Part shown: piece by piece, positions 1 to 64,000 of the stretch
How positions within the stretch are numbered: position 1 is the first letter of the stretch
Layout of the letters: each line of letters begins with the position of its first letter
IMG/VR virus record: IMGVR_UViG_3300035494_000066
Source: a virus
Taxonomy: Duplodnaviria; Heunggongvirae; Uroviricota; Caudoviricetes
Direction: 5' to 3' (one strand)
Length of the DNA: 64,000 bases
Made by a program: the position numbers and the translations under genes
Notes under the pieces: generated by a model
What the model saw: only the letters and a program-made list of their open reading frames with translations
Told to the model about the DNA's origin: nothing
Databases searched by the model: none

Positions 1-17
1 TTGTCATAAGGTTGAAT

Positions 18-93
18 TGGGGTGATGCATGGGACTCGAACCCATATCTGCCGGAGTCACATTCCGGAGCTCTACCATTAAGCTAGCACCACC
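18..93 (-). tRNA. tRNA-His (anticodon GTG), with encoded G-1 and C73
   Basis: Hand-folded cloverleaf on the minus strand. T-arm GGGTTCGAGTCCC, anticodon loop aTGTGAc, 8-bp acceptor with G-1, CCA encoded. Confidence 0.7.
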
Positions 94-229
94 ATAAACT
101 CTCCGTCGACGCCAACAGTATTGCACTGTTGCACGTTTCGTCTCTGAAAAGACTCATCAGGACGGCTGTCTTATTAATGTTTCTATATTATACAGCTGGT
201 ATACTATTATGTCAACTGCATTTTACATT

Positions 230-307
230 TGGCACCCTTTGTAGGATTTGAACCTACGACCTCCGAGTTCGAAGCACGGCGCTCTGGTCCAACTGAGCTA
301 AAAGGGC
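230..307 (-). tRNA. tRNA-Arg (anticodon TCG)
   Basis: Hand fold. Acceptor gcccttt/aaagggt, D-arm agctcagttggaccagagc, anticodon loop cTTCGAa, T-arm gtaggttcaaatcctac, CCA. Confidence 0.65.
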
Positions 308-319
308 ATATTTGTTATG

Positions 320-838
320 TTAATACGATTCGTACTGTAGTGTTTCGAGGTTTAACTTCTTACGCACATCTGTGAAGTACTGACAGTAATGTGTTGGCTT
401 TTTATAAACGCTAAACGCTTTAATAAAAGACATTGCATCGGCTTTGCGATGAAAGAATACAGTCATTGACTGAGTCTCATTTGCTCGGTATTCGGTGTTA
501 CCGATGCACCAGCCTTTTACGTTATCTTCGTCGTTCCGGTCTTTTACATTGCGATCGAGCCACTCTAATACGTGCGGCTTTAGATTTGGCACACAACGAG
601 TGCAGCACTTTGCAACTTCTTCATCAGACACATCAGGGTTAACTGATTGCATTGCAGATTTAAATCGATCAAACCCTTCAGTATCTAGGTATGGCTCTGC
701 GTTTGGATCAACAAGAGCATCCCAATCAGCGATATCAGAATCTACATATCCTTTCCAACTAACAAGATGGCGACAGTGATATACTTTATCATCCCAGTGA
801 CTATGATGACACCAGATGTGATTTTGTAGATAGTTCAT
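320..838 (-). CDS. hypothetical protein (172 aa), His/Cys-rich
   Basis: Long minus-strand ORF on the strand that carries the neighbouring genes. No recognisable domain. Confidence 0.45.
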   Translation of the reverse strand: MNYLQNHIWCHHSHWDDKVYHCRHLVSWKGYVDSDIADWDALVDPNAEPYLDTEGFDRFKSAMQSVNPDVSDEEVAKCCTRCVPNLKPHVLEWLDRNVKDRNDEDNVKGWCIGNTEYRANETQSMTVFFHRKADAMSFIKAFSVYKKPTHYCQYFTDVRKKLNLETLQYESY

Positions 839-2119
839 ACATCCCTCGAGGAAAGTTGTAAATTGACTAGAAATACTGCTGCGCGTGGTTGATTCTAAGA
901 TTTAGCAAGCGTGTACAGTAACATATCGTCGGTGCTGATTTTAACTGTTGTGCTTGCATACACTCTTGATGTTTTTTTGTTTTTCGAATCAACACGATAA
1001 ATTTTAATCGTCTTTTCGTGCGGCAGTGCGGCCACTACATAACATATTGAAATGCTGGCGTAATACGAAGCCCCTACATAGTCACCAGCGGTAATTTCCT
1101 TTCCTAACAGGTCAGTGTGAACATTCATGCTATATTAAGACAATTTGTTAGATTCAAATGCACGTTGTGACATACCGAAGAACATGTAGTGAAACCAACG
1201 TACATCACCGCTCTGGACTTTAATACGAAAACCGTTTTTGACTTTTTCGACAACCTCGTATGATTGTCCGTCAACAAGACCGCTCCATTTAAAATCGTCG
1301 CCGAGCATACGTGACCGTGCAATAATGTTCATATATGTTCTCCTTGACGTTCTAAGTTATGTGTTTATTATAAGACATGTGTTAGTGAAGGTCAATACTT
1401 TTTCTTACTTTAAGTAAGATCGGACGTAAAATCTGGCCTAGTATTCCAATGCTGTATGCATTCGCGCTTGCTATAACCGAGAATGGTAGCAGTGCACCCG
1501 CCGTAATGCTCTTGGCACACTATCTGCCAAAGCTGATTGCCTTCTGCGTCCTTCCTAGAAGCAGGATAAATTGTATCAATTGGGTCTTGATTATTTAGGT
1601 CATTTCCGCAGAACGGGCAAGGTAGCAAGTCGGCCATAGTTACTCATCTTCTAGTAAATCAAATTCAGCATTAAGTACAGTGAATGCATACTTCATTAAT
1701 TTGTGGAACGCAACCGGGTCTTCGTCTACTAAACGATTACCAACAGTCTCCATGTAGTATCCTTCGGAATCTTTCTTAAAGAACGCAATAGTAAAGCAGT
1801 ATTCTTTCATGTCAGGCATTCTCCAGCCTACAATTTCTGCTTCGCGATTCTCTATCCTCCGGAATTCTAAATCACCTACTCTCATATCAATCTGCCTTAA
1901 GTGTTGTTACTTTTGGTAATCGTCTTTTGGCCCAGCTGGGCGCACTGACCGAGATTGGTAATGTTGCTTAGCGTCTTCTCTCGATTTTTGTATGGTTCGC
2001 AACATTTACCGCACTGTATGTCTTTTTGGAGCAATCGCTGCTCTAGTGCTTCAGGAGAACTAAAGTCTTTACTGCTAATGTTTCTACAAATGCAAACTTT
2101 CATTATTATATCTTAAAGT

Positions 2120-2192
2120 TGGTAGCTCTGGGTGGAATCGAACCACCATTGCACGATTATCAGTCGTGTTTTCTACCGTTGAAATACAGAGC
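2120..2192 (-). tRNA. tRNA-Ile (anticodon GAT)
   Basis: Hand fold. Acceptor agctctg/cagagct, anticodon stem cacga/tcgtg, loop cTGATAa, T-arm ggtggttcgattccacc, CCA. Confidence 0.65.
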
Positions 2193-2199
2193 TAGTGAA

Positions 2200-2279
2200 T
2201 GGTGCCCACAGCAGGGGTCGAACCTGCATGTATCCAATTAACCTTTCTACGATTTCGTAGACCGAGGGTATATGTGGGC
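2200..2279 (-). tRNA. tRNA-like element with canonical acceptor and T-arm but irregular D/anticodon region (possible pseudo-tRNA or insert-bearing tRNA)
   Basis: Acceptor gcccaca/tgtgggc, T-arm gcaggttcgacccctgc and CCA are canonical. The 43-nt core contains a perfect ctacg-aaat-cgtag hairpin and no canonical 5-bp/7-nt anticodon arm. Confidence 0.35.
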
Positions 2280-2286
2280 ATTTAAT

Positions 2287-2362
2287 TGGCGACTGTGACG
2301 GGAGTCGAACCCGCACCAGACTGCTAGACAGGCAGTTATCCTTCCCAGAGGATCTCACAGCC
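2287..2362 (-). tRNA. tRNA-Asp (anticodon GTC), copy 1 (unusual T37)
   Basis: Hand fold. Acceptor ggctgtg/cacagtc, D atcc/ggat, anticodon arm actgc-cTGTCta-gcagt, T-arm gcgggttcgactcccgt, CCA. Confidence 0.55.
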
Positions 2363-2420
2363 AGAAACTTGGCCTTAAGCAGGAGCTACGCTCAACTGTA
2401 CTTAAGGTTACAAACTAATA

Positions 2421-2503
2421 TGGTTGGGGCAGTGGGATTCGAACCCGACATGCTCTCGCGACGGTGTTACAGACCGCTTCCTTTCCCAGAAGGAGTTACC
2501 CCA
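2421..2503 (-). tRNA. tRNA-Tyr (anticodon GTA), long variable arm, copy 1
   Basis: 83 nt. Anticodon arm gcggt-cTGTAac-accgt, long variable region. T-stem is weak (3 bp). CCA encoded. Confidence 0.5.
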
Positions 2504-2510
2504 ATTAAGC

Positions 2511-2586
2511 TGGTGCAGCCTCTCGGAATCGAACCGAGTTCTCTAATTCTTCAGACTAGCGTGAGGACCACCTTCACCAAAGCTGC
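2511..2586 (-). tRNA. tRNA-Phe (anticodon GAA), copy 1
   Basis: Hand fold. Acceptor gcagctt/aggctgc, D gtga/tcac, anticodon loop cTGAAga, T-arm ctcggttcgattccgag, CCA. Confidence 0.7.
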
Positions 2587-2591
2587 ATAAT

Positions 2592-2669
2592 TGGTCTCCC
2601 GGGTAGGATTCGAACCTACGACCACTCAGTTCCAAACCGAGTGCGCTAACCAGACTGCGCTACCGAGAG
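2592..2669 (-). tRNA. tRNA-Pro (anticodon TGG), copy 1
   Basis: Hand fold. Acceptor ctctcgg/ccgggag, D gcgc/gcgc, anticodon arm ctcgg-tTTGGaa-ctgag, T-arm gtaggttcgaatcctac, CCA. Confidence 0.65.
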
Positions 2670-2705
2670 TTTGTTCTATACTGATTCTATCAGTACTATT
2701 GTAAT

Positions 2706-2783
2706 TGGTCCGGATTGCAGGATTCGAACCTGCGACCCCTTGCTCCCAAAGCAAGTGCTCTGCACAAACTGAGCTAAACCCGG
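2706..2783 (-). tRNA. tRNA-Pro (anticodon TGG), copy 2
   Basis: Hand fold. Acceptor ccgggtt/aatccgg, D gctc/gagc, anticodon arm cttgc-tTTGGga-gcaag, T-arm gcaggttcgaatcctgc, CCA. Confidence 0.6.
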
Positions 2784-2790
2784 AATAAAA

Positions 2791-2865
2791 TGGTAGCTCC
2801 AACAAGAATCGAACTTGTATTTCACCGTTATCAGCGGTACGTTCTAGCCGTTGAACTATGGAGCT
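2791..2865 (-). tRNA. tRNA-Ile (anticodon GAT), copy 2
   Basis: Hand fold. Acceptor agctcca/tggagct, D gttc/gaac, anticodon arm taccg-cTGATaa-cggtg, T-arm acaagttcgattcttgt, CCA. Confidence 0.65.
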
Positions 2866-2871
2866 ATTATT

Positions 2872-2945
2872 TGGTGGACCGACGGGGAATCGAACCCCGA
2901 TCACTACAGTGCAAGTGTAGTATAATACCGTTATACTATCAGCCC
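2872..2945 (-). tRNA. tRNA-Ala (anticodon TGC) with G3:U70, copy 1
   Basis: Hand fold. Acceptor gggctga/tcggtcc carries a G3:U70 wobble (Ala identity). Anticodon arm ctaca-cTTGCac-tgtag, T-arm cggggttcgattccccg, CCA. Confidence 0.65.
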
Positions 2946-2980
2946 AAAACGTTTAAGTAAACTAATGCTTACTCTTAAAA

Positions 2981-3056
2981 TGGTATCCCGTAGGGGAATC
3001 GAACCCCTGTTAGCAGGTTGAAAACCTGCTGTCCTGACCGACTAGACGAACGGGAC
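2981..3056 (-). tRNA. tRNA-Glu (anticodon TTC), copy 1
   Basis: Strong resemblance to bacterial tRNA-Glu. gtcccgttcgtctag..., 3-bp D stem, anticodon arm gcagg-tTTTCaa-cctgc, T-arm aggggttcgattcccct, CCA. Confidence 0.75.
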
Positions 3057-3148
3057 ATTTAATAGTAACAGGGCAAGTCTACCTCTTGCTGTTAAGCGAA
3101 CTGTTGCACACACGTCAACTCCCCCGAAGGTTTTACAACGCTGTGCTC

Positions 3149-3224
3149 AGCTTATACCTGTTATAAATTGGCGGACCTGACGAGTTTCGATCTCGCTACC
3201 TCGACAGTGACAGTGTCGCGCTCT
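3149..3224 (-). tRNA. tRNA-Asp (anticodon GTC), copy 2 (T-loop has A54)
   Basis: Hand fold. Acceptor ggacctg/caggtcc, D gctc/gagc, anticodon arm cgaca-cTGTCac-tgtcg, T-arm gcgag-atcgaaa-ctcgt, CCA. Confidence 0.6.
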
Positions 3225-3332
3225 CCCGATTGAGCTACAGGTCCTTAAATTCTGACACCTATTCCGGCTTTTACGGCAACGTTTTTATTGCTGCTAGTGC
3301 CCAACAGCATGTTGCTTGATACTTCATGAATT

Positions 3333-3409
3333 TGGTGCAGCGAGTAGGAATTGAACCTACGACACCCTGGGCTTCAACCAAGTGCTCTACCGGACTGAGC
3401 TATCGCTGC
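3333..3409 (-). tRNA. tRNA-Phe (anticodon GAA), copy 2
   Basis: Hand fold. Acceptor gcagcga/tcgctgc, D gctc/gagc, anticodon arm cttgg-tTGAAgc-ccagg, T-arm gtaggttcaattcctac, CCA. Confidence 0.55.
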
Positions 3410-3410
3410 G

Positions 3411-3486
3411 TGGCGTTCCTGCAGGGACTCGAACCCTGTGCTGCGGAGTGAAAACCCGCTGATTTAACCACATAATCGACAGGAAC
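3411..3486 (-). tRNA. tRNA-Glu (anticodon TTC), copy 2
   Basis: Hand fold. Acceptor gttcctg/caggaac, D gatt/aatc, anticodon arm gcggg-tTTTCac-tccgc, T-arm cagggttcgagtccctg, CCA. Confidence 0.6.
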
Positions 3487-3492
3487 AAAAAT

Positions 3493-3568
3493 TGGTAGGA
3501 CCGGGCGGACTTGAACCGCCAACCACCCGCTTAAAAGGCGGATGCTCTAACCATTGAGCTACGATCCT
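3493..3568 (-). tRNA. tRNA-Lys (anticodon TTT)
   Basis: Hand fold. Acceptor aggatcg/cggtcct, D gctc/gagc, anticodon arm tccgc-cTTTTaa-gcggg, T-arm ggcggttcaagtccgcc, CCA. Confidence 0.7.
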
Positions 3569-3570
3569 AA

Positions 3571-3656
3571 TGGCTCCTCGGGTAGGCTTCGAACCTACAA
3601 TGCCTATCGGCGCCTGATTAACAGTCAGGTGACTTTACCAGTTTGTCTACCGAGGA
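3571..3656 (-). tRNA. type-II (long variable arm) tRNA with anticodon GTT; discriminator G73
   Basis: 86 nt. 3-bp D stem with 11-nt D loop, perfect anticodon arm cctga-cTGTTaa-tcagg, 14-nt variable arm, T-arm gtaggttcgaagcctac, CCA. This architecture is normally Ser/Leu/Tyr, not Asn. Confidence 0.5.
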
Positions 3657-3667
3657 ATTTTAAAAAT

Positions 3668-3752
3668 TGGTAGCGAGAGCAGGATTCGAACCTACGAAGC
3701 CATTGGCAATGGGTTATGAGCCCATTCACTTTGTCCGCTTGTATATCTCGCA
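3668..3752 (-). tRNA. type-II (long variable arm) tRNA with anticodon CAT; 1:72 mismatch; discriminator A73
   Basis: 85 nt. 3-bp D stem with 11-nt D loop, perfect anticodon arm atggg-cTCATaa-cccat, 13-nt variable arm, T-arm gtaggttcgaatcctgc, CCA. Confidence 0.5.
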
Positions 3753-3757
3753 ATAAT

Positions 3758-3841
3758 TGGTGGGCCAGGCTGGACTTGAACCAGCAGTGCTTTCGCGTCG
3801 GGTTTACAGCCCGATAGGGTTACCAATTTTCCTACTGACCC
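3758..3841 (-). tRNA. tRNA-Tyr (anticodon GTA), type II, copy 2
   Basis: 84 nt. Acceptor gggtcag/ctggccc, anticodon arm tcggg-cTGTAaa-cccga (canonical Tyr loop), 12-nt variable arm, T-arm gctggttcaagtccagc, CCA. Confidence 0.7.
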
Positions 3842-3891
3842 GTAACTGAAGTAGCTAGATTTGAATCTATAACATACTCCAATGAAAAATT

Positions 3892-3965
3892 TGGTGGAGA
3901 CATGGAGAATCGAACTCCAATCACTACAGTGCAAGTGTAGTATAATACCGTTATACTATATCCCC
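3892..3965 (-). tRNA. tRNA-Ala (anticodon TGC) with G3:U70, copy 2
   Basis: Body is nearly identical to the copy at 2872-2945 (shared ~50-nt core). Acceptor and T-stem differ (ggggata/tgtctcc, tggagttcgattctcca). CCA encoded. Confidence 0.65.
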
Positions 3966-3967
3966 AT

Positions 3968-4043
3968 TGGCTCCCTGGACTGGATTCGAACCAGTAGCGA
4001 CTTGGTTAAAGCCAAGTGCCCCTACCTATAGGGCCCCCAGGGA
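3968..4043 (-). tRNA. tRNA-Lys-like with 6-nt anticodon loop (cTTTaa)
   Basis: All four arms are otherwise canonical: acceptor tccctgg/ccaggga, D gccc/gggc, T-arm actggttcgaatccagt, CCA. The perfect anticodon stem cttgg/ccaag encloses only 6 nt, ctttaa. Confidence 0.45.
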
Positions 4044-4044
4044 A

Positions 4045-4120
4045 TGGTGCTCGGTGATGGAATCAAACCATCCTGAAACTTGCTTGTAAGGCAAGCGCCT
4101 CCTCAATCGGCCAACCGAGC
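4045..4120 (-). tRNA. tRNA-Val (anticodon TAC)
   Basis: Hand fold. Acceptor gctcggt/accgagc, anticodon arm cttgc-cTTACaa-gcaag, T-arm gatggtttgattccatc, CCA. Confidence 0.65.
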
Positions 4121-4124
4121 AGTT

Positions 4125-4200
4125 TGGTTGTAGTGGTGGGATTTGAACCCACAAACCTTCACATTATGAATGTGCTGCTCTACCATTGAGCTACACTACA
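4125..4200 (-). tRNA. tRNA-Met (anticodon CAT), elongator-type (1:72 paired)
   Basis: Hand fold. Acceptor tgtagtg/cactaca, D gctc/gagc, anticodon loop tTCATaa, T-arm gtgggttcaaatcccac, CCA. Confidence 0.65.
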
Positions 4201-4566
4201 ATTACAACTTTCCTAAAATGTTAAAGAGCGTTTGTCTAATTACAGACATTAAAAAAGGGTGCCTTTGCACCCTTTTTATTAAATTCTTTTCTACTTTACG
4301 AGCAAGGGTGCAGTTTCGTAAAGTAATCCTTATAATCGCGAGCGAAGAAAATCTCAGCCACAATCGCAGGGCGAACATTAGCCATCGGCTTAACATTATT
4401 CTCTGCAATGTTGTTATGATTGATTACGTTGTTCATTTCTTGCTCTCTTTAAGTTATGTTGTACAGTATACTACGTTTTTTTCTACTGTCAAGTCTTTTT
4501 GTAAAACTTTTTAAATTTCTTTTTGTTTAACTTTGTAAATTGTATAGTTTTATTTATATCTGTTAA

Positions 4567-4596
4567 CTAAAAAACCAGAACTTTTTTGGTTTTTAA
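4567..4596. terminator. A-run/hairpin/T-run bidirectional terminator-like element (repeat copy 1)
   Basis: Sequence aaaaaacc(a)gaacttttttggttttt. A near-identical copy lies at 6705-6728. Confidence 0.45.
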
Positions 4597-4733
4597 CTAC
4601 TCGGATAACAAAAAGAACACTAATTATGTTGCGTTTGTAACATAGTTAACTAAACTGTTGTTGTGTATACGCTTAGTCTTAAATTGTAATCTATGCATTA
4701 ATTATACAGATTAGTTACACACTGTCAACATAA

Positions 4734-6197
4734 TTATTTCAAATTTTTAATCGGTATTAGTTCGGGATGTGCGCTGTAAAAATCGGTGTTGCGCTTCTGG
4801 TCAAACGACTCAGTGCTAGTTACAAATTTGTGGCTTAGATCATTTCGATTATTAAACTTGCGTAAGAAGTTAGTAACCCAATTTAGCTCAGTGTAGTTAC
4901 TACTCTGATACTTTTCGATTGCTAAATCCCTGAGCCATTGAGGAGCATTAGCTACACTAAACTCTGCAGGATCTGTAACAAAACCCCAAACTAAATTAGC
5001 GTTAAGTGTTTTCGATAGAGACACAACATTGTCTAGATACAATAAATTTTGTGTATTAACAGTAACAGAAAAACTCAACTTAGCATGTGCATTCTGCATG
5101 CAGAACTTAGAAAAATCGTTAAGATTTTCTGCAACTTCGTTCCATTTACCACCGCGTTGGATTTCAAATCGACGACCGACGTCATCGATGCTTGCTATGA
5201 TTTCTATAGATTTGAACCTCTGCAATAGTTGCATAATGTCTGGTTTATACACACTACCGTTTGTGTTGATGCTAATGCTCATGTTGTGTGCTTGCTTTAA
5301 ATCGATTAGCCTTGTTAACAACTTCTCTAAGTTAGGATTAATCAACGGTTCACCGCCTAGTAAGTGAACACTTTCGCAACTGTTGAAATCAATTTTAGAC
5401 AGAAAATCTTCCTCTAGAGGAATTTTCCCAAAGACTTCAAATGCTCTGAGATTGTTTTGTTCTTTAGCAACTCGTGTGCTTGCGTCAGGATTGCATATTC
5501 GACATTTAAAGTTACAAAATGAAGTAGCCGACACAGTTATGTCCCGGAGCTCAATGTTATCAAACCACCGAGTGTTGCAAGCGTGTAAAAACTTTTCAAT
5601 AAACTGTTGCCGTCTGCTAATTGCTCCTTGCTCTTCTTTTCTCCAGCATTCATTGCAGCCTGGGTGCTTAGTATTGCTGCTTATAGCAGCCCTAATCGAA
5701 GCGTACTGACTGTTATCCTCAATTGAGAAATTTCTATCTGTGATAGTAACGCTGTTAGAGTACTCACAGCACGGTTTTGCACTTTTATTGCTGCGAATGT
5801 TAATCATTCCGTACGGTGCAGGACAAAATGTTTCGGATAGTGCTGGGAAAGAGTCTAGCTGTATTGGTGCAGTTATAGTTCCTTCATAATTAACTACTTC
5901 AAAATCGATGTCTGAATAATCAACTATGTTGTTTCTGACGTATTCTATTTCAGCAGTTAAGTCTTGGGGGGTTTCGAGACGAACAAAACACAGTGAAATG
6001 TCGGCACGTAAAGCAGCAAATGCTAAATGGGCAATGTGCTGCCATGTCATCGGGTGCGATGTATATAGGACAATACGCTCGTCTGGTCTAAAATACGGTT
6101 TTGTGATAGCTTGAAAATAACGATACGCAGTTGAGTGTACATCACCTAATACTTCGCTCAAGTCTGCCTTACTAACTATATTAATTTCTGCGGTCAT
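4734..6197 (-). CDS. radical SAM enzyme, SPASM/twitch-type, with N-terminal Cys-rich domain (487 aa)
   Basis: CxxxCxxC motif (CNFKCRIC), GGEPL-like motif, NTNGS motif. N-terminal CxxCW...RRQQ motif is shared with the rSAM at 18300-19610. Confidence 0.75.
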   Translation of the reverse strand: MTAEINIVSKADLSEVLGDVHSTAYRYFQAITKPYFRPDERIVLYTSHPMTWQHIAHLAFAALRADISLCFVRLETPQDLTAEIEYVRNNIVDYSDIDFEVVNYEGTITAPIQLDSFPALSETFCPAPYGMINIRSNKSAKPCCEYSNSVTITDRNFSIEDNSQYASIRAAISSNTKHPGCNECWRKEEQGAISRRQQFIEKFLHACNTRWFDNIELRDITVSATSFCNFKCRICNPDASTRVAKEQNNLRAFEVFGKIPLEEDFLSKIDFNSCESVHLLGGEPLINPNLEKLLTRLIDLKQAHNMSISINTNGSVYKPDIMQLLQRFKSIEIIASIDDVGRRFEIQRGGKWNEVAENLNDFSKFCMQNAHAKLSFSVTVNTQNLLYLDNVVSLSKTLNANLVWGFVTDPAEFSVANAPQWLRDLAIEKYQSSNYTELNWVTNFLRKFNNRNDLSHKFVTSTESFDQKRNTDFYSAHPELIPIKNLK

Positions 6198-6328
6198 AGT
6201 ACCCTAGTGTCGTGAAAGTGCAGTTCGGCGTCAAATCCAAGCAGTCCGATTGTAACTCGAAAACCAGCATGGTCGCACAGTGCGGAAACGTTAACGTCGA
6301 CGCTGACGATTGTTGGTGTTTTGTACAT
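6194..6328 (-). CDS. small ORF (43 aa) translationally coupled to the radical SAM gene (stop overlaps rSAM ATG as ATGA)
   Basis: Hand translation MYKTPTIVSVDVNVSALCDHAGFRVTIGLLGFDAELHFHDTRVL. Weak RBS. Not in the ORF track because it is shorter than 60 aa. Confidence 0.3.
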   Translation of the reverse strand: MYKTPTIVSVDVNVSALCDHAGFRVTIGLLGFDAELHFHDTRVL

Positions 6329-6692
6329 ATTGGCTTCTAGCACTTTGTTAACTTTTGGAAAGCTAAATGCTTTGTGTACAACAGTAGACCAACGGTTAAC
6401 GCCGGGTCTGACAAGTTGGTATTAAACGAAATCATTTGCTCGAATCCTTATACTTTTCGACTGCAGACGCAATGCGTTGCTTAAGGTCTAAATATGATGT
6501 TGAGTAATACTCATCGTCGGCTAAGTACGGAACTGCTACCCGTTCTACAGTCTTCTTAAAAGTCCAGCACATCGACGTAACCAATTCACTCTCACGACTT
6601 AAGCCTCCCATCACGCGAACGTGTAAACATGCTTCTAAAAACTAGCTAGTGTTTCTTTCTTTTTATTTATTATAGTGTCTTTTTGCGTAGTG

Positions 6693-6998
6693 TCAACTAA
6701 AAAACCGAAACTTTTTTGGTTTTTTAACTTCGTTGACTCGAGTCAACAAGCTGTGCAGCACACGTTGATATTTATTATCGCCGTCTAACTCAAAACGTTC
6801 GAGGCGATAGTAAAAATCTCCATCTCGGCGTGTACGAAGCACTTTATCTGCGCACAAGTAGTCTGTGCGATCGGACACATTGCGAAGCACGAAGTCGTAC
6901 ATAGCAGGATCGGATGATCTTTCTACCCGATACACAGATCCTTTAAAGTAGATGTTATTGCCTAGTTGCAAATCGTTAACTACTTTTACATGCATCAT
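6693..6998 (-). CDS. hypothetical protein (101 aa)
   Basis: Minus-strand ORF downstream of a TTGACA-17-TATACT promoter at about 7020-7060. Confidence 0.45.
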   Translation of the reverse strand: MMHVKVVNDLQLGNNIYFKGSVYRVERSSDPAMYDFVLRNVSDRTDYLCADKVLRTRRDGDFYYRLERFELDGDNKYQRVLHSLLTRVNEVKKPKKFRFFS

Positions 6999-7058
6999 GT
7001 CTGTGTCCTTCTTAACGTTTATGTATTAAGTATACAGCCTGTATTGTTGTTGTCAACC

Positions 7059-7700
7059 CTATTTACACGTGATCTTACTAATTTTTTCCACTATGCTTGA
7101 GTATGTAGAAGACGTGTACTCGGAGTCTACTAGATACGGTGTCTCGTATACTTGTACAATCTGTGTAGCTTGTGAAATAAATTGGTCAAACTCGTTAACG
7201 TCGCGGTTCAACATAGTGAATTCTTTGATTAGTTGTCTCAAGGTGTTGTTGTGCTTTACTAATACCTGTTCTAGTTCTTCGAGCTCAGGAAATTGATCCC
7301 AGCTTAGCTCGCTTAGTAATTCGGTAACATAGTGACAACTGTTTGCAACATATCCGTTTAAGAATCTTGACGTGTTCTTGAGTGCAACATTGCAATCTGA
7401 CAGTAAAGTTTCGACGTGTGTGTATTTTTGATCAACAACACGTTGCTTAGAAACAAAGTCTAACGCTACGTATCGGCTTAACATCTTCTTTGTTGTGCAG
7501 AACTTCTTTGTAATAGCTTGTTTAATTAGATCAGTTTTGCCGTCAATTGCATCCACTATTAGCGCAATCTGGTCCTGCTGTTTGACAATAATTGCAGTAG
7601 ATTGTTCAATTACCCGGTCACGTTTTGCAGTAGCAACGTTAATGGCTTCTTTTAGAGAATCAATTTCTGCAGCCGGGACTTTGCGCAAATCAACTTTCAT
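7059..7700 (-). CDS. hypothetical coiled-coil protein (213 aa)
   Basis: Long minus-strand ORF. No domain recognised. Confidence 0.5.
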   Translation of the reverse strand: MKVDLRKVPAAEIDSLKEAINVATAKRDRVIEQSTAIIVKQQDQIALIVDAIDGKTDLIKQAITKKFCTTKKMLSRYVALDFVSKQRVVDQKYTHVETLLSDCNVALKNTSRFLNGYVANSCHYVTELLSELSWDQFPELEELEQVLVKHNNTLRQLIKEFTMLNRDVNEFDQFISQATQIVQVYETPYLVDSEYTSSTYSSIVEKISKITCK

Positions 7701-8520
7701 GAAGTTTCCTTTTTGTGTTTAGTGACATCTGTACTATGGTGAAGTTGACTAGATGCTGAGTTAATCTTTTTGTTAGCAGTAACTTTAATCACTGACGTGT
7801 TAACAAGGACTACAGCAACAGCTATCATCGACGCAGCGTTAATAACAAATATCTCTAGTCCGTATAAAAATAGTTCCACAGCAGCTACTATCTGCTAATC
7901 AGTTGCGTAGTTAATTGTACACATTCGCTGCTAGTGTGTCAATTGAGACCCGGTGAGAGTGGCTCCGAATATAAAGTAGTCAGCGACGAACGTAAGTTCA
8001 GCACCGACGAAACTGATGCGTAGTACCTCCCTGAATAGTTCCACATCTGCTTAATTACAAACTACGCAACTATTACCCGGGCAGTGTAGGCAATGTTACT
8101 GAAGATTAGTGTCGACAGTAACGGTATTTCACTTGCACTAACGACAGCGGCATTATATAATGCCGCTGTCGTACACATAACTTACTTGTGCAGCTATTAA
8201 CACTGCGATATAGTAGTTGGTATACCGATGAATGAAGCGTACAATATGCGCAGTTATAAGCAGTCTGTACGCAACATACACAATGTTTGCAATCACTAAC
8301 TCCATGTTAGTCAGCAACGATACTTTCTTTGTATACAACTGGCTTACCGGTGTGTTGCATAAAGTCTACTAGGTTCCGGTAAGTTACTGGTGTAATTTGT
8401 TTTCGAAGTGCAGTTACTGCAGCTGTCATGTCGTCGCCGATAATCCATTCATACTCGCCGGTTTACCGACTTCTGATTTTCGAGACCAGCGCATTCAACC
8501 ACTCTGCCAACTTGCTAAAT

Positions 8521-8595
8521 TTGGCCTGCCTACCAGGACTCGAACCCGGATTAAAGGAGTAGAAATCCTCTGTGTTATCCGTTACACTATAGGCA
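8521..8595 (-). tRNA. tRNA-Arg (anticodon TCT)
   Basis: Hand fold. Acceptor ctgccta/taggcag, D gtgt/acac, anticodon arm gagga-tTTCTac-tcctt, T-arm ccgggttcgagtcctgg, CCA. Confidence 0.65.
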
Positions 8596-8825
8596 GGTGA
8601 AGTTTTACTTTGTGTGCTGTTTCCAGCGATTTAAATCTCGGAGCAGTTTATCTGCTCGATCAAATACATTTTGTAACATTAACCGTTCGTAGTCAGTTGG
8701 GTCATAACTAGGCGTGCCAACTGTTTCTTCTACTACCGCAGATCGAAGTTCTGCAATTTGAAGCAGCTTGTTGTCAATCCAACTTGTAGTATGGATGCTC
8801 ATTATTACTACTCCTTTTTAATGTA

Positions 8826-8911
8826 TGGTACCGATGAACGGACTCGAACTGTTACGCTATCTCTAGCAGAAGATTTTGAATCTCCTGTGTCTACCATTCC
8901 ACCACATCGGC
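8826..8911 (-). tRNA. tRNA-Leu (anticodon CAA), type II
   Basis: 86 nt. Acceptor gccgatg/catcggt, 3-bp D stem, anticodon arm ggaga-tTCAAaa-tcttc, 15-nt variable arm, T-arm aacagttcgagtccgtt, CCA. Confidence 0.6.
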
Positions 8912-9005
8912 ATAGTATGCGTTTTTACTTATCAGCGTAAGGCCGCACCCCCTGCTAATGAACTTTTTTAACGTAGTGTTCGTCTACGTTCACGGGCGTG
9001 TTGTT

Positions 9006-9186
9006 TGGTGCAAACGACGGGACTCGAACCCGCAATTACAGTTAACAAGGGCATTACTCCTTGCTAGTACAAGATTGGAAAAGCAGTCATCCCGCCTTGA
9101 AACCATGCTCCTGTGCTACTCGCTGTTAGGATTTTACTCCTCACTGTCCTTTTTCAGTGTGCGTATGCCATTTCCGCCACGTTTGC
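9006..9186 (-). ncRNA. tRNA-like RNA: canonical T-arm and 3' acceptor half with CCA, plus a matching 5' acceptor strand 181 nt away (insert of ~105 nt)
   Basis: 3' part gcgggttcgagtcccgt-cgtttgc-a-cca at 9006-9035. The complementary gcaaacg lies at 9180-9186. The interior contains a hairpin cactg-aaaaagga-cagtg. Confidence 0.3.
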
Positions 9187-9196
9187 ATGTTAAAAT

Positions 9197-9270
9197 TGGT
9201 GGGTCTGCCTGGAATCGAACCAGGACCGAGCGGTTATGAGCCGCCTGCTCGACCGTCAAGCTACAGACCC
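9197..9270 (-). tRNA. tRNA with CAT anticodon (Met elongator or Ile2-type; 1:72 paired)
   Basis: Hand fold. Acceptor gggtctg/cagaccc, D gctt/gagc, anticodon arm ggcgg-cTCATaa-ccgct, T-arm cctggttcgattccagg, CCA. Confidence 0.65.
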
Positions 9271-9963
9271 TTAAACTTTATTACTTGCGTAGTATACGCA
9301 TTTTTATTTATTATGTCAAGTATTTTTACATCACACTATACAAGCAGGCGTCTTAGCTGCTCTAGTATTAAAGTAACACCGCATTCTAGACCAACTCGGT
9401 ATAGTTACTTCCTAGACTTCTCTAGTTGACACAATACATGGTCATATAACTGATCGTGTTATATCGCGTCATGTCACTTGCTGTGTGCCGCAGCTATACA
9501 ATGTGATGTAAAAATACGCCTCGCGAAGCGTCACTAGTACCAATTTATCCAGTGATCTCATCTACACCAATGGAGGTCACTGTGATCCGGTGGTAATCGC
9601 CATATGCCTGATCCTGTATTAGGGCACCTGGTTTTACTGGGTTGTAGTTGCCGGTGCTGATCTCCGGCTTGCTGGTTGTGACATCTTAGGTTCCGTTTCA
9701 AACCATACAGCGCTGTATGTACGCGGTTCCCAGCGGCAGTCGGGCCAGCGACCATCTCAAGTCTTGAGATTCTTCGTGCGAGGATAAGTCGCACTTCATC
9801 TCGCGCATCAGCCTGCGCATTTACTACAACTAGAAGCATACTGCTGTTAGTGCTTGTATCGTCCGCACTCTTATACTCAGACAGTCTGCCGCTGCTCTCA
9901 CACCAACTCGCGTATTCTGGCGCAACAGCAATATGCTTGTAGTTTTAGTAAAATACAGTAATC

Positions 9964-10040
9964 TGGTGCCAGTAGTGGGATTCGAACCCACACTTTACAG
10001 AATCTCGACCTGCTACCTCTGCCAATTGGGCTATACTGGC
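9964..10040 (-). tRNA. tRNA-like (type undetermined; possibly degenerate or Leu-GAG-like)
   Basis: Perfect acceptor gccagta/tactggc, T-arm gtgggttcgaatcccac and CCA. D and anticodon arms fold poorly by hand. Confidence 0.35.
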
Positions 10041-10056
10041 TATCTCTTATATTGTT

Positions 10057-10085
10057 ATTGTATTTTCTATGTGCTTTTGTGTCAA
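10057..10085 (-). promoter_or_regulatory. sigma70-like promoter TTGACA-17-TACAAT directed into the tRNA-like element at 10040
   Basis: Minus-strand reading gTTGACAcaaaagcacatagaaaaTACAATaac. Consensus -35 box with 17-bp spacer. Confidence 0.5.
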
Positions 10086-10633
10086 CTACTTTTTGAGAGT
10101 TTTTACTGTTTCTTTTAGCTCGCATTCTTTAATTTTACGGATTGTAATGTAAGCTCCATAAATCATTACTGCTGACATAAACACAATCCCAGCGACACTA
10201 GGAATTACAGTCGACAACGTGTATGGATCGATATTTGGCATAGTTAGTCCTGTTGCAGGTTAGTATAATTTCAGAATGGAAGAATTAGCGCAACAATTGT
10301 GGAATTATACTTGCCTTTGTGCTTAGAGTAGCCTTTTTTAATAGCCTTTTTCTTATCAGTATGTGTAACGGCTTTGTTGTACTTTAATGCATTCTTTGCA
10401 ACGTAGTTTCTGTTATTCATCGTCTATCTCGTTTTTATTTTCTTTTTTGCTATGTTGCTGCTTGAGCTCGTGTGCTTGTTTGATCACTGATGCCTCGCAC
10501 GAAACGTTGATATCTCGCAGTCGAAAACCGCATGCTTGAATGTAGTTAATAGCAGTCCTGTAGTCCATTTGCAGCTCCGTTTAGTTTCTTATTTACCTGA
10601 ATATTATAGCAGAAACAGACTACAGGTCAACCT

Positions 10634-11080
10634 TTAATGTGATTTTTTCTCTTCGTCGTAGACACGTTTCCGCAGTGATGACGAACTAAACGAATGTTCG
10701 CGATCATTGAACACACACTTGTCCATGTGACCTGAGATGTCTTTGCCTGTAAAGTGCTTGGTTTTGTATTCATCGCCAAGAATACGAACATCATAGTCTA
10801 AGCACAGCAACAAGTCGTGCAAATCCTTCTCTGTGTGGTACACAATTGTGTGGTCTACATAACGTGAGGATGCTACTTGTATTTGGCGCTCAACGATCGA
10901 CTGTACTGGCTTATTCTTTGACGGACGATCTGCACTCGGGTCAATTTGGATTGCTACAATCAAATAGTCACAATGTTTCTTTGCGTCCCGGAACATCAAG
11001 TGATGCCCTGCATGACACAGGTCAAACGCACCAGCAGTAATGCCTACAGTCAAATTCTGTCTATTAGGAATGTCGATCAT
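10634..11080 (-). CDS. cytidylyltransferase-family nucleotidyltransferase (TagD / RfaE domain II-like, HxGH)
   Basis: GAFDLCHAGHHLMF (HxGH), DYLIVAIQID, ILGDEY and a C-terminal SSSSLR motif resemble glycerol-3-phosphate cytidylyltransferase. 148 aa. Confidence 0.6.
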   Translation of the reverse strand: MIDIPNRQNLTVGITAGAFDLCHAGHHLMFRDAKKHCDYLIVAIQIDPSADRPSKNKPVQSIVERQIQVASSRYVDHTIVYHTEKDLHDLLLCLDYDVRILGDEYKTKHFTGKDISGHMDKCVFNDREHSFSSSSLRKRVYDEEKKSH

Positions 11081-11409
11081 AAGTCTCTCTCATATTTTTC
11101 AAAAATAGCGATGAACACCAAGTCATCAGAGCTGCTATCGTTGTATACACGGTGGAAAGCGCCATCAGGTATCATAAAAAGAGAACCGCTCTCAACTTGG
11201 TAGAAATCGTTGTCGATTTGTATGCGGCCTGTCCCGGAATGAAAGATGTAAACCTCTTCAAGCCCTGGATGAGAGTGGCCGCGTGTCTGCATCTCAGGAT
11301 GCAATGTTGTTTTTGATACTGTTAGATGATTTAGGAACGTGTTATCTTCGAGTAAGTAAGTCTCGTTGTCTTTGATAACGGTTCCGTTTAAGTTTTGGAT
11401 TGATGTCAT
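11077..11409 (-). CDS. cupin-domain protein (110 aa)
   Basis: GHSHPGLEEVYIFHSGTGRI cupin motif. Start overlaps the upstream gene stop by 4 nt (coupled). Confidence 0.55.
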   Translation of the reverse strand: MTSIQNLNGTVIKDNETYLLEDNTFLNHLTVSKTTLHPEMQTRGHSHPGLEEVYIFHSGTGRIQIDNDFYQVESGSLFMIPDGAFHRVYNDSSSDDLVFIAIFEKYERDL

Positions 11410-11439
11410 ATTAATTGTGTATTATCTTTTTACCCGATA

Positions 11440-12075
11440 CTAAAGTATACTGCTTAGGAAAAGCTGGATATCCAGCTTTTCCTTAGAGCTTGCAGCAACT
11501 ATCTCAATAACCCGGGCGCGACCAACTACTCGCCCGCCGATTTTAAAGCATACACCGCGGTCAGTTTTTTCGATTGCAATTGGAGTTTTACGAGGGTTGC
11601 TGCCGCGGCTGTAAATGGTCATAGCAGCCGAACCGCCTTTTTGTACAGCTTCTTTCACAGCATTAACTGCAGCAGCAGCCTGCTTTGCACCAACTTCTAC
11701 ATCTGCATCAATTGCAGCTTGTTCAGCGTCACGCGCTGCAGCGTATTCGGCTTCTTTTTTAGCCCGGAACTCTGCATGCATTTTGCCTAGCTTGTCTAAG
11801 TCAATTGCTGCTGCAACTTCGGTGATTTCTTTAACTGCGTCAGCAAAATAAGAATATGCTTCAACATCGGACTCTACTTCTTTAGTGTCGCGTCCACCGG
11901 AAGAAACTGAAATTTCACAAGACCATTTCTCATCGCCGAACCCTACTGGACGAATATACAACCGGATCACGTCCGACCAAAAGCCTTTTACTTTTACTGA
12001 AACAGTTGGACGGGATTCAACAAGTTCTTCGTAGCTCGGAACAGAGTAAGAGTAGTTGTTGCTCATTTCTATCAC
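11440..12075 (-). CDS. hypothetical protein with Ala/Glu-rich central region (211 aa)
   Basis: Minus-strand ORF preceded by the TATAAT-leader promoter motif at 12083-12105. Confidence 0.5.
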   Translation of the reverse strand: MIEMSNNYSYSVPSYEELVESRPTVSVKVKGFWSDVIRLYIRPVGFGDEKWSCEISVSSGGRDTKEVESDVEAYSYFADAVKEITEVAAAIDLDKLGKMHAEFRAKKEAEYAAARDAEQAAIDADVEVGAKQAAAAVNAVKEAVQKGGSAAMTIYSRGSNPRKTPIAIEKTDRGVCFKIGGRVVGRARVIEIVAASSKEKLDIQLFLSSIL

Positions 12076-12144
12076 CTCAGTCGCTTAACTTATGCTTGTA
12101 TTATAGCACCGAGTGATACGAATGCAAGTGGTTTTTGCAATTAT

Positions 12145-12414
12145 CTAATTCTTTTCAACTAACTCAAGCAGTACGGATAGTCCGTGTGGGTTAGTTCCGT
12201 GCACAGTCCAGCGCTGACTTATGTCGTTAACGTTAATGCGGGCGTCTAACTCGTACGACACACTGTCAGACATTGTTACAACAAGCTTACAATATGCATT
12301 GTCGACTTTTTGAAACCCAGAAACATTAACGCTGTTGATTGTTAGCTCAGGACTGGTTGGCTTTCTTCTTTTGTACCAACTTTGCGGCATTACTTTAAAT
12401 GTGTATTCGGACAT
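12145..12414 (-). CDS. hypothetical protein (89 aa)
   Basis: Minus-strand ORF in the gene array. Confidence 0.4.
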   Translation of the reverse strand: MSEYTFKVMPQSWYKRRKPTSPELTINSVNVSGFQKVDNAYCKLVVTMSDSVSYELDARINVNDISQRWTVHGTNPHGLSVLLELVEKN

Positions 12415-12432
12415 TTAGTACCTTGTACAGCA

Positions 12433-12780
12433 CTACAACACCTTTAGTAATTTGAGTGCGTTTTTAGTTAATTGAACGTATGTGTAGTTTGTCGAGTACG
12501 GCTTGAACCCGTTGTACCGCTTCGTGGGAGAACTGAGTGATTCTCGTATACGGACTAAGTATCCTGTTTTGATTAGTTTTTGGAAATCTGCATCTCGGTT
12601 AATGACAAAGCAGTATCTGCGATTAACGGGTATTCGGAGATCACGACCGTAATCGTTAATGAACTTGAGTATAGCGTAGCGTCGAGGTTGACCCGACGAC
12701 ATTTGGCATATTTTGCGAAACGCTTCTGCTTTTGTTTCAACATGTATCGATTGGTTGAATGTCTTTTGCAAGTGCTTCAT
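12433..12780 (-). CDS. hypothetical basic protein (115 aa)
   Basis: Minus-strand ORF. Lys/Arg-rich. Confidence 0.4.
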   Translation of the reverse strand: MKHLQKTFNQSIHVETKAEAFRKICQMSSGQPRRYAILKFINDYGRDLRIPVNRRYCFVINRDADFQKLIKTGYLVRIRESLSSPTKRYNGFKPYSTNYTYVQLTKNALKLLKVL

Positions 12781-12794
12781 ACTATACTCGAAAT

Positions 12795-12870
12795 TGGCAG
12801 GTCGGGCGAGATTCGAACTCGCAACCTTGGTGTTTGGAGCACCCTGTTCTGCCGTTGGAACTACCGACCT
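12795..12870 (-). tRNA. tRNA-Trp (anticodon CCA)
   Basis: Hand fold. Acceptor aggtcgg/ccgacct, D gttc/gaac, anticodon loop cTCCAaa, T-arm gcgagttcgaatctcgc, CCA. Confidence 0.65.
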
Positions 12871-13057
12871 ATTTTTCTGTTATATCGAACTGACGCGTAG
12901 TATTTACACGTCTTAGCATACGAACTGTCGCTGTGACAGCTGTAATCTGCTTTAATGCACAACCCGTTTCGTGTAGTGCCCCAGTCCTTTATGCGAATAA
13001 AGTTAGTGCAGTTCCCACATGTTCTTCCAGTTGGCATATACATTTACTCTAAAATTG

Positions 13058-13131
13058 GCAGGGGTACCAAGAATTGAACTTGGACCACTGGAGTCAAAGG
13101 CCAGTGCTCTACCATTAAGCTATACCCCTAA
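13058..13131 (-). tRNA. tRNA-Gln (anticodon TTG)
   Basis: Hand fold. Acceptor aggggta/tacccct, D gctt/gagc, anticodon loop cTTTGac, T-arm ccaagttcaattcttgg, CCA. Confidence 0.65.
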
Positions 13132-13136
13132 ATTTG

Positions 13137-13211
13137 GAGGCGTGTGTGGGAATCTAACCCACAAAAACATGATTTGCAGTCATGCCCGTTAACATTCCGG
13201 CAACACGCCAA
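13137..13211 (-). tRNA. tRNA-Cys (anticodon GCA), U73
   Basis: Hand fold. Acceptor ggcgtgt/acacgcc, anticodon arm catga-cTGCAaa-tcatg, T-arm gtgggttagattcccac, discriminator T, CCA. Confidence 0.6.
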
Positions 13212-13356
13212 TAAAAAAGTCCTCGAGTATTTCTACCGGAGGACTTGTTACTATAACAAGTGTTACAGAATCAAATCCTCTAGAGACATACAGCACCATT
13301 GTTGTCGTTGTGTATTGCTATTGTGTTGCATGTCTTGTACTCCTCAGTATGTATAT

Positions 13357-13385
13357 AGTATATTTATCTCTTACGTTCTTGTCAA
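13357..13385 (-). promoter_or_regulatory. sigma70-like promoter TTGACA-17-TATACT upstream of the Cys/Gln/Trp tRNA island
   Basis: Minus strand cagTTGACAagaacgtaagagataaaTATACTata. Confidence 0.5.
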
Positions 13386-13909
13386 CTGGTTATTTTTGGT
13401 TTGTCGACAATAAAATTTGCATATCGAGTTAAAAATCCTCTTAAACAGTCAAGCCTAGCCTGCGTTTTAGTCTGACTATCTGCTACTAGCACGTCGACAG
13501 GAACAGAAACTTGTCCTACTTGGAACAGCTCGTCTGCTAATTCTTTAGATTCTTTAAGACCTTTTCCAGACACTGACCGAATTGATTTAATTAATGTTAC
13601 TTTATCTAAGCCAGCAGCCCGGCGAGCATCGCAGCGCTTATTGTATTCGTCCCCGCGGGTACCCCCGTCGCAGAACGCTTCTGGGACCTTTAAGCGGATC
13701 GTATCGTCTGATCCTATACCTAGTCTGTATGTAGATGATAGTGCAGCCATTAGATACGTGTCGATAACTGTAATGTCGTACCGGTTTACTACTTCTTCGA
13801 TTTCTTGCAAGATTCTTAGAGTAGTATCCGCTGACTCGGTAAGTGCATCGAGCTCCGACTTAAGCCAGTGTATTAAGACGGTATTCTCAAATGATTTCAT
13901 ATAAGGCAC
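13382..13909 (-). CDS. protein with C-terminal ribosomal L7/L12 C-terminal-domain-like region (175 aa), paralogue 1
   Basis: DKVTLIKSIRSVSGKGLKESKELADELFQVGQVSVPV aligns with the bL12 CTD core (vIKavRgaTGLGLKEAKdLVE). Paralogous to 13927-14427. Confidence 0.55.
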   Translation of the reverse strand: MPYMKSFENTVLIHWLKSELDALTESADTTLRILQEIEEVVNRYDITVIDTYLMAALSSTYRLGIGSDDTIRLKVPEAFCDGGTRGDEYNKRCDARRAAGLDKVTLIKSIRSVSGKGLKESKELADELFQVGQVSVPVDVLVADSQTKTQARLDCLRGFLTRYANFIVDKPKITS

Positions 13910-13926
13910 TCTCCTTAATAATTATC

Positions 13927-14427
13927 TTAATGTACACTGACAATAAACTGTTTAAACTGTTGATTAAACTCTCGGATAGCAGCAAGGTATTCAGTTACAT
14001 CTTCTAGTGACATTGTGAGCTGTGTTGCAGGTATTGATATCGAAGTTGATTTGCGAATCATCAATTCGTCTACTGAATTTTTTGCATCTTTAAGCAAAAC
14101 TCTAGAAACTTGTCTGATAGCTTTTATCATGCGTACACGATCTATGCCTAGATCAGATAACTTGCTGTATAGACCCTGACGCACTGCTAGTTGCTGCAGC
14201 AGAACTTCGATGTCTGCTGGCAATGCTAAATCGATTTGCACAGCAGATCCTTTGCCGGTTGAAAATTGATCAGTTAATACTGCTGCTACATAGCCACTGA
14301 TAAAAGTAATGTCGTACTTGTTTAAGGTGCATTCGATGTCGTTAAGAAGATCATGTACGTTTACAGTTCCGCCAGAGATTCCGTTAACAAGCCAGTTGAT
14401 GGCAATTGTATTATTGAGCGGTTTCAT
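13927..14427 (-). CDS. protein with L7/L12 CTD-like region (166 aa), paralogue 2
   Basis: Shares NKYDITFISGYVAAVL and RVRMIKAIRQVSRVLLKDAKNSVDEL blocks with the upstream paralogue. Confidence 0.5.
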   Translation of the reverse strand: MKPLNNTIAINWLVNGISGGTVNVHDLLNDIECTLNKYDITFISGYVAAVLTDQFSTGKGSAVQIDLALPADIEVLLQQLAVRQGLYSKLSDLGIDRVRMIKAIRQVSRVLLKDAKNSVDELMIRKSTSISIPATQLTMSLEDVTEYLAAIREFNQQFKQFIVSVH

Positions 14428-14453
14428 ACCTAACCCCAGATAGTTAAGTTAGA

Positions 14454-14708
14454 TTACTGTTGACTCTGACTCAGTAATGCTAACATAGCATATTCCTCCG
14501 GAGCCTTGCATAAATTAGTTCGATATACGTTAGCTTGCTCAGACCAGGTATTAGTGACTCGCTCTACGCGAACCGTTTTCGGATTAAACTTAACAATCCT
14601 GCCGATGTCTAAGCATCTAGAATATGGAGGCGTGTACACAACCAAGTCGCCGACACTAATGTCTTGTCCTAGCATGTCAGTCATTGGATATTCTACATTA
14701 GTAGCCAT
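14454..14708 (-). CDS. hypothetical protein (84 aa)
   Basis: Minus-strand ORF downstream of a TTGACA-17-TATAAT promoter at 14734-14762. Confidence 0.45.
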   Translation of the reverse strand: MATNVEYPMTDMLGQDISVGDLVVYTPPYSRCLDIGRIVKFNPKTVRVERVTNTWSEQANVYRTNLCKAPEEYAMLALLSQSQQ

Positions 14709-14733
14709 TGGGGTTCTCCTTGTGTAATACGTA

Positions 14734-14762
14734 TATTATACACGACTAGCAGAGTGTGTCAA
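14734..14762 (-). promoter_or_regulatory. sigma70-like promoter TTGACA-17-TATAAT
   Basis: Minus strand gagTTGACAcactctgctagtcgtgTATAATata. Confidence 0.5.
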
Positions 14763-15373
14763 CTCCGACAGCGAATTAAATCTTTATTTTTGAAATAGTC
14801 AACAACCACAGACCATGGCGCACTGTAAAGACTGCTGTTTTTGGACACACGGAGTGAAATGGTCCAACGGTCGGATCGGCTAGGGTAAACTGTGTGTAAC
14901 TCGCGGATATTAACAAGCACAGGGCTAGTACCAATAATACACTCGTCGACTAGATCATCTTTGCAAACATCGGCGATGTCCACTTCGCCGAAGTAATAGC
15001 TGTCTAGATTTGATGTGTTTAGTTTGTACTGTTCGCCGCTGAACCATGCCATCACTGAGGTGCACTCCTTGCTTGTCCAGTTGATTGCAAATGTTATATC
15101 GTCTGCGGGACTAGCATCAGTGTGTATAGTGTGATCAAACTGTCCGGCTTCTCTGTAAAAGATTACACACGAGTCAACATCTAGGCCTAAGTTTGACATG
15201 TAAGAAAGCCACTCTGGCTTTAGTAAGCTGTCAAGGAGACGGCCGTGGTATTTCCATACATAAAGGCCGTCTGTGTGCTCTGCTGCAGATTCGAGCAGTT
15301 TAGGTAAAGAAAAGTCGTCGACGAATGCATTCGACACGTCAGTTTTTACATCGTACCACATGTGATCGGGCAT
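14759..15373 (-). CDS. putative 2OG-Fe(II) oxygenase superfamily protein (AlkB/TET-like HxD...H...RxxxSxR), 204 aa
   Basis: HTIHTD (HxD), then ELHTVY (distal His), then DRWTISLR resembling the AlkB RxNxTxR 2OG-binding motif. Confidence 0.4.
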   Translation of the reverse strand: MPDHMWYDVKTDVSNAFVDDFSLPKLLESAAEHTDGLYVWKYHGRLLDSLLKPEWLSYMSNLGLDVDSCVIFYREAGQFDHTIHTDASPADDITFAINWTSKECTSVMAWFSGEQYKLNTSNLDSYYFGEVDIADVCKDDLVDECIIGTSPVLVNIRELHTVYPSRSDRWTISLRVSKNSSLYSAPWSVVVDYFKNKDLIRCRS

Positions 15374-15376
15374 TAT

Positions 15377-16381
15377 TTATAGCTCTCGGTTGTTTATGTA
15401 TTTAGTAAAATCTCCATAAACAGTAATCACGTATCGCGGCTCGTTGCTATAGTTACACGCTGCATGTGCAAATTGATGAGTGTTCACTAGCATGGGATGC
15501 GTGAGGTTCGAAACACCACCGTGCATGAACTTCAATGGCGCTCCTGGGCTCGGAACCTTAACTGGAATATACATTTTTGGACTAACCGGAGCTTCACATC
15601 CGTCTATATGAATTTCAACAAATCCACCTGGCTCAAGTTTGTTGATATAAAGGCCGTACAGCTCAGTTATACCTAAGCTCAAAAGCCAATTGGTAACATA
15701 CGGTAGCTCGTCACGGTGTTCGTTGACACTATAAACATTAGACCAGTCGGTGTTACCTGGGCCTTTGTTGTGGTCGCGGAGAACTGACCATCCTTTGTGT
15801 CGGCTGTAATGTGTAGCACTGCTAGACTGCGAAAGTAACTCGAGCACTTCGGTTGCAGCAATATCTTGATTAAATTCTTCGTTAACAACATAGTACGGCG
15901 CAGTATCTGACCCTTTTTTATAGTAAAACGGACCGTACGGATGCTCGAAAAAACTGCGCACAGAAGTTGACTCAACTACCTCCGGAACAGAAGTTCCGCT
16001 GTCGCACATTACGTAGTACTCGTCAAACAAGTCAGTGCCGTACTTACCGTCTGGGAGTACAGTTTTGTAATGGGCTCGCATAACACCTAGATTGCTATGG
16101 ACCATTAACTTAAAATGTCCTGTTTTTTGATCAACATACGTTGCAGGACAGGTTATTACGCCGGTTTGAGATTCCTCAAACCACCCGGTGTAAAGGATCT
16201 CACTAATCGATTGCCCGTTAATTAGGATATCGTCGATTTTAATAAGATCACCTTCGGGTTTAACCAAAAGCATTTGCCAGCCATTGTGCATAAGAGCTTC
16301 GTGACGGCCAGTGATTACATTGCCTGATTGTAATAAAGAAAAAGCACTAGGTGTGCCTAGTACTTTTATTGTTGAACTCAT
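15377..16381 (-). CDS. hypothetical protein (334 aa); C-terminal HxD...H pattern (EIHID ... THQFAH) could indicate a second cupin/oxygenase fold
   Basis: Long ORF tightly packed between the oxygenase-like gene and folE. Only weak motif evidence. Confidence 0.45.
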   Translation of the reverse strand: MSSTIKVLGTPSAFSLLQSGNVITGRHEALMHNGWQMLLVKPEGDLIKIDDILINGQSISEILYTGWFEESQTGVITCPATYVDQKTGHFKLMVHSNLGVMRAHYKTVLPDGKYGTDLFDEYYVMCDSGTSVPEVVESTSVRSFFEHPYGPFYYKKGSDTAPYYVVNEEFNQDIAATEVLELLSQSSSATHYSRHKGWSVLRDHNKGPGNTDWSNVYSVNEHRDELPYVTNWLLSLGITELYGLYINKLEPGGFVEIHIDGCEAPVSPKMYIPVKVPSPGAPLKFMHGGVSNLTHPMLVNTHQFAHAACNYSNEPRYVITVYGDFTKYINNREL

Positions 16382-16382
16382 G

Positions 16383-17054
16383 TTAACCTCGCGCTAGTGA
16401 CATAAACTCTGCCCTGGTAGTAGGATCTTCTTTAAAAGCACCGCCTAGCTTGCTTGTTACAGTGCTAGACCCAGTATCTTCTACACCACGCGCTGCTACA
16501 CAATAGTGTTTTGCGTCAATGACTACTGCTACATCTTCTGTTTCGAGAATGTAGCACAAGGCGTGAAAGACTTGCTCAGTAAGCCGTTCCTGGATCTGCG
16601 GCCGTTTCGAGAAGTACTCGACTACCCTGTTAATTTTTGACAATCCTAGGACTTTTTCGTTAGGGATATAGCCAACAGTTGCAAAACCGTCAATGACAAC
16701 AAAGTGGTGTTCGCAGTTGCTCTTGACATTCACATTACGTTCTACAACCATTTCGTTGTAACCCATTTTGTTTTCGACTGTTGTACACTTAGGAAACGCA
16801 TCTGGATCTAAGCCCCAAAACACTTCGCCTACGTACATTTTTGCGACCCGCTTCGGCGTTTCGGCTAAGCTATCGTCACTTAGGTCTAGACCTAAGGTTT
16901 CCATGATGTCTTTAAACTTTGTTTCAATAATATCGATTTTTGCAGTGCGGGAAAGATCTGTTTCAATTGTAGGAGTCGATACGCCTACGCTTGCAAGATG
17001 TTCGTGAACCATACGACCTAATTCAGGGTCGCATTTTGTTTTGTTAAAACTCAA
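16383..17054 (-). CDS. folE: GTP cyclohydrolase I (FolE), TTG start
   Basis: Conserved FolE core NCEHHFVVIDG and overall FolE-like sequence, 223 aa. A TTGACA-17-TATAAT promoter lies at about 17130-17180. Confidence 0.8.
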   Translation of the reverse strand: MSFNKTKCDPELGRMVHEHLASVGVSTPTIETDLSRTAKIDIIETKFKDIMETLGLDLSDDSLAETPKRVAKMYVGEVFWGLDPDAFPKCTTVENKMGYNEMVVERNVNVKSNCEHHFVVIDGFATVGYIPNEKVLGLSKINRVVEYFSKRPQIQERLTEQVFHALCYILETEDVAVVIDAKHYCVAARGVEDTGSSTVTSKLGGAFKEDPTTRAEFMSLARG

Positions 17055-17173
17055 TTGTATTTCTCCTTTAGATAGCGTCTAACGTTAACGCTCAACGGAC
17101 TAGTGTATAGTCGAATGTCACCGTTGTGTGACAGAGTATTTATTTTAAATTATACAGTTAAGACGTATTCTTG

Positions 17174-17590
17174 TCAACTATATCTTCCTTTTCCAGGGAT
17201 AACATTCCTTACACCTCCGGTTGGATCTTCAGTGTCATTGTTACGTCTGAATATCAAATGTACATGCGGGTACATAACAGTTTGTCCGGCGCTTTTGCCG
17301 ACATTGATCCCGATGTTGTATCCGGTGATATCAGTTGCCTCGCTTGACACATTTTGGTTTCCTAGCTCGAGTGCTGCCCGGGTACAGCTAGCAATGCATT
17401 CTGCAGAGTTTGTTTTTGGAACAAATAACATATGTCCCGGAGTAACCGGGTACTTGTCATTAAATGCAACATAATCTTTAGTTACGAACGCCACATCGTC
17501 CCATGGTGCCGTACCAGCTTGCTGTGCCCGCTGTAAGTCGTTAGTCAAGGTAGTACACTCCGTTATTCCAGTTGCTAGGCAATCCGGCAT
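17174..17590 (-). CDS. HIT-family (histidine triad) nucleotide hydrolase/transferase
   Basis: HVHLI histidine-triad motif near the C-terminus. 138 aa. Confidence 0.6.
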   Translation of the reverse strand: MPDCLATGITECTTLTNDLQRAQQAGTAPWDDVAFVTKDYVAFNDKYPVTPGHMLFVPKTNSAECIASCTRAALELGNQNVSSEATDITGYNIGINVGKSAGQTVMYPHVHLIFRRNNDTEDPTGGVRNVIPGKGRYS

Positions 17591-17966
17591 CTAAATACTC
17601 GTTAATGCGATCTGCTAAGACAGTATAAAACGAATCTAGCTCGCCTCCTAGCGATCCTACTAACATTGAAATCTTGTTTAGTGCAGCGTCTAGCTGTCCG
17701 GCTCTGTATTCGTCGATCATGGACTCGTGTAGTAGTTTAATGGCTCTCAGACTAGGCAAATCATCTAGCGACAGCTTTCCTGCGTCGATAAGAGCATACG
17801 ACTGTGTAGTAGACTGCGCCTGGTCAGAGCTGCTGCCAAAAACATCAAGTCGGAACAGCGTATGTCGATCTTTGATATCGTTCGTTAAGTTGTTTTCTAA
17901 AATTATATCCATAACTCGCCTTATTGTGTTATATACCAACCGTACTCTTTTATATCGTGTCTCCAT
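17541..17966 (-). CDS. hypothetical protein (141 aa)
   Basis: Minus-strand ORF overlapping its neighbours within the operon. Confidence 0.4.
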   Translation of the reverse strand: METRYKRVRLVYNTIRRVMDIILENNLTNDIKDRHTLFRLDVFGSSSDQAQSTTQSYALIDAGKLSLDDLPSLRAIKLLHESMIDEYRAGQLDAALNKISMLVGSLGGELDSFYTVLADRINEYLDAGLPSNWNNGVYYLD

Positions 17967-18370
17967 CGATAAAACGGTTTCGGAATATGTAACGTTAGTG
18001 TGCCGTTAAATCCTAAGTATGGCATCGGAGGTAGTTCACCGAATTCAGTATGGTACTTTCCGAATCGAAAAATATTCTCTGCCACATTAACATCGTCTAT
18101 GTATAACTCGTCGATTATAACAGCAGTTTCTTTCTCTACATAGTGCTTATTCTGCATGGATACTGTGATTGTAACGTCGTCTAACAACGGTATAGACGTG
18201 TTAACGTGTACATCATTGTACAAGTCGCAATCTAATAGAGTAATGCCGTTTACTGTCACAGTAACGCCAGGGAAGCCGGCGTCGACTATAGGACGTAACT
18301 TAGCTCTTACTTGAAGACGTAGGTCGCTGGTATCCGTGCCGGATAAAAAGTTCTGTATACACTGGGACAT
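17921..18370 (-). CDS. hypothetical protein (149 aa; true start may be internal)
   Basis: Overlaps the rSAM gene by about 70 nt. Confidence 0.4.
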   Translation of the reverse strand: MSQCIQNFLSGTDTSDLRLQVRAKLRPIVDAGFPGVTVTVNGITLLDCDLYNDVHVNTSIPLLDDVTITVSMQNKHYVEKETAVIIDELYIDDVNVAENIFRFGKYHTEFGELPPMPYLGFNGTLTLHIPKPFYRWRHDIKEYGWYITQ

Positions 18371-19610
18371 AATCTAATATTGAATTTTTCCTTACTGCTT
18401 CTATCTTAGTTATAAACGATATCAAGTCAGCAAACCTATAAGTGTCACTAGGCGCCGAGTTAAGATAGTTGATATAACTTGTCACATCATGATACAAACT
18501 TGATTCTACTACAGACGGCGCTCGGGCATTAGGATTAGAAGCACTCCTTGACACCTGTTCGGAGAATGTAGAGTCTCGCCAATTGGTAAGATCCTCGACA
18601 ATCGTTGCTCGAACACTGTCGGGCAAGACAGTTGGCCGCATGTACTCTGGAAATTCCAAGAAATTACAACTCTCTACGCTCATACTGTTTGCAAGTGCGT
18701 ACTCGTATATAGGGATTAGCTTGTGTACAGTAAAGATGGTAGGTGTTGTTCGGAGTTGGATTAACCATTTAACTCCGTCGTTAAGACTTGCCCAGCGATC
18801 TAGCTCAGCTTTTGCATCAGCAATGTTAGATCCGTATCGCACATAGTCATTGACTTCGTCTAGTGACTCAATACTTAGTCCGACATGCACTTGCCTAAAC
18901 TCGTGTAACAAGTGAACGATACTATCGTCCCAGCTGGATAAGTTTGTAGTAAACCCGATTATAACTTTGTTTGCTACACCAGCTGCTACAATTTCATTAA
19001 TTAAACGCTTAAATGCTGGGATAATTAACGTTTCACCGCCGATGAAATGCAAGTATGCCGGCTGATTCAGCTTAACTAGATCATTAACAAATTTGTCAAC
19101 TAGGTCTGGATCATCAGTCCAGTTTTTGTGAGAGTGCGAATCGATTATTTTTGCTTTTATCAAATCGTGCGCTAGTCGGCTACTCGATTCTGGTTTGCAA
19201 AATATACATGCATTATTGCAGTAATTTCCTAGATCTATTTGCCAGTCGACCGGAAATATCTGAGCAGTAGAATCCGTTAGCCTGTCTTTCCATTCTGAGC
19301 TTAGTAGAGATTTTTCAAACGCAGTTATGTCGATACCGGTCTTAATTAGCTGCTGTGCTCTACCACTGGTTTTTCCATACTTGTCCATGTTGTAACACGG
19401 AGTACAATTATGCACAACTTCGCCGTTGACATGTTGTTGCCTAACAGCTTGCATCACATTATTAAAGTATTCCAAAGGAGACATATCGGATATGTGGGGC
19501 ATTGTAGATGGGCGATACGCCCATCTACAATAGTTGTAGTGCCCCGACGCAGTTATCCGGAAATGAAACCAAGGGCTCGAGCAAAATGTTGTTTTGAGGT
19601 CAGACATCAA
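18300..19610 (-). CDS. radical SAM enzyme, SPASM/twitch-type, with N-terminal Cys-rich domain (436 aa)
   Basis: CNNACIFC (CxxxCxxC), [14 protein letters not shown] and ESLDEV blocks parallel the 4734-6197 protein. N-terminal CTPCY...GRAQQ motif. Confidence 0.75.
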
Positions 19611-20227
19611 TTTCTTTTAGTAACTACTTCGTCGGCAAAACCGTTTGCAACTGCTTCACTGGCCGACAAAAACGTATCGAATTTCATTGTTTCGAACAGT
19701 TCGTCGTATGTCTTGCCAGCAGTGTTGTGATGCTCGTACAGTTGTGTTAGCCGTTCGTTTAGGCGCTTCGATTCTTGCAAGTGTCGTGCTGCATCTTCGA
19801 ATTCAAGTTCCTGGACGTGCACAGATCCGGTAGTACCTCGCGTTCCTGAGCTTACTCGGTGGATCATTGTGCGAGACTCTGGTAGTACAAACCGCTTGCC
19901 AGGAGCGCCAGCTTGAGCTAGGAAACTACCCATTGAAGCTGCTTGGCCTAGGACAATAGTCGATACATCAGGGCGAATAAATTGCATAGTGTCGTAAATT
20001 GCCAAGCCTGCAGTTACTGAGCCACCAGGAGAATTGATGTACATAATAATGTCTTCAGTTGGCGATTCTGCTTCTAGGAATAACAGCTGTGACACAACTA
20101 AGTTAGCCATACTGTCAGTGACCGGGCCGTTGAGCATCACAATGCGGTCTTTCATGAGTCGACTGTAAAGGTCGTAACTACGCTCGCCCTGTGATGTTTG
20201 TTCGACTACGATGGGTACTAGGTTCAT
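19607..20227 (-). CDS. clpP: ATP-dependent Clp protease proteolytic subunit ClpP homologue
   Basis: ClpP family. [10 protein letters not shown] active-site Ser, conserved His/Asp context. 206 aa. Stop overlaps the rSAM start. Confidence 0.8.
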
Positions 20228-20840
20228 TGATTTTTCCTTAATTAACGTTAACGTGAAACTTCTTATCGATAAAGTGGCTGTATGCTGATTTTACTGTATC
20301 TTCGCTTACCCCGGGTACGTTTCTTATTACAAATCTCAATGCATGTTCCTTATCCATGTACATTACACTTGCTTCTTGCAGTGCGTATTCGATGTTTGAG
20401 CTATTACTAAGATCTGTCATTTGTTGTACTCCTACTGCTATGTCTAGTTAGTATAGCAAGAGTAGCAATTTTTGCAACCAGTTATTTTCTATAAAGTTTT
20501 ACAGCTTCTTCAACAAGAGACATTGATGTGTGCTTCGCATCGTTTAGCGCAGCATACACTTCGCGAAGTGTAGTAGCGCCTGCTAGATTAGCTGCAGTTG
20601 CAGTGTATGCGCACATACAGAAGAACGAGTACTGCAGACATGCATTAACTATAGAAGCGCTTACAGAAGCATTTAGACGTCTTGCTGCGGATCGATGTGT
20701 AGTTGGTACTGTTAGTTTAATACTCATGTTCTAGGATAATATCAAAAGTAGACAACAAGTGTTCGGGTGTAGAAATGCGTAGGTACTCGATAGCACGCCA
20801 CGTGACTACAATCACATGCTGTCTAACTCGGATTAGTGCT

Positions 20841-22166
20841 CTAAATTTTTTCACCCGGAGCAAAGCCCCTGAACGTTTTAAATCTCGGGAATCTTAGCGA
20901 GTACGTACCGTCTTGGTTTTGCGTTATCGCATCTGCACGTATCTCTACTAGATTGTTAACACACAACTCTCTAAAATCCCAGTATTGCTGCCGTTCTCGG
21001 TCACTAAAGCCGCTGCCGCAGTTAACTTCGATATAACAACCATCGTCTGTTCCTTTGCACACAAATGCACCTAGACGACCTTCGTTGCGACCGGTCCCTT
21101 CTTCAACAGCAACTACAGTTAGCGTAACTTCGATGAACGGTTTAATCTTAAGCCAACTAGCAGTACGTTTACATTCATACGGCGCAAGAGGGTCTTTAAG
21201 CATAATACCTTCGTATCCGCCGTCGATTGCACGTTTATTGATTTCGTTGAGCTCAGTCTTGCCAGCCGGGGTATCTAGGTTAATATCGGCATACTCAAGC
21301 AACTCTACATTTTCTAATTTTGTAAACACGTTCTCTGTGTTATAAAATTTGTGTAACTGCTTGAGTCGATCGAGCTGAGAAGTAGAGCACTGACCGTTCA
21401 TAAAGTCTGCAAGTGGAATCATGTCAAACAAGAATAGCACAGCATCCTCTGCAGCTACGTCTTTTTTGCGCCGTACTTGTTTCATTAGGTCTTGAAAACT
21501 GCTAGACATAATCTCGCCATCGAACACGTACGGCTCGGACAGCATAGCTGCAATATTACTAAACTGTTCTTCGATGTGGGTAAAGTTAGAAAATTGTTTT
21601 CCGTTGCGACTAAACATAGTTACGCCGCCGGATGGATAAACGATCGTTATAGTGCGAACTCCGTCTAGTTTAGTTTCGACTAGTTTCCGGCCTGCGATCT
21701 TTTTTTCATGCTTTGCACCGTCGTGTGCTAGTTGGCAACTAAACACCGGAACTTGGTACTTAGGCAGTTTCTTTGCCTTTGCAACTTTGTTAACAGTTTT
21801 TTCAGAGACACCGCACCGCAAGTCTTTAATTAAAATCCGACGATACCAGTTGTTCCACTGGTCTGCTGTAGCAACATCCATTGCAAGGTTAATTGCATCT
21901 CTTGCTGCATGCCCAGTTAGTTCCCTGCGTTGCAACTTCTCAGCTAAATCGAGAAAAACGTCCCATGGTAATCCTTGACTAGGCGTGTCTTCTTTTGACG
22001 GAACTTGCTTGACGCCGAATGTGCATAATGTGTCAAGGCACATTCTAACACCTAGGAAAAACTCATCTAAGACTTCGTCCATCGCATCGGCTAAAATTTG
22101 TTCTTTTGCTAACCTCGAATTATCTGCTTCGAGTTTTTTGATAATATCTTGTGGTTGTGTTCTCAT
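20841..22166 (-). CDS. ATP-dependent DNA ligase
   Basis: Motif I KLDGVR (KxDG), EGIMLK motif, 441 aa with an OB-fold region. Confidence 0.8.
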   Translation of the reverse strand: MRTQPQDIIKKLEADNSRLAKEQILADAMDEVLDEFFLGVRMCLDTLCTFGVKQVPSKEDTPSQGLPWDVFLDLAEKLQRRELTGHAARDAINLAMDVATADQWNNWYRRILIKDLRCGVSEKTVNKVAKAKKLPKYQVPVFSCQLAHDGAKHEKKIAGRKLVETKLDGVRTITIVYPSGGVTMFSRNGKQFSNFTHIEEQFSNIAAMLSEPYVFDGEIMSSSFQDLMKQVRRKKDVAAEDAVLFLFDMIPLADFMNGQCSTSQLDRLKQLHKFYNTENVFTKLENVELLEYADINLDTPAGKTELNEINKRAIDGGYEGIMLKDPLAPYECKRTASWLKIKPFIEVTLTVVAVEEGTGRNEGRLGAFVCKGTDDGCYIEVNCGSGFSDRERQQYWDFRELCVNNLVEIRADAITQNQDGTYSLRFPRFKTFRGFAPGEKI

Positions 22167-22168
22167 CG

Positions 22169-22438
22169 TTAGCTCAGGTTAAGGTGAAATTGCATCGACC
22201 ACATGCAATTTCCTGCGTGGATTCGTTGATTAAGAGCATCTGGAACATAATGGCCCCATTGGGCGAAGAACTCATCCTTGCCCCATGTTCTTGCTCCGAT
22301 CGAAAAGTACTCTCCGAACTTAGCACGAAATTTATCGAGTGCTTCTTGGTCGGATTGTGCAGTTGTGATTAATAAAGACAGGGTACGGCCTTCGCCGGTT
22401 GCAAAGTGGTCGGCGCCGACGTAATAGATCTGAGACAT
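22169..22438 (-). CDS. hypothetical protein (89 aa)
   Basis: Minus-strand ORF abutting the ligase gene. Confidence 0.4.
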   Translation of the reverse strand: MSQIYYVGADHFATGEGRTLSLLITTAQSDQEALDKFRAKFGEYFSIGARTWGKDEFFAQWGHYVPDALNQRIHAGNCMWSMQFHLNLS

Positions 22439-22439
22439 T

Positions 22440-22658
22440 TTAATACACCGCGGTCAAGTTAGGTGTCTGAATTATTTTTTGTAGGCACTTGTGGTATACT
22501 GTGGTTAAGCCTTCTGAGATTGAATACTCTTTAATACCACTTAGCGACTCGATTCGTTTAGCTTCGTAGCCAACACGAACTTGCGAGTCAGTGTCAATCG
22601 AGTAAGAGTTAGTGAACCCAGACACCCATGTTAATTTGATTGTATATGTTTTATTCAT
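22440..22658 (-). CDS. hypothetical protein (72 aa)
   Basis: Minus-strand ORF. Confidence 0.35.
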   Translation of the reverse strand: MNKTYTIKLTWVSGFTNSYSIDTDSQVRVGYEAKRIESLSGIKEYSISEGLTTVYHKCLQKIIQTPNLTAVY

Positions 22659-22870
22659 TAATTGTTGATTTATCTTTTATCAGCTGATCAAGTACTTTAG
22701 TAATATGATCAATCTCGTTGCTAGTTACAGCAGACGCTGGTAGCTTGCCTTCGAGGACTAGCATAAGGATTTTGATTCGCTCTTGCGACATAGATATTTA
22801 ATCTCTATTAATTAAGTTGATCGGTAATTTTCTTAAGATTTTGGCCAGGCTTGTTTAGCGCACCTGATCC

Positions 22871-23125
22871 CTAACAACAGTTGCACACATCGCATCTAGG
22901 ATCTGCAGGCGCTGGGTCGATAGTAACTTCTTGCCAAGTTGCTGCTGTCGGGTATAGTTTAGTACCAGACCCGCGACATGATGTGCAAATAGTATCGTTG
23001 TCAGGATCTAATCCTCTCCACTCTAAGAATCGCATAAACTCTTTGCTTATGTATTCCTCGAGGTTCTTCGTGTGTTGTTGGAGACGTTCTAATTCAGTCT
23101 CGTCGGATGGGTATATGTTATTCAT
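22871..23125 (-). CDS. small zinc-finger protein (CxxCxGxG DnaJ-type motif)
   Basis: CTSCRGSG plus a C-terminal CDVCNCC. Confidence 0.4.
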   Translation of the reverse strand: MNNIYPSDETELERLQQHTKNLEEYISKEFMRFLEWRGLDPDNDTICTSCRGSGTKLYPTAATWQEVTIDPAPADPRCDVCNCC

Positions 23126-23409
23126 TGTTAGTACCTTGCCTTGTACATAAAGATAACCTAAGGCTACTACATCTAAGTGTCAAGGACTATCGTTTTAGCG
23201 GCGCACCGAATATGTTAGAGTCAACATCGAGCGCGTTCTTTACAGTACCGTCTGGGTTCTTAAGCTGAGGAGCTTCAGGAACACCTAGGTCTGTTTTCTT
23301 TTTTAGCTTTCGTTTTGCTGCACTAGGATTGTTAAGAGTTGCAATGTTTGCAGCACTTGTACTCCCGGGCGTAGCATCTTCTAATATAATCTCGTCTATA
23401 CGCATACAA

Positions 23410-23955
23410 CTATTTATATACAGATGCTTCAATTGGCATCCCTGGTGTAGCAAAGTCTTTAATAAATGCTACTGTTTCATATGAGTATATGCTAATAATG
23501 TAGTCATCTAGCCCAATGTTCCTGTCGCCTAGTGCGTTAATTTTATCGTTTAGTGCAGCACTAATGTGGTTGTATGAATTAACACACTCCTCGTGGTCAG
23601 TAATGATGCCAATATCTACACCCAAACAGTCACATGCGGCCCGCTGACCGTGTTTCTGGGTTAGCTCGCAAAACTTGCTAAATTTAGTTGTTGTGGCAGG
23701 AAAGATGCCAAACTTTTTCGTTTTAATGTTAGTGTATTTGAGTGCGCAGATTAGATCTAATTTCTGCCTACATGTTTCGGCTCGATACAGGTCGTAGTTT
23801 TTTAGTGCACTGTTAATTGCTGATACTAGAATATTCATACGCCAACCTCTTAAAAAAGCCCTACAGTCTGTAGGGCAGTATAGGAGCAATAAACTATGTC
23901 TATTGTTGTTTTGACTGACTATGTGCGCTTGATGAAAAGGTTTGAAACTGTTCAA
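23410..23955 (-). CDS. hypothetical protein (181 aa)
   Basis: Minus-strand ORF upstream of the kinase gene. Confidence 0.45.
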   Translation of the reverse strand: MNSFKPFHQAHIVSQNNNRHSLLLLYCPTDCRAFLRGWRMNILVSAINSALKNYDLYRAETCRQKLDLICALKYTNIKTKKFGIFPATTTKFSKFCELTQKHGQRAACDCLGVDIGIITDHEECVNSYNHISAALNDKINALGDRNIGLDDYIISIYSYETVAFIKDFATPGMPIEASVYK

Positions 23956-24105
23956 AAAACTCGGTCATAGTCTTCGGCCATGCAGACATCGACTCGGCTG
24001 TTAGGGCATCGACGTACTGCTTGGCTGCTTCTTTAAAGAATTGTTCTACAGTAGATGTACCAACAAGTTCTTTAAATTCTTCGGGCGTTAGTTCGAATGT
24101 AAATT

Positions 24106-24501
24106 TCAAAGTTCAATCTCCTGCCATCGGGCTTTCACTTGGGCTACTTTTTCTTCCGGTACTCCGTGTACATTTTGAAACTGCCCTTTGCACTCGATCA
24201 GTTGAATGTAAGCATTATATTCGTTTGCAAGAGCTACGTACGGTTTAACTTCTTTTCGAGTAGTAAATGTATTGCTCACAATCACATCGCGGCCTGCTTT
24301 GAGTTCGAGCTCAACTTGCTGCTGGCACCATGAGTGCGCTGACCGGAGTTTACTAGGATCAAATTCGTACGCAGCTGTTTCGGGGTTTACAAAGTACATA
24401 TCAGCTTCGTAGTACCGAATAGCGCTTGCATTTGCAAGAGCCTTAGCAATAGTGCTTTTGCCTGAACCCGGTACGCCGCGTACGATAGTAAGTGTTGCCA
24501 T
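24106..24501 (-). CDS. P-loop polynucleotide kinase domain protein (T4 Pnk kinase-domain-like, no phosphatase domain)
   Basis: GVPGSGKST Walker A. VIVSNTFTTRKEV...ANEYNAYIQLIE aligns with the T4 Pnk N-terminal domain. Confidence 0.6.
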   Translation of the reverse strand: MATLTIVRGVPGSGKSTIAKALANASAIRYYEADMYFVNPETAAYEFDPSKLRSAHSWCQQQVELELKAGRDVIVSNTFTTRKEVKPYVALANEYNAYIQLIECKGQFQNVHGVPEEKVAQVKARWQEIEL

Positions 24502-24531
24502 GTATTACATTCCTTTGGTATAGTTGTGTCT

Positions 24532-25092
24532 TTATTGTGTAATTATACTATCTGCGCGAATATAGTCAACTAGTTTGTCATTGATCTTGTAATAGTCGAC
24601 TTCTGCCTGTTTGCATTCGTCGTTGGCTTTGATTGTATTATGTATTGTGCGCTCAAACATTCTAAGTTTTGCAATGGTACGCACACTAGGCCGCCCGGAA
24701 GGTTTAACATACACAGACAGCCCAGGCGCGCTGGTGCGCATAGATGTAATGCTATGCGGGAGCTTCGTTAACGGATTGTCCTGTGCACAGTTGTTGACAA
24801 AAAACAGTAGGCCTTTGCGCGACACACATGTGGTCCCGTATGCATACGGATAGTTAGATATCCACGTTGTTGCGATCACGTCTTCGCCGGAGATAAAATC
24901 TATTTCGTGCCGGCTAACCGAAATGTTGTCAATTGCTTGCTTGCCTGGCATTGTTTTCATGCTGTGTGTTACCATATAGTCGACTACTGCGTCTACATAC
25001 GGGCAATACTTGTTTTGCATAAAACCTGTCAGGTAAGTTTGTGCAATGTTCAGGTACATTAACAGATATCTAATTTTTTCTCGCACAGACAT
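24532..25092 (-). CDS. hypothetical protein (186 aa)
   Basis: Minus-strand ORF. Confidence 0.45.
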   Translation of the reverse strand: MSVREKIRYLLMYLNIAQTYLTGFMQNKYCPYVDAVVDYMVTHSMKTMPGKQAIDNISVSRHEIDFISGEDVIATTWISNYPYAYGTTCVSRKGLLFFVNNCAQDNPLTKLPHSITSMRTSAPGLSVYVKPSGRPSVRTIAKLRMFERTIHNTIKANDECKQAEVDYYKINDKLVDYIRADSIITQ

Positions 25093-25264
25093 ATAACTTA
25101 CCTTGTAATTTGTGTAGAGTTAAGGACTATCTGCCGGCAGCAACCTAGCCTAGGTGCACACCTGTTGCAAACAGTGCAATAAAAAATATTAGAGCCGGAA
25201 GAAACCGTTTCATTGATGTTACCTTTAGACAGTTAGTATAGTATAATAAGTGGCTTTTTGTAAA

Positions 25265-25591
25265 TCAAAACCGGCGCTTTTTTAAATCGTGCGACCTTTC
25301 TAATGTAACGTCGTTGTCTTCGGAATAATTGTCGCTTAGTTCTCTAAAAGTTAATTCTTTATCTGACAACCAAATTTCTTTACGGGACCCAAATGTGTAT
25401 TCTAGATAGATAAAGCCAGGTCCTGCTCTATGCTGTTGCTTAGCGCTAGAGACATCCTTGAAGCCGCCGTGTTTAATTTCGATGTACTTTTTCTTGCCTA
25501 AGAACAAGTTTCTGTTAACAGCTAGTGCTTCGGCTCGTTCTGCAATACGATCAGTTATAGACTTTTCGCCTTTGTTTCGATGCTGTTTCAT
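25265..25591 (-). CDS. hypothetical protein (108 aa)
   Basis: Minus-strand ORF. Confidence 0.4.
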   Translation of the reverse strand: MKQHRNKGEKSITDRIAERAEALAVNRNLFLGKKKYIEIKHGGFKDVSSAKQQHRAGPGFIYLEYTFGSRKEIWLSDKELTFRELSDNYSEDNDVTLERSHDLKKRRF

Positions 25592-25603
25592 TATTAGTAT
25601 TAC

Positions 25604-26068
25604 TCAATTGTTTTTACTAAGTGTATGTATGACATCGAGCTGCTGCTTTAACTCTAACAATTCAGCTGCGGTTCTGGGAGATATACCGTCTGAGCGTAAT
25701 AGTATTTCGTATGCTGCTGTACTCTTGCTTTTATTCCGTACTTGCTGCACAACTTGCCGGACTATCGAGTGGATGTTCCATATTGCACTAGATGTGTTTT
25801 TTGCGGCATCTGCAGACTCATACAACTCCTCTGATGTTATCGAGAGTATGTTATACAACGCATCAGACATTATAGATATAACACTACAATCGCCTAGCTG
25901 AAGATTGTTTCTTCCTTCAGCAAATGTAGTACTAGTTAACTGATCTGTAGTTGTCATTGATTGTGCGGCTTCGTTTGCTGCGATGCACGCCTTTAAGCTT
26001 TTATTTTCTTCCCTAAGCAATGCGATCTCGGCTAATAGCTTCTTTAGGTCCGAATTATCAGTTAACAT
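25604..26068 (-). CDS. hypothetical coiled-coil protein (154 aa)
   Basis: Minus-strand ORF. Confidence 0.4.
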   Translation of the reverse strand: MLTDNSDLKKLLAEIALLREENKSLKACIAANEAAQSMTTTDQLTSTTFAEGRNNLQLGDCSVISIMSDALYNILSITSEELYESADAAKNTSSAIWNIHSIVRQVVQQVRNKSKSTAAYEILLRSDGISPRTAAELLELKQQLDVIHTLSKNN

Positions 26069-26070
26069 TG

Positions 26071-26355
26071 CTACTCCAGAGAATCTATAATCTTCTTCTC
26101 GATGTCTGCATATCCGTCTGGGTCGATTTCTTTAAGTGCAGCCCGGTGATTAACGATATATTGACTTAGAAGTTTGTTTAGTCCTATTGCACGCCGGAGG
26201 TTCATTGAAGTTTCAACATACGATCTTGTTGTGTCGTCGAACTGCCGCCGGAGCTCGTCGTGGTCGTCTTTAATTCGATACACTTCGGATCGTAAATTGT
26301 CGAGATTGAACACAAGAGCAATGTTGTCTTTAACCCGTTTAAAGAATTTTATCAT
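26071..26355 (-). CDS. hypothetical protein (94 aa)
   Basis: Minus-strand ORF. Confidence 0.4.
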   Translation of the reverse strand: MIKFFKRVKDNIALVFNLDNLRSEVYRIKDDHDELRRQFDDTTRSYVETSMNLRRAIGLNKLLSQYIVNHRAALKEIDPDGYADIEKKIIDSLE

Positions 26356-26381
26356 ATCAAACGTTCCTAATAAGCTGCTAG

Positions 26382-27497
26382 TTAAACTAGCAGCTGTTCA
26401 AGGTTGATGTTGTTAGACTCGGAGAACATTTCTGCTTTTACTAGCAGGTTTTCATCTTCATCATAGAATACGACAGTGTTGCCTTCTCGTACAACAATGT
26501 CTCCGAGATCAACGACCGCGTAATCAGTGTACGAGTCTGAGGTGCCCGGATTGACAACAAATCGAACTTTAGACGATTTAGTACCGACTGGCATGTCAAT
26601 GACGTCGAACCCTGTACGGACTTCTACCGGTGTGTCGGACCCTTTTTTCAGCAGCTGATTGATGCGCAGTTTGTTAGAAGTGCCGCCTAGCGGATTATAC
26701 GGAGTATCTACGTTTAGATCACTAATCAGCTCAGTCACCGACCCGCCGTATCGCTTGTACTCTTCGATGATAGCTTGCAGCACATCAAACGAGAACTCGA
26801 ACATCCGGAATGCAAGTTCTGCAATTTCTTCTGCAACACTGTCCGGAACGCCTTGGTCTTTGCAATAATCTAGGATTGCAGATTCTTCAAGCTTTCCGTA
26901 ACGGAAGTGATAGTGCACACGCCCCGGGCGGTTACGCATAAACTCGTTAACTTTGAACTCGTTGTTTTCTGTTAGGATAATAAGCCGCTTCTGACTTCCT
27001 GTACCGTCAAACAGCGTTAGCAGATTGTTCTGCGGGTCGTCGTCTTCTGTTGCGTTGAACGTTTTTGCAAACTCGTCGAAAAACATAGCACACTCGCCGA
27101 TGTTATTAACAAATTCGTTAAACCCAGAGCCGCTGAACGGTTCGTTGACAGTAATAACTGGTAGACCTTGGTCGATGACAGTATTGGCGATGATGGAGCT
27201 AGTTAGAGTTTTCCCTGCGCCTTTGTCGCCAGTTAGCATAACACCAGTTGAAGATGTTCTGCTGTTATAAGTAGTAACTACTTTGTTAGCACGGGCCAGA
27301 GCTGAGCCATATACTTTTTCAGGGACAGTAAACCGTTCCTTTTCGTACGTTAGGTAAAAACCGCGGTTCGGGTGAAATCTAGCAGAATACACAGCTGGGC
27401 GAAGTGTATCAGTGAAGTCAGATACTTGCAGACTTAGAACCTGTACAGTGTTACCGTCCTTAAGGAACTTAGTAGTTTTCATTGAATGTTCTCTCAT
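26382..27497 (-). CDS. AAA-family ATPase (371 aa)
   Basis: GDKGAGKT Walker A and DEF Walker B-like motifs. Preceded by a TTGACA-17-TACACT promoter at 27521-27549. Confidence 0.6.
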   Translation of the reverse strand: MREHSMKTTKFLKDGNTVQVLSLQVSDFTDTLRPAVYSARFHPNRGFYLTYEKERFTVPEKVYGSALARANKVVTTYNSRTSSTGVMLTGDKGAGKTLTSSIIANTVIDQGLPVITVNEPFSGSGFNEFVNNIGECAMFFDEFAKTFNATEDDDPQNNLLTLFDGTGSQKRLIILTENNEFKVNEFMRNRPGRVHYHFRYGKLEESAILDYCKDQGVPDSVAEEIAELAFRMFEFSFDVLQAIIEEYKRYGGSVTELISDLNVDTPYNPLGGTSNKLRINQLLKKGSDTPVEVRTGFDVIDMPVGTKSSKVRFVVNPGTSDSYTDYAVVDLGDIVVREGNTVVFYDEDENLLVKAEMFSESNNINLEQLLV

Positions 27498-27520
27498 TTA
27501 ATGTGTTGTTGAATGTAACT

Positions 27521-27549
27521 AGTGTAAAGCAGTTCTGGTAAATTGTCAA
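27521..27549 (-). promoter_or_regulatory. sigma70-like promoter TTGACA-17-TACACT upstream of the AAA ATPase gene
   Basis: Minus strand ccgTTGACAatttaccagaactgcttTACACTagt. Confidence 0.5.
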
Positions 27550-27744
27550 CGGGTTTTTGAAAGTTGCCATGTATCATTGTGTAATACATGAGGTAAAACT
27601 TCAGTAAGTGCTTCGTCTAAATCCATTCCGTCAATGGCCGCATGGTAACCATGCATAAAGACGTCAGGCACACTGTCTTGCATTGCAGCTATTTGACGCT
27701 TTAGCTCGCGGATTTCAAACTCTAGTTGCTCTTTATGTGGCATA

Positions 27745-28032
27745 TCAGTATCCCTGTGAATCCTTGATTAGTTCTAGTCGTTCTACTGCTTCGGTGTACA
27801 TGGTTGTCCCTTCTTTGTAAGTCGACAGAATTTCGGCAATGTGTTTGTATTCACGCGCTAATCGCGAAGCGGTATTGCACCAGTCGGCGAGTTCGTCGTA
27901 TGTAGGACAGACCATATACTTATTGCAGCTAGCAGTCTCAACGCCATTTGTTACATGAGCGTATCGAGCCTCTTGTCCGCAATTGCATTTCATCATGAAA
28001 ATTTCCTCTCGTGTTCCATTCGTCGCAAGCAC
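27745..28032 (-). CDS. small Cys-rich zinc-ribbon protein (95 aa)
   Basis: CNCG...CNKYMVCP...WCN cysteine pattern. Confidence 0.4.
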   Translation of the reverse strand: MLATNGTREEIFMMKCNCGQEARYAHVTNGVETASCNKYMVCPTYDELADWCNTASRLAREYKHIAEILSTYKEGTTMYTEAVERLELIKDSQGY

Positions 28033-28751
28033 TGCTCAATCGTCTCGTTAGGCAACATCTCATATGATGTGCCAGTTACTCCGCCCTTCCAAGATCCGGA
28101 ACGCTCGCCGACTTCATTACTGAAACTAATATCAATGCATTTATGTTTCAACTTTAGGAATGGCAGCCATTTGCGATGCCACACTCTTTGCTCAACAGTG
28201 CAAGTTGCATCAACCTCTTGCACTTTTCCACTCTTAAGAGTGTAAGTGTATTTGTGTGTCTCAGTCAATGCCCCGTCTTGACGAAAATCCCACGAGTCTG
28301 GACATCCTTTGGCACCTACTTTGACCCATCCGCCGTCTTTTGACAGTATTTCGTGAGTTTCGAACACCATACTAACAAACGGCAGGTCCCAGCACTTAAC
28401 ACGCGGTTTTGACATCTGGCCAATCGACTCATCAAATTCTCCGCCCCAGTAGAACATTGCAGTATTATTAGAGACACAAAACCCGTATTGAGGTAAATTG
28501 CAACCCTCTGCTAACTTTGTTTTAAATGGCAGCTTGACATGGAACACGCCCCAGATAAAACAAAAGCCGATTGCATAACGTTGATCAAAATAGCCTCCCC
28601 TCATGAGGCGAAGCTCTAGCCCGAACCTAGGAGCAAAATACCCCCATGAGAAATCAATAGAGTCTCTATTGATTCTCCACATGCCTAAGAGATGGTGTAA
28701 AATTTTTTGCCACCAATTGAACTCATACTTTAGGACTTCTCTCATACTCAA
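27993..28751 (-). CDS. hypothetical protein (252 aa)
   Basis: Minus-strand ORF. Confidence 0.45.
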   Translation of the reverse strand: MSMREVLKYEFNWWQKILHHLLGMWRINRDSIDFSWGYFAPRFGLELRLMRGGYFDQRYAIGFCFIWGVFHVKLPFKTKLAEGCNLPQYGFCVSNNTAMFYWGGEFDESIGQMSKPRVKCWDLPFVSMVFETHEILSKDGGWVKVGAKGCPDSWDFRQDGALTETHKYTYTLKSGKVQEVDATCTVEQRVWHRKWLPFLKLKHKCIDISFSNEVGERSGSWKGGVTGTSYEMLPNETIEQCLRRMEHERKFS

Positions 28752-29149
28752 TAAACTCTCTTGAAATCAGAAATTATATGGCGCTGGCCAGCAGCACATC
28801 GATGATGTTGAAAGCCCAAAGCAACAAATGCTGTATCGATTTCTTGTCTGATTTCGAGTTCGTCTATTACTTCATCGACAGTGTATGTTTTCTTTTTGTT
28901 TGGTTGGTTTTCCAGCGTGTCACGGGCATCTAGTATATCTTGAAGAGAGTAATACTTACCAGTGTGTTCCTTAGAATTTACAGGCACGAAAGCATCTTTA
29001 GCTGCATCTACATCGTCCGGGTAGAAATCATGTATTGCTGTACCCGTAAAACGAACCTCACCGTCAGCATCCAAACGAACACTTGTGGCAGCATTAGGCC
29101 AATTCGTTTCATCCAAAATACTTGCAAGAAACCTCAGATCCTTGTTCAT
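28748..29149 (-). CDS. hypothetical protein (133 aa)
   Basis: Minus-strand ORF coupled to the upstream gene. Confidence 0.45.
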   Translation of the reverse strand: MNKDLRFLASILDETNWPNAATSVRLDADGEVRFTGTAIHDFYPDDVDAAKDAFVPVNSKEHTGKYYSLQDILDARDTLENQPNKKKTYTVDEVIDELEIRQEIDTAFVALGFQHHRCAAGQRHIISDFKRVY

Positions 29150-29382
29150 TTTGACTCTCCATTAACGACATCATTGATGATCCCTACTGATTCATTTGCT
29201 TTCTTCACAGTAGCTCTCAGTGCTACAAAAGTCTGCTCAATCTCACTTACAAGATAGTCAGGAACCATGTAAGTGCCTCCAACTTTGGGGCACCGTGTTA
29301 GTTGGTCAATCAATTCTTTCATGCCAACTCCTCTCTTTAAGCTATGTGTATTATAAACAACTAAACGAGCTACGCAAACCAT
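29146..29382 (-). CDS. hypothetical protein (78 aa)
   Basis: Minus-strand ORF. Confidence 0.35.
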   Translation of the reverse strand: MVCVARLVVYNTHSLKRGVGMKELIDQLTRCPKVGGTYMVPDYLVSEIEQTFVALRATVKKANESVGIINDVVNGESK

Positions 29383-29423
29383 TAAATGCGCTATTTTAAG
29401 ACAAAGAAACTACCGCATAGCGA

Positions 29424-29711
29424 CTACTTCTCTTTGATCCCTCTCCTGATATACACTCGATAAATTGCTAGCAGCAGTCTGTATACTAGGTAGATCACTA
29501 CTAGTGCTATTCCGCTAAACACAACCATAAACAACCACATTACAGTAGAAATAACGTACTCGTTGGTTACGCAGTCCTCTGGACATTCGACTAGAAAATA
29601 ATCCAATAGAATAGGTGGTACAAAAATAAAAGCCAAAAGACTGAAACAGATAACGAACACCTGAATAACGGCCTTGTCAGTGTTTAATGTTTCTTGCTGG
29701 TAATATTTCAT
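29424..29711 (-). CDS. small membrane protein (2 TM helices, 95 aa)
   Basis: Two long hydrophobic stretches. Confidence 0.4.
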   Translation of the reverse strand: MKYYQQETLNTDKAVIQVFVICFSLLAFIFVPPILLDYFLVECPEDCVTNEYVISTVMWLFMVVFSGIALVVIYLVYRLLLAIYRVYIRRGIKEK

Positions 29712-29773
29712 CTTAGTACCTTTATTGTTAGCATGTTTGCAATTTTAACAAAATAAGCTGCTATTGTATTGTG

Positions 29774-30580
29774 TTATCGGGCAGCTAGCTGGTTGAGTTC
29801 TGCTGCAACTTCTTCTTTGTACTCACAAGCCTTAACTTCTTCAACCTTGTTGACTAACTCGTTCCAGAGGTCAACTGCTTTGTCATGCTCAGCATTGTAA
29901 GCCTTGGAATTCTTTCGGGCGTTACTGTAGTGCTTCGAAGCTATTTCGAGGACGATATCAATGCCGCGGCCAGCGGGCAAGTTACCAACTTTCAAGCCTG
30001 CTAGAACGTCCTTAGCAAAGTAGCCCTCGGTAGCAGCCAGCGGCCTGGCAAAATAAGCTACTGCATCCTCTAGATCGCGCTTGCGGAAAGTCTTAATCAG
30101 CTTGCGCTTTGCTTCTTCTAGCTCTGCGTCAGTTAGTCCGCCGTTTGCAGCACGTTCTGCTTCTTCACGGGCATTACGCTCTTCGATAACTTTGAGACGC
30201 TTAGCCTCCCGTTCAGCTTCGCGCTTCTTGCGATTTAACTCGCGCTTGCGCTTCAGCTCAGCAGCCTTTACAGCAGATATTAACGCAGTGTCACCTAGTC
30301 TCTCGACACAGCTAGAACCGATAGCAAAGAACTTGCCTTCTGCGTCTTTGATGATAAAGTGGTGCAGGATAGGAGTGCCGCAATGGGCACATGTGAAGTT
30401 GCAACACGTAGGGCGCAATGCCATTGCGTTGTTGTAGGCATTCGGATTGGCTTCTAGCAGACCTTTGCTCGGAGCTGACCAAACACCGGTTAAGCGGTAA
30501 GGGGCTACGCCCATTTCAAAGACATTGTGGTGGACAACTTTGTTCTCGGGCATTGCAACAAAAGTAGTTTCAACTGTCAT
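29774..30580 (-). CDS. hypothetical protein with N-terminal Cys/His cluster and Lys/Glu-rich coiled coil (268 aa)
   Basis: CCNFTCAHCGTP followed by a KRKRELNRKKREAEREAKRLK-type segment. Confidence 0.45.
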   Translation of the reverse strand: MTVETTFVAMPENKVVHHNVFEMGVAPYRLTGVWSAPSKGLLEANPNAYNNAMALRPTCCNFTCAHCGTPILHHFIIKDAEGKFFAIGSSCVERLGDTALISAVKAAELKRKRELNRKKREAEREAKRLKVIEERNAREEAERAANGGLTDAELEEAKRKLIKTFRKRDLEDAVAYFARPLAATEGYFAKDVLAGLKVGNLPAGRGIDIVLEIASKHYSNARKNSKAYNAEHDKAVDLWNELVNKVEEVKACEYKEEVAAELNQLAAR

Positions 30581-30623
30581 AGCGTAGTCCTCTCTTTAAG
30601 CTATGTATGTATTATAAACAACG

Positions 30624-30660
30624 AAAGGGGCTATGTAAACCCCTTTCTCTCAATTATTTT
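30624..30660 (-). terminator. hairpin terminator AAAGGGG-ctatgtaaa-CCCCTTT fused to a TATAAT promoter (repeat copy 1)
   Basis: Identical 37-nt element at 31097-31133. Followed on the minus strand by gtttataat and a leader. Confidence 0.5.
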
Positions 30661-31072
30661 AATCTATCATCTGACCAGCGCGATAGGCGAATTCTGCAAT
30701 CTCTATGAGATCTTCGAACTTATCTTCAATGTCGTAGTAGCAGGAACTACCAGAAACAAACCCCCAAATTTTACTGTTGATTGTATCAACGCCAAACCCA
30801 TATTCTTCGAACAAAGCTTCCTTGAATTGTTCCTCTATCTCATTCAGCTGCTTATCGTATTCTCGCGCTTTACTTATATATGTTGTAGCAACCAAATCAG
30901 TCAGACGTTTTTCCTCGTCACTGATCTCTTCCTTTGTGCCAACGAATTTATCGAATCCAACAAATACTTCTTTTTCGATTTCTAAACGACTCGGGCATTC
31001 GACGTCATTCTCAAAATCTTCCACCATCTTTTCGTATTTCTCATAGATCATGGCACGTCTCCTTCGTTTCAA
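30659..31072 (-). CDS. hypothetical acidic protein (137 aa)
   Basis: Minus-strand ORF between the two terminator-promoter repeat copies. Confidence 0.45.
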   Translation of the reverse strand: MKRRRRAMIYEKYEKMVEDFENDVECPSRLEIEKEVFVGFDKFVGTKEEISDEEKRLTDLVATTYISKAREYDKQLNEIEEQFKEALFEEYGFGVDTINSKIWGFVSGSSCYYDIEDKFEDLIEIAEFAYRAGQMID

Positions 31073-31096
31073 TTTATGAATCCATTATAAACAAAA

Positions 31097-31133
31097 AGAG
31101 GGGCTATGTAAACCCCTTTCTCTCAATTATTTT
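31097..31133 (-). terminator. hairpin terminator/promoter cassette (repeat copy 2)
   Basis: Exact repeat of 30624-30660. Confidence 0.5.
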
Positions 31134-31483
31134 GAATAATCCACCAACTTCTCAAAATCTTCACGGTTGTTAGCTTCGATCGGTTTAGACATGTCACGAA
31201 TAACAGTAGGACGATCTGCATCTGCTTTGTTATACATTTCAACTTGTTTCTGTTCTTGTAGCTTGTCAAACGGCTCATGTTTATAAGTGATGGATGAATC
31301 AACCATAACCAAAGCGAGGGAGATAAACCAAGCTATCGCCGCGCCTTCAATGAACCAATTGGGCGCTTTCTCGTGTTGTTTCTTTAGGAACTTCCTGAAA
31401 AAGAGACTTGCAATAACAACCGCAAGCACTGCAACAGTAGGAGCTGCCATTCCTAGTGCTACGTTAATCATGTACTCAATCAT
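31127..31483 (-). CDS. small membrane protein (2 TM helices + soluble C-terminus), possible NfeD-like partner of the SPFH protein
   Basis: Hydrophobic segments at the N-terminus and mid-protein. Sits immediately downstream of the SPFH gene. Confidence 0.35.
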   Translation of the reverse strand: MIEYMINVALGMAAPTVAVLAVVIASLFFRKFLKKQHEKAPNWFIEGAAIAWFISLALVMVDSSITYKHEPFDKLQEQKQVEMYNKADADRPTVIRDMSKPIEANNREDFEKLVDYSK

Positions 31484-31535
31484 TTTCTGACCCTCTGTTC
31501 AATAAAAAGATGGGGCCTTTTGACCCCAATTAAAA

Positions 31536-32429
31536 TCACTTACCGAGTTGCATCTGACCAGCTACAGTCTGCATCATATCAACCGGCATGAACACCTTGT
31601 TATCGCTTGCTGCCATCTGTTCCATGATCTGGAAGGAACGATATACTTTGTAATTAGGGGTCATACTATCACCCATGATCTTATTGACTTCAGCTTCAGC
31701 ACGGGCTTTCTCAACTTCAATCTTACGGCGCATTTCCTGTTCTTGTAGCTCACGTTCTAGCTGAACCTTGCTAATTTCCAGTTGAGCATTCTCTTGTTCA
31801 ATCTGCTCACGTCGCTCAGCAGCTTTTTCCTGTGCCTGGGTAATGATCGGAGGATATCCTACATCAGCAAGACCGAGGTAACGAACCTTGAAGGGAGTGC
31901 GTTTCTCGATGCTCTCAGCAAGACGACTTGACAGTTCCTTATTGATTGCGTCACGGCTACTAGCAATCTCTGCAATGGTGAACTGACTCAGATACTCTCG
32001 CGCTTCAGATCGAATAATGTCTTTAGCGTAAGTGTTATAAACAGTAGCTAGCGGAATTTGATAAACACGATCATCATCTGTAGGTCTGGGAGTTACCTTT
32101 GCAAACACCTGTTCATAATCATTAGGATTGACAGACAAGGTTGCGCGTAGATCGAAGGTCATCATCAGCTTATCACGAGGCATGAACAGCTCCATCTTCT
32201 CAGTCACGCTCTGGTCTGCAGCATTCAAAGTGACTAGCTTATCACAATACGCCCAACACCAATCCAGGCGGAACTTGGAGGTTGGAATTACGCCTTCCTT
32301 ATATCCGTTTTTGGTCATGACCTTGCCAACTTCAGCTGGAGCAACTTCTGCGACCTGGCCACAACCCACCATGCCAACAGCAAGGCCTGCGATTGCAGCT
32401 ACTTTAAGAATCTTAGACTTAATAGACAT
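31536..32429 (-). CDS. SPFH/band-7 (stomatin/prohibitin/HflKC-like) lipoprotein
   Basis: Lipobox LAVGMVGCG. SPFH-like core followed by a long EQ/RK-rich coiled coil (REQIEQENAQLEISKVQLERELQEQEMRRKIEVEKARAEAE). Confidence 0.55.
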   Translation of the reverse strand: MSIKSKILKVAAIAGLAVGMVGCGQVAEVAPAEVGKVMTKNGYKEGVIPTSKFRLDWCWAYCDKLVTLNAADQSVTEKMELFMPRDKLMMTFDLRATLSVNPNDYEQVFAKVTPRPTDDDRVYQIPLATVYNTYAKDIIRSEAREYLSQFTIAEIASSRDAINKELSSRLAESIEKRTPFKVRYLGLADVGYPPIITQAQEKAAERREQIEQENAQLEISKVQLERELQEQEMRRKIEVEKARAEAEVNKIMGDSMTPNYKVYRSFQIMEQMAASDNKVFMPVDMMQTVAGQMQLGK

Positions 32430-32771
32430 TTTTATTTCCTTTTTTGAGTTTATATTATTACGTTAATAGTTAAGGCTAGTCGAAGTTAATCGGTTCGGCA
32501 CCGTCGAAGTCTTGCGGGATGCTCGGAAGCTGCTTCCACGGTTTTGTGTTACTTAAGCCATGTTGCACGTCAATGGCCCACACTGTACCATCGTCGCATA
32601 GTGCAACAGCGGTTGCCTGTCCGTTGTTGTACGGCGTAGTTGAGATTGATATCGGTTTACGTCTAGTTGGTTGTTTCATCTGTTCCTTCTGTATTTCTGT
32701 TTGTGTTACTAAGTATAACGCTGGTAGATAGGATTGTACAAGATCTTTTTTTAAATTCTGTACTATCTGTG

Positions 32772-33086
32772 TTAATTTAGATCAAAGCTGTGTATGTCTT
32801 GGTTATCCCGGGGGCGGCTGTTAGAAAATTCAGTGTTAACAGTTTCTGGGCAGCGCACGCCTGTTCCTTCTTCGTTGATCAACTGTACTACATCATTCGG
32901 AGTAGACCCGTACCAGCTTAATACGACAAATTGGTATCCTGCTTTGCATATAGTCTCAGGTTTCGGCGGCTCAGGTCTTGCTTGATGCCCTATTATAGGT
33001 GGCAGTAGAATAGCCGCAGCTAGTCCAAGGATTGCTATTATAAGCATTAGTTCGATTAGTGTGAACCCGCGACTGTTGTGAGTCAT
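32772..33086 (-). CDS. prepilin-type N-terminal cleavage/methylation-domain protein (type IV pilin/pseudopilin-like)
   Basis: N-terminus MTHNSRGFTLIELMLIIAILGLAAAILLPP, a class III signal motif G/FTLIE plus a hydrophobic helix. Confidence 0.55.
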   Translation of the reverse strand: MTHNSRGFTLIELMLIIAILGLAAAILLPPIIGHQARPEPPKPETICKAGYQFVVLSWYGSTPNDVVQLINEEGTGVRCPETVNTEFSNSRPRDNQDIHSFDLN

Positions 33087-33355
33087 TAATCTATCTCTAC
33101 TGGTTTGTCAGTTGTTCGACTGTGTAGCTGTCCGTTTTTAATATAAAACGCTTTGTCTATTTTTCGAATTGTATTTTTTAAGTGTCTGATTGTTTCTGGG
33201 TCATTTAAGTCAACCCGGAAACCGTTGTCAAATACTTCTAGTCGTACCCCCGACTTTGTGCGGACATACGACGATCCAGGCTGAGGGAGCCACGCATTTT
33301 GTAAGGCATTAACGACCTTACAAACAAAGTTTTTACTTGCTTTTAATAAGCGCAA
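33086..33355 (-). CDS. hypothetical protein (89 aa)
   Basis: Minus-strand ORF. Confidence 0.35.
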   Translation of the reverse strand: MRLLKASKNFVCKVVNALQNAWLPQPGSSYVRTKSGVRLEVFDNGFRVDLNDPETIRHLKNTIRKIDKAFYIKNGQLHSRTTDKPVEID

Positions 33356-33707
33356 AATTACGCTCCCGCTGATCTACCTTACGGTTGCTAACTTTAAGGA
33401 AGCTCACCGGAATCCGGTAAACATACGCAACCCAATGACCTGGGCGAACAACTTCAGTTATTACACCGCGTTTTGACTTCCGGCGTGTTGTTTTCCGGCG
33501 AAGTTTTTGTAAGTTGTAAGCAATGATATATTCGCCTTGGCGATCAATCAGTGCGCCCGAAGAAACACTACTAAACGTAGATGTGAGCCCTTTGTAATTG
33601 TTCTTGATTTTGCTAACAATTTCATTTTTCGTCGAAGCAACAACTTTGCTGTTACTGTACGAGGTTATTACGAGTTTAGTTGGCTTGATATCGATCGAAA
33701 GACGCAT
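33333..33707 (-). CDS. hypothetical basic protein (124 aa)
   Basis: Minus-strand ORF. Confidence 0.4.
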   Translation of the reverse strand: MRLSIDIKPTKLVITSYSNSKVVASTKNEIVSKIKNNYKGLTSTFSSVSSGALIDRQGEYIIAYNLQKLRRKTTRRKSKRGVITEVVRPGHWVAYVYRIPVSFLKVSNRKVDQRERNFALIKSK

Positions 33708-33728
33708 CTTAGCTACCTTGTTATCTGG

Positions 33729-34004
33729 TTAATCCAACATGTTACGGTGAGCTGCTACACTAGCACAGTACTCGCTAATGCGCTCTGCAGAACCCCATGC
33801 TCCTCGGGGAACTTGATTGTAGATGAACTTAGCAATCTCTGGGATAGCAACAGCGTTCATAGAGTCTGCCCGGGCAACAGCACCCATTAAGTCATTTGAC
33901 AATACTGCGCACAAAAAGCCGCCCGGTTCAAAACCGTGTTCGATGTAGTTAGAAAGGGCATGTTGAGTGTGTTCCGGGATATTATAACCAGCAAAGTTCA
34001 TCAT
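33729..34004 (-). CDS. hypothetical protein (91 aa)
   Basis: Minus-strand ORF. Confidence 0.35.
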   Translation of the reverse strand: MMNFAGYNIPEHTQHALSNYIEHGFEPGGFLCAVLSNDLMGAVARADSMNAVAIPEIAKFIYNQVPRGAWGSAERISEYCASVAAHRNMLD

Positions 34005-34271
34005 GATGTGATCCTCTATTCCTAACTCTTTATGTGTGTATTATAGTGCCAAATTAGCATTAGTGTCAAGCTTAAATTTTACAAAATTATCAATTATTAG
34101 AAGGATTAACAAGGCACTCGGCTTTAACTTCTTCCTTGATACTATCGACTACCATTGAATGGTACGACAAGTTGTAGTTAATCCAGCGCGATGCTACAAA
34201 CGAAAAATATCCGCCAATGGCTAACACTGCTATTACAACAACACCAATTGCGATCATGATAAAATTATCTT

Positions 34272-34550
34272 TCATTGTGCCTCTTCCTCACGGAATATAA
34301 AATTTGGAGCAGCTGATGCAGTAACAACTAGCTGCCCTTCGTATGCCAACTGGCGAACCTGATGTGCACTAAGCTGTTCGTTAAGTGCGCCGAAAACCGG
34401 ATGATCTACTTTATAACGAAACAACCCATCAGACAACTTAATAACAACAGAGCTAACTCCCCAGTGGTCAACTACACCCATGATTGCAACAGATCTCGAC
34501 TCTGCATAATCAACTGCAATAAGCGTGTTCTTGTATGCATTGTAACTCAT
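34272..34550 (-). CDS. hypothetical protein (92 aa)
   Basis: Minus-strand ORF. Confidence 0.35.
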   Translation of the reverse strand: MSYNAYKNTLIAVDYAESRSVAIMGVVDHWGVSSVVIKLSDGLFRYKVDHPVFGALNEQLSAHQVRQLAYEGQLVVTASAAPNFIFREEEAQ

Positions 34551-34856
34551 GATGCACCTTTAGTTGCTGCTCTTGACACAGTTATTATACTAAAGGCGCA
34601 ACCACAATACAACCTGTTTATCTGTAAATTGTAGTTAATGGTCGGAGTTTTACGTAGTCGGCCCAGATGAGCGCAAGCCACATTGCATTTAGTAAATACC
34701 AAATCGAATCCGGGGCTTCTACAGTGTACCCGGCGCTCGACATAATTCCGTTAACGCACATTTCAGTGGCTATAATTGCTAGCATAATGTGGTTAATGTT
34801 AACAGACAAAGTTCCTAAGATGCTGCCTTTTTTCATTGCGGTAGTCCTGTGTCCTA

Positions 34857-36476
34857 TTACTTGTACGCTGCTAGTCGTTGCCGGATATCACTTAGTGTAC
34901 TAGTGTTGTACATCACACCATTGCAATATCTCAGTTTAAGTTCGCCGGTTGCAGCTTGCTCTTCGGTTTGCTGATCATACAGTACAAAAGAACCGTTTTC
35001 TTTTTCAACTCGCAGCAGACCTTTTGCCGACTTCTTAACGCCAGAGTCTGTAGCAGGGTCTTTAAAGATCTCCCGGCCAACGCCGTCGACCTCGCCGTAT
35101 GTTGCTTTCATTGCGTAGCCCAGGCTATCGCGTGTGTTGTACTGGTATGTATACGACCCGATGCCAAACACAACGTTGGTGCTAGCAAAACCTTTGTCTT
35201 TGAGTCGTTGCATAATTGCATCTGCCCGATCGAGTGTAATCGAATCACCGTAAATCAACCCGATGTGCTCGTCGAGGAGTTTATAACCCATTCCGGTCAC
35301 GGTACCTCCGAACGTGTCCCAAAGACACTCAACTGCTCCCTTAACTTCTGCTTCGCTAAGTTCGACAGAAGAGTTGTAATCATCACTTGGATCAGAGACT
35401 GTTCTAATAACACCGCGATACTTGTACGCTTCGTACTTCTCTTGTACGAGCTCTGGGTAACTTAGCTCATGATTAGCGTCCATGTCGTACATTTTATAGC
35501 CTGTTAGGATTTTAACAGGATCGCCTGAATCAGGGCGCAGTACTACTTTGGACAACCCGATTGCATTCCGGTCCCGTTTCATGATGCCATCTTTCAGTTT
35601 TGGCATGTACTCAGTCACCACTTTCCAGAAATCCCACGTGTCAGACACAACTGACACAACACCAGCTGGGTACAAGTCGAAGATAATACGCCGGAACGTT
35701 TCGATTTCTTCGTCTTTTTGGCCTAGGCACATAACCGAGTGTTCTGTTGCTGGAACACTAATGCCAACAATCTCATTGTCAGAATTAGCACCGTAGTACT
35801 CTTCTAGGTAATCAATTGCAGGAACTGTGTCAGTGCCGATAAACGATAGCAAGTGTCCGGAGCACGAACTTGCAGCATCGTGCAGGCCGCTCATACCGCG
35901 GAAGCTGAAGTCGTGTCCCTGGATTGCACTGAAATCAGTATTGCCTACAGTCTCTAGTGCATAACGATCGATGATACGTCGGTAATCTTTTGCAATAGTA
36001 GCAACAGTCGAAGGCTTCCACAGTTCGGCTGACATTACGCTTTCGATGTAGTTCACTAGCCAGTAAAACTGCGAGTAGCCAGGACTAACATCTACTGTTA
36101 CTGTTGGGATTTTTGCGCCGACCATTTCGCCTTCATCGATGCCTTTGATTGTTAGCGGCAAGAACCCTAGGTCGTGTAGTTCACCGATGTGCTCTACAGG
36201 AACGGCATTCATTCCGAGCGCGTTGTCCAGTCGACGTTTGTATTTTCTTACCACTTTCGCTTTCGGCTTACTAAAAAATGTATCACGCCAGTGATCGATG
36301 AGATACCATTTAATAAAGCCCTGCAGACCGAACACAACAGCAGTGTCACTCGTGCCTTTGTACAGTCGCATAGAACGAGGAGTAAAGTTAGAATACACTC
36401 GGGTAGTACCCGGAGTATATTGCCGGCGATGATCTGCTTTATAAAAATCAATCGCAGTTGGTGCAAATAGGTTCAT
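34857..36476 (-). CDS. nadV: nicotinamide phosphoribosyltransferase (Nampt/NadV)
   Basis: 539 aa. Nampt-like sequence throughout (type II phosphoribosyltransferase). Resembles KVP40-type phage NadV. Confidence 0.75.
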   Translation of the reverse strand: MNLFAPTAIDFYKADHRRQYTPGTTRVYSNFTPRSMRLYKGTSDTAVVFGLQGFIKWYLIDHWRDTFFSKPKAKVVRKYKRRLDNALGMNAVPVEHIGELHDLGFLPLTIKGIDEGEMVGAKIPTVTVDVSPGYSQFYWLVNYIESVMSAELWKPSTVATIAKDYRRIIDRYALETVGNTDFSAIQGHDFSFRGMSGLHDAASSCSGHLLSFIGTDTVPAIDYLEEYYGANSDNEIVGISVPATEHSVMCLGQKDEEIETFRRIIFDLYPAGVVSVVSDTWDFWKVVTEYMPKLKDGIMKRDRNAIGLSKVVLRPDSGDPVKILTGYKMYDMDANHELSYPELVQEKYEAYKYRGVIRTVSDPSDDYNSSVELSEAEVKGAVECLWDTFGGTVTGMGYKLLDEHIGLIYGDSITLDRADAIMQRLKDKGFASTNVVFGIGSYTYQYNTRDSLGYAMKATYGEVDGVGREIFKDPATDSGVKKSAKGLLRVEKENGSFVLYDQQTEEQAATGELKLRYCNGVMYNTSTLSDIRQRLAAYK

Positions 36477-36529
36477 GGATGATCCTTTGGTTTAATTTAA
36501 AAGTAGAGTTGTAAGTAACACAATTAACG

Positions 36530-36841
36530 TTAAGTGCCGCGCGTACCCCAGGTGGGCATTTCGAAGCATCCTTCGAGGTTTTCGATGCGAGTGGCTTCTA
36601 GGTACAAATCTGTAAATTCTTTACCGTATACTTCGTACCATTTTTTGACTTTACCTTCCGGAGCATACATGTAGCTAAAGCAGCAAGCATCAGACCAAAA
36701 TTTTCGGGCTTCGTCAGTGTAGCCGGCGTCGAGGATACATTGTTTGCATCGATTAATAACACCGTCCTCAAACCCGGCCCGGAAGTCTTTTGCAATAAGA
36801 GATGTTAGTAACGGGGTGCAAAGTTTAGCAACTATAGACAT
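36530..36841 (-). CDS. hypothetical Cys-rich protein (103 aa)
   Basis: Minus-strand ORF. Confidence 0.4.
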   Translation of the reverse strand: MSIVAKLCTPLLTSLIAKDFRAGFEDGVINRCKQCILDAGYTDEARKFWSDACCFSYMYAPEGKVKKWYEVYGKEFTDLYLEATRIENLEGCFEMPTWGTRGT

Positions 36842-36860
36842 TGTCGATACCTCTCAGAGT

Positions 36861-37061
36861 TTAGGCTCCGAGTGCGTAGAGTTCGTAGTTGAGTTCTTCT
36901 TGGTAATCGTTATAGCGTACATGGTCGTCTTCTGCAAGCATTGCAACTTGCTTATCAGTTAGCAGCAGGAAGTGATCGAACATGTTAACTAGTGTACCGT
37001 CTTCGTTACGGTCTAGTGCACGGAACTCTTTCATAGTGTACTTCTTAGTACGAGCGTTCAT
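36861..37061 (-). CDS. hypothetical protein (66 aa)
   Basis: Minus-strand ORF. Confidence 0.3.
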   Translation of the reverse strand: MNARTKKYTMKEFRALDRNEDGTLVNMFDHFLLLTDKQVAMLAEDDHVRYNDYQEELNYELYALGA

Positions 37062-37164
37062 ATCGCTGACCTCGTTTCCTTAGTTGATATGCATAGTATA
37101 CAACCAAAGAAAAGAGAAGTCGACTCTTTTTTGGCAAATTAATTAGTTTAATAGAACAGTAGTG

Positions 37165-38076
37165 TTACACTGACGCAACGATCAACTCGATGTTTGCATC
37201 TGCAGCAGAGTCGAAACTGTCTTGGTTAACAAACGTGTTTGTTGTAATAACAGTATCAATCAGGTTACTAAAAGGTTCGAAGCCTTTTGAAAAAATACCA
37301 TGCGGTGCTGCTAGTGTTACACTAGCCGGATTTAGTTCTTGCAAACGTTCTGCAATTTTAATGAACGTCATCCCACCGTCAACTATGTCGTCGTAAATAA
37401 TCACATGTGCAGACTCGACGTCTTCTCTTGCAGCGCGAACCGTAGTACGTACAATCTGACCGTTAGAAACATTCCTAACTTTGTCTGCACAAACAACACT
37501 AACAGTTGGCGCTTCTGCGTTCGTAGTAGCGTTATACGTGTTCCATTTAGTAACAAAGTCGAGTGTACGCTTAGTTGCACCAGCGTCTGGGCTGAGCACT
37601 ACTACGTTTTTCTTGGTTTCGGAATACAAAGAGTTGCCGTATGCAATCAGTTTATTATTCCACTTGGTTGTCATCGTCTCGGTTTCGACATTGTCGATAA
37701 GAGCACCAGTTACGTCCGAGTGAGGCATTAGTGTATACACAACATCAAATCCTAAGGAATTAATGATATTAGCCATCACCTTGATACCAAACGCCTCGCC
37801 TTCGGTGCACACTCGATCCTGTCGGCCGTACGGTACATAAGGCACTTTTAGGACTAGGTGCTTCGGTTTGTATGTTCGCTTAACAGCATCAGTTAGTAGC
37901 ACTAGCGCAACAATATCGCTGGCAGATTTGAGTTCAGCTGTAATAGTTGTTACGTTACTACGACCTAGTAGATTCGGAGTGCACTTCGGATGTAGTTCGC
38001 CGCCTGCAAACTCAATCCATCTAACATCAGCAATAGACCCGTCATTAGTGACTGTAAAGTTAGTTTTAGTTGTCAT
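37165..38076 (-). CDS. prs: ribose-phosphate pyrophosphokinase (PRPP synthetase)
   Basis: 303 aa. PRPP-binding region IIYDDIVDGGMT and Prs-like N-domain. Confidence 0.7.
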   Translation of the reverse strand: MTTKTNFTVTNDGSIADVRWIEFAGGELHPKCTPNLLGRSNVTTITAELKSASDIVALVLLTDAVKRTYKPKHLVLKVPYVPYGRQDRVCTEGEAFGIKVMANIINSLGFDVVYTLMPHSDVTGALIDNVETETMTTKWNNKLIAYGNSLYSETKKNVVVLSPDAGATKRTLDFVTKWNTYNATTNAEAPTVSVVCADKVRNVSNGQIVRTTVRAAREDVESAHVIIYDDIVDGGMTFIKIAERLQELNPASVTLAAPHGIFSKGFEPFSNLIDTVITTNTFVNQDSFDSAADANIELIVASV

Positions 38077-38313
38077 TCTTTTCTCCTACTGTTACACATC
38101 GAACAACTAGCTCGCCGCGGTCGTGACTTTTTAGTCCGTATGTTGTATTGATTTGCTGAATCACTTCTGCACGGAGCGTTTCGCATATGTGCAACGTTGG
38201 AACTGGTGTTACAGAAACACCGCCGTACCCTTTGTGACCAAATGGCGATACCCCTAACGTTACTACTAAAAATATTACCATTGTATTCATGAAGCACCTA
38301 ACACTATTTTAAA

Positions 38314-38928
38314 TTATTTGATAACAGCGTAAAACGTGCCGATTTCGTTTATCAGTGTGTTTGCTAAGTGTTGATAAACAGTGTCTGGGCTGTTGTCAGG
38401 GGTATACTCCTTGCCATCGGCATACGCACTAAAAAAGGTTGTGAACACTGATTTATACATGCCGGCTTCGATTGCAGTGTACAAATCTTTTTGTTCAATT
38501 AGTCCTTCACACACCTTGCGCATAGAGTAAACGTTTTCGTAATAACAAGATGTCATTAGCGGAAAGTTATGTGACTCAAACCCACTAGCGTCGATGGTAA
38601 ATTCGAAACAATCTGCGTTACCTTTCCAGCGAACATTAGTGATACGAGCTAACGATCCTTCTTCGGTCCAATCGTCTTCAAAAAAAGCGTTTTTAGTGAA
38701 GTGGACAATAATATTACGGTTAGTGCGAAGTGCTTCTGCTAGTTCGTCACAGGTCAATGGTGTCTGCGCTAACGTTGCTTCGATAGCGGCCTGAGCCTCG
38801 ACGTCTAGCATTGCACGCAAGGAGTTAATATCATCGCGAATTGCAATAGCACTATTGCTAGCGTCGAGCTTGGCTTCGATCGCATCTAGTGTAGGGATGA
38901 CGTGTTTGATAACATCGATAGTATTCAT
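38314..38928 (-). CDS. hypothetical protein (204 aa)
   Basis: Minus-strand ORF. Confidence 0.45.
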   Translation of the reverse strand: MNTIDVIKHVIPTLDAIEAKLDASNSAIAIRDDINSLRAMLDVEAQAAIEATLAQTPLTCDELAEALRTNRNIIVHFTKNAFFEDDWTEEGSLARITNVRWKGNADCFEFTIDASGFESHNFPLMTSCYYENVYSMRKVCEGLIEQKDLYTAIEAGMYKSVFTTFFSAYADGKEYTPDNSPDTVYQHLANTLINEIGTFYAVIK

Positions 38929-39000
38929 GTAGCTACTCCTGCAAGTGCTATTAATTTATGTATACATTATAGCACCTGCAGGCTAAGAGTAAAGGCCCGA

Positions 39001-39564
39001 TTACTTATTTTTATTGTCTAAGTGAAAAACTCGCCGCACCCAACCGTAGAAGAATTCTTCTTGAGTCTCTCGAGATTCTGTGATGTCTAGTAGGTACGAA
39101 GTTCGAATTGCGTTGAATGCGTATAACAAAACATCCATGCCTTCTTGGCCTCGGGTCTGCTTAAACTCGCCTAAGGTGTATATAGTGATAGGACCTATTG
39201 CGCCATCAGCATTAATGTCTTCGTAATCACGACCTTGTCTGTTCAGCGCGTTTAGTAAGCGCTGCAGAGTCTTAACACTAACTTTAGTGCCTGAGTTGAC
39301 GCCGAAATCAAACATAGCTTCTGCTAACTCCTGGTGTAAGTCTGCAACCTTACTGAACCCGGGGGCATTCCAATAACGTGATGTGTATATCTTTACTGCT
39401 GTTGAGCGAGGCATGTCTCGCATAGGTCCATTATAACCATATGCTCGTGCTACTTTAGCTGTAACACCCCAATTTGTTTCGCCGCCCCGGTCGTTGGGGT
39501 TGTTTACATAACCACCTTCCCTGTCAATTAAATCGTTGATGTATGTTAATAAGTGTGAATTCAT
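39001..39564 (-). CDS. GH108-family protein with PG_binding_3 peptidoglycan-binding domain (putative lysozyme/endolysin-like)
   Basis: N-terminus EGGYVNNPNDRGGETNWGVT is the GH108 signature. C-terminal peptidoglycan-binding-like region. Confidence 0.6.
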   Translation of the reverse strand: MNSHLLTYINDLIDREGGYVNNPNDRGGETNWGVTAKVARAYGYNGPMRDMPRSTAVKIYTSRYWNAPGFSKVADLHQELAEAMFDFGVNSGTKVSVKTLQRLLNALNRQGRDYEDINADGAIGPITIYTLGEFKQTRGQEGMDVLLYAFNAIRTSYLLDITESRETQEEFFYGWVRRVFHLDNKNK

Positions 39565-39568
39565 TGCA

Positions 39569-39916
39569 TTACCTGTTTAGTTCGGGCTCTGATATAAGTG
39601 CGAGCCATGCACTAGAGCCGTAACTTCTGCAGAAGAACTGCTCATTGAAGACATTGCACACATCTTCAAATGTACTTACCGGTTTTCTAAACCCGTATCG
39701 CCCGGTGATCACTAACTCCCCATCTTCATCAGTCAAATACATGCCGCAGTATGTCTCTGCATGCAAGTCGAGAACAACCGCATTGGAGTTAGTCTGTACC
39801 ACTGTTACTGGAATATTACGCTGGATAATATCATTGACCAGGGACGACATCCTTGTGCTCATAGCGATCAGGTTGTTCGAGTTGTCTGTGTAGATAAGCT
39901 GTTCTTGATTGCGCAT
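39569..39916 (-). CDS. hypothetical protein (115 aa)
   Basis: Minus-strand ORF. Confidence 0.4.
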   Translation of the reverse strand: MRNQEQLIYTDNSNNLIAMSTRMSSLVNDIIQRNIPVTVVQTNSNAVVLDLHAETYCGMYLTDEDGELVITGRYGFRKPVSTFEDVCNVFNEQFFCRSYGSSAWLALISEPELNR

Positions 39917-39927
39917 TAGTTACTGCC

Positions 39928-40476
39928 TCATATACCAAAGAAATTATCAAATTTGGAAATATTTTTCTTCCAGCTATCTAAGTCGGATACTATAGCTTTT
40001 TCTGTGACACTAAGATCAGTGTTGCTAGTGTTGGGGAGTTTTGCATGTTTAATAACATTTGAAAAGAATCGTGCATGATCTAGTAGATCTGGACAGCTGC
40101 AGTTCTGCAAGAACTCGTACGGTTTGTGCTCCTCGTCCCATGCGCTATATACCACTAGCTTGTCAGGAATTGCGTTATAACGAGATTTCCAATTCAGTGC
40201 ATGCTCAACTTTAGCTACGTCAACTTGATTAGGGTCGATGTCGAGCGATTCTAATAGATTCCTGTACTTTTTAATCAGATGTGTGCGCGGATCCTTAACC
40301 GCTCTAGGATGGATAATATCGTCAGTTCGTAAGCAGCCGAGTCTATCCAAGTAAACGCCATTGCCTGGCACTGTAAATAGATGAACTAGTACGTCAACTC
40401 GAGTGTCGAAGATTGAGCTATGATTAAACATGCTAGCCTCGACGTACTCTGTTACTGTGTAAAACACTGTTGTCAT
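39928..40476 (-). CDS. hypothetical protein (182 aa)
   Basis: Minus-strand ORF. Confidence 0.45.
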   Translation of the reverse strand: MTTVFYTVTEYVEASMFNHSSIFDTRVDVLVHLFTVPGNGVYLDRLGCLRTDDIIHPRAVKDPRTHLIKKYRNLLESLDIDPNQVDVAKVEHALNWKSRYNAIPDKLVVYSAWDEEHKPYEFLQNCSCPDLLDHARFFSNVIKHAKLPNTSNTDLSVTEKAIVSDLDSWKKNISKFDNFFGI

Positions 40477-40559
40477 ATCGGTACCGATTGCGTTAGTAAA
40501 CGAATGCGTCTATTAGCGCGCCAGCTGCAATTGCTGCAGCTCCAGTAAAAAACGCTACC

Positions 40560-40931
40560 TCAAGTAACTTTATTTTTAACTTTCTCGACAATTGCACAAT
40601 CAGCCACTGTATTAGGAATGGATTGCTGTTTTGGTTTCTTTCTCAGACTGTTTTCGCGCCAAGCTAGACTGTACACTGGCTGATGGTCAGTTAAGTAGTA
40701 CCATCCCGGAATTCCGGACTCGAGCAGTTCTTCGTCTGCATAGAACAAATGAATTACAGTAGCAGAGTCGGTGTCATGGTCGGATCGTGTCTCACCCCGG
40801 ACCATTACTTCTTCCCCGACACTAAACATAGGAGCAGATCCTGCAGGCGGCTCAGACCCTTGTTCGTTGCGTAGGTCGCTCAGTTGCTCTAGTAAACGTC
40901 GAATAATGTCTTCGGAATCATGTAAGTTCAT
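40560..40931 (-). CDS. hypothetical protein (123 aa)
   Basis: Minus-strand ORF. Confidence 0.4.
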   Translation of the reverse strand: MNLHDSEDIIRRLLEQLSDLRNEQGSEPPAGSAPMFSVGEEVMVRGETRSDHDTDSATVIHLFYADEELLESGIPGWYYLTDHQPVYSLAWRENSLRKKPKQQSIPNTVADCAIVEKVKNKVT

Positions 40932-41245
40932 GTTTTTAAACCTTTATTTTTTATATCAATCAATGACTTATTTAAAAGATAGGCAAGCTGCTTGAATTGT
41001 GTAGCAGTGTGCACATTTTGCAAAAGCTGCGGTCTTTTGCCTAGTAGAATCAATAAGTTAGCACTGTTAACAACAGTGTTTTACGGGTTTAGCTTAGTTT
41101 TGTCGTACGGCACTAAGATGATTGAATCTCGCGTCATCCTAGTAGGGTTGCGCAAAAGTTCCTCTCTTGCGCGATCTACACTCTTGCGAGACTGACTCAA
41201 CCGGCTCTTGCACATTAGAATTTTCTTAGCGATTCGGTAGTTCAT

Positions 41246-42259
41246 TTAGCCACCAGTCTTCAGAAGATACTTGTTGCTAATAGCCTTCCAGTGGTGGCCG
41301 CCATTTACTTCCTTGAACACTAGACCTTCTTGCTGCTTCTTGGGATTCACTGTACTAAAGTTCTCAGCGCGAGCTAGTACTTGCTCAATTGTTGCGTCTG
41401 TGTCAAACATGTACTCGGCGTCGACAACCGGAACGTGCTTTAACCCTAGTGTTTTGCACAGTGCAACACGTTCTGCGGCAGGCAGATACTTTCCTACACT
41501 GTAGTCGTATACAGTGTACACATAAAAATCTTGTCCTTTGATTCCGTAGTAGTTGCCCTGAATTCCTTCCCCAACAATCTCACCTTGGAGTGCTAGCGTA
41601 GTCAAGTTGTTGTCTCGCAACCGCTGTTCGATGTTATATGCGCGGGCAACTTTCCAAAGAGAGTTCTTCTCGCTCTCTTTGAGATTTAAGTTTCTGCCGC
41701 AAACGATAAAATCACCATCGGCGTCGATTGCAACTGTCATTGAGCTACCTTCGAGTTTTTCGGTAACTTCGTATGTTAGCTGTTTTAGGTCGCCCCACTG
41801 ACTAGCTAGATTCTGGATTCGTTCTTCATCGGTTTTCGGAATGTAGCCAGGGAACACACCTTTAACTTCGCCCGATAGGCACGCTGGGATAGGCGGCTCG
41901 TATTTGAGGATCCCGAGCATCTGAGTAACGTCATCGCCAACTGCAATGTCCATTTTACTGCGCACCAGTGACATAGGAAGGAGCAGGCCTTGACTCAATT
42001 GGCCGCGGAGTCGCATAGTTCGAAGGCGATAACCTTGCACGCCGGAAAATTCAGTCGGGCCAGTGCCGCGGTCAAGGAATGGCGCAATTTCATGCGGGAT
42101 AAAACTGTCAACTTCACAATAAATTGCACGATCGCCAGCAGTGTACTCGCCTTTGCGAACAACAACAGTCCAACCGTCGATAACAGCACACTCAATCTGG
42201 TCGGCTCCGGGGATGCTGCGAACAGAGTCAATTGTACGAATAGATGCTAGCTTTCTCAT
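41246..42259 (-). CDS. ATP-dependent RNA ligase-like nucleotidyltransferase (337 aa)
   Basis: Motif I-like EKLEGSS (KxxG). Ligase-size protein next to a tRNA-rich region and a Pnk-like kinase elsewhere in the window. Confidence 0.5.
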   Translation of the reverse strand: MRKLASIRTIDSVRSIPGADQIECAVIDGWTVVVRKGEYTAGDRAIYCEVDSFIPHEIAPFLDRGTGPTEFSGVQGYRLRTMRLRGQLSQGLLLPMSLVRSKMDIAVGDDVTQMLGILKYEPPIPACLSGEVKGVFPGYIPKTDEERIQNLASQWGDLKQLTYEVTEKLEGSSMTVAIDADGDFIVCGRNLNLKESEKNSLWKVARAYNIEQRLRDNNLTTLALQGEIVGEGIQGNYYGIKGQDFYVYTVYDYSVGKYLPAAERVALCKTLGLKHVPVVDAEYMFDTDATIEQVLARAENFSTVNPKKQQEGLVFKEVNGGHHWKAISNKYLLKTGG

Positions 42260-42352
42260 TAAGCCTCCTTAATCATTCTAAAAATTGCGTAGGAAATAAT
42301 AGGTCCAAAAAACACAGCCATGATTACCATATCAATGATCATGTCTAACTCC

Positions 42353-42604
42353 TTACACCAAAAATCCCAGTGAACGTGCTTCTTTGATTACTGCTTCGTT
42401 AACATCTTTGTTTGGAAATGTGATGTCTAGCAAGTAATCAACACAGTCTTCTTTCGGTAGCGATTCTTTTAAACTCACCATCTGGATGTCACTGTGGCCG
42501 TTTTTCTCGAGCACTTTGGCTCGCGACTTGCTGTTTGCATAACGCACTTTGTATTCGCCGTTGAAGAAAGAAACACCTACAAAAGAAAAAGTTTTGTCGT
42601 TCAT
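42353..42604 (-). CDS. hypothetical protein (83 aa), paralogue of the interrupted gene at 44615-45001
   Basis: Shares KVRYANSKSRAKVLEKNG-type blocks and an about 100-bp upstream promoter/leader region with the 45001 gene. Confidence 0.5.
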   Translation of the reverse strand: MNDKTFSFVGVSFFNGEYKVRYANSKSRAKVLEKNGHSDIQMVSLKESLPKEDCVDYLLDITFPNKDVNEAVIKEARSLGFLV

Positions 42605-42620
42605 TTTGCTTTCCTCTATC

Positions 42621-42690
42621 GCTTAACTTTATGTTTACATTATAGCTACACAACAAGCCCAGGTCAACACATTTTTTGGTATATTTTTAA
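42621..42690 (-). promoter_or_regulatory. sigma70-like promoter TTGACC-17-TATAAT with conserved leader (cctctatcgcttaactttatg...)
   Basis: Minus strand tgTTGACCtgggcttgttgtgtagcTATAATgtaaacataaagttaagcgatagagg then ATG. Duplicated at 45018-45075. Confidence 0.5.
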
Positions 42691-43013
42691 ATATTTCTAG
42701 CATGTGACACGATACCGAACGCGTCGACGATTTCTTCTACGGTGTACTCTGCTAGCAACACTGTTGCTTTATTCAAGTAACGTCTGCGGGTGCTTCCGGG
42801 TCTCTCCCAGTTTTCGTAGCCCCAGCCGCACTGGTCGATGTGATTTGCAGTACACAAACTCGAATGTAGCAACTCTGCAATTCGTTGCTCCGGAGGAACA
42901 GCTGCCTCGAGTAAAGCTTTACGCTGTTTTTCGAGCTCGACGATATTCTGTTGTGCAAGCTCTATTAGAGCGGTGATCTAGTCGAGCTCTGCTTTAGTGC
43001 GGTCGTTGGTCAT

Positions 43014-43376
43014 TTACGCAGCCTCCAGTTCGGTGCAAACATACGGCTTATTCCAACGGCCGACATTAATGTCGATGTAGTAAGCAGTGTCAAAATAGTC
43101 AGTCATCGCGTCACTGCGATCATACCACCCGGTGCCTTTCATTGCTTTAACAAGCTCGTTAAAGAAGTCTTTTACTTCGCCAGTGTAGTGTTCGTTGATC
43201 CAGTAAGTGTTAACGCCGAAATGGTCTTTGTTAAACTTAAACTTACCTTCTTTAAGAGTAACAACAAGAGTTGAGTGGTTATTAACGGAAATAGTACCTT
43301 TCATGTTGTACTTCTTAAGAACTGCTTTGATTGCAGGAGCAAGTTCTTTTTTACGTTCTTGATTAATGTAAGCCAT
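43014..43376 (-). CDS. hypothetical protein (120 aa)
   Basis: Minus-strand ORF. Confidence 0.45.
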   Translation of the reverse strand: MAYINQERKKELAPAIKAVLKKYNMKGTISVNNHSTLVVTLKEGKFKFNKDHFGVNTYWINEHYTGEVKDFFNELVKAMKGTGWYDRSDAMTDYFDTAYYIDINVGRWNKPYVCTELEAA

Positions 43377-43471
43377 GTCATTTACCTCTTGCTGTTTCTC
43401 TTAGTCACAATTGTATTATAGCTGCTCGAGTGGTCAAGGTCAAGCGGCTACAACACTTTTTTTAGAAAAAT

Positions 43472-44074
43472 TTACGCATTTACGATAAACAATATTCCAG
43501 GTAGGTTAAGGACGAGCAAGCTCCCGAGGTACACAAAGTATGTAGTACCAGTGCTTTCATCGTGTGTGAATTCCCTAGTTGAGAGCAGTGTTAGGCGATG
43601 AGTATATCGAGACTTGAACTTTTTAGTAACAGACCCGTCTTTGTTAGTTGTTTCAGACACCAAAACATCTTCGCGAGTCCGGAACACTCGATTAACAGTG
43701 CGTGTTGCAACTATGCAAAGCACAATCCCGATCACATAAAATGCAACCGTATGGCCGAAAAAATACAACGAGCCTACAATTATTACTAGAATTCCAGCTT
43801 CCGACGTAGCAAACTCAGTTGCAGCTACTCCGATTTGCGAAGCAAATGCTACAATAGCTTTCCCGGCCTCTTCGCCAACTGCTTTCCAATTTGCGATATT
43901 AGTAGCATCTAGGCTAGCAGCACTGTTAGTTGTTTGAGATGCCGCTAGTTCCTCAACTTTTTGAGATATCTGTTCTTTAGTCAGCCTGGTTGTGTCGATG
44001 GTGATAGTTGCAGCATGTGCAGTACTAACCGTCGCTAGGATTGATAGCACGAATGCAATAATATACGTTTTCAT
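43472..44074 (-). CDS. secreted/membrane protein with signal peptide and C-terminal TM helices (200 aa)
   Basis: N-terminus MKTYIIAFVLSILATVSTAHA. Hydrophobic C-terminal half. Confidence 0.45.
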   Translation of the reverse strand: MKTYIIAFVLSILATVSTAHAATITIDTTRLTKEQISQKVEELAASQTTNSAASLDATNIANWKAVGEEAGKAIVAFASQIGVAATEFATSEAGILVIIVGSLYFFGHTVAFYVIGIVLCIVATRTVNRVFRTREDVLVSETTNKDGSVTKKFKSRYTHRLTLLSTREFTHDESTGTTYFVYLGSLLVLNLPGILFIVNA

Positions 44075-44107
44075 AGTTTTTCCTTTTTCCGCTCGTTGAT
44101 GTTTAAT

Positions 44108-44593
44108 TTATAGTGTCCAGTGACCATTGTCGTCGATTAGTCTTAGGATAACATGGTGGCCGACTTTACCTAGTTGAATACCCTTTTTCATCCAATCTTG
44201 AACTCTAGCAATCTTGTCGGGGTTATAGTAGTGATCAGCGCCGTTTGTAATGTCAGCTAGCTTGCCTTGTACCGCAAGATATGCTATTCGGGCAGTCTCT
44301 TTAAAAGATGCTCGATCAGCAGGTTTAGACAAGTTAACGCGAAGTCCTTTGTTGTAAGTAAACTGACCTCCATAATGAATAGTAGTGCACCACGAGTCCC
44401 ACTTTTCAACGCGATCCATTCTATTCTGAATTACGTTAGCAACAACTTGTTTACCTCTGTACCCTTCACCGTTTGCTTCGTAATGAATTGCTTCAACTAA
44501 ACAGAAGTAATCGTTGATCGGCACTTCGAGCGGCTCGCTGTTTGCTAGCAACGCAGCGATTACATAAGTGCCAACAGTTGAGGTATTGATCAT
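44108..44593 (-). CDS. SleB-family cell-wall hydrolase (Hydrolase_2)
   Basis: AIHYEANGEGYRGKQVVANVIQNRM matches the SleB/CwlJ core (EARGE...V..NR). 161 aa. Confidence 0.55.
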   Translation of the reverse strand: MINTSTVGTYVIAALLANSEPLEVPINDYFCLVEAIHYEANGEGYRGKQVVANVIQNRMDRVEKWDSWCTTIHYGGQFTYNKGLRVNLSKPADRASFKETARIAYLAVQGKLADITNGADHYYNPDKIARVQDWMKKGIQLGKVGHHVILRLIDDNGHWTL

Positions 44594-44614
44594 CTTGCAG
44601 TCCTTTGAGTTAAG

Positions 44615-45001
44615 TTACAGCTCAACAAGCTTCAAGTTATTGTTCCAATCTGGCTCAATTGAAAATTTACGTCCAATGTACTTGACTTTCATTCCGTGCG
44701 ATACTGCAATAGCTTTAAACGCCGGCTCGTTGTTGTTTGAAATCACTGAACTCTTTGAGTTGATCCACACAAGCTGGCGACCATTTTCTTTAGCTCGAGC
44801 AGCATCTTCTTCTGGATTGCGGTTTGATTTAAGTGCGCGGGATCACACGTTGCCAGTGTAATACAGCTTAGTGTATGCAGAGCGCTCGGATTTAAGAGCT
44901 AGCACGTCAGCGTCGGAAATCTCCACAAATCCTTCAGTGTCAGCTTCGCGTGAAAAAACACTGAACGCCGGAAAACTAACAAGCAGCATTTCGTTTGACA
45001 T
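44615..45001 (-). pseudogene. paralogue of 42353-42604 interrupted by an in-frame TGA (at 44843-44845); pseudogene or read-through candidate
   Basis: Hand translation 52 aa, then TGA, then 75 aa. The stop aligns with a sense position in the intact paralogue. Same promoter/leader upstream. Confidence 0.4.
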
Positions 45002-45082
45002 GTCTCTTTCCTCTATCGCTTAACTTTATGTACTAAGTATAGTGGACAGAAGGCCAGGGGTCAACACATTTTTTCAAATTTC

Positions 45083-45337
45083 TTAGATAATTAGCAAATA
45101 AGTTGCTGCACAGCCTGCTACAAAACCAACAGCTAATGCAACAGATGAATAGTGTTTAGCTAGCCTAGATCGGTTCCAGCCGGATCTAGATCGAGCTCGG
45201 TCTATTCTGTTTGCTACTGTTAGTAAAACTACAGACACAACAAACATAGTAAACATACCAACTAGTACCGGAAACAACACTCCTGAGTTGTACAGTGCTG
45301 CTTCAAGTGGAGATCTGTATACGATTACTTCGGTCAT
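45083..45337 (-). CDS. small membrane protein (2 TM, 84 aa)
   Basis: Two hydrophobic helices. Downstream of the rSAM gene. Confidence 0.4.
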   Translation of the reverse strand: MTEVIVYRSPLEAALYNSGVLFPVLVGMFTMFVVSVVLLTVANRIDRARSRSGWNRSRLAKHYSSVALAVGFVAGCAATYLLII

Positions 45338-45358
45338 TTGTTTTCATCTCTGTAATAG

Positions 45359-46225
45359 TTAGCGAAAGTTTACTTCGTACTGGAGTTCTATTTCAGGTTT
45401 TGTCTTATTACATAATTTGTTTACACTACACACAATAGAACATGTTTTTTCTGGCGAATCCGATGTCCATGACGGTGCAACATCATCGATTGTTTTATGT
45501 ACTCCGAATATTCCGAAAAAGCAGCACGGGAATAAATCTCCTTTTGCATCGATGTATGCTTTCTTGCCGCGCAAACTAAGGCAATCGATGTGTCCCGGTT
45601 CAGAAGCAGGAGGTACCCAGCCAGTTGGATATTCTAATCCCGGAACCAATGCACGGGTACTTACTTTTGCACGGAATTGAGCAAACCCCAGTGATCTCGC
45701 TAACTCGATGCAGTCTTCTACTTGGTGTTCGTTGTGCTTATATATTAGCATATCCCAGCGGGCATTCCCCCCGGCGTTGATGAACGTCTGTACATTATCA
45801 ATAAGCTTATTCCAGTTGACATTCCGACGGTATATATGATTAGTGTCTGCTAATCCGTCGATGCTAAATGTAACATAATCTGTTTCGTACGAAAGAATGT
45901 CAGCAAGCTCTGCCCACCAACTCGGGCTTCGAATAGCACCGTTGGTGTTTATCGAAAGAGAGCACAGCGGGTTAATCTGTTTAGTTTGTTTTAATATATC
46001 CAGTGTGTGGCGGCCAGCAGCAGGATCGCCGAAGTTCCCGCAGAGTAGCAATCGCTTAAGTTGCTTAATCTGCTCGATGCTAAAATGCGTTAGCACTTGT
46101 TCGAATGACAAATGATTGTTTGACCTTTTATCAAACAATCCAGCGTCTTCTCTAGGACATTGCGGGCAAGCTGCCTGACATACATCAGTACTTTCTAAGT
46201 GTAATACGTTAATTTCTCTGATCAT
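45359..46225 (-). CDS. radical SAM enzyme, SPASM/twitch-type (288 aa)
   Basis: CQAACPQC (CxxxCxxC) at the N-terminus. LCGNFGDP and SINTNGA blocks. C-terminal Cys cluster CLSLRG...PCCFFG. Confidence 0.7.
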   Translation of the reverse strand: MIREINVLHLESTDVCQAACPQCPREDAGLFDKRSNNHLSFEQVLTHFSIEQIKQLKRLLLCGNFGDPAAGRHTLDILKQTKQINPLCSLSINTNGAIRSPSWWAELADILSYETDYVTFSIDGLADTNHIYRRNVNWNKLIDNVQTFINAGGNARWDMLIYKHNEHQVEDCIELARSLGFAQFRAKVSTRALVPGLEYPTGWVPPASEPGHIDCLSLRGKKAYIDAKGDLFPCCFFGIFGVHKTIDDVAPSWTSDSPEKTCSIVCSVNKLCNKTKPEIELQYEVNFR

Positions 46226-46232
46226 ACTTTAT

Positions 46233-46805
46233 TTACCAGCCGCTAACTACTAGGTCATCGTTCGCCCAATCAAAGGTATGATAGGTATAGATCAAGTTAA
46301 AAAACGAATACTCTAAGTTGTGCGCAGTAATCGGTTCGTTGGCATTCGTCAGCGAGTACAAATGATTAGCCGGGCCGGACTTGTAATTAAACTTCTCCCA
46401 CGAAAATAATCTGCTTCGCGTGTCGTTTTCTAATTCGTCGATAACAAACTTATCAGCTAGCGAAAGGGACTTTCCTGCTCTAACTGATTCTAAAACTTTC
46501 GCTAGCATAGTGTACCGTTCTTCGAAGCTACTATACAAGAGTTCAGCAACGTAGTCGATATAGTCTGCAAACTCTTTCTTTGTAACACAATTAAACATAT
46601 CCTCGTCTAAATCGACGTTGCGGTAGTACGGAACGCCTAGGCTTCCCGGAACAACAGGTAATTGATACAGCTCTTCGGCAAAAAACGGCCGGTATAGATA
46701 TGTTGAATACTCTGAACACACTGCTTCTAGTTCATCACGCGGCATAGATCGAAATTGTGCCGATGCACGTTTTGGAACTTTATTGATACGAACACGGTAC
46801 GACAT
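46233..46805 (-). CDS. hypothetical protein (190 aa)
   Basis: Minus-strand ORF directly upstream of the rSAM gene. Confidence 0.45.
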   Translation of the reverse strand: MSYRVRINKVPKRASAQFRSMPRDELEAVCSEYSTYLYRPFFAEELYQLPVVPGSLGVPYYRNVDLDEDMFNCVTKKEFADYIDYVAELLYSSFEERYTMLAKVLESVRAGKSLSLADKFVIDELENDTRSRLFSWEKFNYKSGPANHLYSLTNANEPITAHNLEYSFFNLIYTYHTFDWANDDLVVSGW

Positions 46806-46982
46806 TAACTTTCCTCAGAGTCGATTAGATCGATGAAGTCACCTTTAGTAAGGTAAGCCTTAAAACTGCTAGTAACTTGAACTGTCACAGTTGATGCCAG
46901 TCGAAGTACTAGCGTCGGACGCTTCACACACCAAGCGTCCGTCTTTAGCATATAGTTTATAAAAATGACCCACAATACAGTG

Positions 46983-47252
46983 TTACTCCTGCGGCAGTTT
47001 CAGCCGAGTTGACTCTATTTTGATATGCGGACCGTTGCGACCAAATCCGAGCACTACAGTTTCTGGCAGTTCAGCAAACGTTTTGTTAACTTCCTAGTGA
47101 ATGTCGCGCTCCCACTTGGTCTTAGTGTAGCATCCCAGGCGCTGGTTAAACCCTTTGTCTCGGGAAAATACAGCACCGTCTTCGCGGATTGCATACTCTG
47201 CTCCGGTGTTAACTGGCTGAGTGTAGTAGCAAACAGACTTGAGCTTAGACAT
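46983..47252 (-). pseudogene. NUMOD4-containing homing-endonuclease remnant interrupted by in-frame TAG (at 47094-47096)
   Basis: Hand translation MSKLKSVCYYTQPVNTGAEYAIREDGAVFSRDKGF... carries a Y-x-VS/IR-x-x-G-x-V-x-S NUMOD4-like motif. 52 aa, then TAG, then 36 aa. Too short for an intact HNH enzyme. Confidence 0.35.
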
Positions 47253-47342
47253 ACTGCCTCCTAGTGGCATCGTTTAACTTAAGTATATTGTAGTGCCGCG
47301 CAGTCTCAAGGTCAACACCTTTGAGCAGATAATGTTACTTTT

Positions 47343-48689
47343 TTAGAACGTAAGATTAGAAATGTCATCTAGTAGCAGCTGTTCAAACGATAGCTTCTTG
47401 TATGCTGCGATTTCTTTCTTAAGCTGGGTGGCTTTTGCTGTTAGCTTTGCAATTTCTTCTTTGGTTAAGCTGCGCATAGGCAAGCCCAGGAACTTAGACA
47501 CATAAGGTTCCAACGTCGAGTCATATGCAATGGTTTGAGTTACTACGTCTTTCTCTGCCGTGTTGCGCAGCTCAATCTTGCCCTGTACAACGCCTTTGAT
47601 GAAACTTGCTCTAGCGATAGCTAGGTCTGCTTCCTCTTGCATACGCTGCAGTTTGAGCTGTTTACGCAAGTCGTTGAACTCGATCCGTTTAACATACCAA
47701 GCGTTTAGCATACTAGTCAGTGAGTCAAACACTGTCACTTTGTTATTCTCGTCGGTGCACGTAAAGTTCTCGCTCACTTTCTTGACAAGCTTGAGCTTAT
47801 TAAGAATCCACTCATCGTCGTGGCTTGTGAACTTAGTGTCAACGACAACATCAAACTCAAACACGTCATTGTCTGACAGGTCGTCATAATCCTTGATTAC
47901 TTTGTCTTCGACAAGTTTTTCAAGAACAGCCTGATACTGCTTTAGGGTATATCCGATCGGAAGACTAGTGATGTTAATCCGAGCTCGACTTTTACGATTA
48001 AACGTCCCTTTAATAATCCACTGGACCGGAGTCTCACCTTGTTCAACTGTACAAGTCATCCCTTTCCACCACGGTGTTAGGTCTGCAGTGATATTCTTTT
48101 CACCAGTGGCTTTTTGTTCGACCCATTTTTTAATCTCTGCTGGGTTACGAGGTAGAATTTTTTGTGCGAAGCCAATCGAAACACCGTCGCTACCATTGAT
48201 TGCAATCATCGGCAACGTTGGCACGTAAAACCTAGGTTCTATGCTCGATCCTTCAAAGCTCTGTGCTACTAGGTTATTGTAGTCGTCTTTATTAAACAGC
48301 TGACGCAGTACTGGATTCATGCGAGCAAAAATATATCGAGTTGCTGCTGCTTCCGGAATGAAGGCGGACCCGAAGTTACCGTCACCTTCGAGGAGCGGCA
48401 GGTTGTTGCCCGAGCCAACGTAGTTTGCGGTCATGTTAACGATTGTACCTTCTAGACTGCCGTGCAAATACTGTGCATAGTCTTGTACTTTTGGTCCTAG
48501 GTTAGAAACCTTAACGAACTTATCAATGTTTTGCTGTAGCACAGTATGAAGGATTTTTCGAGAGGCATTCTTCTGCCCGTCGATGTAACTTGCAATTTTT
48601 CGAACGTTGTCGTACACACTGAAGTCGATGTACTCGTTCTTGAAAAAATCTTCTAGTTTTAGCAAGTTACTTACTACTGCATCAGTCAT
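47343..48689 (-). CDS. DNA topoisomerase II medium subunit (GyrA-like breakage-reunion domain, T4 gp52-like)
   Basis: KILHTVLQ and YLHGSLEGTIVNM...GDGNFGS...AAATRYIFARM blocks match the GyrA/ParC N-terminal domain. 448 aa. Confidence 0.75.
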   Translation of the reverse strand: MTDAVVSNLLKLEDFFKNEYIDFSVYDNVRKIASYIDGQKNASRKILHTVLQQNIDKFVKVSNLGPKVQDYAQYLHGSLEGTIVNMTANYVGSGNNLPLLEGDGNFGSAFIPEAAATRYIFARMNPVLRQLFNKDDYNNLVAQSFEGSSIEPRFYVPTLPMIAINGSDGVSIGFAQKILPRNPAEIKKWVEQKATGEKNITADLTPWWKGMTCTVEQGETPVQWIIKGTFNRKSRARINITSLPIGYTLKQYQAVLEKLVEDKVIKDYDDLSDNDVFEFDVVVDTKFTSHDDEWILNKLKLVKKVSENFTCTDENNKVTVFDSLTSMLNAWYVKRIEFNDLRKQLKLQRMQEEADLAIARASFIKGVVQGKIELRNTAEKDVVTQTIAYDSTLEPYVSKFLGLPMRSLTKEEIAKLTAKATQLKKEIAAYKKLSFEQLLLDDISNLTF

Positions 48690-49354
48690 TCACTGTCTCC
48701 ATGCTTGTTATCAATGTGTTGTTTCATATTGTTTTTACCATAAATCATTTGTCCACAGTGAGGACAAGGCTTAGTATTCCTTGCTCTACGCTCTGCAACT
48801 CGTTGCGGATCTTTCTGCGTTTGCATTTTCTTTTCGAATGCATCTTTCCAAACTGTTTCTTTCCATTCTTTAGACTGCTTCGTCTCTGAGATATGCTTAC
48901 CTCTATCTTTCATCTTAACAGACTTGGCGTGTCCTTCTTTTATTCTCTTGCTATGTGCTAGTTTAAACTCTGGTGTATTCATTGTCAAGCGAACTTTCTC
49001 ACTAAAGTATTTTCGCCATGCTGGATCCGCGCTAATGTCTTTCATTATTTCACTCATTTTTTGTTTATGTAAATCAGTATGTTTGAGTCCAGAACTCCCT
49101 TCACCGCCATCTGTTTTATTATACAGTATTCCGGATCCTAAATCTTTGCGACCGTACTTAGCAATAAGTTCAATTTCTAAATCCCAGGCTTCTTGTTCTG
49201 TAAGATTTTGTTTAATGATGTTAACTCTGTCATCACCTGGATAGTACTTGCGCCTTTTATCGAACGCTCGTTTCTTTTTACCTTTTCCGATATAGTAAGG
49301 AGTCCCATCTGTGCGGACCCACTCGTAGACATAATAAATATTATTAGCTGACAT
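48686..49354 (-). CDS. GIY-YIG homing endonuclease with C-terminal zinc finger (Seg-like), inserted between the topoisomerase II subunit genes
   Basis: NIYYVYEW...GTPYYIGKGKKKR GIY-YIG motif, LYNKTDGGEG motif, C-terminal CPHCG...H...H zinc finger. Confidence 0.7.
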   Translation of the reverse strand: MSANNIYYVYEWVRTDGTPYYIGKGKKKRAFDKRRKYYPGDDRVNIIKQNLTEQEAWDLEIELIAKYGRKDLGSGILYNKTDGGEGSSGLKHTDLHKQKMSEIMKDISADPAWRKYFSEKVRLTMNTPEFKLAHSKRIKEGHAKSVKMKDRGKHISETKQSKEWKETVWKDAFEKKMQTQKDPQRVAERRARNTKPCPHCGQMIYGKNNMKQHIDNKHGDSE

Positions 49355-49443
49355 ATTACCTTCCTTATGTTAGTGCAGTTGGATGTTGGCGCATCGCGAA
49401 CTGCTTCTAATAATATTTATCTTTTTATCATAATATCAAAAGG

Positions 49444-51231
49444 TCATATTCTCATTATGTCAAACGGCGGACTTTGCAGGATTTGTTCTTTTCGATAATC
49501 GATCGTGTCTCCAGAGAACCAGTACGTAAACAGGTCAGTATCTGTGATGTGCACAGTAGGCAACATGTTGCTCATACCGTCTGCAGCGATGATATCTTTG
49601 AGATCCTTTTCGCTCCAAGACCCTAGTCCCTTTACGTAAGAAACGTCGAGGCTTTTGCTAATCTTGTTAACGTCGGCAAATGTGTAAGCCCACTCTTTAA
49701 CAATGTTATTCTTCTTCCCGATTGCAATCGGAGTCCGGAGAATCTTCATCTTTCCGTTTGTTAGGTGGTCTGGGAAGAACTTATTCATAAACAAAGCAAC
49801 TAGACCCCGGATACGCGAACCGTCTGCGTCTGCGTCTGTTGCAATACAAATCTCAGCATCTGGGTAGGTAGTGATAATTGCATACAGTTCAGACAGCTCT
49901 TTGTTAGCCATGAACTTTTGATGGCTTACTTCTAGCACGTTAAGCGGAACACCCTTGAGTGCGTAAAATGCATTGCCTTTGCGACCTAAGCATTTAATAA
50001 GACCGCCTGAAGCACTGTCCCCTTCTACAACGTAAATTCTCTTAGTATGACCTATTGCCGCAAAGTACTTGTCGCTTGTTACCTTGCGTTTCTTTTCAAG
50101 CTTCTTAAGGTCTTTCTTTGTAGCAAGTTCATCTTGGAGACGACTATACGCGGTAATCTCCTCAATGAGGTCTACATTCTTCATTAGCTTAGCAACAATC
50201 TTTTTAGAGTCGAACTCTCCAATAGCATCGCGGCACTCAGCAGGTGCGTTTGTAACGCGCTCTTTTGTCTGACTGTCGAACTTTAATGCATGGAACCCAT
50301 TGACAACTGCGTGAACTCGAAGGTGCTGTCGGAGTCGGGCTGGTGTGATGTCAACTTTCTTTCGGCGCTTGATTGCATCACGCAAATCATTAATGATTGT
50401 GTTTACAAAATAGTCGATGTGCGTTCCTGACTTAACAGACAACCCGTTTACTAGCGAGTGTGTTTGAAAGCTTCCGTCGGACTTAGTAATGCCAAACACC
50501 GCCTTTTCTGTTTGGAACACATCACACTCGCCAAAGTAGTCCGCAAACTTTACTTTAACTAGCTTGTTGTTAAATCGGAATTTAATGTCGTCAAATGCTA
50601 GTGCTAGCGAAGTAACACGTTCAGCAATCATACCTACGTGGGCACTGTCAATACCGTCGAGGCCGAAGAAGCCGTAGTCTGGTTTAAATTTGATGATCGT
50701 GCCTTTTCGTACGGTCTTTTTAGTCGAAATGTTGATAACCTGGCCGTGACGACCTTCGAGGTGTACTTCTGAAGTTCCGTCGGCACTCTTAGCATCAAAC
50801 ATCTCAGATGTAACAAACGTGATCATCGATCCAACACCATTCATGCCGATCGATTCGCGAGAGCTGTCATCAAAGTTCGAGCCAGCGCGAGCACGGGTAA
50901 ACGCGGCAACCATCTGGTACTCTTTACCGTCCGGTGTGTCAATTAGCTTAGCAGGGATACCCCGTCCGTTGTCCGAAACAGTAATAGTACCGTCTGCATC
51001 AACGGAGACATCAATCTTGTTTGCGTATTCGCCTTTAGTGCGAACATATTCGTCGATTGAGTTGTCAATGATTTCGTTGATAACTTTTAGCAAGCCGCCT
51101 ACTAAGCTAACTTTTGAAAACTCGCGGTTGAGGAATACTGATTCCTCTTGAACAACCTGACTGCCACCGTACATCGAAAACCGTTGCTTAATGTGGTGTG
51201 CGTCAGATAGAATTTTAAAATTGTCGGTCAT
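49444..51231 (-). CDS. DNA topoisomerase II large subunit (GyrB-like GHKL ATPase + TOPRIM, T4 gp39-like)
   Basis: NEIIDNSIDE, DNGRGIP (GHKL), EGDSASG (TOPRIM). 595 aa. Confidence 0.8.
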   Translation of the reverse strand: MTDNFKILSDAHHIKQRFSMYGGSQVVQEESVFLNREFSKVSLVGGLLKVINEIIDNSIDEYVRTKGEYANKIDVSVDADGTITVSDNGRGIPAKLIDTPDGKEYQMVAAFTRARAGSNFDDSSRESIGMNGVGSMITFVTSEMFDAKSADGTSEVHLEGRHGQVINISTKKTVRKGTIIKFKPDYGFFGLDGIDSAHVGMIAERVTSLALAFDDIKFRFNNKLVKVKFADYFGECDVFQTEKAVFGITKSDGSFQTHSLVNGLSVKSGTHIDYFVNTIINDLRDAIKRRKKVDITPARLRQHLRVHAVVNGFHALKFDSQTKERVTNAPAECRDAIGEFDSKKIVAKLMKNVDLIEEITAYSRLQDELATKKDLKKLEKKRKVTSDKYFAAIGHTKRIYVVEGDSASGGLIKCLGRKGNAFYALKGVPLNVLEVSHQKFMANKELSELYAIITTYPDAEICIATDADADGSRIRGLVALFMNKFFPDHLTNGKMKILRTPIAIGKKNNIVKEWAYTFADVNKISKSLDVSYVKGLGSWSEKDLKDIIAADGMSNMLPTVHITDTDLFTYWFSGDTIDYRKEQILQSPPFDIMRI

Positions 51232-51295
51232 TTTTTTCCTTAACGTGTAATACTTCTCAAATGCTATTCAGTGCAGCAACTATTTAGTTTAGGCG

Positions 51296-51532
51296 TTATT
51301 TTGAACGCCACGCTGCTTGCAATGTATACAGAACAGCAGCAATCGGTAACACCACTGGACCTAGAAGCATCATTCTTGCTGCTTTTTTGATTTTTGAAAA
51401 AACACCAACTGTATAATTATGCATCTCACTTAACAATGCATCACTAACAGTGTCGATATTAGCATGAGTAGGAACATGCTCATAGAACTGTGCAGTTCGG
51501 TACGCTACTACAATATACATTACTGCTCCCAA
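51296..51532 (-). CDS. small membrane protein (78 aa)
   Basis: Hydrophobic ORF. Confidence 0.35.
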   Translation of the reverse strand: MGAVMYIVVAYRTAQFYEHVPTHANIDTVSDALLSEMHNYTVGVFSKIKKAARMMLLGPVVLPIAAVLYTLQAAWRSK

Positions 51533-51948
51533 TGTTTACCCGACAGAATAGATGTAATACCCGGCTGATAGATATTAACTTTTGCTCGGGCCTCTTCAAC
51601 TGTAATTACGATGCTCAACTTCTCAATATCTTCAGCACATGCATCAGTAAGCGCCCAATTCTTAGTCATAGCAGTCGGAGCAAAATGTCCTTGGACAAAT
51701 GCGTACTCGGGCCCAAACTCTTTGTTACAGGCATACTGTGCAAGTCTCTGTTGCATGCTCACAGCGTTAACCGCGACCAATCCAGCGCGTTGGAGTCCGC
51801 GGCCTTCTGTCAGGTCCGGAGAATATCGAACAACATAGTACGCAACACAATCAATTAGTGCTTGGTGCTGCTCTGCATCTGCGCGTTTATCAAAAACTTT
51901 ACCGTCGGTGCATTTGAAATGCTCAACTAGAATAGACCTGACACTCAT
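51520..51948 (-). CDS. hypothetical protein (142 aa)
   Basis: Minus-strand ORF. Confidence 0.45.
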   Translation of the reverse strand: MSVRSILVEHFKCTDGKVFDKRADAEQHQALIDCVAYYVVRYSPDLTEGRGLQRAGLVAVNAVSMQQRLAQYACNKEFGPEYAFVQGHFAPTAMTKNWALTDACAEDIEKLSIVITVEEARAKVNIYQPGITSILSGKHWEQ

Positions 51949-51963
51949 TTTGTGATCCTTCTG

Positions 51964-52173
51964 TTAGACGTGATATGATTTAACCACTCGAATGCATTCG
52001 CTGTCGACATACTTTTCGTTAACAAATCCTAACTCCGGATCTAACGGCTTAGCTAGTCGGCGAGCAACGGTTTCGCGGAACAGGTATCCGGAATCTGCAG
52101 ACACAACTTGTGATGCAAATACTTTGCGAGTGTCATTATGCAAGACTTCAATTACGTAATATGGTGCGCTCAT
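51964..52173 (-). CDS. hypothetical protein (69 aa)
   Basis: Minus-strand ORF. Confidence 0.3.
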   Translation of the reverse strand: MSAPYYVIEVLHNDTRKVFASQVVSADSGYLFRETVARRLAKPLDPELGFVNEKYVDSECIRVVKSYHV

Positions 52174-52219
52174 TAGTGGCTCCGTGCTGCCTATCTACCA
52201 TGAATACAGTATAGCAACT

Positions 52220-52459
52220 TCACACTGTGAGATCAACTCCTAGACGGCCTAATTCGTGTCGAGCAACGTCTAAATCTGCACACATACCGTTAGTAATGTA
52301 ACGCACCAGATCGTCGTGTGGTAGCGCAGCGAGCATTCTAGTCAATTTATCCTTAGGTGCAAGTCCGCCGATCTGAACTAGCAAGGATTCAGCGCGTTCG
52401 ACGGTTGCAAAGTGCTCGCGGGCTTTTACAAATTCAGAGCGATCCATATTAAACCTCAC
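52220..52459 (-). CDS. hypothetical protein (79 aa)
   Basis: Minus-strand ORF. Confidence 0.35.
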   Translation of the reverse strand: MRFNMDRSEFVKAREHFATVERAESLLVQIGGLAPKDKLTRMLAALPHDDLVRYITNGMCADLDVARHELGRLGVDLTV

Positions 52460-52674
52460 AGACCAAAGACGTGGTCGTATACGTTTTGCAAAACAATAGC
52501 ATCTACTACTTCGGGGTAACCAGTAACTGCAAGACGTTTAAAGTTAACGTAGATAAACTCATCAATTTCAGACATTGTTGCGCCACGTTCGTTGAGCAAG
52601 AGTCGCGCAGCATCGGCAATTCGAAAAACCAGTTGGTCGCCTTCTTCGGAGTACATGTCAAACATATCAATCAC
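52456..52674 (-). CDS. hypothetical protein (72 aa)
   Basis: Minus-strand ORF coupled to its neighbour. Confidence 0.35.
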   Translation of the reverse strand: MIDMFDMYSEEGDQLVFRIADAARLLLNERGATMSEIDEFIYVNFKRLAVTGYPEVVDAIVLQNVYDHVFGL

Positions 52675-52675
52675 C

Positions 52676-52945
52676 TTAAAAGTATTGACGACGGCTGTCG
52701 TCGGTTGCTAAGTCGCGGCGTACATTGCCGTTTTCGTCAATGTGGATACCCGGCAAGCCGTTAACATCCGGGCCAAGCATTTCAGCGGTTAGGTACCCGA
52801 ATCCTTTGTAATTACCAGTCTCCATTAGCGCAAGCTCGATAACATTGCACATACCGTATCGCATTTCTGCACTGCAGGTGCTATTTGCAAGCATGTCGTT
52901 AACACGAGTCTTCAGTTCGTCAACATTAACAGTTTTACGGGCCAT
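52676..52945 (-). CDS. hypothetical protein (89 aa)
   Basis: Preceded by the conserved TATAAT-leader promoter at 52962-52984. Confidence 0.4.
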   Translation of the reverse strand: MARKTVNVDELKTRVNDMLANSTCSAEMRYGMCNVIELALMETGNYKGFGYLTAEMLGPDVNGLPGIHIDENGNVRRDLATDDSRRQYF

Positions 52946-52961
52946 GTCGTCTACCTCGTTT

Positions 52962-52984
52962 GCTTAACTTATGCTTGTATTATA
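52962..52984 (-). promoter_or_regulatory. conserved promoter/leader element TATAATACAAGCATAAGTTAAGC (minus strand), copy
   Basis: Near-identical 23-mer at 12083-12105 and 57716-57738. -35-like TTGTAT 17 bp upstream. Confidence 0.5.
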
Positions 52985-53063
52985 AAGCCACCACGAGACT
53001 GATACAAGACTTTTCTTTAAAAATTTTGCCCAGCTTGGTCTGTTAGAGAACAGCACTGCTTAG

Positions 53064-53336
53064 TCAAATGAACTTACGCTTGTACTTAAACAGTGCCCTC
53101 TTTGAGAGAATATATGCCGTTAGCAAGCCTAACGGGCCCGCTAACGCCCACAGCATAGCAAACGTCATGTCGAACCAGTAATCCTGTGCTGCGATAATTT
53201 CGTATTTCCCTTGCCAGTAGCCGAAAACGTAACCGTAACAAACAACTGAACAAATAAGATAAAACACTACGAGTATTGCAAGAAACACCAGGCTGTTATC
53301 CTTTTTTTTTGTTTTAAGAGTTTCTGATGAAGACAT
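53064..53336 (-). CDS. small membrane protein (2 TM, 90 aa)
   Basis: Hydrophobic ORF. Confidence 0.35.
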   Translation of the reverse strand: MSSSETLKTKKKDNSLVFLAILVVFYLICSVVCYGYVFGYWQGKYEIIAAQDYWFDMTFAMLWALAGPLGLLTAYILSKRALFKYKRKFI

Positions 53337-53358
53337 GTGGCGATTGTTCCTTACATCT

Positions 53359-53829
53359 TCATGCTTCGTATTCTACACAAGTAAACTCAACATCATACAG
53401 TTGTTCGACATCAAGAAGAATTTGTTCAATGATGTTCCAGTCACCGCCTCCTAGCCCACATCCGATATACTTCGGGATGATCAACTCATAGTCAACTTCG
53501 TCGGAGTCGCTATTTACTAGTTGTGTTATTGCGTTTACGAATGCGGCGTAATTAGTATGTCGCTCGCCAGTTCCATAATTAAACTGTGAGAATAGACCGA
53601 CTACACTATGATATGAATCGATCATAGTAAAAAAGTACTCACCAAACATTTCACTAGAACCAAAATGATCTACACACTCTTTGTAGTCATCAAAATGATT
53701 TGGATATGTGTCTCGAATCTGCTTTGCAATACCAGAACCCATTACACCTTGGCAATTTACTTGATGTATGAGGACTGCAGATTTCGAGTTTTTGAAAACT
53801 TCAATTGCGTCGCCGCTAATGTATTTCAT
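53359..53829 (-). CDS. macro-domain (ADP-ribose-binding/processing) protein
   Basis: LIHQVNCQGVMGSGIAKQI and IGCGLGGGDW match the macro-domain nucleotide-binding loops. 156 aa. Confidence 0.6.
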   Translation of the reverse strand: MKYISGDAIEVFKNSKSAVLIHQVNCQGVMGSGIAKQIRDTYPNHFDDYKECVDHFGSSEMFGEYFFTMIDSYHSVVGLFSQFNYGTGERHTNYAAFVNAITQLVNSDSDEVDYELIIPKYIGCGLGGGDWNIIEQILLDVEQLYDVEFTCVEYEA

Positions 53830-54256
53830 AGTTGCCCTATATTCGAGTTCATTTAAACATAGTATAGCATGCTAGTATCCGAGCTGCAAGTTAAGTAGCA
53901 TCGTCTTGTCGCCAGTAGAAGCCCAAGCCTAGTTTCTTATAAGAAACCATACCTAAGTAAAATCCAGACTCTAGGCACTTAACATTGGACCAAAGCAGTT
54001 TGCCTAACTTTAAAAATACCATACGTTACCTTTATATTCTTCTTGCAACTTAGCTAAGAAGTCCTTTTTAATATCTGCTTAGCTTCGTCGACTAACGAAA
54101 CTACTGCATTTACATCATATCTACTAGGACCGTATACATCAATACCGCTGCGAGTTGTATATTGATAACTTCCTTGCTCTAGAGATAGCTTTGCTAGCTT
54201 CTTGATCAACTTTGTCTTTCTGCCCATTACACAGTGCTCCTATCATTGCTCTAGTA

Positions 54257-54562
54257 CTATCGATCAGCAGCATCATGCAGTGCAGCTTTCAACGCTTTAT
54301 TCTCATTGATAATCTCGAGTAGCTGCCGAGGCTGGATCACAACTGGACAGACAAGCGTCTCGAGATTATCATGATTATCGCCGCCGTATACCCAACAGTC
54401 TTCATTACCGAATTGAACGAAACGCTCAACGCGCAGTTGTCGGTTGTGCTGAGCTTCTCGGTCAGCTTCCTCAACAATCAACGCGTTCCTCCGTTTTAGC
54501 TTTTCTACTTCAGCTATTAACCGCTTATTTTCCTTTTGCAATTCTAACATGTCTGTTTTCAC
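54257..54562 (-). CDS. hypothetical coiled-coil protein (101 aa)
   Basis: Minus-strand ORF. Confidence 0.35.
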   Translation of the reverse strand: MKTDMLELQKENKRLIAEVEKLKRRNALIVEEADREAQHNRQLRVERFVQFGNEDCWVYGGDNHDNLETLVCPVVIQPRQLLEIINENKALKAALHDAADR

Positions 54563-54594
54563 TTAGTGATCTCGTTATGTAGCTCAACAACGTG

Positions 54595-55011
54595 TTACTT
54601 TGCAGATATGTGCTTGCTGCTCTGGACTGCTGCTGCAATATCTACAAATTTTGTAAGCCAATTGATTCCTAGTGAATTATCAACTGGTGTGTCGTTATCA
54701 AGGTGGTATTTTGTCCAAAGCTCTAGACCGAGATGTGCATAGCCGTTCCACGGCTTTCCGTACGGATCGAGCTCACTTGTAAGACCCGCATTTCCGATTG
54801 GGCGGATTCTAGCACAGTTTACAAGCGCATCCCAGCGCCCGGCTGATTCTTTAAGCCGGGCTACTTCGTCAAGAAGAGATAAGTAAGTCACCGGATTCAT
54901 TGATGAAGTTTTTTCCAAACATTTATCACACAACGTTAACCCGGTTACTAGTGTTGATGTGTTAACAGTTTCAGAACAATAAATGCAGTGTCGTTCGAAC
55001 ACAGCGTTCAT
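54595..55011 (-). CDS. hypothetical protein with N-terminal CxxC...CxxC zinc ribbon (138 aa)
   Basis: CIYCSE...CDKCLE. Confidence 0.4.
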   Translation of the reverse strand: MNAVFERHCIYCSETVNTSTLVTGLTLCDKCLEKTSSMNPVTYLSLLDEVARLKESAGRWDALVNCARIRPIGNAGLTSELDPYGKPWNGYAHLGLELWTKYHLDNDTPVDNSLGINWLTKFVDIAAAVQSSKHISAK

Positions 55012-55050
55012 AATATAGGCCTGTTGGTTGGTTTTGTTATTAACAGTATC

Positions 55051-55386
55051 TTACTTCGACATCTGTTCAAGTGCAGCTAACACGATCGCTAAGCGAGTTG
55101 CAGACTCAACGTCAGTGCCATGGTCTACTATTGCAGTACTGCTAGCAACAGTGACATTATTTTTCATATCTACGTCGACCTTAAGTCCTGCAGTGCACAT
55201 TAGTTTCATAGCGTCACTATTTTCAGTAATCGGGTTCCAGTGAAACGTCTTAGCGCCTGCAGGTGTGTTGACGGACACATTTAACTTATCGTGCTGCACA
55301 GACAGCACTTTAAACCCAACGCATTCTGCTAACGCATACAGTATAATATACATCTGGTCTTCAGTAAAATCAGATACCTTCATCAA
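55051..55386 (-). CDS. hypothetical protein (111 aa)
   Basis: Minus-strand ORF. Confidence 0.4.
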   Translation of the reverse strand: MMKVSDFTEDQMYIILYALAECVGFKVLSVQHDKLNVSVNTPAGAKTFHWNPITENSDAMKLMCTAGLKVDVDMKNNVTVASSTAIVDHGTDVESATRLAIVLAALEQMSK

Positions 55387-56070
55387 TTGCTCCTGTAGTT
55401 ATAGCAGATATTGTTTGAATCAACTCCTCTAGACGATTAACTTTATCTGTTAAGGCTCTGATCTGGTTGTCTTTATCAGTTAGTTCGCGACTTGCTCTGA
55501 GGTAAAAACTATAACGCTGGCAAACATCGATCTCGTCGCCTTGCCAGCAGTCAGGCGGCATTTGCAGCACCGCATGTAACATTAGATCACTCATGTTGTA
55601 TTCTAATAGATAGTGAAAAAACCAATTACGTCTGGTTGAGTTCTGACCGGTCTTTCATTACTTCGTCATAAATCTTAGCAGACATTACAGCTATTACAGG
55701 TGACTGAGTTTTTTCTTCGACTTTACGCCGGGCATCAGCTGCAGACTGCGCAAACACACGGGTAGTAGTGAACCCAGAATTCGATTTTACGGATGCAATA
55801 AATTCTTTCATGTTAGTCTCCCAAAATTTGATTTTATACAATTCGTTCGAACAACTCAACATACAGATGCAAGCGGCCGACTGTTAGACCTACCGACAAG
55901 AAACAGTGCTTGTTACACCCGATACTGAATCCAACCTCAGGTACATCTTGCATTGCGTAGCCAGCGATCACGACTTCCCGGCTACCAGTGCTTCCTATGC
56001 CGATTTCTTTACCAAACATTAAGTCTAGTGTTCGGGTAGTAACATGCATTTATTGCTCCTCGATTTACTA

Positions 56071-56673
56071 TTACAGAGATCGACTAGACACAGTCTGTGC
56101 AACATACTCAGCAGCTGCTTTGAATGTCACAAATGTTTCACCCGGGAACTGCTTAGCAAGCCGTTCCGCTTCGGCAGCAGCAGCCTCGGCGCTAGAGTGT
56201 ACTTTTGGTGTGCTAGCAAACGCCGGGTTGCCTTTAACGATCTTGGCAATTACATAGCCACCGTTGAATGTCACAGGTGCATTATCAGACGGTGTAGCAA
56301 TCAGTTCAGCTTTGGTTTCAGCTTTGGGTTTCGAGTTTGCAGGAACTGACGGCTCACGGATTGCCAAATAGTGACTTAACTGTTTTACTAGAGAAGAGAC
56401 TTCGCTATCTGTTAGTGATCGACCGTTGTAGTGATACAACTTACATAAAGCAGATTGACTATAAACCCGGCGGTAGCCATTAATGGTTAGTCGATACGAC
56501 GGGCTATTTGACGGCCCTGTATACTGCATAAAATACGGCTTTTGCAGCTCAGCTGATGGTTTCTCAAACGCAATTGCATGAAAAATGCCATTGACGGTTT
56601 TAATGATTGCATAGTTGGTATGTCGACTACCGGTAATAAGCGTGATCGGTGTGTTCTTTTCGATGTAATACAT
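56071..56673 (-). CDS. hypothetical protein (200 aa); N-terminal region may be a NUMOD-like DNA-binding module
   Basis: YRLTINGYRRVYSQSAL-type motif. Weak evidence. Confidence 0.4.
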   Translation of the reverse strand: MYYIEKNTPITLITGSRHTNYAIIKTVNGIFHAIAFEKPSAELQKPYFMQYTGPSNSPSYRLTINGYRRVYSQSALCKLYHYNGRSLTDSEVSSLVKQLSHYLAIREPSVPANSKPKAETKAELIATPSDNAPVTFNGGYVIAKIVKGNPAFASTPKVHSSAEAAAAEAERLAKQFPGETFVTFKAAAEYVAQTVSSRSL

Positions 56674-56683
56674 GTTGATACCT

Positions 56684-56962
56684 TTAATTGAGTTCTTCTA
56701 AGAGTTTATTAAATTGTTGTTCGGGCAGGGAATGAAAGTGCTCGTATTGCCATGTGATGCCGATATCCTGCGCCCGGCGCTTCGTTGCATTGAGTAACTC
56801 GCTAAATCCACGAGTTACGATTTTGTACGGAAGATAGAAGTCGGCTATGTGTTTACGAGATCGATCTTTAAACACTAAAACATGAACAAGGTTATTGCTT
56901 TCGCGTTCCCGGATCGCAATTTGTACTACACCCAAGTCAGTTACTGTCTTTTTCTTACTCAT
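56684..56962 (-). CDS. hypothetical protein (92 aa)
   Basis: Minus-strand ORF. Confidence 0.35.
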   Translation of the reverse strand: MSKKKTVTDLGVVQIAIRERESNNLVHVLVFKDRSRKHIADFYLPYKIVTRGFSELLNATKRRAQDIGITWQYEHFHSLPEQQFNKLLEELN

Positions 56963-57699
56963 ACTGCTACCTTTTCCCAGTTGTTTTTTACATACGTACG
57001 AGCCTGACCACGAGCCATATCTAGCGTAGACATTGCACTAGCAATAACATCGTCGATTGATTGACCTGCTGCCTTTGCTGCTGCAATCAGGTCTCGTACT
57101 GCATCAGCTTTTGAGCCAGTGCGTTTAACAGGCGCTGATTTTACTTTTTTTGCAGGAGTCGATTCTGTAATGTAGTTTCCGTTAATACCAATTACTCGAT
57201 GCTCACACTTGTTAGTCAGCTCGCCACCGTTCTTAACACGAAACGTCTTGCCTGCTACTAGCTTTTTATGATAGTGTTCGCTCAGTGTTACTTTGCGGCC
57301 GCATGTTGCTACGTACTCGTACGTTTTTCCACGTGCATACACAACAGGCAAATCATGAGTGCGAGTGGCGTTTCCGCCTAGTGCTTTACACACACGCTGC
57401 CATCCAGCATCGTGGCCGCGGCCGAGTTTGTTATTAAACTGACAAATAGTATGGGCAACTTCGTGCGGCACAGTATCGTTTAACATCTGTTCAGTCGCCA
57501 ACTCAAGCAGTGTGCTGTTAAATCGCAGAATAAACTGCGGATCAAGTCCGCCAGCGCGGCGGCGGATTGCTTGTCCTGCACAAGTACCTTTAAGGTCGAA
57601 CTTAATTACCGGCACAGGACAGTTGATGTTGTACAATTCGTTAGCAGTTTTGATCAGCTTCTGTACTTTCTCGATTACAGCAGTTTGATTCGGAGTCAT
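56959..57699 (-). CDS. SprT-like zinc metalloprotease domain protein
   Basis: HEVAHTICQF HExxH motif in a SprT-like context. 246 aa. Preceded by a TTGACC-17-TATAAT promoter with the conserved leader. Confidence 0.5.
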   Translation of the reverse strand: MTPNQTAVIEKVQKLIKTANELYNINCPVPVIKFDLKGTCAGQAIRRRAGGLDPQFILRFNSTLLELATEQMLNDTVPHEVAHTICQFNNKLGRGHDAGWQRVCKALGGNATRTHDLPVVYARGKTYEYVATCGRKVTLSEHYHKKLVAGKTFRVKNGGELTNKCEHRVIGINGNYITESTPAKKVKSAPVKRTGSKADAVRDLIAAAKAAGQSIDDVIASAMSTLDMARGQARTYVKNNWEKVAV

Positions 57700-57715
57700 G
57701 TCACTTGCCTTGTTT

Positions 57716-57768
57716 GCTTAACTTATGCTTGTATTATAAGGCCAGCTAGCTAGGTGGTCAACAACTTT
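57716..57768 (-). promoter_or_regulatory. sigma70-like promoter TTGACC-17-TATAAT plus conserved leader ACAAGCATAAGTTAAGC
   Basis: Minus strand gtTGTTGACCacctagctagctggccTTATAATacaagcataagttaagcaaaca. Confidence 0.55.
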
Positions 57769-58051
57769 TTTGCAATAAGAAAAACATTTTATCTTCTGAG
57801 TCGTCGAAAACAACACATCGTCCGTACTGACTATAGGTCCCTTTGCAATTAGCTTCTAACCAGCTGGTTAGAGCAGACTGTTCCATACCAGAATGCACAA
57901 CATCTACACCAGCTGCTTCTAGAATTGAGATCAATACAGTATTGTCAAGCTCGTGTGCTATTTTGTTAGCTAAGATCTCCTTAAGTTCGCGATCGGGTGT
58001 CTTAACCTGTGTTGATGCTTTTAAATGCTTTGTAACGCCACGGTTAATCAT
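57758..58051 (-). CDS. hypothetical protein (97 aa)
   Basis: Minus-strand ORF. Confidence 0.35.
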   Translation of the reverse strand: MINRGVTKHLKASTQVKTPDRELKEILANKIAHELDNTVLISILEAAGVDVVHSGMEQSALTSWLEANCKGTYSQYGRCVVFDDSEDKMFFLLQKSC

Positions 58052-58435
58052 AATATCAGTCGTTTGAGCTATTGCTTCGGGGGCCGAGGGCGTCGATTAG
58101 CTGAGCGATTGCTTCTGCAGAAATACAGCCGTTTTCGTCTAGAGGCAACGAGAACCCATCTGTGCGAAGCACTACAACTGGATTCTCGAGCTCGTAGTCT
58201 ACTTCGAGTTCAAGCTCTTGCTGACTTTCGTTTGTGAGTGTGATGATTTTATTAGTTACAGTTAGCATCGTTAGCCTCGTGTGTTAGTATCAGCGATTTG
58301 ATCCGGACAATCTCAGCAATACACATGTCACGGTATTCTTTGTAGTAAGGGTGTTTATACTTAAAATATTCGAAGCTAGCTAAATCAGCTAGCTTTTGTA
58401 AGTTTATGATTTCGTTTTGATACTGCAACCGCAGA

Positions 58436-59104
58436 TCATGTCCAGAGGTTTCTAAAGTATTTCCCGAACAGTAAGAGGCCATTGTCGATCCTTTTCTGGT
58501 ATTTAGCCATCCCTTCGCGATCGACTTTGTAAGTGTGTTTCGGGCCGTGTACTAGTTCGTACATTTGAATTTTACGATCGTCATCGCACGGCTGCCAGTC
58601 GAAGTCAATTTCACCACTGGTAAACTGATCTTCCCACTCACCGTCTAGGTTCTCGAATGCAAAAATCATTTCGTTAATGACCCAATCCCATCGATCAAAG
58701 AACTTAGGATCGGTTTCACCTTTTTCTTTGTACAAGGCTACTTCATCTGGTGTAGGGCGTAGCTCTTCCGGGACATCTTCTACATCAACAAACGGAGCTC
58801 CTTGCTTTTGCTCTTGTAGTTGCTTGAGCATTGGCAGAATAATCGGCTGCAAGGTGGTGTCCATGCTCCATGTATCCCACGGATCGATCCGTACCTTAAC
58901 AGTTTGCTCCATGCGATCGAGCACTACGTTGATAGTGTGATTATAGAACCACTGGATGGCATCGTCTAAGACCTCGATAAGTCTATCGACTCGATCGGGT
59001 TCGAAGCCTCTATAAAACTGCTTCTCGCTGTACTTATAATCCATCCAGTCGCGATGAATATTTGTGATCTTACGTGATACGTATTTTCCGATTTTTACTT
59101 TCAT
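58436..59104 (-). CDS. hypothetical protein (222 aa)
   Basis: Minus-strand ORF. Confidence 0.45.
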   Translation of the reverse strand: MKVKIGKYVSRKITNIHRDWMDYKYSEKQFYRGFEPDRVDRLIEVLDDAIQWFYNHTINVVLDRMEQTVKVRIDPWDTWSMDTTLQPIILPMLKQLQEQKQGAPFVDVEDVPEELRPTPDEVALYKEKGETDPKFFDRWDWVINEMIFAFENLDGEWEDQFTSGEIDFDWQPCDDDRKIQMYELVHGPKHTYKVDREGMAKYQKRIDNGLLLFGKYFRNLWT

Positions 59105-59115
59105 GTAGTGAGGCC

Positions 59116-59586
59116 TTAAGATCCTTGTTGTTCTAAATTAGTGTAATAACTGCGCAAGGTTGGGATATTTGCTGCTTCAAGAAGTGTATAATAAACCCAG
59201 TGATTATGGCCAGCGTATGACTCGAGATACTCATCGCCGAGCATAAAATATTCATTAACAAACTTTGCAACAGCGCCGGATCGACTAATGCCAGCAAAGC
59301 AATGAACGATCACATCTTTCTTTCGGCGAAACGATTCGTCAACAAAGCTAACAATAGTCTTTGCTTTGTTCTCAGTAAACCCACTCTGATCAGACGAGAT
59401 ATCTGCAAAATTAAGAAAAATTGCAGCTGACTCAGCGGACTTGTTTGCAACCCACATGTCTCGCATTTGATTCTTTTCCGAGTTTGTGTCGCTAATCGAA
59501 ATAAAGTCAACAGCATTCTTCTCAAAATACCCACTGAGAACTAGTTTGATTGCTTCTGCCCGCGACACGAACTTTACAGATTTCAT
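59116..59586 (-). CDS. dual-specificity/tyrosine protein phosphatase (CX5R)
   Basis: VHCFAGISRSG matches the HCxxGxxRS P-loop. Confidence 0.65.
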   Translation of the reverse strand: MKSVKFVSRAEAIKLVLSGYFEKNAVDFISISDTNSEKNQMRDMWVANKSAESAAIFLNFADISSDQSGFTENKAKTIVSFVDESFRRKKDVIVHCFAGISRSGAVAKFVNEYFMLGDEYLESYAGHNHWVYYTLLEAANIPTLRSYYTNLEQQGS

Positions 59587-59633
59587 ATGTGAATCACCGT
59601 TTTGCCTAGTAGTTAATGTACGTAGTATAGTGC

Positions 59634-60173
59634 CTACTGCAGATGTGTGTCGATCAGTTTTTGCACATGTTCATTGAGCCGTTTGTATAAATCGTCGGGC
59701 AACTTAGTTAACACTTCTGCAACTTTCTTTTTTTCCGGAAGATACACTGCAGCAAATTTCCGATCTAGATTTGCAATGCTACTAGTGTTCGAAATGATAT
59801 CAAACGCTTTAACAATTTGACTTTTTTCGGATGCTGCAGCAACATGGTTGCGATCAATTGCTGCCCGGGTTGCTCGGTTGCCGTCGGCTAACGTGCTAAC
59901 GTCAGTTACCCCTGCAACAATATCTGCAATTGCCGGGCCGAACATCTGGCTCACTAGCTCAATCGACACATTAGTATCTTCAACTACGTCATGAAGAAGC
60001 GTTGCTGCTAACACGTCAGAGTCAGTAGTAAACTCTCTTGCATAACAGTATACTTCTACAGGGTGGACAATATACGGTTCGTTTGTATATTTCCGCAACT
60101 GACCTACTGCAGCGTGTGCTGCCGAAGCAAAGATGTACGCATCTTGTTCGATTTGAGTCAGAGGTTCTATCAT
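59634..60173 (-). CDS. HD-domain hydrolase resembling the RelA/SpoT (p)ppGpp-hydrolase domain (small alarmone hydrolase-like)
   Basis: YIVHPVEV...LLHDVVEDT...GVTDVS mirrors the SpoT HD motif set (HP...LLHDvvEDT...GVTKl). 179 aa. Confidence 0.55.
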   Translation of the reverse strand: MIEPLTQIEQDAYIFASAAHAAVGQLRKYTNEPYIVHPVEVYCYAREFTTDSDVLAATLLHDVVEDTNVSIELVSQMFGPAIADIVAGVTDVSTLADGNRATRAAIDRNHVAAASEKSQIVKAFDIISNTSSIANLDRKFAAVYLPEKKKVAEVLTKLPDDLYKRLNEHVQKLIDTHLQ

Positions 60174-60194
60174 TTGTATACCTCACTATGGTAG

Positions 60195-60491
60195 TTATAA
60201 CAAGTCGGGAGTGTTGGGGTATTCTGCGAATGCGATTGCAGTTACAGCGCCTGCAGCTACTTCAGTTAGCCCTAAATCACGCTGGACTACTGTATTCGTA
60301 CATAGTTTAGCATCATTGAACATTTTGTCAAGTTTTGCAGTACGGGCTTCGAGTACAATTATCCGACTAGGAGATGCTTGAATTTGTAAGCTTAAACGTG
60401 ACACTGCATGACCAACTTGGCTTGCAATCTTGCCCGGGGACATATTGAGAGACTTGTTGTAATAGCACTTAAACACAATGTCATTGCTCAT
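60195..60491 (-). CDS. PTH2-family peptidyl-tRNA hydrolase-like protein
   Basis: SPGKIASQVGHA resembles the PTH2 GKGKIAAQCSHA block. C-terminal DLGLTEVAAGAVTAIAF resembles the PTH2 C-terminus. 98 aa. Confidence 0.45.
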   Translation of the reverse strand: MSNDIVFKCYYNKSLNMSPGKIASQVGHAVSRLSLQIQASPSRIIVLEARTAKLDKMFNDAKLCTNTVVQRDLGLTEVAAGAVTAIAFAEYPNTPDLL

Positions 60492-60811
60492 TTTAGTAGG
60501 ACTCCATCAGAAAAGTTGCCTTTTACACTAGTCTTATGCCGGCGCAGCCGCTGGACTGTTGCAGCAAAATCACAGCCTTTTACTGCTAGCAAACTGTCGA
60601 CAACATCCAGTAGATCACCGATTTCTTCAGCAAGTTCTGAGTCTGATTCCGCGGCGTCGATTTCGATAGCTTCTTCGACTATTTTTTTAACCAAATAGTA
60701 CTGGACCATTCGGGGCACTAGCTCAGCTGGATAAGTTTCTCTGATAGTAGTAAACTCACACGGAGTGGTGTAGCCTATAATCTCAGGTATGTGGTTTCTA
60801 ACAAGTTTCAT
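60488..60811 (-). CDS. MazG/HisE-like NTP pyrophosphohydrolase
   Basis: EEIGDLLDVV EExxD/ELGD motif typical of all-alpha NTP-PPases. 107 aa. Confidence 0.5.
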   Translation of the reverse strand: MKLVRNHIPEIIGYTTPCEFTTIRETYPAELVPRMVQYYLVKKIVEEAIEIDAAESDSELAEEIGDLLDVVDSLLAVKGCDFAATVQRLRRHKTSVKGNFSDGVLLK

Positions 60812-61098
60812 TTGAGTTCTCTATTAATGTATTCAATTAAGTCACTAACATAACACACATCGACACCGTTCTTTACAGTCTTAACCTGGTCGATAGCATC
60901 GCGTATTGCCTGAGCCTTAAGGGATAAGATAGACTCGTCGGGGTTTTCTCGCAACATTGTTTGCACATCGCGCCATGCTAATGTGCCTGCTAAAAAATCC
61001 GAGTTTGTTGTTTTTATTCTTGCGATCAATTCGATTGCATCGTGTAGTCGTTCGCATCTCGCGTTTAGTTTTGTTAAGCGGTCATCGTCTGTGGTCAT
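60808..61098 (-). CDS. hypothetical protein (96 aa)
   Basis: Minus-strand ORF coupled to the MazG-like gene. Confidence 0.35.
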   Translation of the reverse strand: MTTDDDRLTKLNARCERLHDAIELIARIKTTNSDFLAGTLAWRDVQTMLRENPDESILSLKAQAIRDAIDQVKTVKNGVDVCYVSDLIEYINRELK

Positions 61099-61163
61099 TG
61101 CTAGCCTTACTGTGCAGAACTTCTGCTACCTAACGCAGAGAGGCTTCTTGATATACTGCAGTA

Positions 61164-61646
61164 TTATTTATGCATATATTGTGCAATTGCACGAGCAATA
61201 ATTTCAGCGTCAGCTAATGCCCTATGCGGCCGGTGTTGCTGCGCTAAGTACGAAACGCAATTGCTAAACTTATCCCACGGCACTACAGTTTCGATACCAA
61301 CAATATCGAAGCTCGGCGTCATGTTCGCAGCATCGTATAACACGCTAAGCCAGTTTGCGTCAAACCCCGGAGCGTCTGATACCATAACACTATCGCACAC
61401 TGCATTAATGCGCTCGCATGCTTCAGTAACCGAAATGCCAAACTCGTTAATTTGCTCGCGAGACAACCCGTGTATGAGCTCGGCATTATAATCCCAGTGG
61501 GTCCACTGCGGCTCGGGCTTGATGTAAAAGCTAATACGTTTAGCAGGATCGGCTAGATCAAATATACCTACTTCAATTGGGTAACTGTCGGGGTGTAACC
61601 CTGATGCTTCTACGTCAACTACCTGAATGTTATTTACTGAGTTCAT
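61164..61646 (-). CDS. DEDD-family 3'-5' exonuclease (DnaQ/RNase T-like)
   Basis: VVDVEASGL Exo I motif. 160 aa. Confidence 0.55.
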   Translation of the reverse strand: MNSVNNIQVVDVEASGLHPDSYPIEVGIFDLADPAKRISFYIKPEPQWTHWDYNAELIHGLSREQINEFGISVTEACERINAVCDSVMVSDAPGFDANWLSVLYDAANMTPSFDIVGIETVVPWDKFSNCVSYLAQQHRPHRALADAEIIARAIAQYMHK

Positions 61647-61981
61647 TTACACTTTCCTAGGTATGTGTTTTTTACATATGCAATAAGTTCCGGCTCTTGG
61701 GTTTCATGTTCGACATTACAATCGAGACATGTGCTAGTGTACTGAACATTATTGCCTTCTACAGTAGAGTAGACTTGCACATGCTGCGAGCCGCAGCAAT
61801 CGCAGGTTCGGAATGATTCGAATTCAACAATGTCATAAATCATCTCTGACCTAACAATGATACTATCTAGATGAGAAGCAGCTTCACGATAGCTACAAAA
61901 TAAAAACGGCTTGTTTTGCAAGCCAACCACCTTATGCGGTTTTGCTGCTGATCCTACTTCTACAACACCGTATATAATCAT
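61643..61981 (-). CDS. hypothetical Cys-rich protein (112 aa)
   Basis: CDCCG...CLDC. Confidence 0.4.
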   Translation of the reverse strand: MIIYGVVEVGSAAKPHKVVGLQNKPFLFCSYREAASHLDSIIVRSEMIYDIVEFESFRTCDCCGSQHVQVYSTVEGNNVQYTSTCLDCNVEHETQEPELIAYVKNTYLGKCK

Positions 61982-62057
61982 TGTAATCCCACTATAGATT
62001 CATTTTTCCTGCTGCGACCCGAGCAGCGACTATGTTGTTATTCTTGTAACCTACGTG

Positions 62058-62357
62058 CTAATATGAGCTAAAGCTCTCGCCTCGGTAAAATGCAGACTCT
62101 ACTTGGACATAGACCCAGCTGGGGAAATCGCCGACTAATTTCCCTACTTCATAACTCGGACGGAATGCGGTACGTGCATAATTAACAACTGGTTGCTCGT
62201 TCCAGTTTTTGACTGGGTCGTATGCCAGGCATTCTTTGTGACAAGTTAGTGATTTCGCAGTGATGGTTTCTCCTGAACCCATCAGACGAACTCGAAGTGT
62301 CTGTCCGTTTCTCTTAATTTTGAATTCTTTTTGTACGTCCGAAGTCATACTATTCAC
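62058..62357 (-). CDS. hypothetical protein (99 aa)
   Basis: Minus-strand ORF. Confidence 0.35.
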   Translation of the reverse strand: MNSMTSDVQKEFKIKRNGQTLRVRLMGSGETITAKSLTCHKECLAYDPVKNWNEQPVVNYARTAFRPSYEVGKLVGDFPSWVYVQVESAFYRGESFSSY

Positions 62358-62623
62358 CAGTTGCAGAGTTCGTTAGATGAGTTCTCCGACTCGAACATCC
62401 AAAACGAGTCAAAATCGCACTGTACATTTAGCGGGAGAGATGGGTTGAAATCAATTGACCCAACGTCACCGTGGCTCCCGGAACAAAAGTATTTAACTCC
62501 GGAATCCGGGTCAGTGACAGTAAACATTAGCACGCCTTTTTCGATATAAAAGTCAGCCGGTACTTGGTGTAAGATACGCAAACCGCTCTTAACAAAACTT
62601 TCCCAACTAGTGTAGTGTGCCAT
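62354..62623 (-). CDS. hypothetical protein (89 aa)
   Basis: Minus-strand ORF. Confidence 0.35.
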   Translation of the reverse strand: MAHYTSWESFVKSGLRILHQVPADFYIEKGVLMFTVTDPDSGVKYFCSGSHGDVGSIDFNPSLPLNVQCDFDSFWMFESENSSNELCNW

Positions 62624-62703
62624 GCTAAAAACACCTCGCTGTATTATTTAAGTACAGTATATGCGGTCTTAATCACAAAGTAAAGAATTATTTAGAATTT
62701 TTT

Positions 62704-63012
62704 CTATCTATCCGGGGATTGACCCGAGTTGAACTGACTCGAGTCGAATGCGAACGGCTCATTGTGCATTAAATCCATTTTTCCTTTTTTCATTCTTGAC
62801 AAGACATGTTTATCTGGTAGCGGGTCGACAACATACAGCAGTAACGTTGTGTGAGGCAATGGCTCGTTGTTTATAGCTGCTTGCACTTGGTCAAGGACCT
62901 TGCTATCAGCGTCTAGCGCACCAAGTACTTGGTACAGCTCGCATAGAAGAGCAGTATGGTTGTCTGAATTTGATCTAAACCAGTCCCGGAGCTGTAGTAA
63001 AAATTGTATCAT
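62704..63012 (-). CDS. hypothetical protein (102 aa)
   Basis: Minus-strand ORF. Confidence 0.35.
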   Translation of the reverse strand: MIQFLLQLRDWFRSNSDNHTALLCELYQVLGALDADSKVLDQVQAAINNEPLPHTTLLLYVVDPLPDKHVLSRMKKGKMDLMHNEPFAFDSSQFNSGQSPDR

Positions 63013-63052
63013 ATCGTAATTTTGCCCAACTTAATTTCTCGATATAGTTCTT

Positions 63053-63295
63053 TCACTTATCTAACTCTTTCAATCGTTCAAGATAAGTTTCAATTCCATA
63101 GTCGTCTTCGAGATAGTAATCGAGATGATGAATCCTCTGTCGTACTTCCTTAAGCTTTGGTAATAGATCGATTATACTATCTTTCACTTCATCTGTGAAC
63201 TTTTCTTTCGGGTCTCCATTGATGAGAAGGTGTTCAATCTCATCTTCAAGTTGGATCAGTCTATACTGAATGTAATCAAAGTATCCTCCAGACAT
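63053..63295 (-). CDS. hypothetical protein (80 aa)
   Basis: Minus-strand ORF. Confidence 0.3.
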   Translation of the reverse strand: MSGGYFDYIQYRLIQLEDEIEHLLINGDPKEKFTDEVKDSIIDLLPKLKEVRQRIHHLDYYLEDDYGIETYLERLKELDK

Positions 63296-63681
63296 TATTC
63301 ATCTCCCGATGGAAGTGTAATCTCTACCCAGCATTCGCCACATGGTCGATCTTCACATTTATACAAAGCGTGAAAACCACGCAATTGAAGTTGGCTTATA
63401 AAGTGCTGAGTTTCAATATCATACCGAGACAATGTTCTGGTTGTCACCTTAATAATGTCGACGCCTTGCATAAAAGATGATTCACACTCTTTAGAAATAA
63501 ACTCATCTATTCTTGGGTCAAATTGATTAACCTTCTCCCGAAGGTCTTTAGCCATAATTGGTTTCATTTTGCTGTTCTCATCAAAGCTACAAAGGAAAGT
63601 ATCGTGCACTAGCAGTTCTTTATAGTTCTGCGCTATTGTGCTCGAGTGTAATCTGCTGCAAGCACGCCTTGTTAAATACAA
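63295..63681 (-). CDS. hypothetical protein (128 aa)
   Basis: Minus-strand ORF. Confidence 0.4.
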   Translation of the reverse strand: MYLTRRACSRLHSSTIAQNYKELLVHDTFLCSFDENSKMKPIMAKDLREKVNQFDPRIDEFISKECESSFMQGVDIIKVTTRTLSRYDIETQHFISQLQLRGFHALYKCEDRPCGECWVEITLPSGDE

Positions 63682-64000
63682 TCTCGTACGGGATGTAATT
63701 CACTGTATATTCATGCTTAAGCGGAGTTACTACCGAAGTATACTCTAGTGAGTTAGTGCAAACCAACAGCTGGATACAATAGTAATCCGGATGCTTTAGA
63801 TACGCACCAAAATCATCATCAGCTAGTAAAAAACCAGTTGGGCCAGATATTAGCGGACGAATTTCAATAACTTGCCCTTTTGCGCCAGGACCAACACTGC
63901 TTCCAACTGGGTCAATATCGACGTACTTTTCTGCAGTTTTGATATTAATACTTATAATCCCGTTGAGCTGTTCTCCAGCCGAAATGCTAGTAATAACATC

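What the first reader, a model, noticed from the sequence alone, without database searches (positions are those of the whole stretch)
18..4200. Very dense 23-gene tRNA array with many duplicated isoacceptors of divergent sequence
About 23 minus-strand tRNA genes sit in 4.2 kb with tiny spacers. By hand folding, Ile-GAT, Asp-GTC, Pro-TGG, Phe-GAA, Glu-TTC, Ala-TGC, Tyr-GTA and Lys-TTT each appear twice. In each pair the acceptor, D and T arms clearly differ, so these are not tandem repeats.

The two Ala copies share an identical roughly 50-nt core but carry different acceptor and T stems. Counting the two distal islands, at least 28 tRNA or tRNA-like genes are present. Even so, no canonical Gly, Ser, Thr or Asn (type I) was found.

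This pattern suggests two tRNA sets of different origin, or a set diverging under selection such as escape from host anticodon nucleases. The window also encodes Pnk-like and Rnl-like tRNA-repair enzymes.
Basis: seen in the sequence. Interest (0 to 1): 0.65.

Follow-up and report, generated by a model that had tools for sequence, protein, structure and literature searches.

The report
Jumbo-phage tRNA array with diverged duplicates
This is the tRNA gene cluster of an uncultivated giant phage; having two very different genes for the same anticodon turns out to be normal for phage tRNA clusters, but the "23rd gene" belongs to a widespread tRNA type with a rearranged fold that gene finders miss and that I could not find described.

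Summary
ARAGORN finds 22 minus-strand tRNA genes in 18-4200 and 29 in the window, all with encoded CCA. Seven anticodons occur twice: Ile-GAU, Asp-GUC, Tyr-GUA, Phe-GAA, Pro-UGG, Ala-UGC, Glu-UUC. Pair identity is 60-86%, against 57% for unrelated tRNAs here. Of 146 stem pairs compared, 63 differ by compensatory double changes and 4 are broken, so these are old, intact paralogs. The claimed second Lys is wrong: it has a 6-nt anticodon loop and an Asn-like acceptor end.

The pattern is ordinary. Among 35 other viral loci with at least 15 tRNAs, 17 have duplicated anticodons, and 95% of such pairs are under 75% identical. Anticodon loops within pairs differ no more than chance predicts. Gene order does not support two colinear sets, and nuclease escape stays untestable without a host.

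More interesting by-products:
- The "23rd gene" (2200-2279) is a non-canonical tRNA-Arg(ACG). It belongs to an 80-nt virus-specific family with only Ile and Arg anticodons and strong covariation. The D-arm strands are re-ordered around the anticodon arm. It is unannotated in GenBank phages, and ARAGORN and Rfam miss it.
- A canonical type I hammerhead lies between a perfect promoter and tRNA-His.

The parts
4125..4200 (-). tRNA-Met(CAU), first gene of the array
   Evidence: ARAGORN; Rfam 68.7 bits.
4045..4120 (-). tRNA-Val(UAC)
   Evidence: 50.3 bits.
3968..4043 (-). tRNA with a 6-nt anticodon loop CUUUAA. It has U1-A72, G73 and G8, an Asn-like acceptor end.
   Evidence: Rfam 46.9 bits. Identical in L003.
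3892..3965 (-). tRNA-Ala(UGC) copy 1, with G3-U70. Its 40-nt core at 3920-3959 is identical to 2900-2939.
3758..3841 (-). tRNA-Tyr(GUA) copy 1, class II, loop CUGUAAA
   Evidence: Rfam 50.5 bits.
3668..3752 (-). Class II (long variable arm) tRNA with a CAU anticodon. It has initiator-like features: a U1xU72 mismatch, G2-C71/C3-G70/G4-C69, A73, and three G-C pairs closing the anticodon stem.
   Evidence: Similar class II CAU tRNAs occur in other viral arrays.
3571..3656 (-). Class II tRNA-Asn(GUU) with U1-A72 and G73
   Evidence: This type occurs in about 80 of 120 sampled viral loci, including phages Acibel004 and 44RR2.8t.
3493..3568 (-). tRNA-Lys(UUU), the only clear Lys
   Evidence: 71.8 bits.
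3411..3486 (-). tRNA-Glu(UUC) copy, G73, loop UUUUCAC
3333..3409 (-). tRNA-Phe(GAA) copy, loop UUGAAGC (G37)
   Evidence: 91% identical to the Vibrio phage VCPH tRNA-Phe.
3169..3244 (-). tRNA-Asp(GUC) copy with the majority loop CUGUCAC
2981..3056 (-). tRNA-Glu(UUC) copy, G1-U72, A73, loop UUUUCAA
2872..2945 (-). tRNA-Ala(UGC) copy 2, with G3-U70. It differs from copy 1 only by 5 compensatory base-pair swaps in the acceptor and T stems.
   Evidence: Logan contigs break at 2929 and 2939.
2791..2865 (-). tRNA-Ile(GAU) copy
2706..2783 (-). tRNA-Pro(UGG) copy with the majority loop UUUGGGA
2592..2669 (-). tRNA-Pro(UGG) copy with the variant loop UUUGGAA (A37)
2511..2586 (-). tRNA-Phe(GAA) copy, loop CUGAAGA
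   Evidence: Rfam 53.7 bits.
2421..2503 (-). Deviant tRNA-Tyr(GUA) copy. It has A8, and its T stem has either two mismatches or a bulged C. It is below Rfam's tRNA threshold.
   Evidence: (31.3 bits to tRNA-Sec only).
2287..2362 (-). tRNA-Asp(GUC) copy with A8 and the variant loop CUGUCUA (U37)
   Evidence: Rfam 44.2 bits.
2200..2279 (-). Non-canonical 80-nt tRNA-Arg(ACG). It has no D arm 5' of the anticodon arm. A helix 11-13:37-39 encloses the anticodon arm and is followed by a D-loop-like UAAUUGGAUA.
   Evidence: (93.1 bits to model R1).
2120..2193 (-). tRNA-Ile(GAU) copy
   Evidence: 69 bits.
230..307 (-). tRNA-Arg(UCG). Six small ORFs (320-2103) separate it from the main block.
187..215 (-). 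Perfect sigma-70 consensus promoter, TTGACA-17 nt-TATAAT
   Evidence: 12 of 12 matches.
103..165 (-). Type I hammerhead ribozyme candidate. Stem I is 161-165 with 103-107. CUGAUGA is at 154-160 and stem II at 140-153. The GAAA junction is at 136-139; its last base A136 (A15.1) opens stem III, which runs 109-136. Predicted cleavage is after C108, 14 nt upstream of G-1 of tRNA-His.
   Evidence: (1 hit against 0 in 300 random 64-kb sequences).
18..93 (-). tRNA-His(GUG) with encoded G-1 at position 93; last gene of the cluster
   Evidence: No tRNA in the next 9.7 kb (L001).
8522..13209 (-). Distal islands: Arg(UCU) 8522-8596, Leu(CAA) 8826-8911, a tRNA-like element 9006-9186, Met(CAU) 9197-9270, class I Leu(GAG) 9964-10040, Trp 12795-12870, Gln 13056-13129, Cys 13135-13209.

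Best explanation
The region is the main tRNA array of an uncultivated jumbo phage. The longest contig carrying it is 302 kb, and its replication genes are T4-like at about 36% identity.

Shown:
- It encodes 22 cloverleaf tRNAs, one non-canonical tRNA-Arg(ACG), and a hammerhead in the leader of tRNA-His.
- Seven anticodons are each represented by two old paralogs that both keep a tRNA fold.
- Such diverged same-anticodon pairs are usual in phage tRNA arrays.

Inferred:
- Arrays grow by repeated acquisition or ancient duplication and by shuffling of single tRNA genes.
- Near-identical neighbours would be lost by recombination, so mostly diverged copies persist.
- The Ala pair is a mosaic. A contiguous 40-nt conversion or recombination tract (positions 7-46) was homogenised. 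The flanks keep the roughly 70% identity typical of the other pairs.

Function (inferred from established phage biology): the array gives the phage its own tRNA supply when host tRNAs are limiting, degraded or cleaved. Duplicates add redundancy and sequence variety. Whether that variety is selected cannot be decided here.
For: - tRNA calls and structures.
- Pair identity 0.60-0.86 against a background of 0.57.
- 63 compensatory double changes against 4 broken pairs among 146 stem pairs.
- Array sequence identical in independent samples, with assembly breaks at the Ala repeat.
- Phage context: topoisomerase II 36% identical to T4-like phages, RNA ligase and endolysin, Acb3, ClpP and FolE, a 302-kb contig, Thg1-like and thymidylate synthase genes downstream.
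- Baseline: 17 of 35 viral loci with at least 15 tRNAs have duplicated anticodons, 4 have at least five, one has seven, median pair identity is 0.61, and 95% are below 0.75.
- Codon use does not track duplication. Pro is 3.3% of codons and duplicated; Ser, Thr and Gly are 5.4-6.7% and absent.
- Published precedent: XacN1 carries 26 canonical tRNAs for 20 amino acids per terminal repeat, plus Thg1 and PNKP (PMC5852040). tRNA array units favour redundancy (PMC4758250).
Against: - The baseline loci were chosen through an Asn-tRNA pattern, so they are not a random sample of phage arrays.
- No diverged relative of this phage was found, so conservation of both copies over time could not be tested.
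- The gene-conversion account of the Ala pair is parsimonious but unproven. Selection for altered acceptor and T stems would give the same picture.
- Tyr 2421-2503 and the 6-nt-loop tRNA may be non-functional.
- Expression and charging are untested.
Confidence: 0.75

Rival explanations
1. Anti-defence diversification. Each pair holds one ordinary copy and one copy altered in the anticodon loop or body. Host tRNA-cleaving defence enzymes (PrrC, VapC, colicin-like nucleases, PARIS, retron effectors) then cannot disable both.
For: - In Asp, Tyr and Pro, one copy has the majority viral loop (CUGUCAC, CUGUAAA, UUUGGGA). The other has a recurrent minority loop (CUGUCUA, CUGUAAC, UUUGGAA).
- Both Phe copies have G37.
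- tRNA-repair-type genes are present: an RNA ligase, an AAA_33 kinase and a Thg1-like gene.
- The hypothesis is published for other phages (PMC10264068; PMC11555353, PMC11464382).
Against: - The Ile and Ala pairs have identical loops.
- Two identical loops of seven matches random draws from the viral loop pool. Across other arrays, 43 of 89 pairs have identical loops against 47.1 expected.
- Divergence covers the whole molecule, not only the loops.
- Host, host tRNAs and host nucleases are unknown.
Confidence: 0.3
2. Two tRNA sets of different origin, for example matched to the aminoacyl-tRNA synthetases of different hosts, were joined in one genome.
For: - Divergence in Phe, Tyr and Asp pairs equals that of unrelated tRNAs.
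- The Glu pair differs in its discriminator base (A versus G) and in the 1-72 pair.
- Asp 2287 and Tyr 2421 share an unusual D arm and A8.
- The four lowest-scoring elements (2200-2586) are adjacent.
Against: - Gene order is not colinear between the two halves.
- Pro-Pro are neighbours.
- The Ile and Phe pairs share most acceptor base pairs.
- Nearest-neighbour comparison with 1189 viral tRNAs gives 0.68-0.83 for all copies, with no split into two sources.
- No donor array was found.
Confidence: 0.15
3. The second copies are pseudogenes or decaying remnants.
For: - Tyr 2421-2503 fails Rfam's tRNA threshold and has 3 non-pairs.
- Asp 2287 scores 44 bits and has U37.
- The 3968-4043 gene has a 6-nt anticodon loop. 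Such calls are 5 of 1189 in other viral arrays.
Against: - Six of the seven second copies keep all stems through compensatory changes.
- All keep an encoded CCA.
- The A8 change in Asp and Tyr is accompanied by U at the first D-loop position.
- The variant loops recur in many phages.
- The sequence is invariant across samples.
Confidence: 0.1
4. Gene dosage: the duplicated anticodons are those the phage needs most.
For: The classic codon-compensation view (PMC5852040). Ala, Asp, Glu and Ile are each 6-7% of codons.
Against: - Pro (3.3%), Phe and Tyr (4.3% each) are duplicated. Leu, Val, Ser, Thr and Gly are not, and the last three have no phage tRNA in the window.
- Dosage does not need diverged sequences.
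Confidence: 0.15

Closest known systems
tRNA array units of large phages (Xanthomonas phage XacN1, mycobacteriophage cluster C1; T5 and KVP40 from my own knowledge)
   Same: - Dense run of tRNA genes on one strand.
- Several anticodons present more than once, with odd or pseudo-tRNAs among them.
- Accompanied by Thg1-like, kinase and ligase genes (PMC5852040; PMC10264068).
   Different: - No sequence relative of this array exists in GenBank phages or IMG/VR.
- Seven duplicated anticodons among 29 tRNAs is at the upper end of the sampled range.
- Gly, Ser and Thr are missing from the window.
Nuclease-insensitive phage tRNAs (van den Berg et al. 2023; PARIS-neutralising T5 tRNA; retron-evading tRNAs)
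   Same: Variant anticodon-loop positions 32, 37 and 38 in several copies, alongside RNA-repair genes.
   Different: That concept rests on comparison with the host's tRNAs and known host nucleases. Neither is available here, and within-pair loop differences are at chance level.
Mitochondrial D-arm-lacking tRNAs (nematodes, mites; mt tRNA-Ser(AGY))
   Same: The gene at 2200-2279 and its family lack a D hairpin 5' of the anticodon arm. They still have acceptor, anticodon and T arms.
   Different: - The viral family is not a reduced tRNA at 80 nt.
- It keeps a D-stem-like helix (11-13:37-39) and a D-loop-like UAAYUGGNNA segment, but 3' of the anticodon arm.
- It occurs in DNA phages of bacteria and only with Ile and Arg anticodons.
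Hammerhead ribozymes in phage transcripts (Perreault et al. 2011) and theta (HDV-like) ribozymes next to viral tRNAs (Kienbeck et al. 2024)
   Same: A small self-cleaving ribozyme motif in an intergenic phage region next to a tRNA (PMC3088659; PMC10879173).
   Different: - Theta ribozymes are HDV-like (PMC10879173) and, from my own recollection of that paper, lie 3' of the tRNA. Here a type I hammerhead sits 5' of tRNA-His, behind its own promoter.
- It scores below the Rfam gathering thresholds (20 bits).
T4 tRNA cluster with the stable RNAs C and D (from my own knowledge, not checked here)
   Same: tRNA-like RNAs of unknown role embedded in a phage tRNA cluster, comparable to 9006-9186 and 3968-4043.
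   Different: No sequence similarity was tested. The 2200-2279 gene has a proper anticodon loop and looks like a decoding tRNA.

Membership tests
tRNA array unit (Tran et al. 2015, PMC4758250) | At least 20 tRNA genes in one region | tested here: met
   22 ARAGORN tRNAs plus 1 non-canonical tRNA in 18-4200; 20 plus 1 in 2120-4200.
tRNA array unit (Tran et al. 2015, PMC4758250) | Density of at least 2 tRNA genes per kb | tested here: met
   5.3 per kb over 18-4200 and about 10 per kb over 2120-4200.
Recent tandem or segmental duplication | Near-identical copies, colinear order, similarity extending into the spacers | tested here: not met
   Identities are 0.60-0.71 for six pairs. The order is not colinear. 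Only a 71-nt Ala match at 90% was found, with no flank similarity.
tRNA pseudogenes | Broken stems, lost conserved positions, sub-threshold covariance-model score | tested here: not met
   Only 4 of 146 stem pairs are broken and 28 of 29 pass Rfam. This is inconclusive for Tyr 2421-2503 (31 bits) and for the 6-nt-loop tRNA 3968-4043. tRNAscan-SE pseudogene scoring was not available.
Nuclease-insensitive phage tRNAs | Phage tRNA differs from the host's isoacceptor at the nuclease's recognition or cleavage site | not testable with these tools
   Host unknown. Within-pair loop differences (5 of 7) are at chance level.
Nuclease-insensitive phage tRNAs | Rescue of infection in the presence of a tRNA-targeting defence | not testable with these tools
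   Requires experiments.
Hammerhead ribozyme | Conserved core (C3 U4 G5 A6 N7 G8 A9, G12 A13 A14, A15.1-U16.1, H17) with G10.1-C11.1 | tested here: met
   Read directly in the sequence. The pattern occurs once in the window.
Hammerhead ribozyme | Three helices around the core | tested here: met
   The minimum-free-energy fold gives the three-way junction. The descriptor hits once in the window and 0 times in 300 random 64-kb sequences.
Hammerhead ribozyme | Rfam gathering score | tested here: not met
   20.0 bits to Hammerhead_3 (threshold 48.5) and 19.7 bits to RAGATH-1-hammerhead (threshold 56.3).
Hammerhead ribozyme | Self-cleavage | not testable with these tools
   Needs in vitro transcription or mapping of 5'-OH ends.
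Canonical cloverleaf tRNA (applied to 2200-2279) | D arm between the acceptor and anticodon arms | tested here: not met
   ARAGORN standard mode and the Rfam tRNA model give no call. Only 7 nt separate the acceptor stem from the anticodon stem.
80-nt rearranged-D-arm viral tRNA family (defined here, model R1) | Fixed geometry: acceptor 1-7:70-76, helix 11-13:37-39, anticodon stem 16-19:27-30, 7-nt loop with U33 and A37, motif GAAAGGNUAANUGGNNACAUG, T arm | tested here: met
   The window element scores 93.1 bits. 120 of 122 motif occurrences fit the geometry. Covariation score is 0.928 against 0.234 in shuffles.
80-nt rearranged-D-arm viral tRNA family (defined here, model R1) | Acts as an aminoacylated, decoding tRNA | not testable with these tools
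   Indirect evidence only. Anticodons are Ile or Arg alone. A at the position-20 equivalent occurs in 37 of 37 Arg types and A73 in all Ile types. In 112 of 120 cases it is the only gene for its anticodon in the locus.

The most novel reading that the evidence does not exclude
The gene at 2200-2279 represents a virus-specific class of functional tRNAs whose fold is a topological rearrangement of the cloverleaf, and I found no description of it.

The proposed rearrangement:
- The strand that pairs like the D-stem 3' strand comes first.
- The anticodon arm is nested inside that helix.
- The D-stem 5' strand and a D-loop-like UAAYUGGNNA follow, occupying the place of the variable loop.
- This could rebuild the L-shape with different chain connectivity.

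The class is used only for Ile (UAU, GAU, CAU) and Arg (ACG, UCU, CCU, UCG). It keeps the ArgRS A20 determinant in the relocated loop.

Together with class II Asn and initiator-like tRNAs, class I Leu and diverged duplicates, it would mean that phages systematically re-engineer tRNA bodies. They would stay readable by synthetases and ribosomes while perhaps escaping host enzymes that recognise standard tRNA shape.
Probability: 0.45. Interest if true: 0.85.

Novelty: new member of a known kind. Interest (0 to 1): 0.45.

Why it matters
As posed, the finding matters little. It adds one more jumbo-phage tRNA array, and it shows with numbers that deeply diverged same-anticodon genes are the rule in phage arrays. 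Such pairs should therefore not by themselves be read as evidence for nuclease escape or for two origins.

The by-products matter more.
- If the 80-nt Ile/Arg family is a working tRNA, the view quoted in a 2024 paper (PMC11551756) needs revising. [quoted passage not shown]
- Phage tRNA inventories would be systematically undercounted. ARAGORN detects 0 of 92 family members, and the elements are unannotated in 77 Streptomyces phages and one crAss-like phage.
- It would offer a natural test case for how IleRS, ArgRS, EF-Tu, RNase P and the ribosome tolerate a re-wired tRNA core.
- A hammerhead placed between a consensus promoter and tRNA-His suggests ribozyme-assisted tRNA 5' processing in phages. 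A second example cuts exactly at the 5' end of a phage tRNA-Tyr.

Tried and rejected
**Search for relatives of this phage, to test conservation of both copies.** None gave a syntenic array.
- Megablast and blastn against GenBank phages found only generic tRNA similarity.
- An exact search for the Ala core in IMG/VR found nothing.
- Protein-anchored scans of IMG/VR used the 487-aa radical-SAM, 334-aa and 213-aa neighbours and found nothing.
- The Thg1-like protein gave 17 loci, none with a syntenic array.
- A JGI metagenome scan found nothing.
- Homologues of the 172-aa ORF inside the array number 56, but they sit in unrelated phages.

**Origin by nearest neighbour.** Comparison with 1189 viral tRNAs was uninformative, with all best matches at 0.68-0.83.

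**Codon usage as an explanation for duplicates.** Rejected.

**Class-switched tRNAs as novelties.** Rejected. I first took the class II Asn(GUU), the class II CAU tRNA and the class I Leu(GAG) to be novel. They are common in viral arrays.

**Ochre-suppressor reading of the 6-nt-loop tRNA.** Not excluded but unsupported. TAA is the commonest stop codon, 45 of 87.

**The 181-nt tRNA-like element at 9006-9186.** A scan of 1743 deletion variants gave no clean intron-containing tRNA, only an 8-nt loop lacking U33.

**Longer spacers.** They show no tRNA remnants. The 35-, 36- and 50-nt spacers hold simple hairpins.

**PNK.** No full Pnkp was found among about 40 ORFs scanned.

**tRNAscan-SE.** Not available.

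Full report
**1. What is in the sequence**

ARAGORN finds 29 tRNA genes in the window. All are on the minus strand, and 22 lie in 18-4200. Rfam's tRNA model passes its gathering score for 28 of them. The exception is Tyr 2421-2503, which reaches only 31 bits against the tRNA-Sec model.

All 29 encode their CCA end. The main block 2120-4200 holds 20 tRNAs plus one tRNA-like gene in 2081 nt. Thirteen of its 20 spacers are 7 nt or shorter, and seven are 11-112 nt. Six small ORFs (320-2103) then separate it from tRNA-Arg(UCG) and tRNA-His.

A scan for 'T arm + 7-bp acceptor stem + N + CCA' recovers 27 of the 29 tRNAs on the minus strand. It misses only Tyr 2421-2503, whose T stem is irregular, and Cys, whose T loop departs from the pattern. 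Apart from two weak matches elsewhere (6 of 7 acceptor pairs and 4 of 5 T-stem pairs), it adds just two elements, 2200-2279 and 9006-9186.

**2. The sequence is real and is phage**

The same array is 100% identical in contigs from independent samples. The only difference anywhere is an A6/A7 run at 972-978, inside a small ORF. Three Logan assemblies end at 2929 or 2939, at or 10 nt inside the 5' edge of the 40-nt segment shared by the two Ala genes. That is what a genuine repeat does to a de Bruijn assembly.

The longest contig carrying the 172-aa ORF of the array is 302,565 bp. The window encodes:
- T4-type topoisomerase II, 36% identical to Aeromonas T4-like phages
- RNA ligase, endolysin and radical-SAM enzymes
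- GTP cyclohydrolase I, ClpP and the anti-CBASS protein Acb3
- an AAA_33 kinase and a HIT protein

Just downstream of tRNA-His lie thymidylate synthase and a Thg1-like gene. No DNA-level relative exists in GenBank phages.

**3. The duplicates**

Seven anticodons occur twice: Ile-GAU, Asp-GUC, Tyr-GUA, Phe-GAA, Pro-UGG, Ala-UGC and Glu-UUC. Global identities are 0.86 (Ala), 0.71 (Ile), 0.68 (Pro), 0.67 (Glu), 0.65 (Asp), 0.63 (Tyr) and 0.60 (Phe). The 396 pairs of different-anticodon tRNAs in this window average 0.57, with a 95th percentile of 0.64.

Stem by stem, 146 base pairs were compared:

| Outcome | Count |
|---|---|
| Identical | 71 |
| Changed on one side, pairing kept | 8 |
| Changed on both sides, pairing kept | 63 |
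| Broken in either copy | 4 |

Three of the four broken pairs are in Tyr 2421. Both members of each pair are therefore under selection for a tRNA fold. They are old paralogs or independent acquisitions, not tandem repeats and, with the possible exception of Tyr 2421, not pseudogenes.

The Ala pair is special. Positions 7-46 are identical, and all 10 differences form 5 compensatory pair swaps in the acceptor and T stems. G3-U70 is kept in both copies. A single contiguous conversion tract over a pair that is otherwise about 71% identical explains this most simply.

**4. The claimed second Lys**

The gene at 3968-4043 has a 6-nt anticodon loop, CUUUAA. It carries U1-A72 and G73. Among other viral tRNAs, Asn(GUU) typically has U1 and G73. 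Lys(UUU) has G1 or A1 with A73, and none has U1 with G73. The gene is therefore not a plain Lys duplicate. Loops of 6 or 8 nt are rare in viral arrays, 5 of 1189. Its function is open.

**5. Is the pattern unusual?**

A pattern scan of IMG/VR brought in 120 viral loci holding 1189 ARAGORN tRNAs. Among the 35 loci with at least 15 tRNAs:
- 17 have at least one duplicated non-CAU anticodon
- 7 have at least three
- 4 have at least five
- 1 has seven

The 102 same-anticodon pairs have median identity 0.61, 95% are below 0.75, and 1% are above 0.95. Diverged isoacceptor duplicates are thus the norm in phage arrays. This window is at the high end in number and typical in kind. One caveat applies: the loci were selected by an Asn-tRNA pattern.

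The literature agrees. XacN1 has 26 canonical tRNAs for 20 amino acids per repeat, plus suppressors, a pseudogene, Thg1 and PNKP. tRNA array units favour redundancy.

**6.

- *Two sets.* Gene order in the two halves is not colinear, and the two Pro genes are neighbours. Nearest-neighbour identities to the 1189 viral tRNAs are 0.68-0.83 for all copies, with no partition into two sources.
- *Nuclease escape.* Five of seven pairs differ at loop positions 32, 37 or 38. In Asp, Tyr and Pro, one copy has the majority viral loop and the other a recurrent minority loop. Both Phe copies have G37. That fits the published idea. However, two identical loops out of seven is what random draws from the viral pool give. 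In other arrays, 43 of 89 pairs have identical loops against 47.1 expected. So there is no signal of selection for different loops within pairs. With the host unknown, the hypothesis stays untested.
- *Codon usage.* It does not explain which anticodons are doubled.
- *Repair genes.* The Rnl-like gene is confirmed. 'Pnk-like' is only a small AAA_33 kinase.

**7. Apparent oddities that are ordinary for phages**

Carriers include Acinetobacter phage Acibel004 and Aeromonas phage 44RR2.8t.
- Class II CAU and UAU tRNAs and class I tRNA-Leu are also recurrent.
- The class II CAU tRNA here (3668-3752) has a 1-72 mismatch, G2-C71/C3-G70/G4-C69, A73 and three G-C pairs next to the anticodon loop. By textbook criteria these are initiator features.

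**8. The 23rd gene**

The element at 2200-2279 has a 7-bp acceptor stem, a T arm, A73 and CCA, but no D arm. Homologues turned up in other viral arrays.

Of 122 occurrences, 120 fit one fixed 80-nt geometry:
- acceptor stem 1-7:70-76
- a 3-bp helix 11-13:37-39 that encloses the anticodon arm
- a 4-bp anticodon stem 16-19:27-30
- a 7-nt loop with invariant U33 and A37
- T arm 53-57:65-69

*Anticodons.* The 92 distinct sequences carry only Ile anticodons (UAU 45, GAU 9, CAU 1) and Arg anticodons (ACG 20, UCU 11, CCU 4, UCG 2).

*Covariation.* On 27 diverse members, 98.8% of cells pair, against 64.7% in shuffles. The covariation score is 0.928, against 0.234 in shuffles and 0.12-0.16 for slid partners. 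Pair 11-39 shows C-G 16, A-U 9, G-C 1 and U-A 1. In the crAss-like member, pair 12-38 becomes U-A.

*D-loop equivalence.* After the helix comes U-A-A-Y-U-G-G-N-N-A, which reads like a D loop (A14, G18 G19, A21). The base right after GG is the equivalent of position 20. It is A in 37 of 37 Arg-type members and U in 54 of 55 Ile-type members. That matches the established A20 identity element of ArgRS. All Ile-type members have A73.

*Detection and annotation.*
- ARAGORN detects 0 of 92, and Rfam has no matching family.
- The covariance model R1 finds exactly one member in the window, at 93.1 bits. It finds members in about 10 of 99 loci that were not selected by the motif.
- GenBank carries the element in 77 Streptomyces phages and in the crAss-like Kehishuvirus 'tikkala'. 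In every one of the 40 records listed nothing is annotated under the match; the other 40 were not shown. In 'tikkala' it fills a 90-nt gap between tRNA-Trp and tRNA-Met.
- In 596 Gb of bacterial and archaeal genomes, only 11 motif hits fit the geometry. All are on contigs of metagenome-assembled genomes, about half of them within 8-kb stretches holding 7-27 tRNAs, which looks phage-like.
- In 112 of 120 cases it is the only gene for its anticodon in the locus, as is the case here for Arg(ACG).

*Reading.* I take it to be a working tRNA with re-ordered D-arm strands. This is an inference; no expression or charging data exist. Three literature searches and a 2020 review of non-canonical tRNAs gave no description of it. 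The library is incomplete, so prior publication cannot be excluded.

**9. Hammerhead**

A complete hammerhead lies between a perfect TTGACA-17-TATAAT promoter (215-187) and tRNA-His. Its parts are:
- stem I, CCGUC/GACGG, extended by a second 5-bp helix beyond a 4x4 internal loop
- the CUGAUGA core
- stem II, GUCU/AGAC
- the GAAA core
- a long stem III
- a GUC cleavage site after position 108

The free-energy fold gives the same junction. A descriptor hits once in the window and never in 300 random 64-kb sequences. Rfam scores are sub-threshold at 20 bits, although the alignment to RAGATH-1-hammerhead runs end to end.

Cleavage would leave a 14-nt 5'-OH leader before G-1 of tRNA-His. In another viral contig (L055), a hammerhead cuts exactly at nucleotide 1 of a tRNA-Tyr, and the tRNA's own acceptor strand forms stem I. 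Ribozyme-assisted 5' processing of phage tRNAs is therefore a reasonable hypothesis.

**10. Verdict**

- As a tRNA array with diverged duplicates, this is a new member of a known kind.
- Its most valuable content is the non-canonical tRNA-Arg(ACG) and the family it reveals, followed by the hammerhead in the tRNA-His leader.

Noticed in passing
window 2200-2279 (minus); also L057:10605-10684, L090:1416-1495, L081:5506-5585, L271:1195-1274 (Streptomyces phage Jay2Jay), L272:1495-1574 (Kehishuvirus 'tikkala'): An 80-nt non-canonical tRNA family. It carries Ile or Arg anticodons only and has its D-arm strands re-ordered around the anticodon arm. It occurs in at least 118 viral loci, is unannotated in GenBank phages, and is missed by ARAGORN and Rfam. 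The window member is tRNA-Arg(ACG).
   Followed up: yes
window 103-165 (minus), promoter 187-215: A canonical type I hammerhead ribozyme motif sits directly behind a perfect sigma-70 promoter. Predicted cleavage is 14 nt upstream of G-1 of tRNA-His. Rfam scores are sub-threshold.
   Followed up: partly
L055:5866-5902 (minus), tRNA-Tyr 5777-5865: In an unrelated 127-kb viral contig, a hammerhead (HH9 model 26.4 bits, E 1e-4) abuts a tRNA-Tyr. Predicted cleavage creates the tRNA's exact 5' end, and stem I is formed with the tRNA's acceptor strand.
   Followed up: partly
window 9006-9186 (minus): A 181-nt tRNA-like element lies 10 nt after tRNA-Met. It has a 7-bp acceptor stem, a Leu-like class II D arm, a T arm and A73-CCA. 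About 110 nt of structured RNA, and an 8-nt loop without U33, stand where the anticodon and variable arms should be. It is unexplained.
   Followed up: partly
window 3968-4043 (minus): A tRNA with a 6-nt anticodon loop CUUUAA, G8, and Asn-like U1-A72 and G73. It is identical in an independent JGI contig. It could be a decoy, an unusual decoder or a dead gene.
   Followed up: partly
window 3571-3656, 3668-3752, 9964-10040 (minus); loci L036-L155: Swaps of structural class are common in viral arrays: class II tRNA-Asn(GUU), class II initiator-like tRNA(CAU) and class I tRNA-Leu(GAG). In the sampled loci I counted 85 class II Asn, 10 class II CAU, 12 class II UAU and 42 class I Leu.
   Followed up: partly
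window 2287-2362 and 2421-2503 (minus): The variant Asp and Tyr copies share an unusual D arm, UCCU-(U)CUGGGA(A)-AGGA. They have A8 instead of U8, with U as the first D-loop base. This may be a swapped 8-14 tertiary pair.
   Followed up: no
L120:4448-4744 and L038:2590-2867: Two viral tRNA arrays contain a bacterial class A RNase P RNA gene, at 149 and 143 bits.
   Followed up: no
L001:7516-8349, 9638-11826, 12365-12610 (downstream of the window start): The phage encodes a Thg1-like protein. It also encodes a Trp-halogenase-like flavoprotein next to a Methyltransf_9/23 protein, which could be a tRNA U34-modification pair, and a YqeY-domain protein.
   Followed up: no
window 16383-17054, 45359-46225, 4734-6197, 18300-19610: GTP cyclohydrolase I and three radical-SAM proteins are present. 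They may belong to a 7-deazaguanine or queuosine-type pathway, which would be relevant to the Q34 tRNAs (Asp, Tyr, Asn, His) in the array.
   Followed up: no
window 27993-28751; 13382-14427: An Acb3 anti-CBASS protein is present (E 2e-60). Two adjacent ORFs of 166-175 aa, of unknown function, lie at 13382-14427; one shows a weak L7/L12 C-terminal domain match.
   Followed up: no
window 2946-2980, 2670-2705, 3842-3891 (minus): The 35-, 36- and 50-nt spacers each hold one clean 8-9-bp hairpin, with z-scores of -3.6, -3.4 and -2.8. They may be processing signals.
   Followed up: no
window 972-978: An A7 run in the window reads as A6 in contigs L003 and L005. This homopolymer difference lies inside the 77-aa ORF 895-1128 and is the only difference between samples.
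   Followed up: yes

What the first reader, a model, noticed from the sequence alone, without database searches (positions are those of the whole stretch)
3571..3752. Two adjacent long-variable-arm (type II) tRNAs carrying GUU and CAU anticodons
Both genes (86 and 85 nt) have the bacterial Leu/Ser/Tyr architecture. That architecture is a 3-bp D stem, an 11-nt D loop and a 13-14-nt variable arm, and it is unmistakable here. Their perfectly paired anticodon arms present cTGTTaa (anticodon GUU, reading Asn codons) and cTCATaa (anticodon CAU, reading AUG).

SerRS and bacterial LeuRS do not read the anticodon. They use the long arm and N73, which is G73 in the first tRNA and A73 in the second. Such tRNAs could therefore be charged with Ser or Leu and missense-decode Asn or Met codons. 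Alternatively they represent novel identity sets. Canonical Ser and Asn tRNAs are absent from the window.
Basis: partly seen in the sequence, partly recalled or inferred. Interest (0 to 1): 0.7.

Follow-up and report, generated by a model that had tools for sequence, protein, structure and literature searches.

The report
Long-armed phage Asn and initiator tRNAs
Two neighbouring phage tRNA genes have the long extra arm normally reserved for Leu, Ser and Tyr tRNAs, but every other feature marks one as an ordinary asparagine tRNA and the other as a start-codon (initiator) methionine tRNA; the same two odd designs recur in many other phages and seem not to have been described.

Summary
Window 3571-3656(-) and 3668-3752(-) are well-formed 86- and 85-nt tRNAs with a 3-bp D stem, an 11-nt D loop, 14- and 13-nt variable arms, anticodons GUU and CAU, and G73 and A73.

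The Ser/Leu missense reading is not supported.
- tRNA 1 carries the full bacterial Asn identity set: GUU, G73, U1-A72, and an acceptor stem one base pair away from E. coli tRNA-Asn.
- tRNA 2 carries every bacterial initiator hallmark: U1xU72 mismatch, G2-C71, C3-G70, G4-C69, A73, A11:U24 and G29-31:C39-41.
- Both lack the Ser and Leu determinants. Their variable arms have tRNA-Tyr geometry.

Neither tRNA is a one-off. More than 95 distinct long-arm GUU tRNAs (94% G73) and dozens of long-arm initiator-type CAU tRNAs occur in viral contigs. Compensatory changes support all five helices. In cellular genomes they are rare and sit in phage-like tRNA arrays. Across long-arm phage tRNAs (Asn, Cys, Trp, Thr, Lys, Ile, Asp) the discriminator always matches the anticodon's own identity.

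Best reading: these are cognate Asn and fMet-initiator tRNAs on a class II scaffold, charged by host enzymes. Why phages use this scaffold is unknown; escape from tRNA-cutting host defences is a plausible guess. I found no prior description in the searchable literature.

The parts
3571..3656 (-). tRNA 1: class II-shaped tRNA-Asn(GUU), 86 nt including the encoded CCA. U1-A72, G73, A15:U48.
   Evidence: ARAGORN. Rfam 54.7 bits. Positional parse. Covariation in 12 relatives. Acceptor stem one pair away from E. coli tRNA-Asn.
3620..3622 (-). Anticodon GUU of tRNA 1, in the loop CUGUUAA
   Evidence: The loop is invariant in 94 of 95 long-arm relatives.
3599..3612 (-). Variable arm of tRNA 1, CGCCGAUAGGCAUU: 1 nt, 3-bp stem, GAUA loop, 3 unpaired nt
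   Evidence: All three stem pairs show compensatory changes in relatives. Tyr-type geometry.
3668..3752 (-). tRNA 2: class II-shaped initiator-type tRNA-Met(CAU), 85 nt including the encoded CCA. U1xU72, G2-C71, C3-G70, G4-C69, A73, A11:U24, G29-31:C39-41, G15:C48.
   Evidence: ARAGORN. Rfam 44.0 bits. Parse. Family statistics. Covariation.
3716..3718 (-). Anticodon CAU of tRNA 2, in the loop CUCAUAA (identical to the E. coli tRNA-fMet loop)
3696..3708 (-). Variable arm of tRNA 2, UGCCAAUGGCUUC: 1 nt, 3-bp stem, 3-nt loop, 3 unpaired nt. Same layout and same 3' CUUC as E. coli tRNA-Tyr.
   Evidence: Compensatory changes in 2 of 3 stem pairs.
3758..3841 (-). Neighbouring genuine class II tRNA-Tyr(GUA), 5 nt upstream of tRNA 2 in the same array. 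A possible donor of the scaffold.
   Evidence: The best full-length database matches of tRNA 2 are phage tRNA-Tyr genes.
18..13209 (-). The minus-strand tRNA array that contains both genes: 29 ARAGORN calls, all with encoded CCA. Spacers around the two genes are 2, 11 and 5 nt.

Best explanation
Both genes are functional phage tRNAs. Their amino-acid identity matches their anticodon, but they are built on a class II body (long variable arm, 3-bp D stem).

tRNA 1 is an elongator tRNA-Asn. It is transcribed with the rest of the array and processed to its encoded CCA end. The host AsnRS would charge it through G34-U35-U36 and G73. In hosts that lack AsnRS, non-discriminating AspRS plus GatCAB would do this, and GatCAB uses U1-A72. 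It reads AAY as Asn.

tRNA 2 is an initiator tRNA. Host MetRS charges it through CAU. Methionyl-tRNA formyltransferase formylates it, using the unpaired 1x72 position, G2-C71, C3-G70, G4-C69, A73 and A11:U24. It is directed to the ribosomal P site by the three G-C pairs of its anticodon stem.

Shown here: the structures, their conservation and covariation, the presence of every sequence determinant, and their recurrence in many phages.

Inferred: the charging, the formylation, and use in translation.

The reason for the scaffold is the weakest step. I think it most likely makes these tRNAs poor substrates for host tRNA-cleaving defences or other shape-reading enzymes. Simple remoulding by recombination with neighbouring tRNA-Tyr or tRNA-Leu genes of the array remains possible.
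For: Identity of tRNA 1:
- GUU, G73 and U1-A72 are present.
- The acceptor stem UCCUCGG/CCGAGGA differs from the verified E. coli tRNA-Asn (UCCUCUG/CAGAGGA, G73, loop CUGUUAA) at one pair.
- Of the 37 nearest acceptor+N73 neighbours among about 1,900 phage tRNAs, 32 are Asn tRNAs, both long and short.
- 95 distinct long-arm GUU tRNAs have G73 in 89 and U1-A72 in 69. Canonical short-arm Asn tRNAs from the same contigs look the same (G73 in 51 of 55) and differ from Ser, Tyr and Leu.
- Asn identity equals anticodon plus G73 and is transplantable into another body (PMC9976931).

Identity of tRNA 2:
- All seven initiator features are present (features defined in PMC9976931; E. coli tRNA-fMet verified).
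- In its own lineage 1:72 is never a standard pair (U×U, C×U, C×A; 0 of 6 distinct sequences), although both bases vary.
- In an unbiased scan, 31 of 61 long-arm CAU tRNAs have the initiator acceptor, and 20 of those 31 have A11:U24.
- U×U is the commonest mismatch in ordinary short-arm phage initiators (14 of 24).
- The window's two other CAU tRNAs have a paired 1:72 and no GGG/CCC.

Structure:
- Compensatory changes occur in all five helices, including the variable-arm stem.
- The Levitt pairs A15:U48 and G15:C48 are intact.

Generality:
- The N73 of long-arm tRNAs equals the cognate N73 for Asn, Cys, Trp, Thr, Lys, Ile and Asp.

No code change:
- 22 of 52 AAY codons align with Asn and 2 with Ser in Vibrio phage Va1 homologues.

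Host charging:
- No synthetase or formyltransferase was found in the window.

Scaffold rationale:
- PARIS AriB depletes Lys(UUU), Thr(UGU) and Asn(GUU), and phage T5 tRNAs rescue infection (PMC12409363).
- VapC-LT2 cuts the initiator tRNA (PMC10264068).
- The same isoacceptors appear in long-arm form in phages.
- The window also encodes an RNA ligase and an anti-CBASS protein.
Against: - No aminoacylation, formylation or expression data exist.
- Identity rules come mainly from E. coli, and the host is unknown. The nearest cultured phage is only 43% identical in topoisomerase II.
- A long arm plus G73 is enough for human SerRS. A bacterial SerRS with relaxed requirements could partly mischarge tRNA 1.
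- tRNA 1 has A15:U48 and a Leu-like D loop, although it lacks the crucial A73.
- The GGG/CCC rule is relaxed in many long-arm phage initiator-type tRNAs, so phage initiators may not follow all E. coli rules.
- The phiPsa374 homologue has an acceptor-stem bulge and was annotated 'Pseudo', so some copies may be decaying.
- The defence-evasion rationale rests only on an overlap of isoacceptor lists. One defence system (Septu) actually cuts the variable loop of tRNA-Tyr (PMC13096335 abstract).
- The AAY test is small: 52 codons from two proteins.
Confidence: 0.78

Rival explanations
1. Missense decoders. SerRS charges tRNA 1 through the long arm and G73, and LeuRS charges tRNA 2 through A73 and tertiary features. 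AAY would then be partly read as Ser and AUG as Leu.
For: - Both have a long variable arm.
- tRNA 1 has G73, and tRNA 2 has A73.
- SerRS and E. coli LeuRS do not read the anticodon (PMC9976931).
- No tRNA-Ser is called in the window.
- Precedents exist: allo-tRNAs (PMC5389517), and nematode nev-tRNAs (from my own knowledge).
- A minority of long-arm GUU tRNAs in viral contigs do have Ser-like bodies (G1-C72, GCCGAGUGG D arm, 17-19-nt arms).
Against: - tRNA 1 has U1-A72 and C2-G71 instead of the G1-C72 and G2-C71 conserved in bacterial tRNA-Ser. Ser tRNAs from the same contigs have G2-C71 in 71 of 74.
- The variable stem is 3 bp with 3 unpaired 3' nt, which is Tyr-type. Ser tRNAs mostly have 4-7 bp and 1 unpaired nt.
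- tRNA 2 has G15:C48, not A15-U48.
- tRNA 2's 1x72 mismatch would keep it out of elongation.
- Both carry complete cognate identity sets, which would compete strongly for AsnRS and MetRS.
- N73 follows the anticodon across all long-arm isoacceptors.
- AAY aligns with Asn.
Confidence: 0.07
2. Decaying or neutral by-products of array shuffling. Recombination between neighbouring tRNA genes produced chimeras (Tyr/Leu-type D and V arms with Asn or fMet acceptor and anticodon arms). These are tolerated or non-functional, and the long arm has no adaptive meaning.
For: - The D loop and variable arm of tRNA 2 closely match tRNA-Tyr, and its best database hits are phage tRNA-Tyr genes.
- A real tRNA-Tyr lies 5 nt away.
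- The phiPsa374 copy is annotated as a pseudogene.
- The window's array holds other odd genes: a 6-nt loop at 3968-4043 and C33 at 9964-10040.
- Short-arm Leu tRNAs also exist in phages.
Against: - The designs persist across very different phages (Acinetobacter, Pseudomonas, uncultured marine and soil contigs) with compensatory changes in every helix, including the variable stem.
- In 19 of 36 large arrays the long form is the only Asn tRNA.
- The 1x72 mismatch is kept while its bases change.
- These patterns indicate purifying selection on a working molecule. A chimeric origin is compatible with the best explanation and does not make the genes non-functional.
Confidence: 0.1
3. Non-translational tRNA mimics. 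The molecules serve as decoys or inhibitors of host tRNA-binding proteins (nucleases, modification enzymes, toxins) rather than as adaptors.
For: - Phage tRNAs are implicated in counter-defence (PMC10264068, PMC11555353).
- The window encodes other counter-defence genes.
Against: - Every element needed for charging and decoding is conserved: the encoded CCA, the discriminator, U33, A37, the T loop, G18G19 and the Levitt pair.
- A decoy would not need a cognate acceptor identity or a preserved initiator mismatch.
Confidence: 0.05

Closest known systems
Canonical bacterial and phage tRNA-Asn(GUU), e.g. E. coli asnT/U/V/W
   Same: Anticodon loop CUGUUAA, G73 and U1-A72. The acceptor stem is identical at 6 of 7 pairs. 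The profile matches that of short-arm phage Asn tRNAs.
   Different: Class II body: a 3-bp D stem with an 11-nt loop, and a 14-nt variable arm instead of 5 nt. A15:U48 Levitt pair.
Bacterial initiator tRNA-fMet, e.g. E. coli metZ/W/V/Y
   Same: CAU in the loop CUCAUAA, unpaired 1x72, G2-C71, C3-G70, G4-C69, A73, A11:U24, and G29-31:C39-41 (definitions in PMC9976931).
   Different: The mismatch is U×U rather than C×A, though U×U is common in phage initiators. It has a 13-nt variable arm and a 3-bp D stem. To my knowledge all described initiator tRNAs are class I.
Bacterial tRNA-Tyr (class II)
   Same: tRNA 2 shares 9 of 11 D-loop positions, the 1+3+3+3+3 variable-arm layout with 3' CUUC, G15:C48 and the T loop UUCGAAU with E. 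coli tRNA-Tyr. tRNA 1 has the same arm geometry. The best BLAST hits of tRNA 2 are phage tRNA-Tyr genes.
   Different: Neither has the Tyr identity pair of A73 plus U35. tRNA 1 has G73, and tRNA 2 has A35. The acceptor stems are Asn-like and fMet-like.
Allo-tRNAs and (8/4) tRNAs (Mukai et al., PMC5389517)
   Same: Natural bacterial and phage tRNAs with a long variable arm and anticodons outside Leu/Ser/Tyr. They were discovered in metagenomes.
   Different: Allo-tRNAs have 8/4 or 9/3 acceptor/T branches and Sec-like D arms, carry Ser (or Ala) identity, and act as missense or nonsense suppressors. The window's tRNAs are 7/5 and carry cognate identity sets.
Nematode nev-tRNAs (long-arm tRNA-Gly(CCC) and tRNA-Ile(UAU) charged with Leu). 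Cited from my own knowledge; not checked here.
   Same: A class II body with a non-Leu/Ser/Tyr anticodon.
   Different: These are eukaryotic and are charged by LeuRS against the anticodon. Here the acceptor identity agrees with the anticodon.
Phage tRNAs that escape tRNA-targeting defences (T5 tRNA-Lys/Thr/Asn against PARIS; anticodon-loop variants against VapC/PrrC)
   Same: Phage-encoded copies of the very isoacceptors that defences deplete, including Asn(GUU) and the initiator.
   Different: The described escape works through anticodon-loop or stem substitutions. No change of tRNA class has been reported, and no link between the long arm and escape has been tested.

Membership tests
Bacterial tRNA-Asn (AsnRS / ND-AspRS+GatCAB substrate) | Anticodon G34-U35-U36 in a 7-nt loop with U33 | tested here: met
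   The loop is CUGUUAA. It is identical to the E. coli tRNA-Asn loop.
Bacterial tRNA-Asn (AsnRS / ND-AspRS+GatCAB substrate) | Discriminator G73 (with the anticodon, sufficient to transplant Asn identity; PMC9976931) | tested here: met
   G73 is present. It occurs in 89 of 95 long-arm relatives and 51 of 55 canonical phage Asn tRNAs.
Bacterial tRNA-Asn (AsnRS / ND-AspRS+GatCAB substrate) | U1-A72 first pair (typical of bacterial tRNA-Asn; the GatCAB determinant, from my own knowledge) | tested here: met
   U1-A72 is present in tRNA 1 and in all 12 subfamily members. E. coli tRNA-Asn also has it.
Bacterial tRNA-Asn (AsnRS / ND-AspRS+GatCAB substrate) | Class I body (4-5-nt variable loop, 4-bp D stem) | tested here: not met
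   The variable arm is 14 nt and the D stem is 3 bp. This is the novelty. Shape is not a known AsnRS determinant.
Bacterial tRNA-Asn (AsnRS / ND-AspRS+GatCAB substrate) | Is actually charged with Asn | not testable with these tools
   This needs aminoacylation assays or tRNA-seq with charge detection.
Bacterial initiator tRNA-fMet | CAU anticodon (the MetRS determinant) | tested here: met
   The loop is CUCAUAA. It is the same loop as in E. coli tRNA-fMet.
Bacterial initiator tRNA-fMet | Unpaired 1x72 (the major formylation determinant; excludes EF-Tu) | tested here: met
   U1xU72 is present. Position 1:72 is never paired in 6 distinct lineage members, despite variation in both bases.
Bacterial initiator tRNA-fMet | G2-C71, C3-G70, G4-C69 and A73 (minor formylation determinants) | tested here: met
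   All are present. G2-C71 and C3-G70 are invariant in 9 of 9 sequences.
Bacterial initiator tRNA-fMet | Three consecutive G-C pairs, 29-31:39-41 | tested here: met
   The stem is AUGGG/CCCAU. In the unbiased family sample the rule is often relaxed to two G-C pairs.
Bacterial initiator tRNA-fMet | Purine11:pyrimidine24 (A11:U24) | tested here: met
   A11:U24 is present. It occurs in 20 of 31 initiator-type long-arm CAU tRNAs. The elongator-type ones mostly have C:G.
Bacterial initiator tRNA-fMet | Formylation and P-site initiation activity | not testable with these tools
   This needs biochemical or genetic assays.
Bacterial tRNA-Ser (SerRS substrate) | G1-C72 and G2-C71 acceptor pairs (conserved in bacterial tRNA-Ser; PMC9976931) | tested here: not met
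   tRNA 1 has U1-A72 and C2-G71. Ser tRNAs from the same contigs have G2-C71 in 71 of 74.
Bacterial tRNA-Ser (SerRS substrate) | Long variable arm of Ser type (long stem, about 1 unpaired 3' nt) | tested here: not met
   Both tRNAs have a 3-bp stem and 3 unpaired 3' nt. Ser tRNAs mostly have 4-7 bp and 1 unpaired nt (this was a simple hairpin heuristic).
E. coli-type tRNA-Leu (LeuRS substrate) | A73 together with the A15-U48 Levitt pair (PMC9976931) | tested here: not met
   tRNA 2 has A73 but G15:C48. tRNA 1 has A15:U48 but G73. Phage long-arm Leu tRNAs have A:U in 128 of 132.
Bacterial tRNA-Tyr (TyrRS substrate) | A73 plus U35 (critical determinants; PMC9976931) | tested here: not met
   tRNA 1 has U35 but G73. 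tRNA 2 has A73 but A35.
Allo-tRNA / (8/4) tRNAs | 8/4 or 9/3 acceptor/T-stem branch | tested here: not met
   Both tRNAs are 7/5.

The most novel reading that the evidence does not exclude
Phages have repeatedly moved the identity sets of particular tRNAs onto a class II scaffold as a form of structural camouflage. The tRNAs concerned are Asn, initiator Met, Thr(UGU), Lys(UUU), Cys, Trp and Ile. The long arm and 3-bp D stem would make these tRNAs invisible to host tRNA-cleaving defence nucleases (PARIS-, VapC- or colicin-like), or to a phage nuclease that clears host tRNA. They would remain fully chargeable, because the relevant synthetases read only the anticodon and acceptor end. This would be a new counter-defence principle. 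It would also be the first natural class II initiator tRNA.
Probability: 0.25. Interest if true: 0.85.

Novelty: new variant of a known kind. Interest (0 to 1): 0.6.

Why it matters
Textbook tRNA biology reserves the long variable arm in bacteria for Leu, Ser, Tyr and Sec, and treats it as an identity mark. Here the arm is uncoupled from identity. Complete Asn and initiator-Met identity sets sit on a class II body, and the same happens in many unrelated phages and for several other amino acids.

If these tRNAs are charged as predicted, three things follow:
- AsnRS, MetRS, the formyltransferase, IF2/IF3 and the P site all tolerate a long arm in nature.
- Annotation pipelines that flag such genes as pseudogenes or mismatches are misreading a real class. 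phiPsa374's copy, for example, is labelled 'Pseudo'.
- There is a concrete, testable question about phage-host conflict over tRNAs.

These tRNAs are also natural chassis for tRNA engineering: orthogonal-looking bodies with standard identities.

Tried and rejected
- Megablast of the array against GenBank phages found only a tRNA-Phe match, so there is no close cultured relative. Topoisomerase II is at most 43% identical to Vibrio phage Va1. The host therefore stays unknown, and host tRNAs and synthetases could not be compared.
- The single-sequence MFE fold of tRNA 1 mispairs the D and anticodon region. I rejected it in favour of the cloverleaf, which covariation supports.
- My first CAU scan forced GGG/CCC, so it could not test that feature. 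I repeated it without that constraint.
- The genome scan returned about 8 Candidatus Peribacteria hits. These proved to be ordinary tRNA-Ser(UGA) genes in which the pattern spans the anticodon stem and the arm, so I discarded them.
- tRNA-Ile2 (lysidine) was considered for tRNA 2. I rejected it because of the 1x72 mismatch and the initiator acceptor stem. The window's CAU tRNA at 9197-9270 (stem GGCGG/CCGCU) is a better Ile2 candidate.
- A phage-encoded synthetase or formyltransferase was sought in 40 ORFs of the window, and none was found.
- BLAST of a common long-arm initiator subfamily against GenBank phages gave only an unannotated 735-kb uncultured phage.
- Nine literature searches found no description of long-arm Asn or initiator tRNAs. 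Subscription-only papers are not covered.
- The alignment A3 mixes subfamilies with different D-arm layouts, so its D-stem count (63% paired) is not informative. A4 fixes this, but its D stem was fixed by the search pattern.
Full report
**1. The observation.** The window's first 13 kb is a minus-strand tRNA array with 29 ARAGORN calls, all with an encoded CCA. Two of the calls are an 86-nt tRNA-Asn(gtt) at 3571-3656 and an 85-nt tRNA-Met(cat) at 3668-3752. They are separated by 11 nt and flanked by tRNA-Lys (2 nt away) and tRNA-Tyr (5 nt away). Rfam's tRNA model scores them at 54.7 and 44.0 bits against a threshold of 29.

Read on the coding strand:
- tRNA 1 = UCCUCGG-UA-GAC-AAACUGGUAAA-GUC-A-CCUGA-CUGUUAA-UCAGG-CGCCGAUAGGCAUU-GUAGG-UUCGAAG-CCUAC-CCGAGGA-G-CCA
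- tRNA 2 = UGCGAGA-UA-UAC-AAGCGGACAAA-GUG-A-AUGGG-CUCAUAA-CCCAU-UGCCAAUGGCUUC-GUAGG-UUCGAAU-CCUGC-UCUCGCU-A-CCA

**2. They are not one-offs.** A distant BLAST showed 86- and 83-nt tRNA-Asn genes in Acinetobacter phage Acibel004 and the Pseudomonas phiPsa374 group. The latter is annotated 'tRNA-Pseudo-GTT'.

ARAGORN and a positional parser give 95 distinct long-arm GUU tRNAs.

For CAU, a first scan and an unbiased one (also capped at 120) gave dozens of long-arm genes. A metagenome scan for tRNA 2's own subfamily gave eight more, all in tRNA arrays.

In 185,579 species' genomes the GUU pattern hit only 54 stretches. About eight are false positives (ordinary tRNA-Ser). Most true ones lie in dense arrays of 10-29 tRNAs per 8 kb, which look phage-derived. 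One of them, a 258-kb contig binned with a Methyloprofundus MAG, has a copy 88.6% identical to tRNA 1.

**3. The structures are under selection.**

| Measure | tRNA 1 subfamily (12 seqs) | tRNA 2 relatives (9 seqs) | tRNA 2 own lineage (7 distinct seqs) |
|---|---|---|---|
| Cells forming a standard pair | 97% | 90% | 92.5% |
| Pairs with changes on both sides | 17 of 23 | 12 of 22 | 8 of 23 |
| Shuffles reaching the covariation score | 0 of 500 | 0 of 500 | 0 of 500 |

In the tRNA 1 subfamily the compensatory changes cover all five helices, including the 3-bp D stem and the variable-arm stem. Sliding the partner columns collapses pairing to 25-44%. In the tRNA 2 lineage the variable-arm stem also shows compensatory changes. 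The Levitt pair is intact in both (A15:U48 in tRNA 1, G15:C48 in tRNA 2).

**4. What tRNA 1 is.** Its acceptor stem and discriminator (UCCUCGG/CCGAGGA, G73) differ from E. coli tRNA-Asn at a single pair, and the anticodon loop is identical. I verified the E. coli sequence against 5,425 genomes.

Among about 1,900 phage tRNAs, 32 of the 37 nearest acceptor+N73 neighbours are Asn tRNAs.

| tRNA set | Acceptor and discriminator profile |
|---|---|
| Long-arm GUU | G73 in 89 of 95; U1-A72 in 69 of 95 |
| Canonical short-arm Asn, same contigs | G73 in 51 of 55 |
| Ser | G2-C71 in 71 of 74; A3-U70 in 64 of 74 |
| Tyr | A73 in 45 of 46 |
| Leu | A73 in 75 of 76 |

The identity review PMC9976931 states that the anticodon plus G73 transplant Asn identity into another tRNA body. 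It also states that G1-C72 and G2-C71 are conserved in bacterial tRNA-Ser.

tRNA 1's arm has a 3-bp stem followed by three unpaired nucleotides. That is the tRNA-Tyr geometry, whereas Ser and Leu arms mostly leave one unpaired nucleotide. So tRNA 1 is a tRNA-Asn in everything except its shape.

**5. What tRNA 2 is.** It has every hallmark of a bacterial initiator as listed in PMC9976931 and as seen in the verified E. coli tRNA-fMet: unpaired 1×72, G2-C71, C3-G70, G4-C69, A73, A11:U24, G29-31:C39-41 and the loop CUCAUAA.

- In its lineage, positions 1 and 72 vary (U×U, C×U, C×A) but never pair. This is the signature of selection for a mismatch.
- U×U is also the commonest mismatch of ordinary short-arm phage initiators (14 of 24).
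- In the unbiased scan, 31 of 61 long-arm CAU tRNAs have the initiator-type acceptor, and 20 of those have A11:U24. The remainder look like elongator Met or Ile2 and mostly have C11:G24.
- The window's two other CAU tRNAs are elongator or Ile2-like. tRNA 2 is therefore the only initiator candidate in the window.
- Its D loop (9 of 11 positions), the 13-nt arm layout with 3' CUUC, G15:C48 and the T loop match E. coli tRNA-Tyr. Its best database matches are phage tRNA-Tyr genes. In form it is a Tyr-type core carrying an initiator acceptor end and anticodon arm.
- It lacks the A15-U48 that E. coli LeuRS needs and the U35 that TyrRS needs.

**6. The general rule.** Long-arm versions also exist in the viral contigs for Thr(UGU), Cys, Trp, Lys(UUU), Ile and a few Asp tRNAs. 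In each case the discriminator is the cognate one: Cys U73 in 15 of 16, Trp G73 in 9 of 9, Thr U73 in 15 of 17, Lys A73 in 11 of 11, Ile A73 in 10 of 10, and Asp G73 in 5 of 5. Phages also have short-arm Leu tRNAs. So in phages the long arm is decoupled from identity, and identity follows the anticodon.

**7. The missense idea.** Besides the missing Ser and Leu determinants, AAY codons in the two proteins alignable with Vibrio phage Va1 pair with Asn 22 times and with Ser twice, out of 52 codons. This is a small sample but gives no hint of reassignment. I put about 7% on appreciable Ser or Leu mischarging, mainly because the host and its synthetases are unknown.

**8. Context and mechanism.** The genome is a divergent T4-like phage. 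It encodes split topoisomerase II, DNA and RNA ligases, NAMPT with a PRPP-synthetase-like protein, GTP cyclohydrolase I, several radical-SAM proteins and an Acb3 anti-CBASS protein. No synthetase or formyltransferase was found, so host enzymes must do the charging.

Of 36 large arrays with a long-arm Asn, 19 have no canonical Asn and 17 have both. In this window a canonical-shaped Asn-like gene with a 6-nt loop (3968-4043) looks decayed.

Why the scaffold is used remains unexplained. The isoacceptors involved overlap the known targets of tRNA-cutting defences: PARIS hits Lys(UUU), Thr(UGU) and Asn(GUU) (PMC12409363), and VapC-LT2 hits the initiator (PMC10264068). That makes escape from shape-reading nucleases a reasonable guess, at about 25-30%. 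Nothing here tests it, and at least one system cuts the variable loop of tRNA-Tyr.

**9. Novelty.** Nine full-text searches found allo-tRNAs, (8/4) tRNAs and anticodon-loop escape variants. None described class II-shaped Asn or initiator tRNAs. GenBank records annotate such genes as plain tRNA-Asn or as pseudogenes. I rate this a new variant of a known kind. It is ordinary in function if the prediction holds. It is unexpected in architecture, widespread, and directly testable.

Noticed in passing
window 3968-4043 (-): ARAGORN calls this 'tRNA-???' because it has a 6-nt anticodon loop, CUUUAA. The acceptor stem UCCCUGG/CCAGGGA, G73 and the T arm closely match E. coli tRNA-Asn, and it has G8G9 instead of U8A9. 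It looks like a canonical tRNA-Asn that lost G34. If so, the long-arm tRNA 1 is the only intact Asn tRNA in the window.
   Followed up: partly
window 9964-10040 (-): A tRNA-Leu(GAG) with a short 5-nt variable loop, A73 and an unusual C33 (loop UCGAGAU). Short-arm Leu tRNAs turned out to be common in the viral contigs: 14 of 62 Leu(UAA) and 21 of 55 Leu(UAG) lack a long arm. Phages therefore both add and remove the long arm.
   Followed up: partly
viral loci L003-L259 (e.g. L014, L007, L018, L028, L035): Long-arm versions of Thr(UGU), Cys(GCA), Trp(CCA), Lys(UUU), Ile(GAU/UAU) and a few Asp tRNAs occur, each with the cognate discriminator. They are nearly absent for Ala, Gln, Phe, Gly and Arg. 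The affected set is enriched for tRNAs that decode ANN and UNN codons.
   Followed up: partly
L309:3686-3760 (258-kb contig binned with a Methyloprofundus MAG): An initiator-like tRNA (C1xA72, CGCGGGG acceptor, GGG/CCC anticodon stem) has the anticodon CAC (loop CUCACAA). It would pair with GUG. It sits in a 26-tRNA array that also holds a close homologue of tRNA 1 and a canonical Asn.
   Followed up: no
window 16383-17054, 4734-6197, 18300-19610, 45359-46225 (all -): GTP cyclohydrolase I plus three radical-SAM proteins, one of them embedded between tRNA clusters. This may be a 7-deazaguanine (preQ0/queuosine-type) pathway. That would be relevant to G34 of GUN anticodons or to DNA modification.
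   Followed up: no
window 41246-42259 (-) and 27993-28751 (-): An RNA ligase (PHA02142 OB fold plus RNA_ligase domain) and a CBASS inhibitor Acb3 homologue. This counter-defence and possible tRNA-repair equipment lies in the same 64 kb as the array.
   Followed up: no
window 34857-36476 and 37165-38076 (-): A NAMPT-like nicotinamide phosphoribosyltransferase and a PRPP-synthetase-like protein. This is an NAD salvage module of the kind known from KVP40-type vibriophages (the KVP40 comparison is from my own knowledge).
   Followed up: no
window 2872-2945 and 3892-3965 (-); also paired Pro, Ile, Phe, Glu, Asp and Tyr genes: The array contains many duplicated isoacceptors. The two tRNA-Ala(UGC) genes share identical D and anticodon arms but have different acceptor and T stems. 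This suggests segmental exchange between array members, the kind of process that could create chimeric bodies.
   Followed up: no
L002:1510-1596 (Pseudomonas phage phiPsa374): This homologue of tRNA 1 has an extra U in the 5' acceptor strand (a bulge) and lies directly after a canonical tRNA-Asn. The record labels it 'tRNA-Pseudo-GTT'. It may be a decaying copy or a tolerated variant.
   Followed up: partly

What the first reader, a model, noticed from the sequence alone, without database searches (positions are those of the whole stretch)
3968..4043. Otherwise canonical tRNA with a 6-nt anticodon loop (cuuuaa)
Acceptor, D arm, T arm and CCA are all regular. The perfect 5-bp anticodon stem cttgg/ccaag encloses only six nucleotides. 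This looks like a Lys-UUU loop (cuuuuaa) lacking one U. It could be a sequencing homopolymer error or a pseudogene. It could also be a deliberately altered decoding tRNA: read in the alternative register it would present UUA, which pairs with the UAA stop.

Two genes in this window contain in-frame stop codons (TGA and TAG), which makes any non-standard decoder worth checking.
Basis: seen in the sequence. Interest (0 to 1): 0.5.

Follow-up and report, generated by a model that had tools for sequence, protein, structure and literature searches.

The report
Phage asparagine-type tRNA missing its wobble base
A giant phage's tRNA cluster contains an otherwise well-formed asparagine-type tRNA gene whose anticodon loop has six bases instead of seven because the first anticodon base is missing, so it is most likely a disabled or non-decoding copy rather than a stop-codon reader.

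Summary
Window 3968-4043 (- strand) is a bona fide tRNA (Rfam 46.9 bits) with perfect stems, an encoded CCA and a 6-nt anticodon loop, CUUUAA. The JGI contig and a Logan contig carry the same sequence.

The acceptor stem UCCCUGG/CCAGGGA plus discriminator G73 is Asn-type. All 12 real tRNAs in IMG/VR with this acceptor are tRNA-Asn(GUU), as is the single GTDB hit. In alignment the gap falls exactly at wobble G34.

Nothing in the window needs an ochre suppressor. TAA is the commonest stop, and every same-frame ORF pair has an ATG just after the stop. Genuine UUA suppressors found in metagenomes have 7-nt CUUUAAC loops.

No orthologue could be found, so conservation is untested. An unrelated IMG/VR phage contig carries a second, otherwise perfect Asn-type tRNA with the same CUUUAA loop. 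Degenerate copies with this loop also exist.

Most likely (0.55) it is a co-transcribed but decoding-dead Asn tRNA paralogue; a normal-loop Asn(GUU) tRNA lies 312 nt away. A decoy for wobble-directed tRNases, or two-base decoding, cannot be excluded. Interest is modest.

The parts
3968..4043 (-). Whole tRNA gene, 76 nt: Asn-type body, 6-nt anticodon loop, genomically encoded CCA
   Evidence: ARAGORN; Rfam 46.9 bits; sequence
4006..4011 (-). Anticodon loop CUUUAA (6 nt). Relative to tRNA-Asn CUGUUAA, the wobble G34 is absent
   Evidence: alignment A2 with eight tRNA-Asn(GUU)
4012..4016 (-). 5' strand of the anticodon stem, CUUGG. A26 at 4017 can add a sixth pair with U44 at 4000
4001..4005 (-). 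3' strand of the anticodon stem, CCAAG
4037..4043 (-). 5' strand of the acceptor stem, UCCCUGG (Asn-type, U1)
3968..3978 (-). 3' strand of the acceptor stem CCAGGGA, discriminator G73 and encoded CCA
4045..4120 (-). Upstream neighbour in the array, tRNA-Val(UAC), 1 nt away
3892..3965 (-). Downstream neighbour in the array, tRNA-Ala(UGC), 2 nt away
3571..3656 (-). The phage's other Asn-type tRNA: normal 7-nt loop CUGUUAA, GUU anticodon, but an unusual long variable arm (86 nt). It makes the target redundant for Asn decoding
4465..4728 (-). Sigma-70-like promoter matches upstream of the array, at 4728-4701 (12/12) and 4492-4465 (11/12). Consensus matches only; their number equals the shuffle expectation

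Best explanation
This is a genuine member of the phage's polycistronic tRNA array. It descends from a tRNA-Asn(GUU) gene and has lost the wobble nucleotide G34, which leaves a 6-nt loop CUUUAA on a 5-6 bp stem.

Inferred: because the acceptor stem, T arm, tertiary-pair nucleotides and CCA are intact, it should be transcribed with its neighbours and excised by RNase P and 3' trimming like them.

Inferred from established tRNA identity rules: it lacks G34, which is the base that distinguishes Asn from Lys for AsnRS. It also lacks the 7-nt loop geometry (U-turn plus three stacked anticodon bases) that the ribosomal A site reads. It is therefore most likely not a working decoder.

On this reading it is a recently disabled, redundant paralogue, a tRNA pseudogene in the functional sense, kept in an array where many isotypes are duplicated. 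A normal-loop Asn(GUU) tRNA lies 312 nt downstream.
For: - It is a real tRNA with a 6-nt loop.
- Asn ancestry: the acceptor plus G73 plus CCA pattern recovers 12 tRNAs (6 distinct sequences) in IMG/VR, all tRNA-Asn(GUU). The 22-nt T-arm/acceptor string has one GTDB hit, a Planctomycetota tRNA-Asn.
- The gap falls at G34 in alignment A2.
- In fetched loci, U1-A72/G73 occurs in 5 of 7 Asn tRNAs and 0 of 8 Lys tRNAs.
- Redundancy: a second Asn(GUU) lies at 3571-3656. Seven isotypes are duplicated in the array and there are four CAU tRNAs.
- The array holds other aberrant tRNA-like genes. One is the element at about 2200-2280, with acceptor, T arm and CCA but a 4-nt hairpin loop. Another is a Tyr tRNA below the Rfam cut-off.
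- No recoding need is seen in the window.
- The same loop lesion occurs in clearly degenerate tRNA-like sequences elsewhere: L075 (Asn-type) and L066, L069 and L005 (Lys-type).
Against: - Apart from the loop, nothing is degraded. All 21 stem pairs are Watson-Crick, and G18G19, the T loop, C13-G22-G46, A15-U48 and CCA are present. The loss would have to be recent.
- An unrelated phage contig (L175) carries a second Asn-type tRNA with the identical CUUUAA loop and an otherwise perfect cloverleaf. This could mean the form is maintained.
- Compact phage genomes tend to lose useless DNA.
- No orthologues were found, so neither decay nor conservation could be measured.
Confidence: 0.55

Rival explanations
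1. It is a functional non-decoding tRNA mimic. A genome-encoded 'wobble-less' tRNA-Asn would bind enzymes that act on position 34 of GUN or UUU-family tRNAs without being a substrate, titrating them during infection. Candidate targets are wobble-excising or wobble-cleaving anticodon nucleases of the RloC, PrrC or colicin E5 type, or tRNA-guanine transglycosylase.
For: - The sequence is what wobble excision of tRNA-Asn followed by religation would give. RloC is documented to excise the wobble nucleotide (PMC2610378).
- Phage tRNAs are proposed to escape anticodon nucleases through loop changes (PMC10264068).
- The body is perfectly preserved, and a second intact example exists in an unrelated phage (L175).
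- The window is rich in counter-defence and RNA-repair genes: an Acb3 homologue, an RNA ligase and a macro domain protein.
- A Thg1-like gene lies 8.5 kb away.
Against: - This is pure inference. No decoy tRNA of this kind is described in the searchable literature.
- The host and its defence repertoire are unknown.
- Two occurrences among millions of viral contigs fit random lesions.
- No conservation data exist.
Confidence: 0.15
2. It is a working non-standard decoder. A two-base anticodon (U35 U36) would read AA and either shift the frame by -1 (doublet decoding) or read all AAN codons.
For: - ARAGORN's reading is a 2-nt anticodon 'tt'.
- Doublet decoding by a normal tRNA has structural support (PMC12202706).
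- tRNAs with non-standard loop sizes exist in phages, though none is shown to frameshift (PMC5009743).
Against: - Without G34, charging by AsnRS is doubtful (tRNA identity rules).
- Two A-U pairs are the weakest possible codon contact.
- Indiscriminate AAN reading would mix Asn and Lys.
- No natural 6-nt-loop decoder was found in the literature.
- No gene in the window was seen to need a frameshift, although -1 overlaps were not searched systematically.
Confidence: 0.08
3. It is an ochre (UAA/UAG) suppressor, reading the loop as C32 U33 U34 U35 A36 A37 with position 38 missing.
For: The loop contains UUA after a U33-like U. It differs from real suppressor loops (CUUUAAC) by one nucleotide.
Against: - TAA is the most used stop, ending 40 of 80 ORFs of 100 codons or more.
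- No same-frame ORF pair needs read-through.
- The body is Asn-type, and AsnRS needs G34, U35 and U36.
- All 15 UUA suppressors ARAGORN called in the loci held were assigned an ordinary 3-nt anticodon; those inspected by eye have the 7-nt loop CUUUAAC.
UGA cannot be read by UUA.
Confidence: 0.03
4. It is a sequencing or assembly artefact, and the true gene has a 7-nt loop.
For: - A contig of the same phage from SRR634690 differs from the JGI contig by an A5/A4 homopolymer indel in the Thg1-like gene. Indel differences between assemblies of this phage therefore occur.
- The loop contains a T run.
Against: - The identical loop is in the window, in the JGI contig and in a Logan contig reported for two runs. 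These are two SNP-distinct versions.
- If the parent is Asn, the missing base is a G flanked by T's, which is not a homopolymer error.
- If a T were missing, the result would be a UUU anticodon on an Asn-type G73 body, which is itself anomalous.
- An independent IMG/VR contig shows the same loop in another Asn-type tRNA.
Confidence: 0.07

Closest known systems
Bacterial and phage tRNA-Asn(GUU)
   Same: The acceptor stem UCCCUGG/CCAGGGA is identical. U1-A72, G73 and the CCA end match, as do the loop flanks C32 U33 ... U35 U36 A37 A38. It sits in a phage tRNA array.
   Different: G34 is absent, so the loop has 6 nt and there is no GUU anticodon. It has G8/U14 and a 9-nt D loop instead of U8/A14 and 7-8 nt.
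tRNA pseudogenes and 'tRNA-???' calls in phage tRNA arrays and at integration sites
   Same: There is a single lesion in the anticodon loop. The same CUUUAA loop occurs in degenerate Lys- and Asn-type tRNA-like sequences (L005, L066, L069, L075).
   Different: Those copies carry further defects, such as broken acceptor or D stems and no CCA, or they are 3' halves at att-like junctions. The target is otherwise flawless.
Product of wobble-nucleotide excision by the anticodon nuclease RloC (PMC2610378)
   Same: A tRNA lacking exactly nucleotide 34. If religated, the loop would be the one seen here.
   Different: Here the state is encoded in DNA, not produced by cleavage. No RloC, host or repair reaction is shown.
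Loop-size frameshift suppressor tRNAs and phage tRNAs with expanded anticodon loops (8-9 nt; reviewed in PMC5009743)
   Same: A non-standard anticodon loop size in an otherwise normal tRNA, with examples in phage tRNA sets.
   Different: Those loops are expanded and linked to +1 events. This one is contracted, and no natural contracted-loop decoder was found in the literature searched.
Ochre suppressor tRNAs (anticodon UUA)
   Same: They share the string CUUUAA in the loop.
   Different: Real examples have 7 nt (CUUUAAC) and non-Asn bodies. The window shows no need for suppression.

Membership tests
tRNA (Rfam RF00005) | Cloverleaf scoring above the family gathering cut-off | tested here: met
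   46.9 bits against a cut-off of 29
tRNA (Rfam RF00005) | 7-bp acceptor, 4-bp D stem, 5-bp anticodon stem and 5-bp T stem; T loop UUCGAAU; G18G19; G53-C61 | tested here: met
   Read directly from the sequence. All pairs are Watson-Crick.
Canonical elongator tRNA | 7-nt anticodon loop: 32, U33, three anticodon bases, purine 37, 38 | tested here: not met
   The loop is CUUUAA, 6 nt
Canonical elongator tRNA | U8-A14 tertiary pair | tested here: not met
   G8 and U14 are present. Two other tRNAs of the array, Asp 2287-2362 and Tyr 2421-2503, have A8/U14.
tRNA-Asn | Asn-type acceptor (U1-A72, C2-G71, C3-G70) and discriminator G73 | tested here: met
   All 12 tRNAs in IMG/VR with this acceptor plus GCCA are Asn(GUU), as is the one GTDB hit. 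In unselected loci, 5 of 7 Asn and 0 of 8 Lys tRNAs have U1-A72/G73.
tRNA-Asn | Anticodon G34 U35 U36 | tested here: not met
   The G34 column is a gap in alignment A2
tRNA-Asn | Aminoacylation by AsnRS | not testable with these tools
   Needs an in vitro charging assay or an acid-urea Northern blot
tRNA-Lys(UUU) | Anticodon UUU in a 7-nt loop, discriminator A73, Lys-type acceptor | tested here: not met
   G73 and U1-A72 are present, and only 3 U's. The phage's own Lys has A1-U72/A73.
Ochre suppressor tRNA | 7-nt loop with anticodon UUA | tested here: not met
   The loop has 6 nt. Genuine examples have CUUUAAC.
Ochre suppressor tRNA | Genes in the genome that require UAA read-through | tested here: not met
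   None in the 64-kb window. Every downstream same-frame ORF has an ATG 0-13 codons after the stop, and TAA is the commonest stop. The rest of the ~302-kb genome was not examined.
tRNA pseudogene | A lesion incompatible with decoding | tested here: met
   The wobble base is missing. That this prevents decoding is inferred, not measured.
tRNA pseudogene | Relaxed constraint: further defects, or loss in relatives | tested here: inconclusive
   There are no further stem defects. No orthologues were found despite protein-anchored and pattern searches.
Loop-size frameshift suppressor tRNA | Altered loop size with a demonstrated frame change | not testable with these tools
   The loop size is altered (6 nt), but known members have 8-9 nt (PMC5009743). 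Needs a reporter assay.

The most novel reading that the evidence does not exclude
Wobble-less tRNA-Asn is a maintained, functional class of phage RNA. It would be a DNA-encoded mimic of a wobble-excised tRNA, made and processed like a tRNA. It would then act either as an uncleavable decoy for position-34-directed host tRNases or transglycosylase, or as a two-base AA reader. Its independent presence in two unrelated phage tRNA arrays, each with an otherwise perfect cloverleaf, would then reflect selection rather than coincidence.
Probability: 0.2. Interest if true: 0.75.

Novelty: new variant of a known kind. Interest (0 to 1): 0.35.

Why it matters
If it is only a disabled paralogue, its value is practical. 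It shows that 'tRNA-???' calls in phage arrays can be assigned to an isotype from the acceptor stem. It also shows that such a call should not be read as evidence for recoding.

If the wobble-less form is maintained, it would be the first natural tRNA with a contracted anticodon loop and a function. It would add a new tactic, a product-mimic decoy, to the phage-host conflict over tRNA anticodon loops. That conflict currently features replacement tRNAs, loop point mutations and RNA repair.

Tried and rejected
- Close relatives by DNA. Megablast and blastn against INPHARED gave nothing for the target. Target-specific patterns gave only chance hits in IMG/VR and nothing in the metagenome collection.

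- Relatives by neighbouring proteins. The radical SAM gene 700 nt away has one 99% hit and then at most 33%. ORF 15377-16381 has none in IMG/VR. The Thg1-like gene has thousands of homologues at 52-68% identity. The 17 IMG/VR loci have no syntenic tRNA array, except L137 and L140, which lack an orthologue.

- L140. Its 'tRNA-??? (ttta)' looked like a related odd-loop tRNA. It is a normal Lys(UUU) with a bulged U in the stem.

- BLAST of the target against E. coli genomes. It hit prophage tRNA-Arg only through the shared T arm, so it is not informative for isotype.

- Within-window paralogue search. There is no close paralogue; the best matches are 70-74% identical.

- The general pattern GGCTTTAACC...T-loop in metagenomes. 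Most hits are variable arms of Ser tRNAs or 7-nt-loop UUA suppressors.

- The L175 lineage. I tried to test conservation there through a neighbouring HODM-like protein. The relatives have a different gene context and no tRNAs.

- Additional samples. The phage is also in SRR11791834, ERR700148 and SRR634690, but those contigs stop short of the tRNA.

- Not done. I did not search systematically for -1 overlapping ORFs, and I had no read-level check. All collection scans are now exhausted, so other single-base loop deletions could not be counted as a control.

Full report
**What is there.** The window is the tRNA-rich accessory region of a large T4-like phage. ARAGORN finds 29 tRNA genes, all on the - strand and all with an encoded CCA. 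Rfam confirms 28 of them. The protein next to the array occurs on a 302,446-bp JGI contig (3300035491, Ga0376444_000002) and on Logan contigs. Recognisable proteins include both topoisomerase II subunits, DNA and RNA ligases, NAMPT, PRPP synthetase, GTP cyclohydrolase I, three radical SAM enzymes, ClpP and an Acb3 homologue. The nearest cultured phages are only about 43% identical in the topoisomerase subunit. This is therefore a poorly sampled lineage.

**The observation.** The gene at 3968-4043 (- strand) is called 'tRNA-??? (tt)' by ARAGORN. It scores 46.9 bits against Rfam tRNA, whose cut-off is 29, and it outscores two other tRNAs of the array. The RNA reads UCCCUGG GG GCCC UAUAGGUAG GGGC A CUUGG CUUUAA CCAAG UCGCU ACUGG UUCGAAU CCAGU CCAGGGA G CCA.
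- All 21 stem pairs are Watson-Crick.
- G18G19, the UUCGAAU T loop, G53-C61, C13-G22 with G46, and A15-U48 are present.
- The Rfam alignment puts a one-base deletion in the anticodon loop.
- The MFE structure is the cloverleaf with a 6-nt loop, and the stem is extendable by A26-U44.
An N8/U14 arrangement also occurs in the array's Asp (2287-2362) and Tyr (2421-2503) tRNAs, so it looks like a lineage style rather than decay.

**Is the sequence right?** The JGI contig (L003) and a Logan contig of SRR11791769 (L004, reported for two runs) carry exactly the same gene. L004 is 100% identical to the window over 4,241 nt. L003 differs by one SNP at window 7931, so at least two sequence versions agree on the loop.

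The phage is also present in SRR11791834, ERR700148 and SRR634690, but those contigs do not reach the tRNA. There is one caveat. The SRR634690 contig differs from the JGI contig by an A5/A4 indel that truncates the Thg1-like gene, so homopolymer differences between assemblies of this phage do occur. Reads could not be examined.

- The pattern TCCCTGG-N58-68-CCAGGGAGCCA (acceptor, G73, CCA) matched 23 loci in IMG/VR. Twelve of these are real tRNAs (6 distinct sequences), and every one is tRNA-Asn(GUU) with loop CUGUUAA.
- The 22-nt string covering the T arm, the 3' acceptor strand and G73 occurs once among 185,579 GTDB species genomes, in a Planctomycetota tRNA-Asn with the same acceptor stem.
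- In tRNAs from unselected fetched loci, U1-A72/G73 is seen in 5 of 7 Asn tRNAs and 0 of 8 Lys tRNAs.
- The phage's own Asn tRNA has U1-A72/G73. Its own Lys tRNA has A1-U72/A73.
- In an alignment with eight tRNA-Asn(GUU), the single gap of the target falls in the G34 column (alignment A2).

The gene is therefore an Asn-type tRNA without its wobble base. By the established identity rules, G34 is the base that separates Asn from Lys for the class IIb synthetases. A missing G between U33 and U35 is also not a homopolymer-length error.

**Is a stop-codon reader needed?** No evidence for this was found in the window.
- Among ORFs of at least 100 codons, TAA ends 40, TGA 27 and TAG 13.
- In every pair of same-frame ORFs separated by one stop, the downstream ORF has an ATG 0-13 codons after the stop. 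The pairs read as adjacent genes.
- The only TGA pair (25604-25606) behaves the same way. No TAG pair was found at my thresholds.
- Genuine UUA suppressor tRNAs turned up in the metagenome scan. Those inspected have 7-nt loops, CUUUAAC, on non-Asn bodies.

**Is it conserved?** This could not be answered for the lineage. Pattern searches specific to the target, and searches anchored on three neighbouring proteins, found the same phage again or only distant relatives without a syntenic array.

A search for Asn-type 3' ends combined with a CTTTAA loop gave a different kind of evidence. IMG/VR contig IMGVR_UViG_3300024566_000189 (L175 60-134) carries UCCUCGA UA GCUC AGUCGGUA GAGC A AAGCA CUUUAA UGCUU GGGUC CGUGG UUCAAGU CCACG UCGGGGA G CCA.
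- It is an otherwise perfect Asn-type tRNA with the same 6-nt loop, sitting in a tRNA array.
- That phage shares no detectable protein similarity with the window.
- Its best BLAST hits are annotated tRNA-Asn genes of phiKZ-like and other phages that are one base longer.
- Its gap also falls at G34.

Against this, the same loop occurs in clearly degenerate tRNA-like sequences. L075 is Asn-type with further defects. L066, L069, L005 and probably L102 are Lys-type copies or att-like fragments. With thousands of Asn tRNAs likely present in these collections, one or two clean examples are compatible with random lesions.

**Most likely mechanism.**
- Shown: a real, structurally intact Asn-type tRNA gene lacking G34, placed 1 nt and 2 nt from its Val and Ala neighbours in a dense array. 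Sigma-70-like promoter matches lie upstream, but their number in the scanned region equals the shuffle expectation. A second, normal-loop Asn(GUU) tRNA lies 312 nt downstream.
- Inferred: the RNA is transcribed and processed like its neighbours, because RNase P and 3' trimming read the acceptor and T arm. It is poorly charged or not charged, and it does not decode normally, because the AsnRS determinant G34 and the 7-nt loop geometry are missing.

I therefore rate a decoding-dead, recently disabled paralogue as most likely (0.55). Three things support this.
- Seven isotypes are duplicated in the array, and there are four CAU tRNAs.
- The array contains at least one other tRNA-like gene that cannot decode, at about 2200-2280. 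It has an acceptor, T arm and CCA but a 4-nt hairpin loop.
- It also contains a Tyr tRNA that falls below the Rfam cut-off.

**Rivals.**
- Decoy (0.15). The sequence equals a wobble-excised, religated tRNA-Asn, and wobble excision is what the anticodon nuclease RloC does (PMC2610378). Phage tRNAs are thought to evade anticodon nucleases through loop changes (PMC10264068). The region encodes an RNA ligase and counter-defence genes. A decoy for position-34-directed enzymes is conceivable but wholly inferred.
- Two-base decoding or -1 frameshifting (0.08). It has no natural precedent for contracted loops in the literature searched.
- Ochre suppression (0.03) and an assembly artefact (0.07) are unlikely for the reasons given above.

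**Novelty and verdict.** Phage tRNAs with non-standard loop sizes are known but rare, and the described cases are expanded loops (PMC5009743). I found no description of a natural tRNA with a 6-nt loop lacking the wobble base. I class the finding as a new variant of a known kind, a phage tRNA paralogue with an aberrant anticodon loop. Interest is modest (0.35). It is held up mainly by the second intact example in an unrelated phage and by the exact correspondence to a wobble-excised tRNA.

Noticed in passing
window 2194-2286 (- strand): An unannotated tRNA-like RNA sits in a 93-nt gap of the array. It has an 8-bp acceptor UGCCCACA/UGUGGGCA, a T arm GCAGG-UUCGACC-CCUGC, A73 and CCA. The middle is a 6-bp hairpin UCUACG/CGUAGA with a 4-nt loop, and there is no D arm. 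MFE is -28.6 kcal/mol, z = -3.3. ARAGORN and the Rfam tRNA model both miss it.
   Followed up: partly
L175 60-134 (IMGVR_UViG_3300024566_000189): A second, unrelated phage contig carries an otherwise perfect Asn-type tRNA with the same 6-nt loop CUUUAA (stem AAGCA/UGCUU). It has an encoded CCA and lies 6 nt after another tRNA. Its best BLAST hits are annotated tRNA-Asn genes one base longer.
   Followed up: partly
window 3571-3656 and 3668-3752 (- strand): The tRNAs called Asn(GUU) (86 nt) and Met(CAU) (85 nt) carry long variable-arm hairpins, which these isotypes normally lack. Long-arm Asn tRNAs also occur in other viral arrays (L117, L174, L176, L177).
   Followed up: no
window 9964-10040, 2421-2503 and 2287-2362 (- strand): Other unusual tRNAs. 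Leu(GAG) is only 77 nt, without a long variable arm, and has C at position 33. Tyr 2421-2503 fails the Rfam tRNA cut-off and hits tRNA-Sec at 31 bits. Asp 2287-2362 and that Tyr have A8/U14.
   Followed up: no
window 3057-3168 and 3245-3332 (- strand): Two further gaps in the array, of 112 and 88 nt, have no tRNA call. Each has terminal pairing in its MFE fold, but the z-scores are weak (about -1.6). They may be small stable RNAs or spacers.
   Followed up: partly
L003 12525-13205, just beyond the window start; L144 8101-8110: A Thg1-like (tRNA-His guanylyltransferase family) gene lies 8.5 kb from the target. In the SRR634690 contig an A5-to-A4 run difference truncates it to 226 aa. The phage tRNA-His nevertheless has G-1 encoded in the genome, at window 93.
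   Followed up: partly
L011, L014, L018, L022, L063, L107, L117 (metagenome contigs): Apparently intact ochre-suppressor tRNAs (anticodon UUA, loop CUUUAAC) are easy to find in metagenome contigs. One lies in a 42-tRNA array (L117). One locus also has a CUA tRNA (L011), and one has two UUA tRNAs in tandem (L022).
   Followed up: no
window 27993-28751, 41246-42259, 16383-17054, 4734-6197, 18300-19610, 45359-46225: Accessory genes near the array: an Acb3 (CBASS inhibitor) homologue (E = 1.8e-60), an RNA ligase with a PHA02142 OB domain, GTP cyclohydrolase I and three radical SAM proteins. The combination hints at counter-defence, RNA repair and possibly 7-deazaguanine chemistry.
   Followed up: no
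window 13382-13909 and 13927-14427 (- strand): Two adjacent ORFs (175 and 166 aa) each show a weak, sub-threshold match to the C-terminal domain of ribosomal protein L7/L12.
   Followed up: no
window 25604-25606: This is the only same-frame ORF pair separated by TGA (175 and 112 codons). The downstream ORF has an ATG four codons after the stop, so it looks like two genes.
   Followed up: partly
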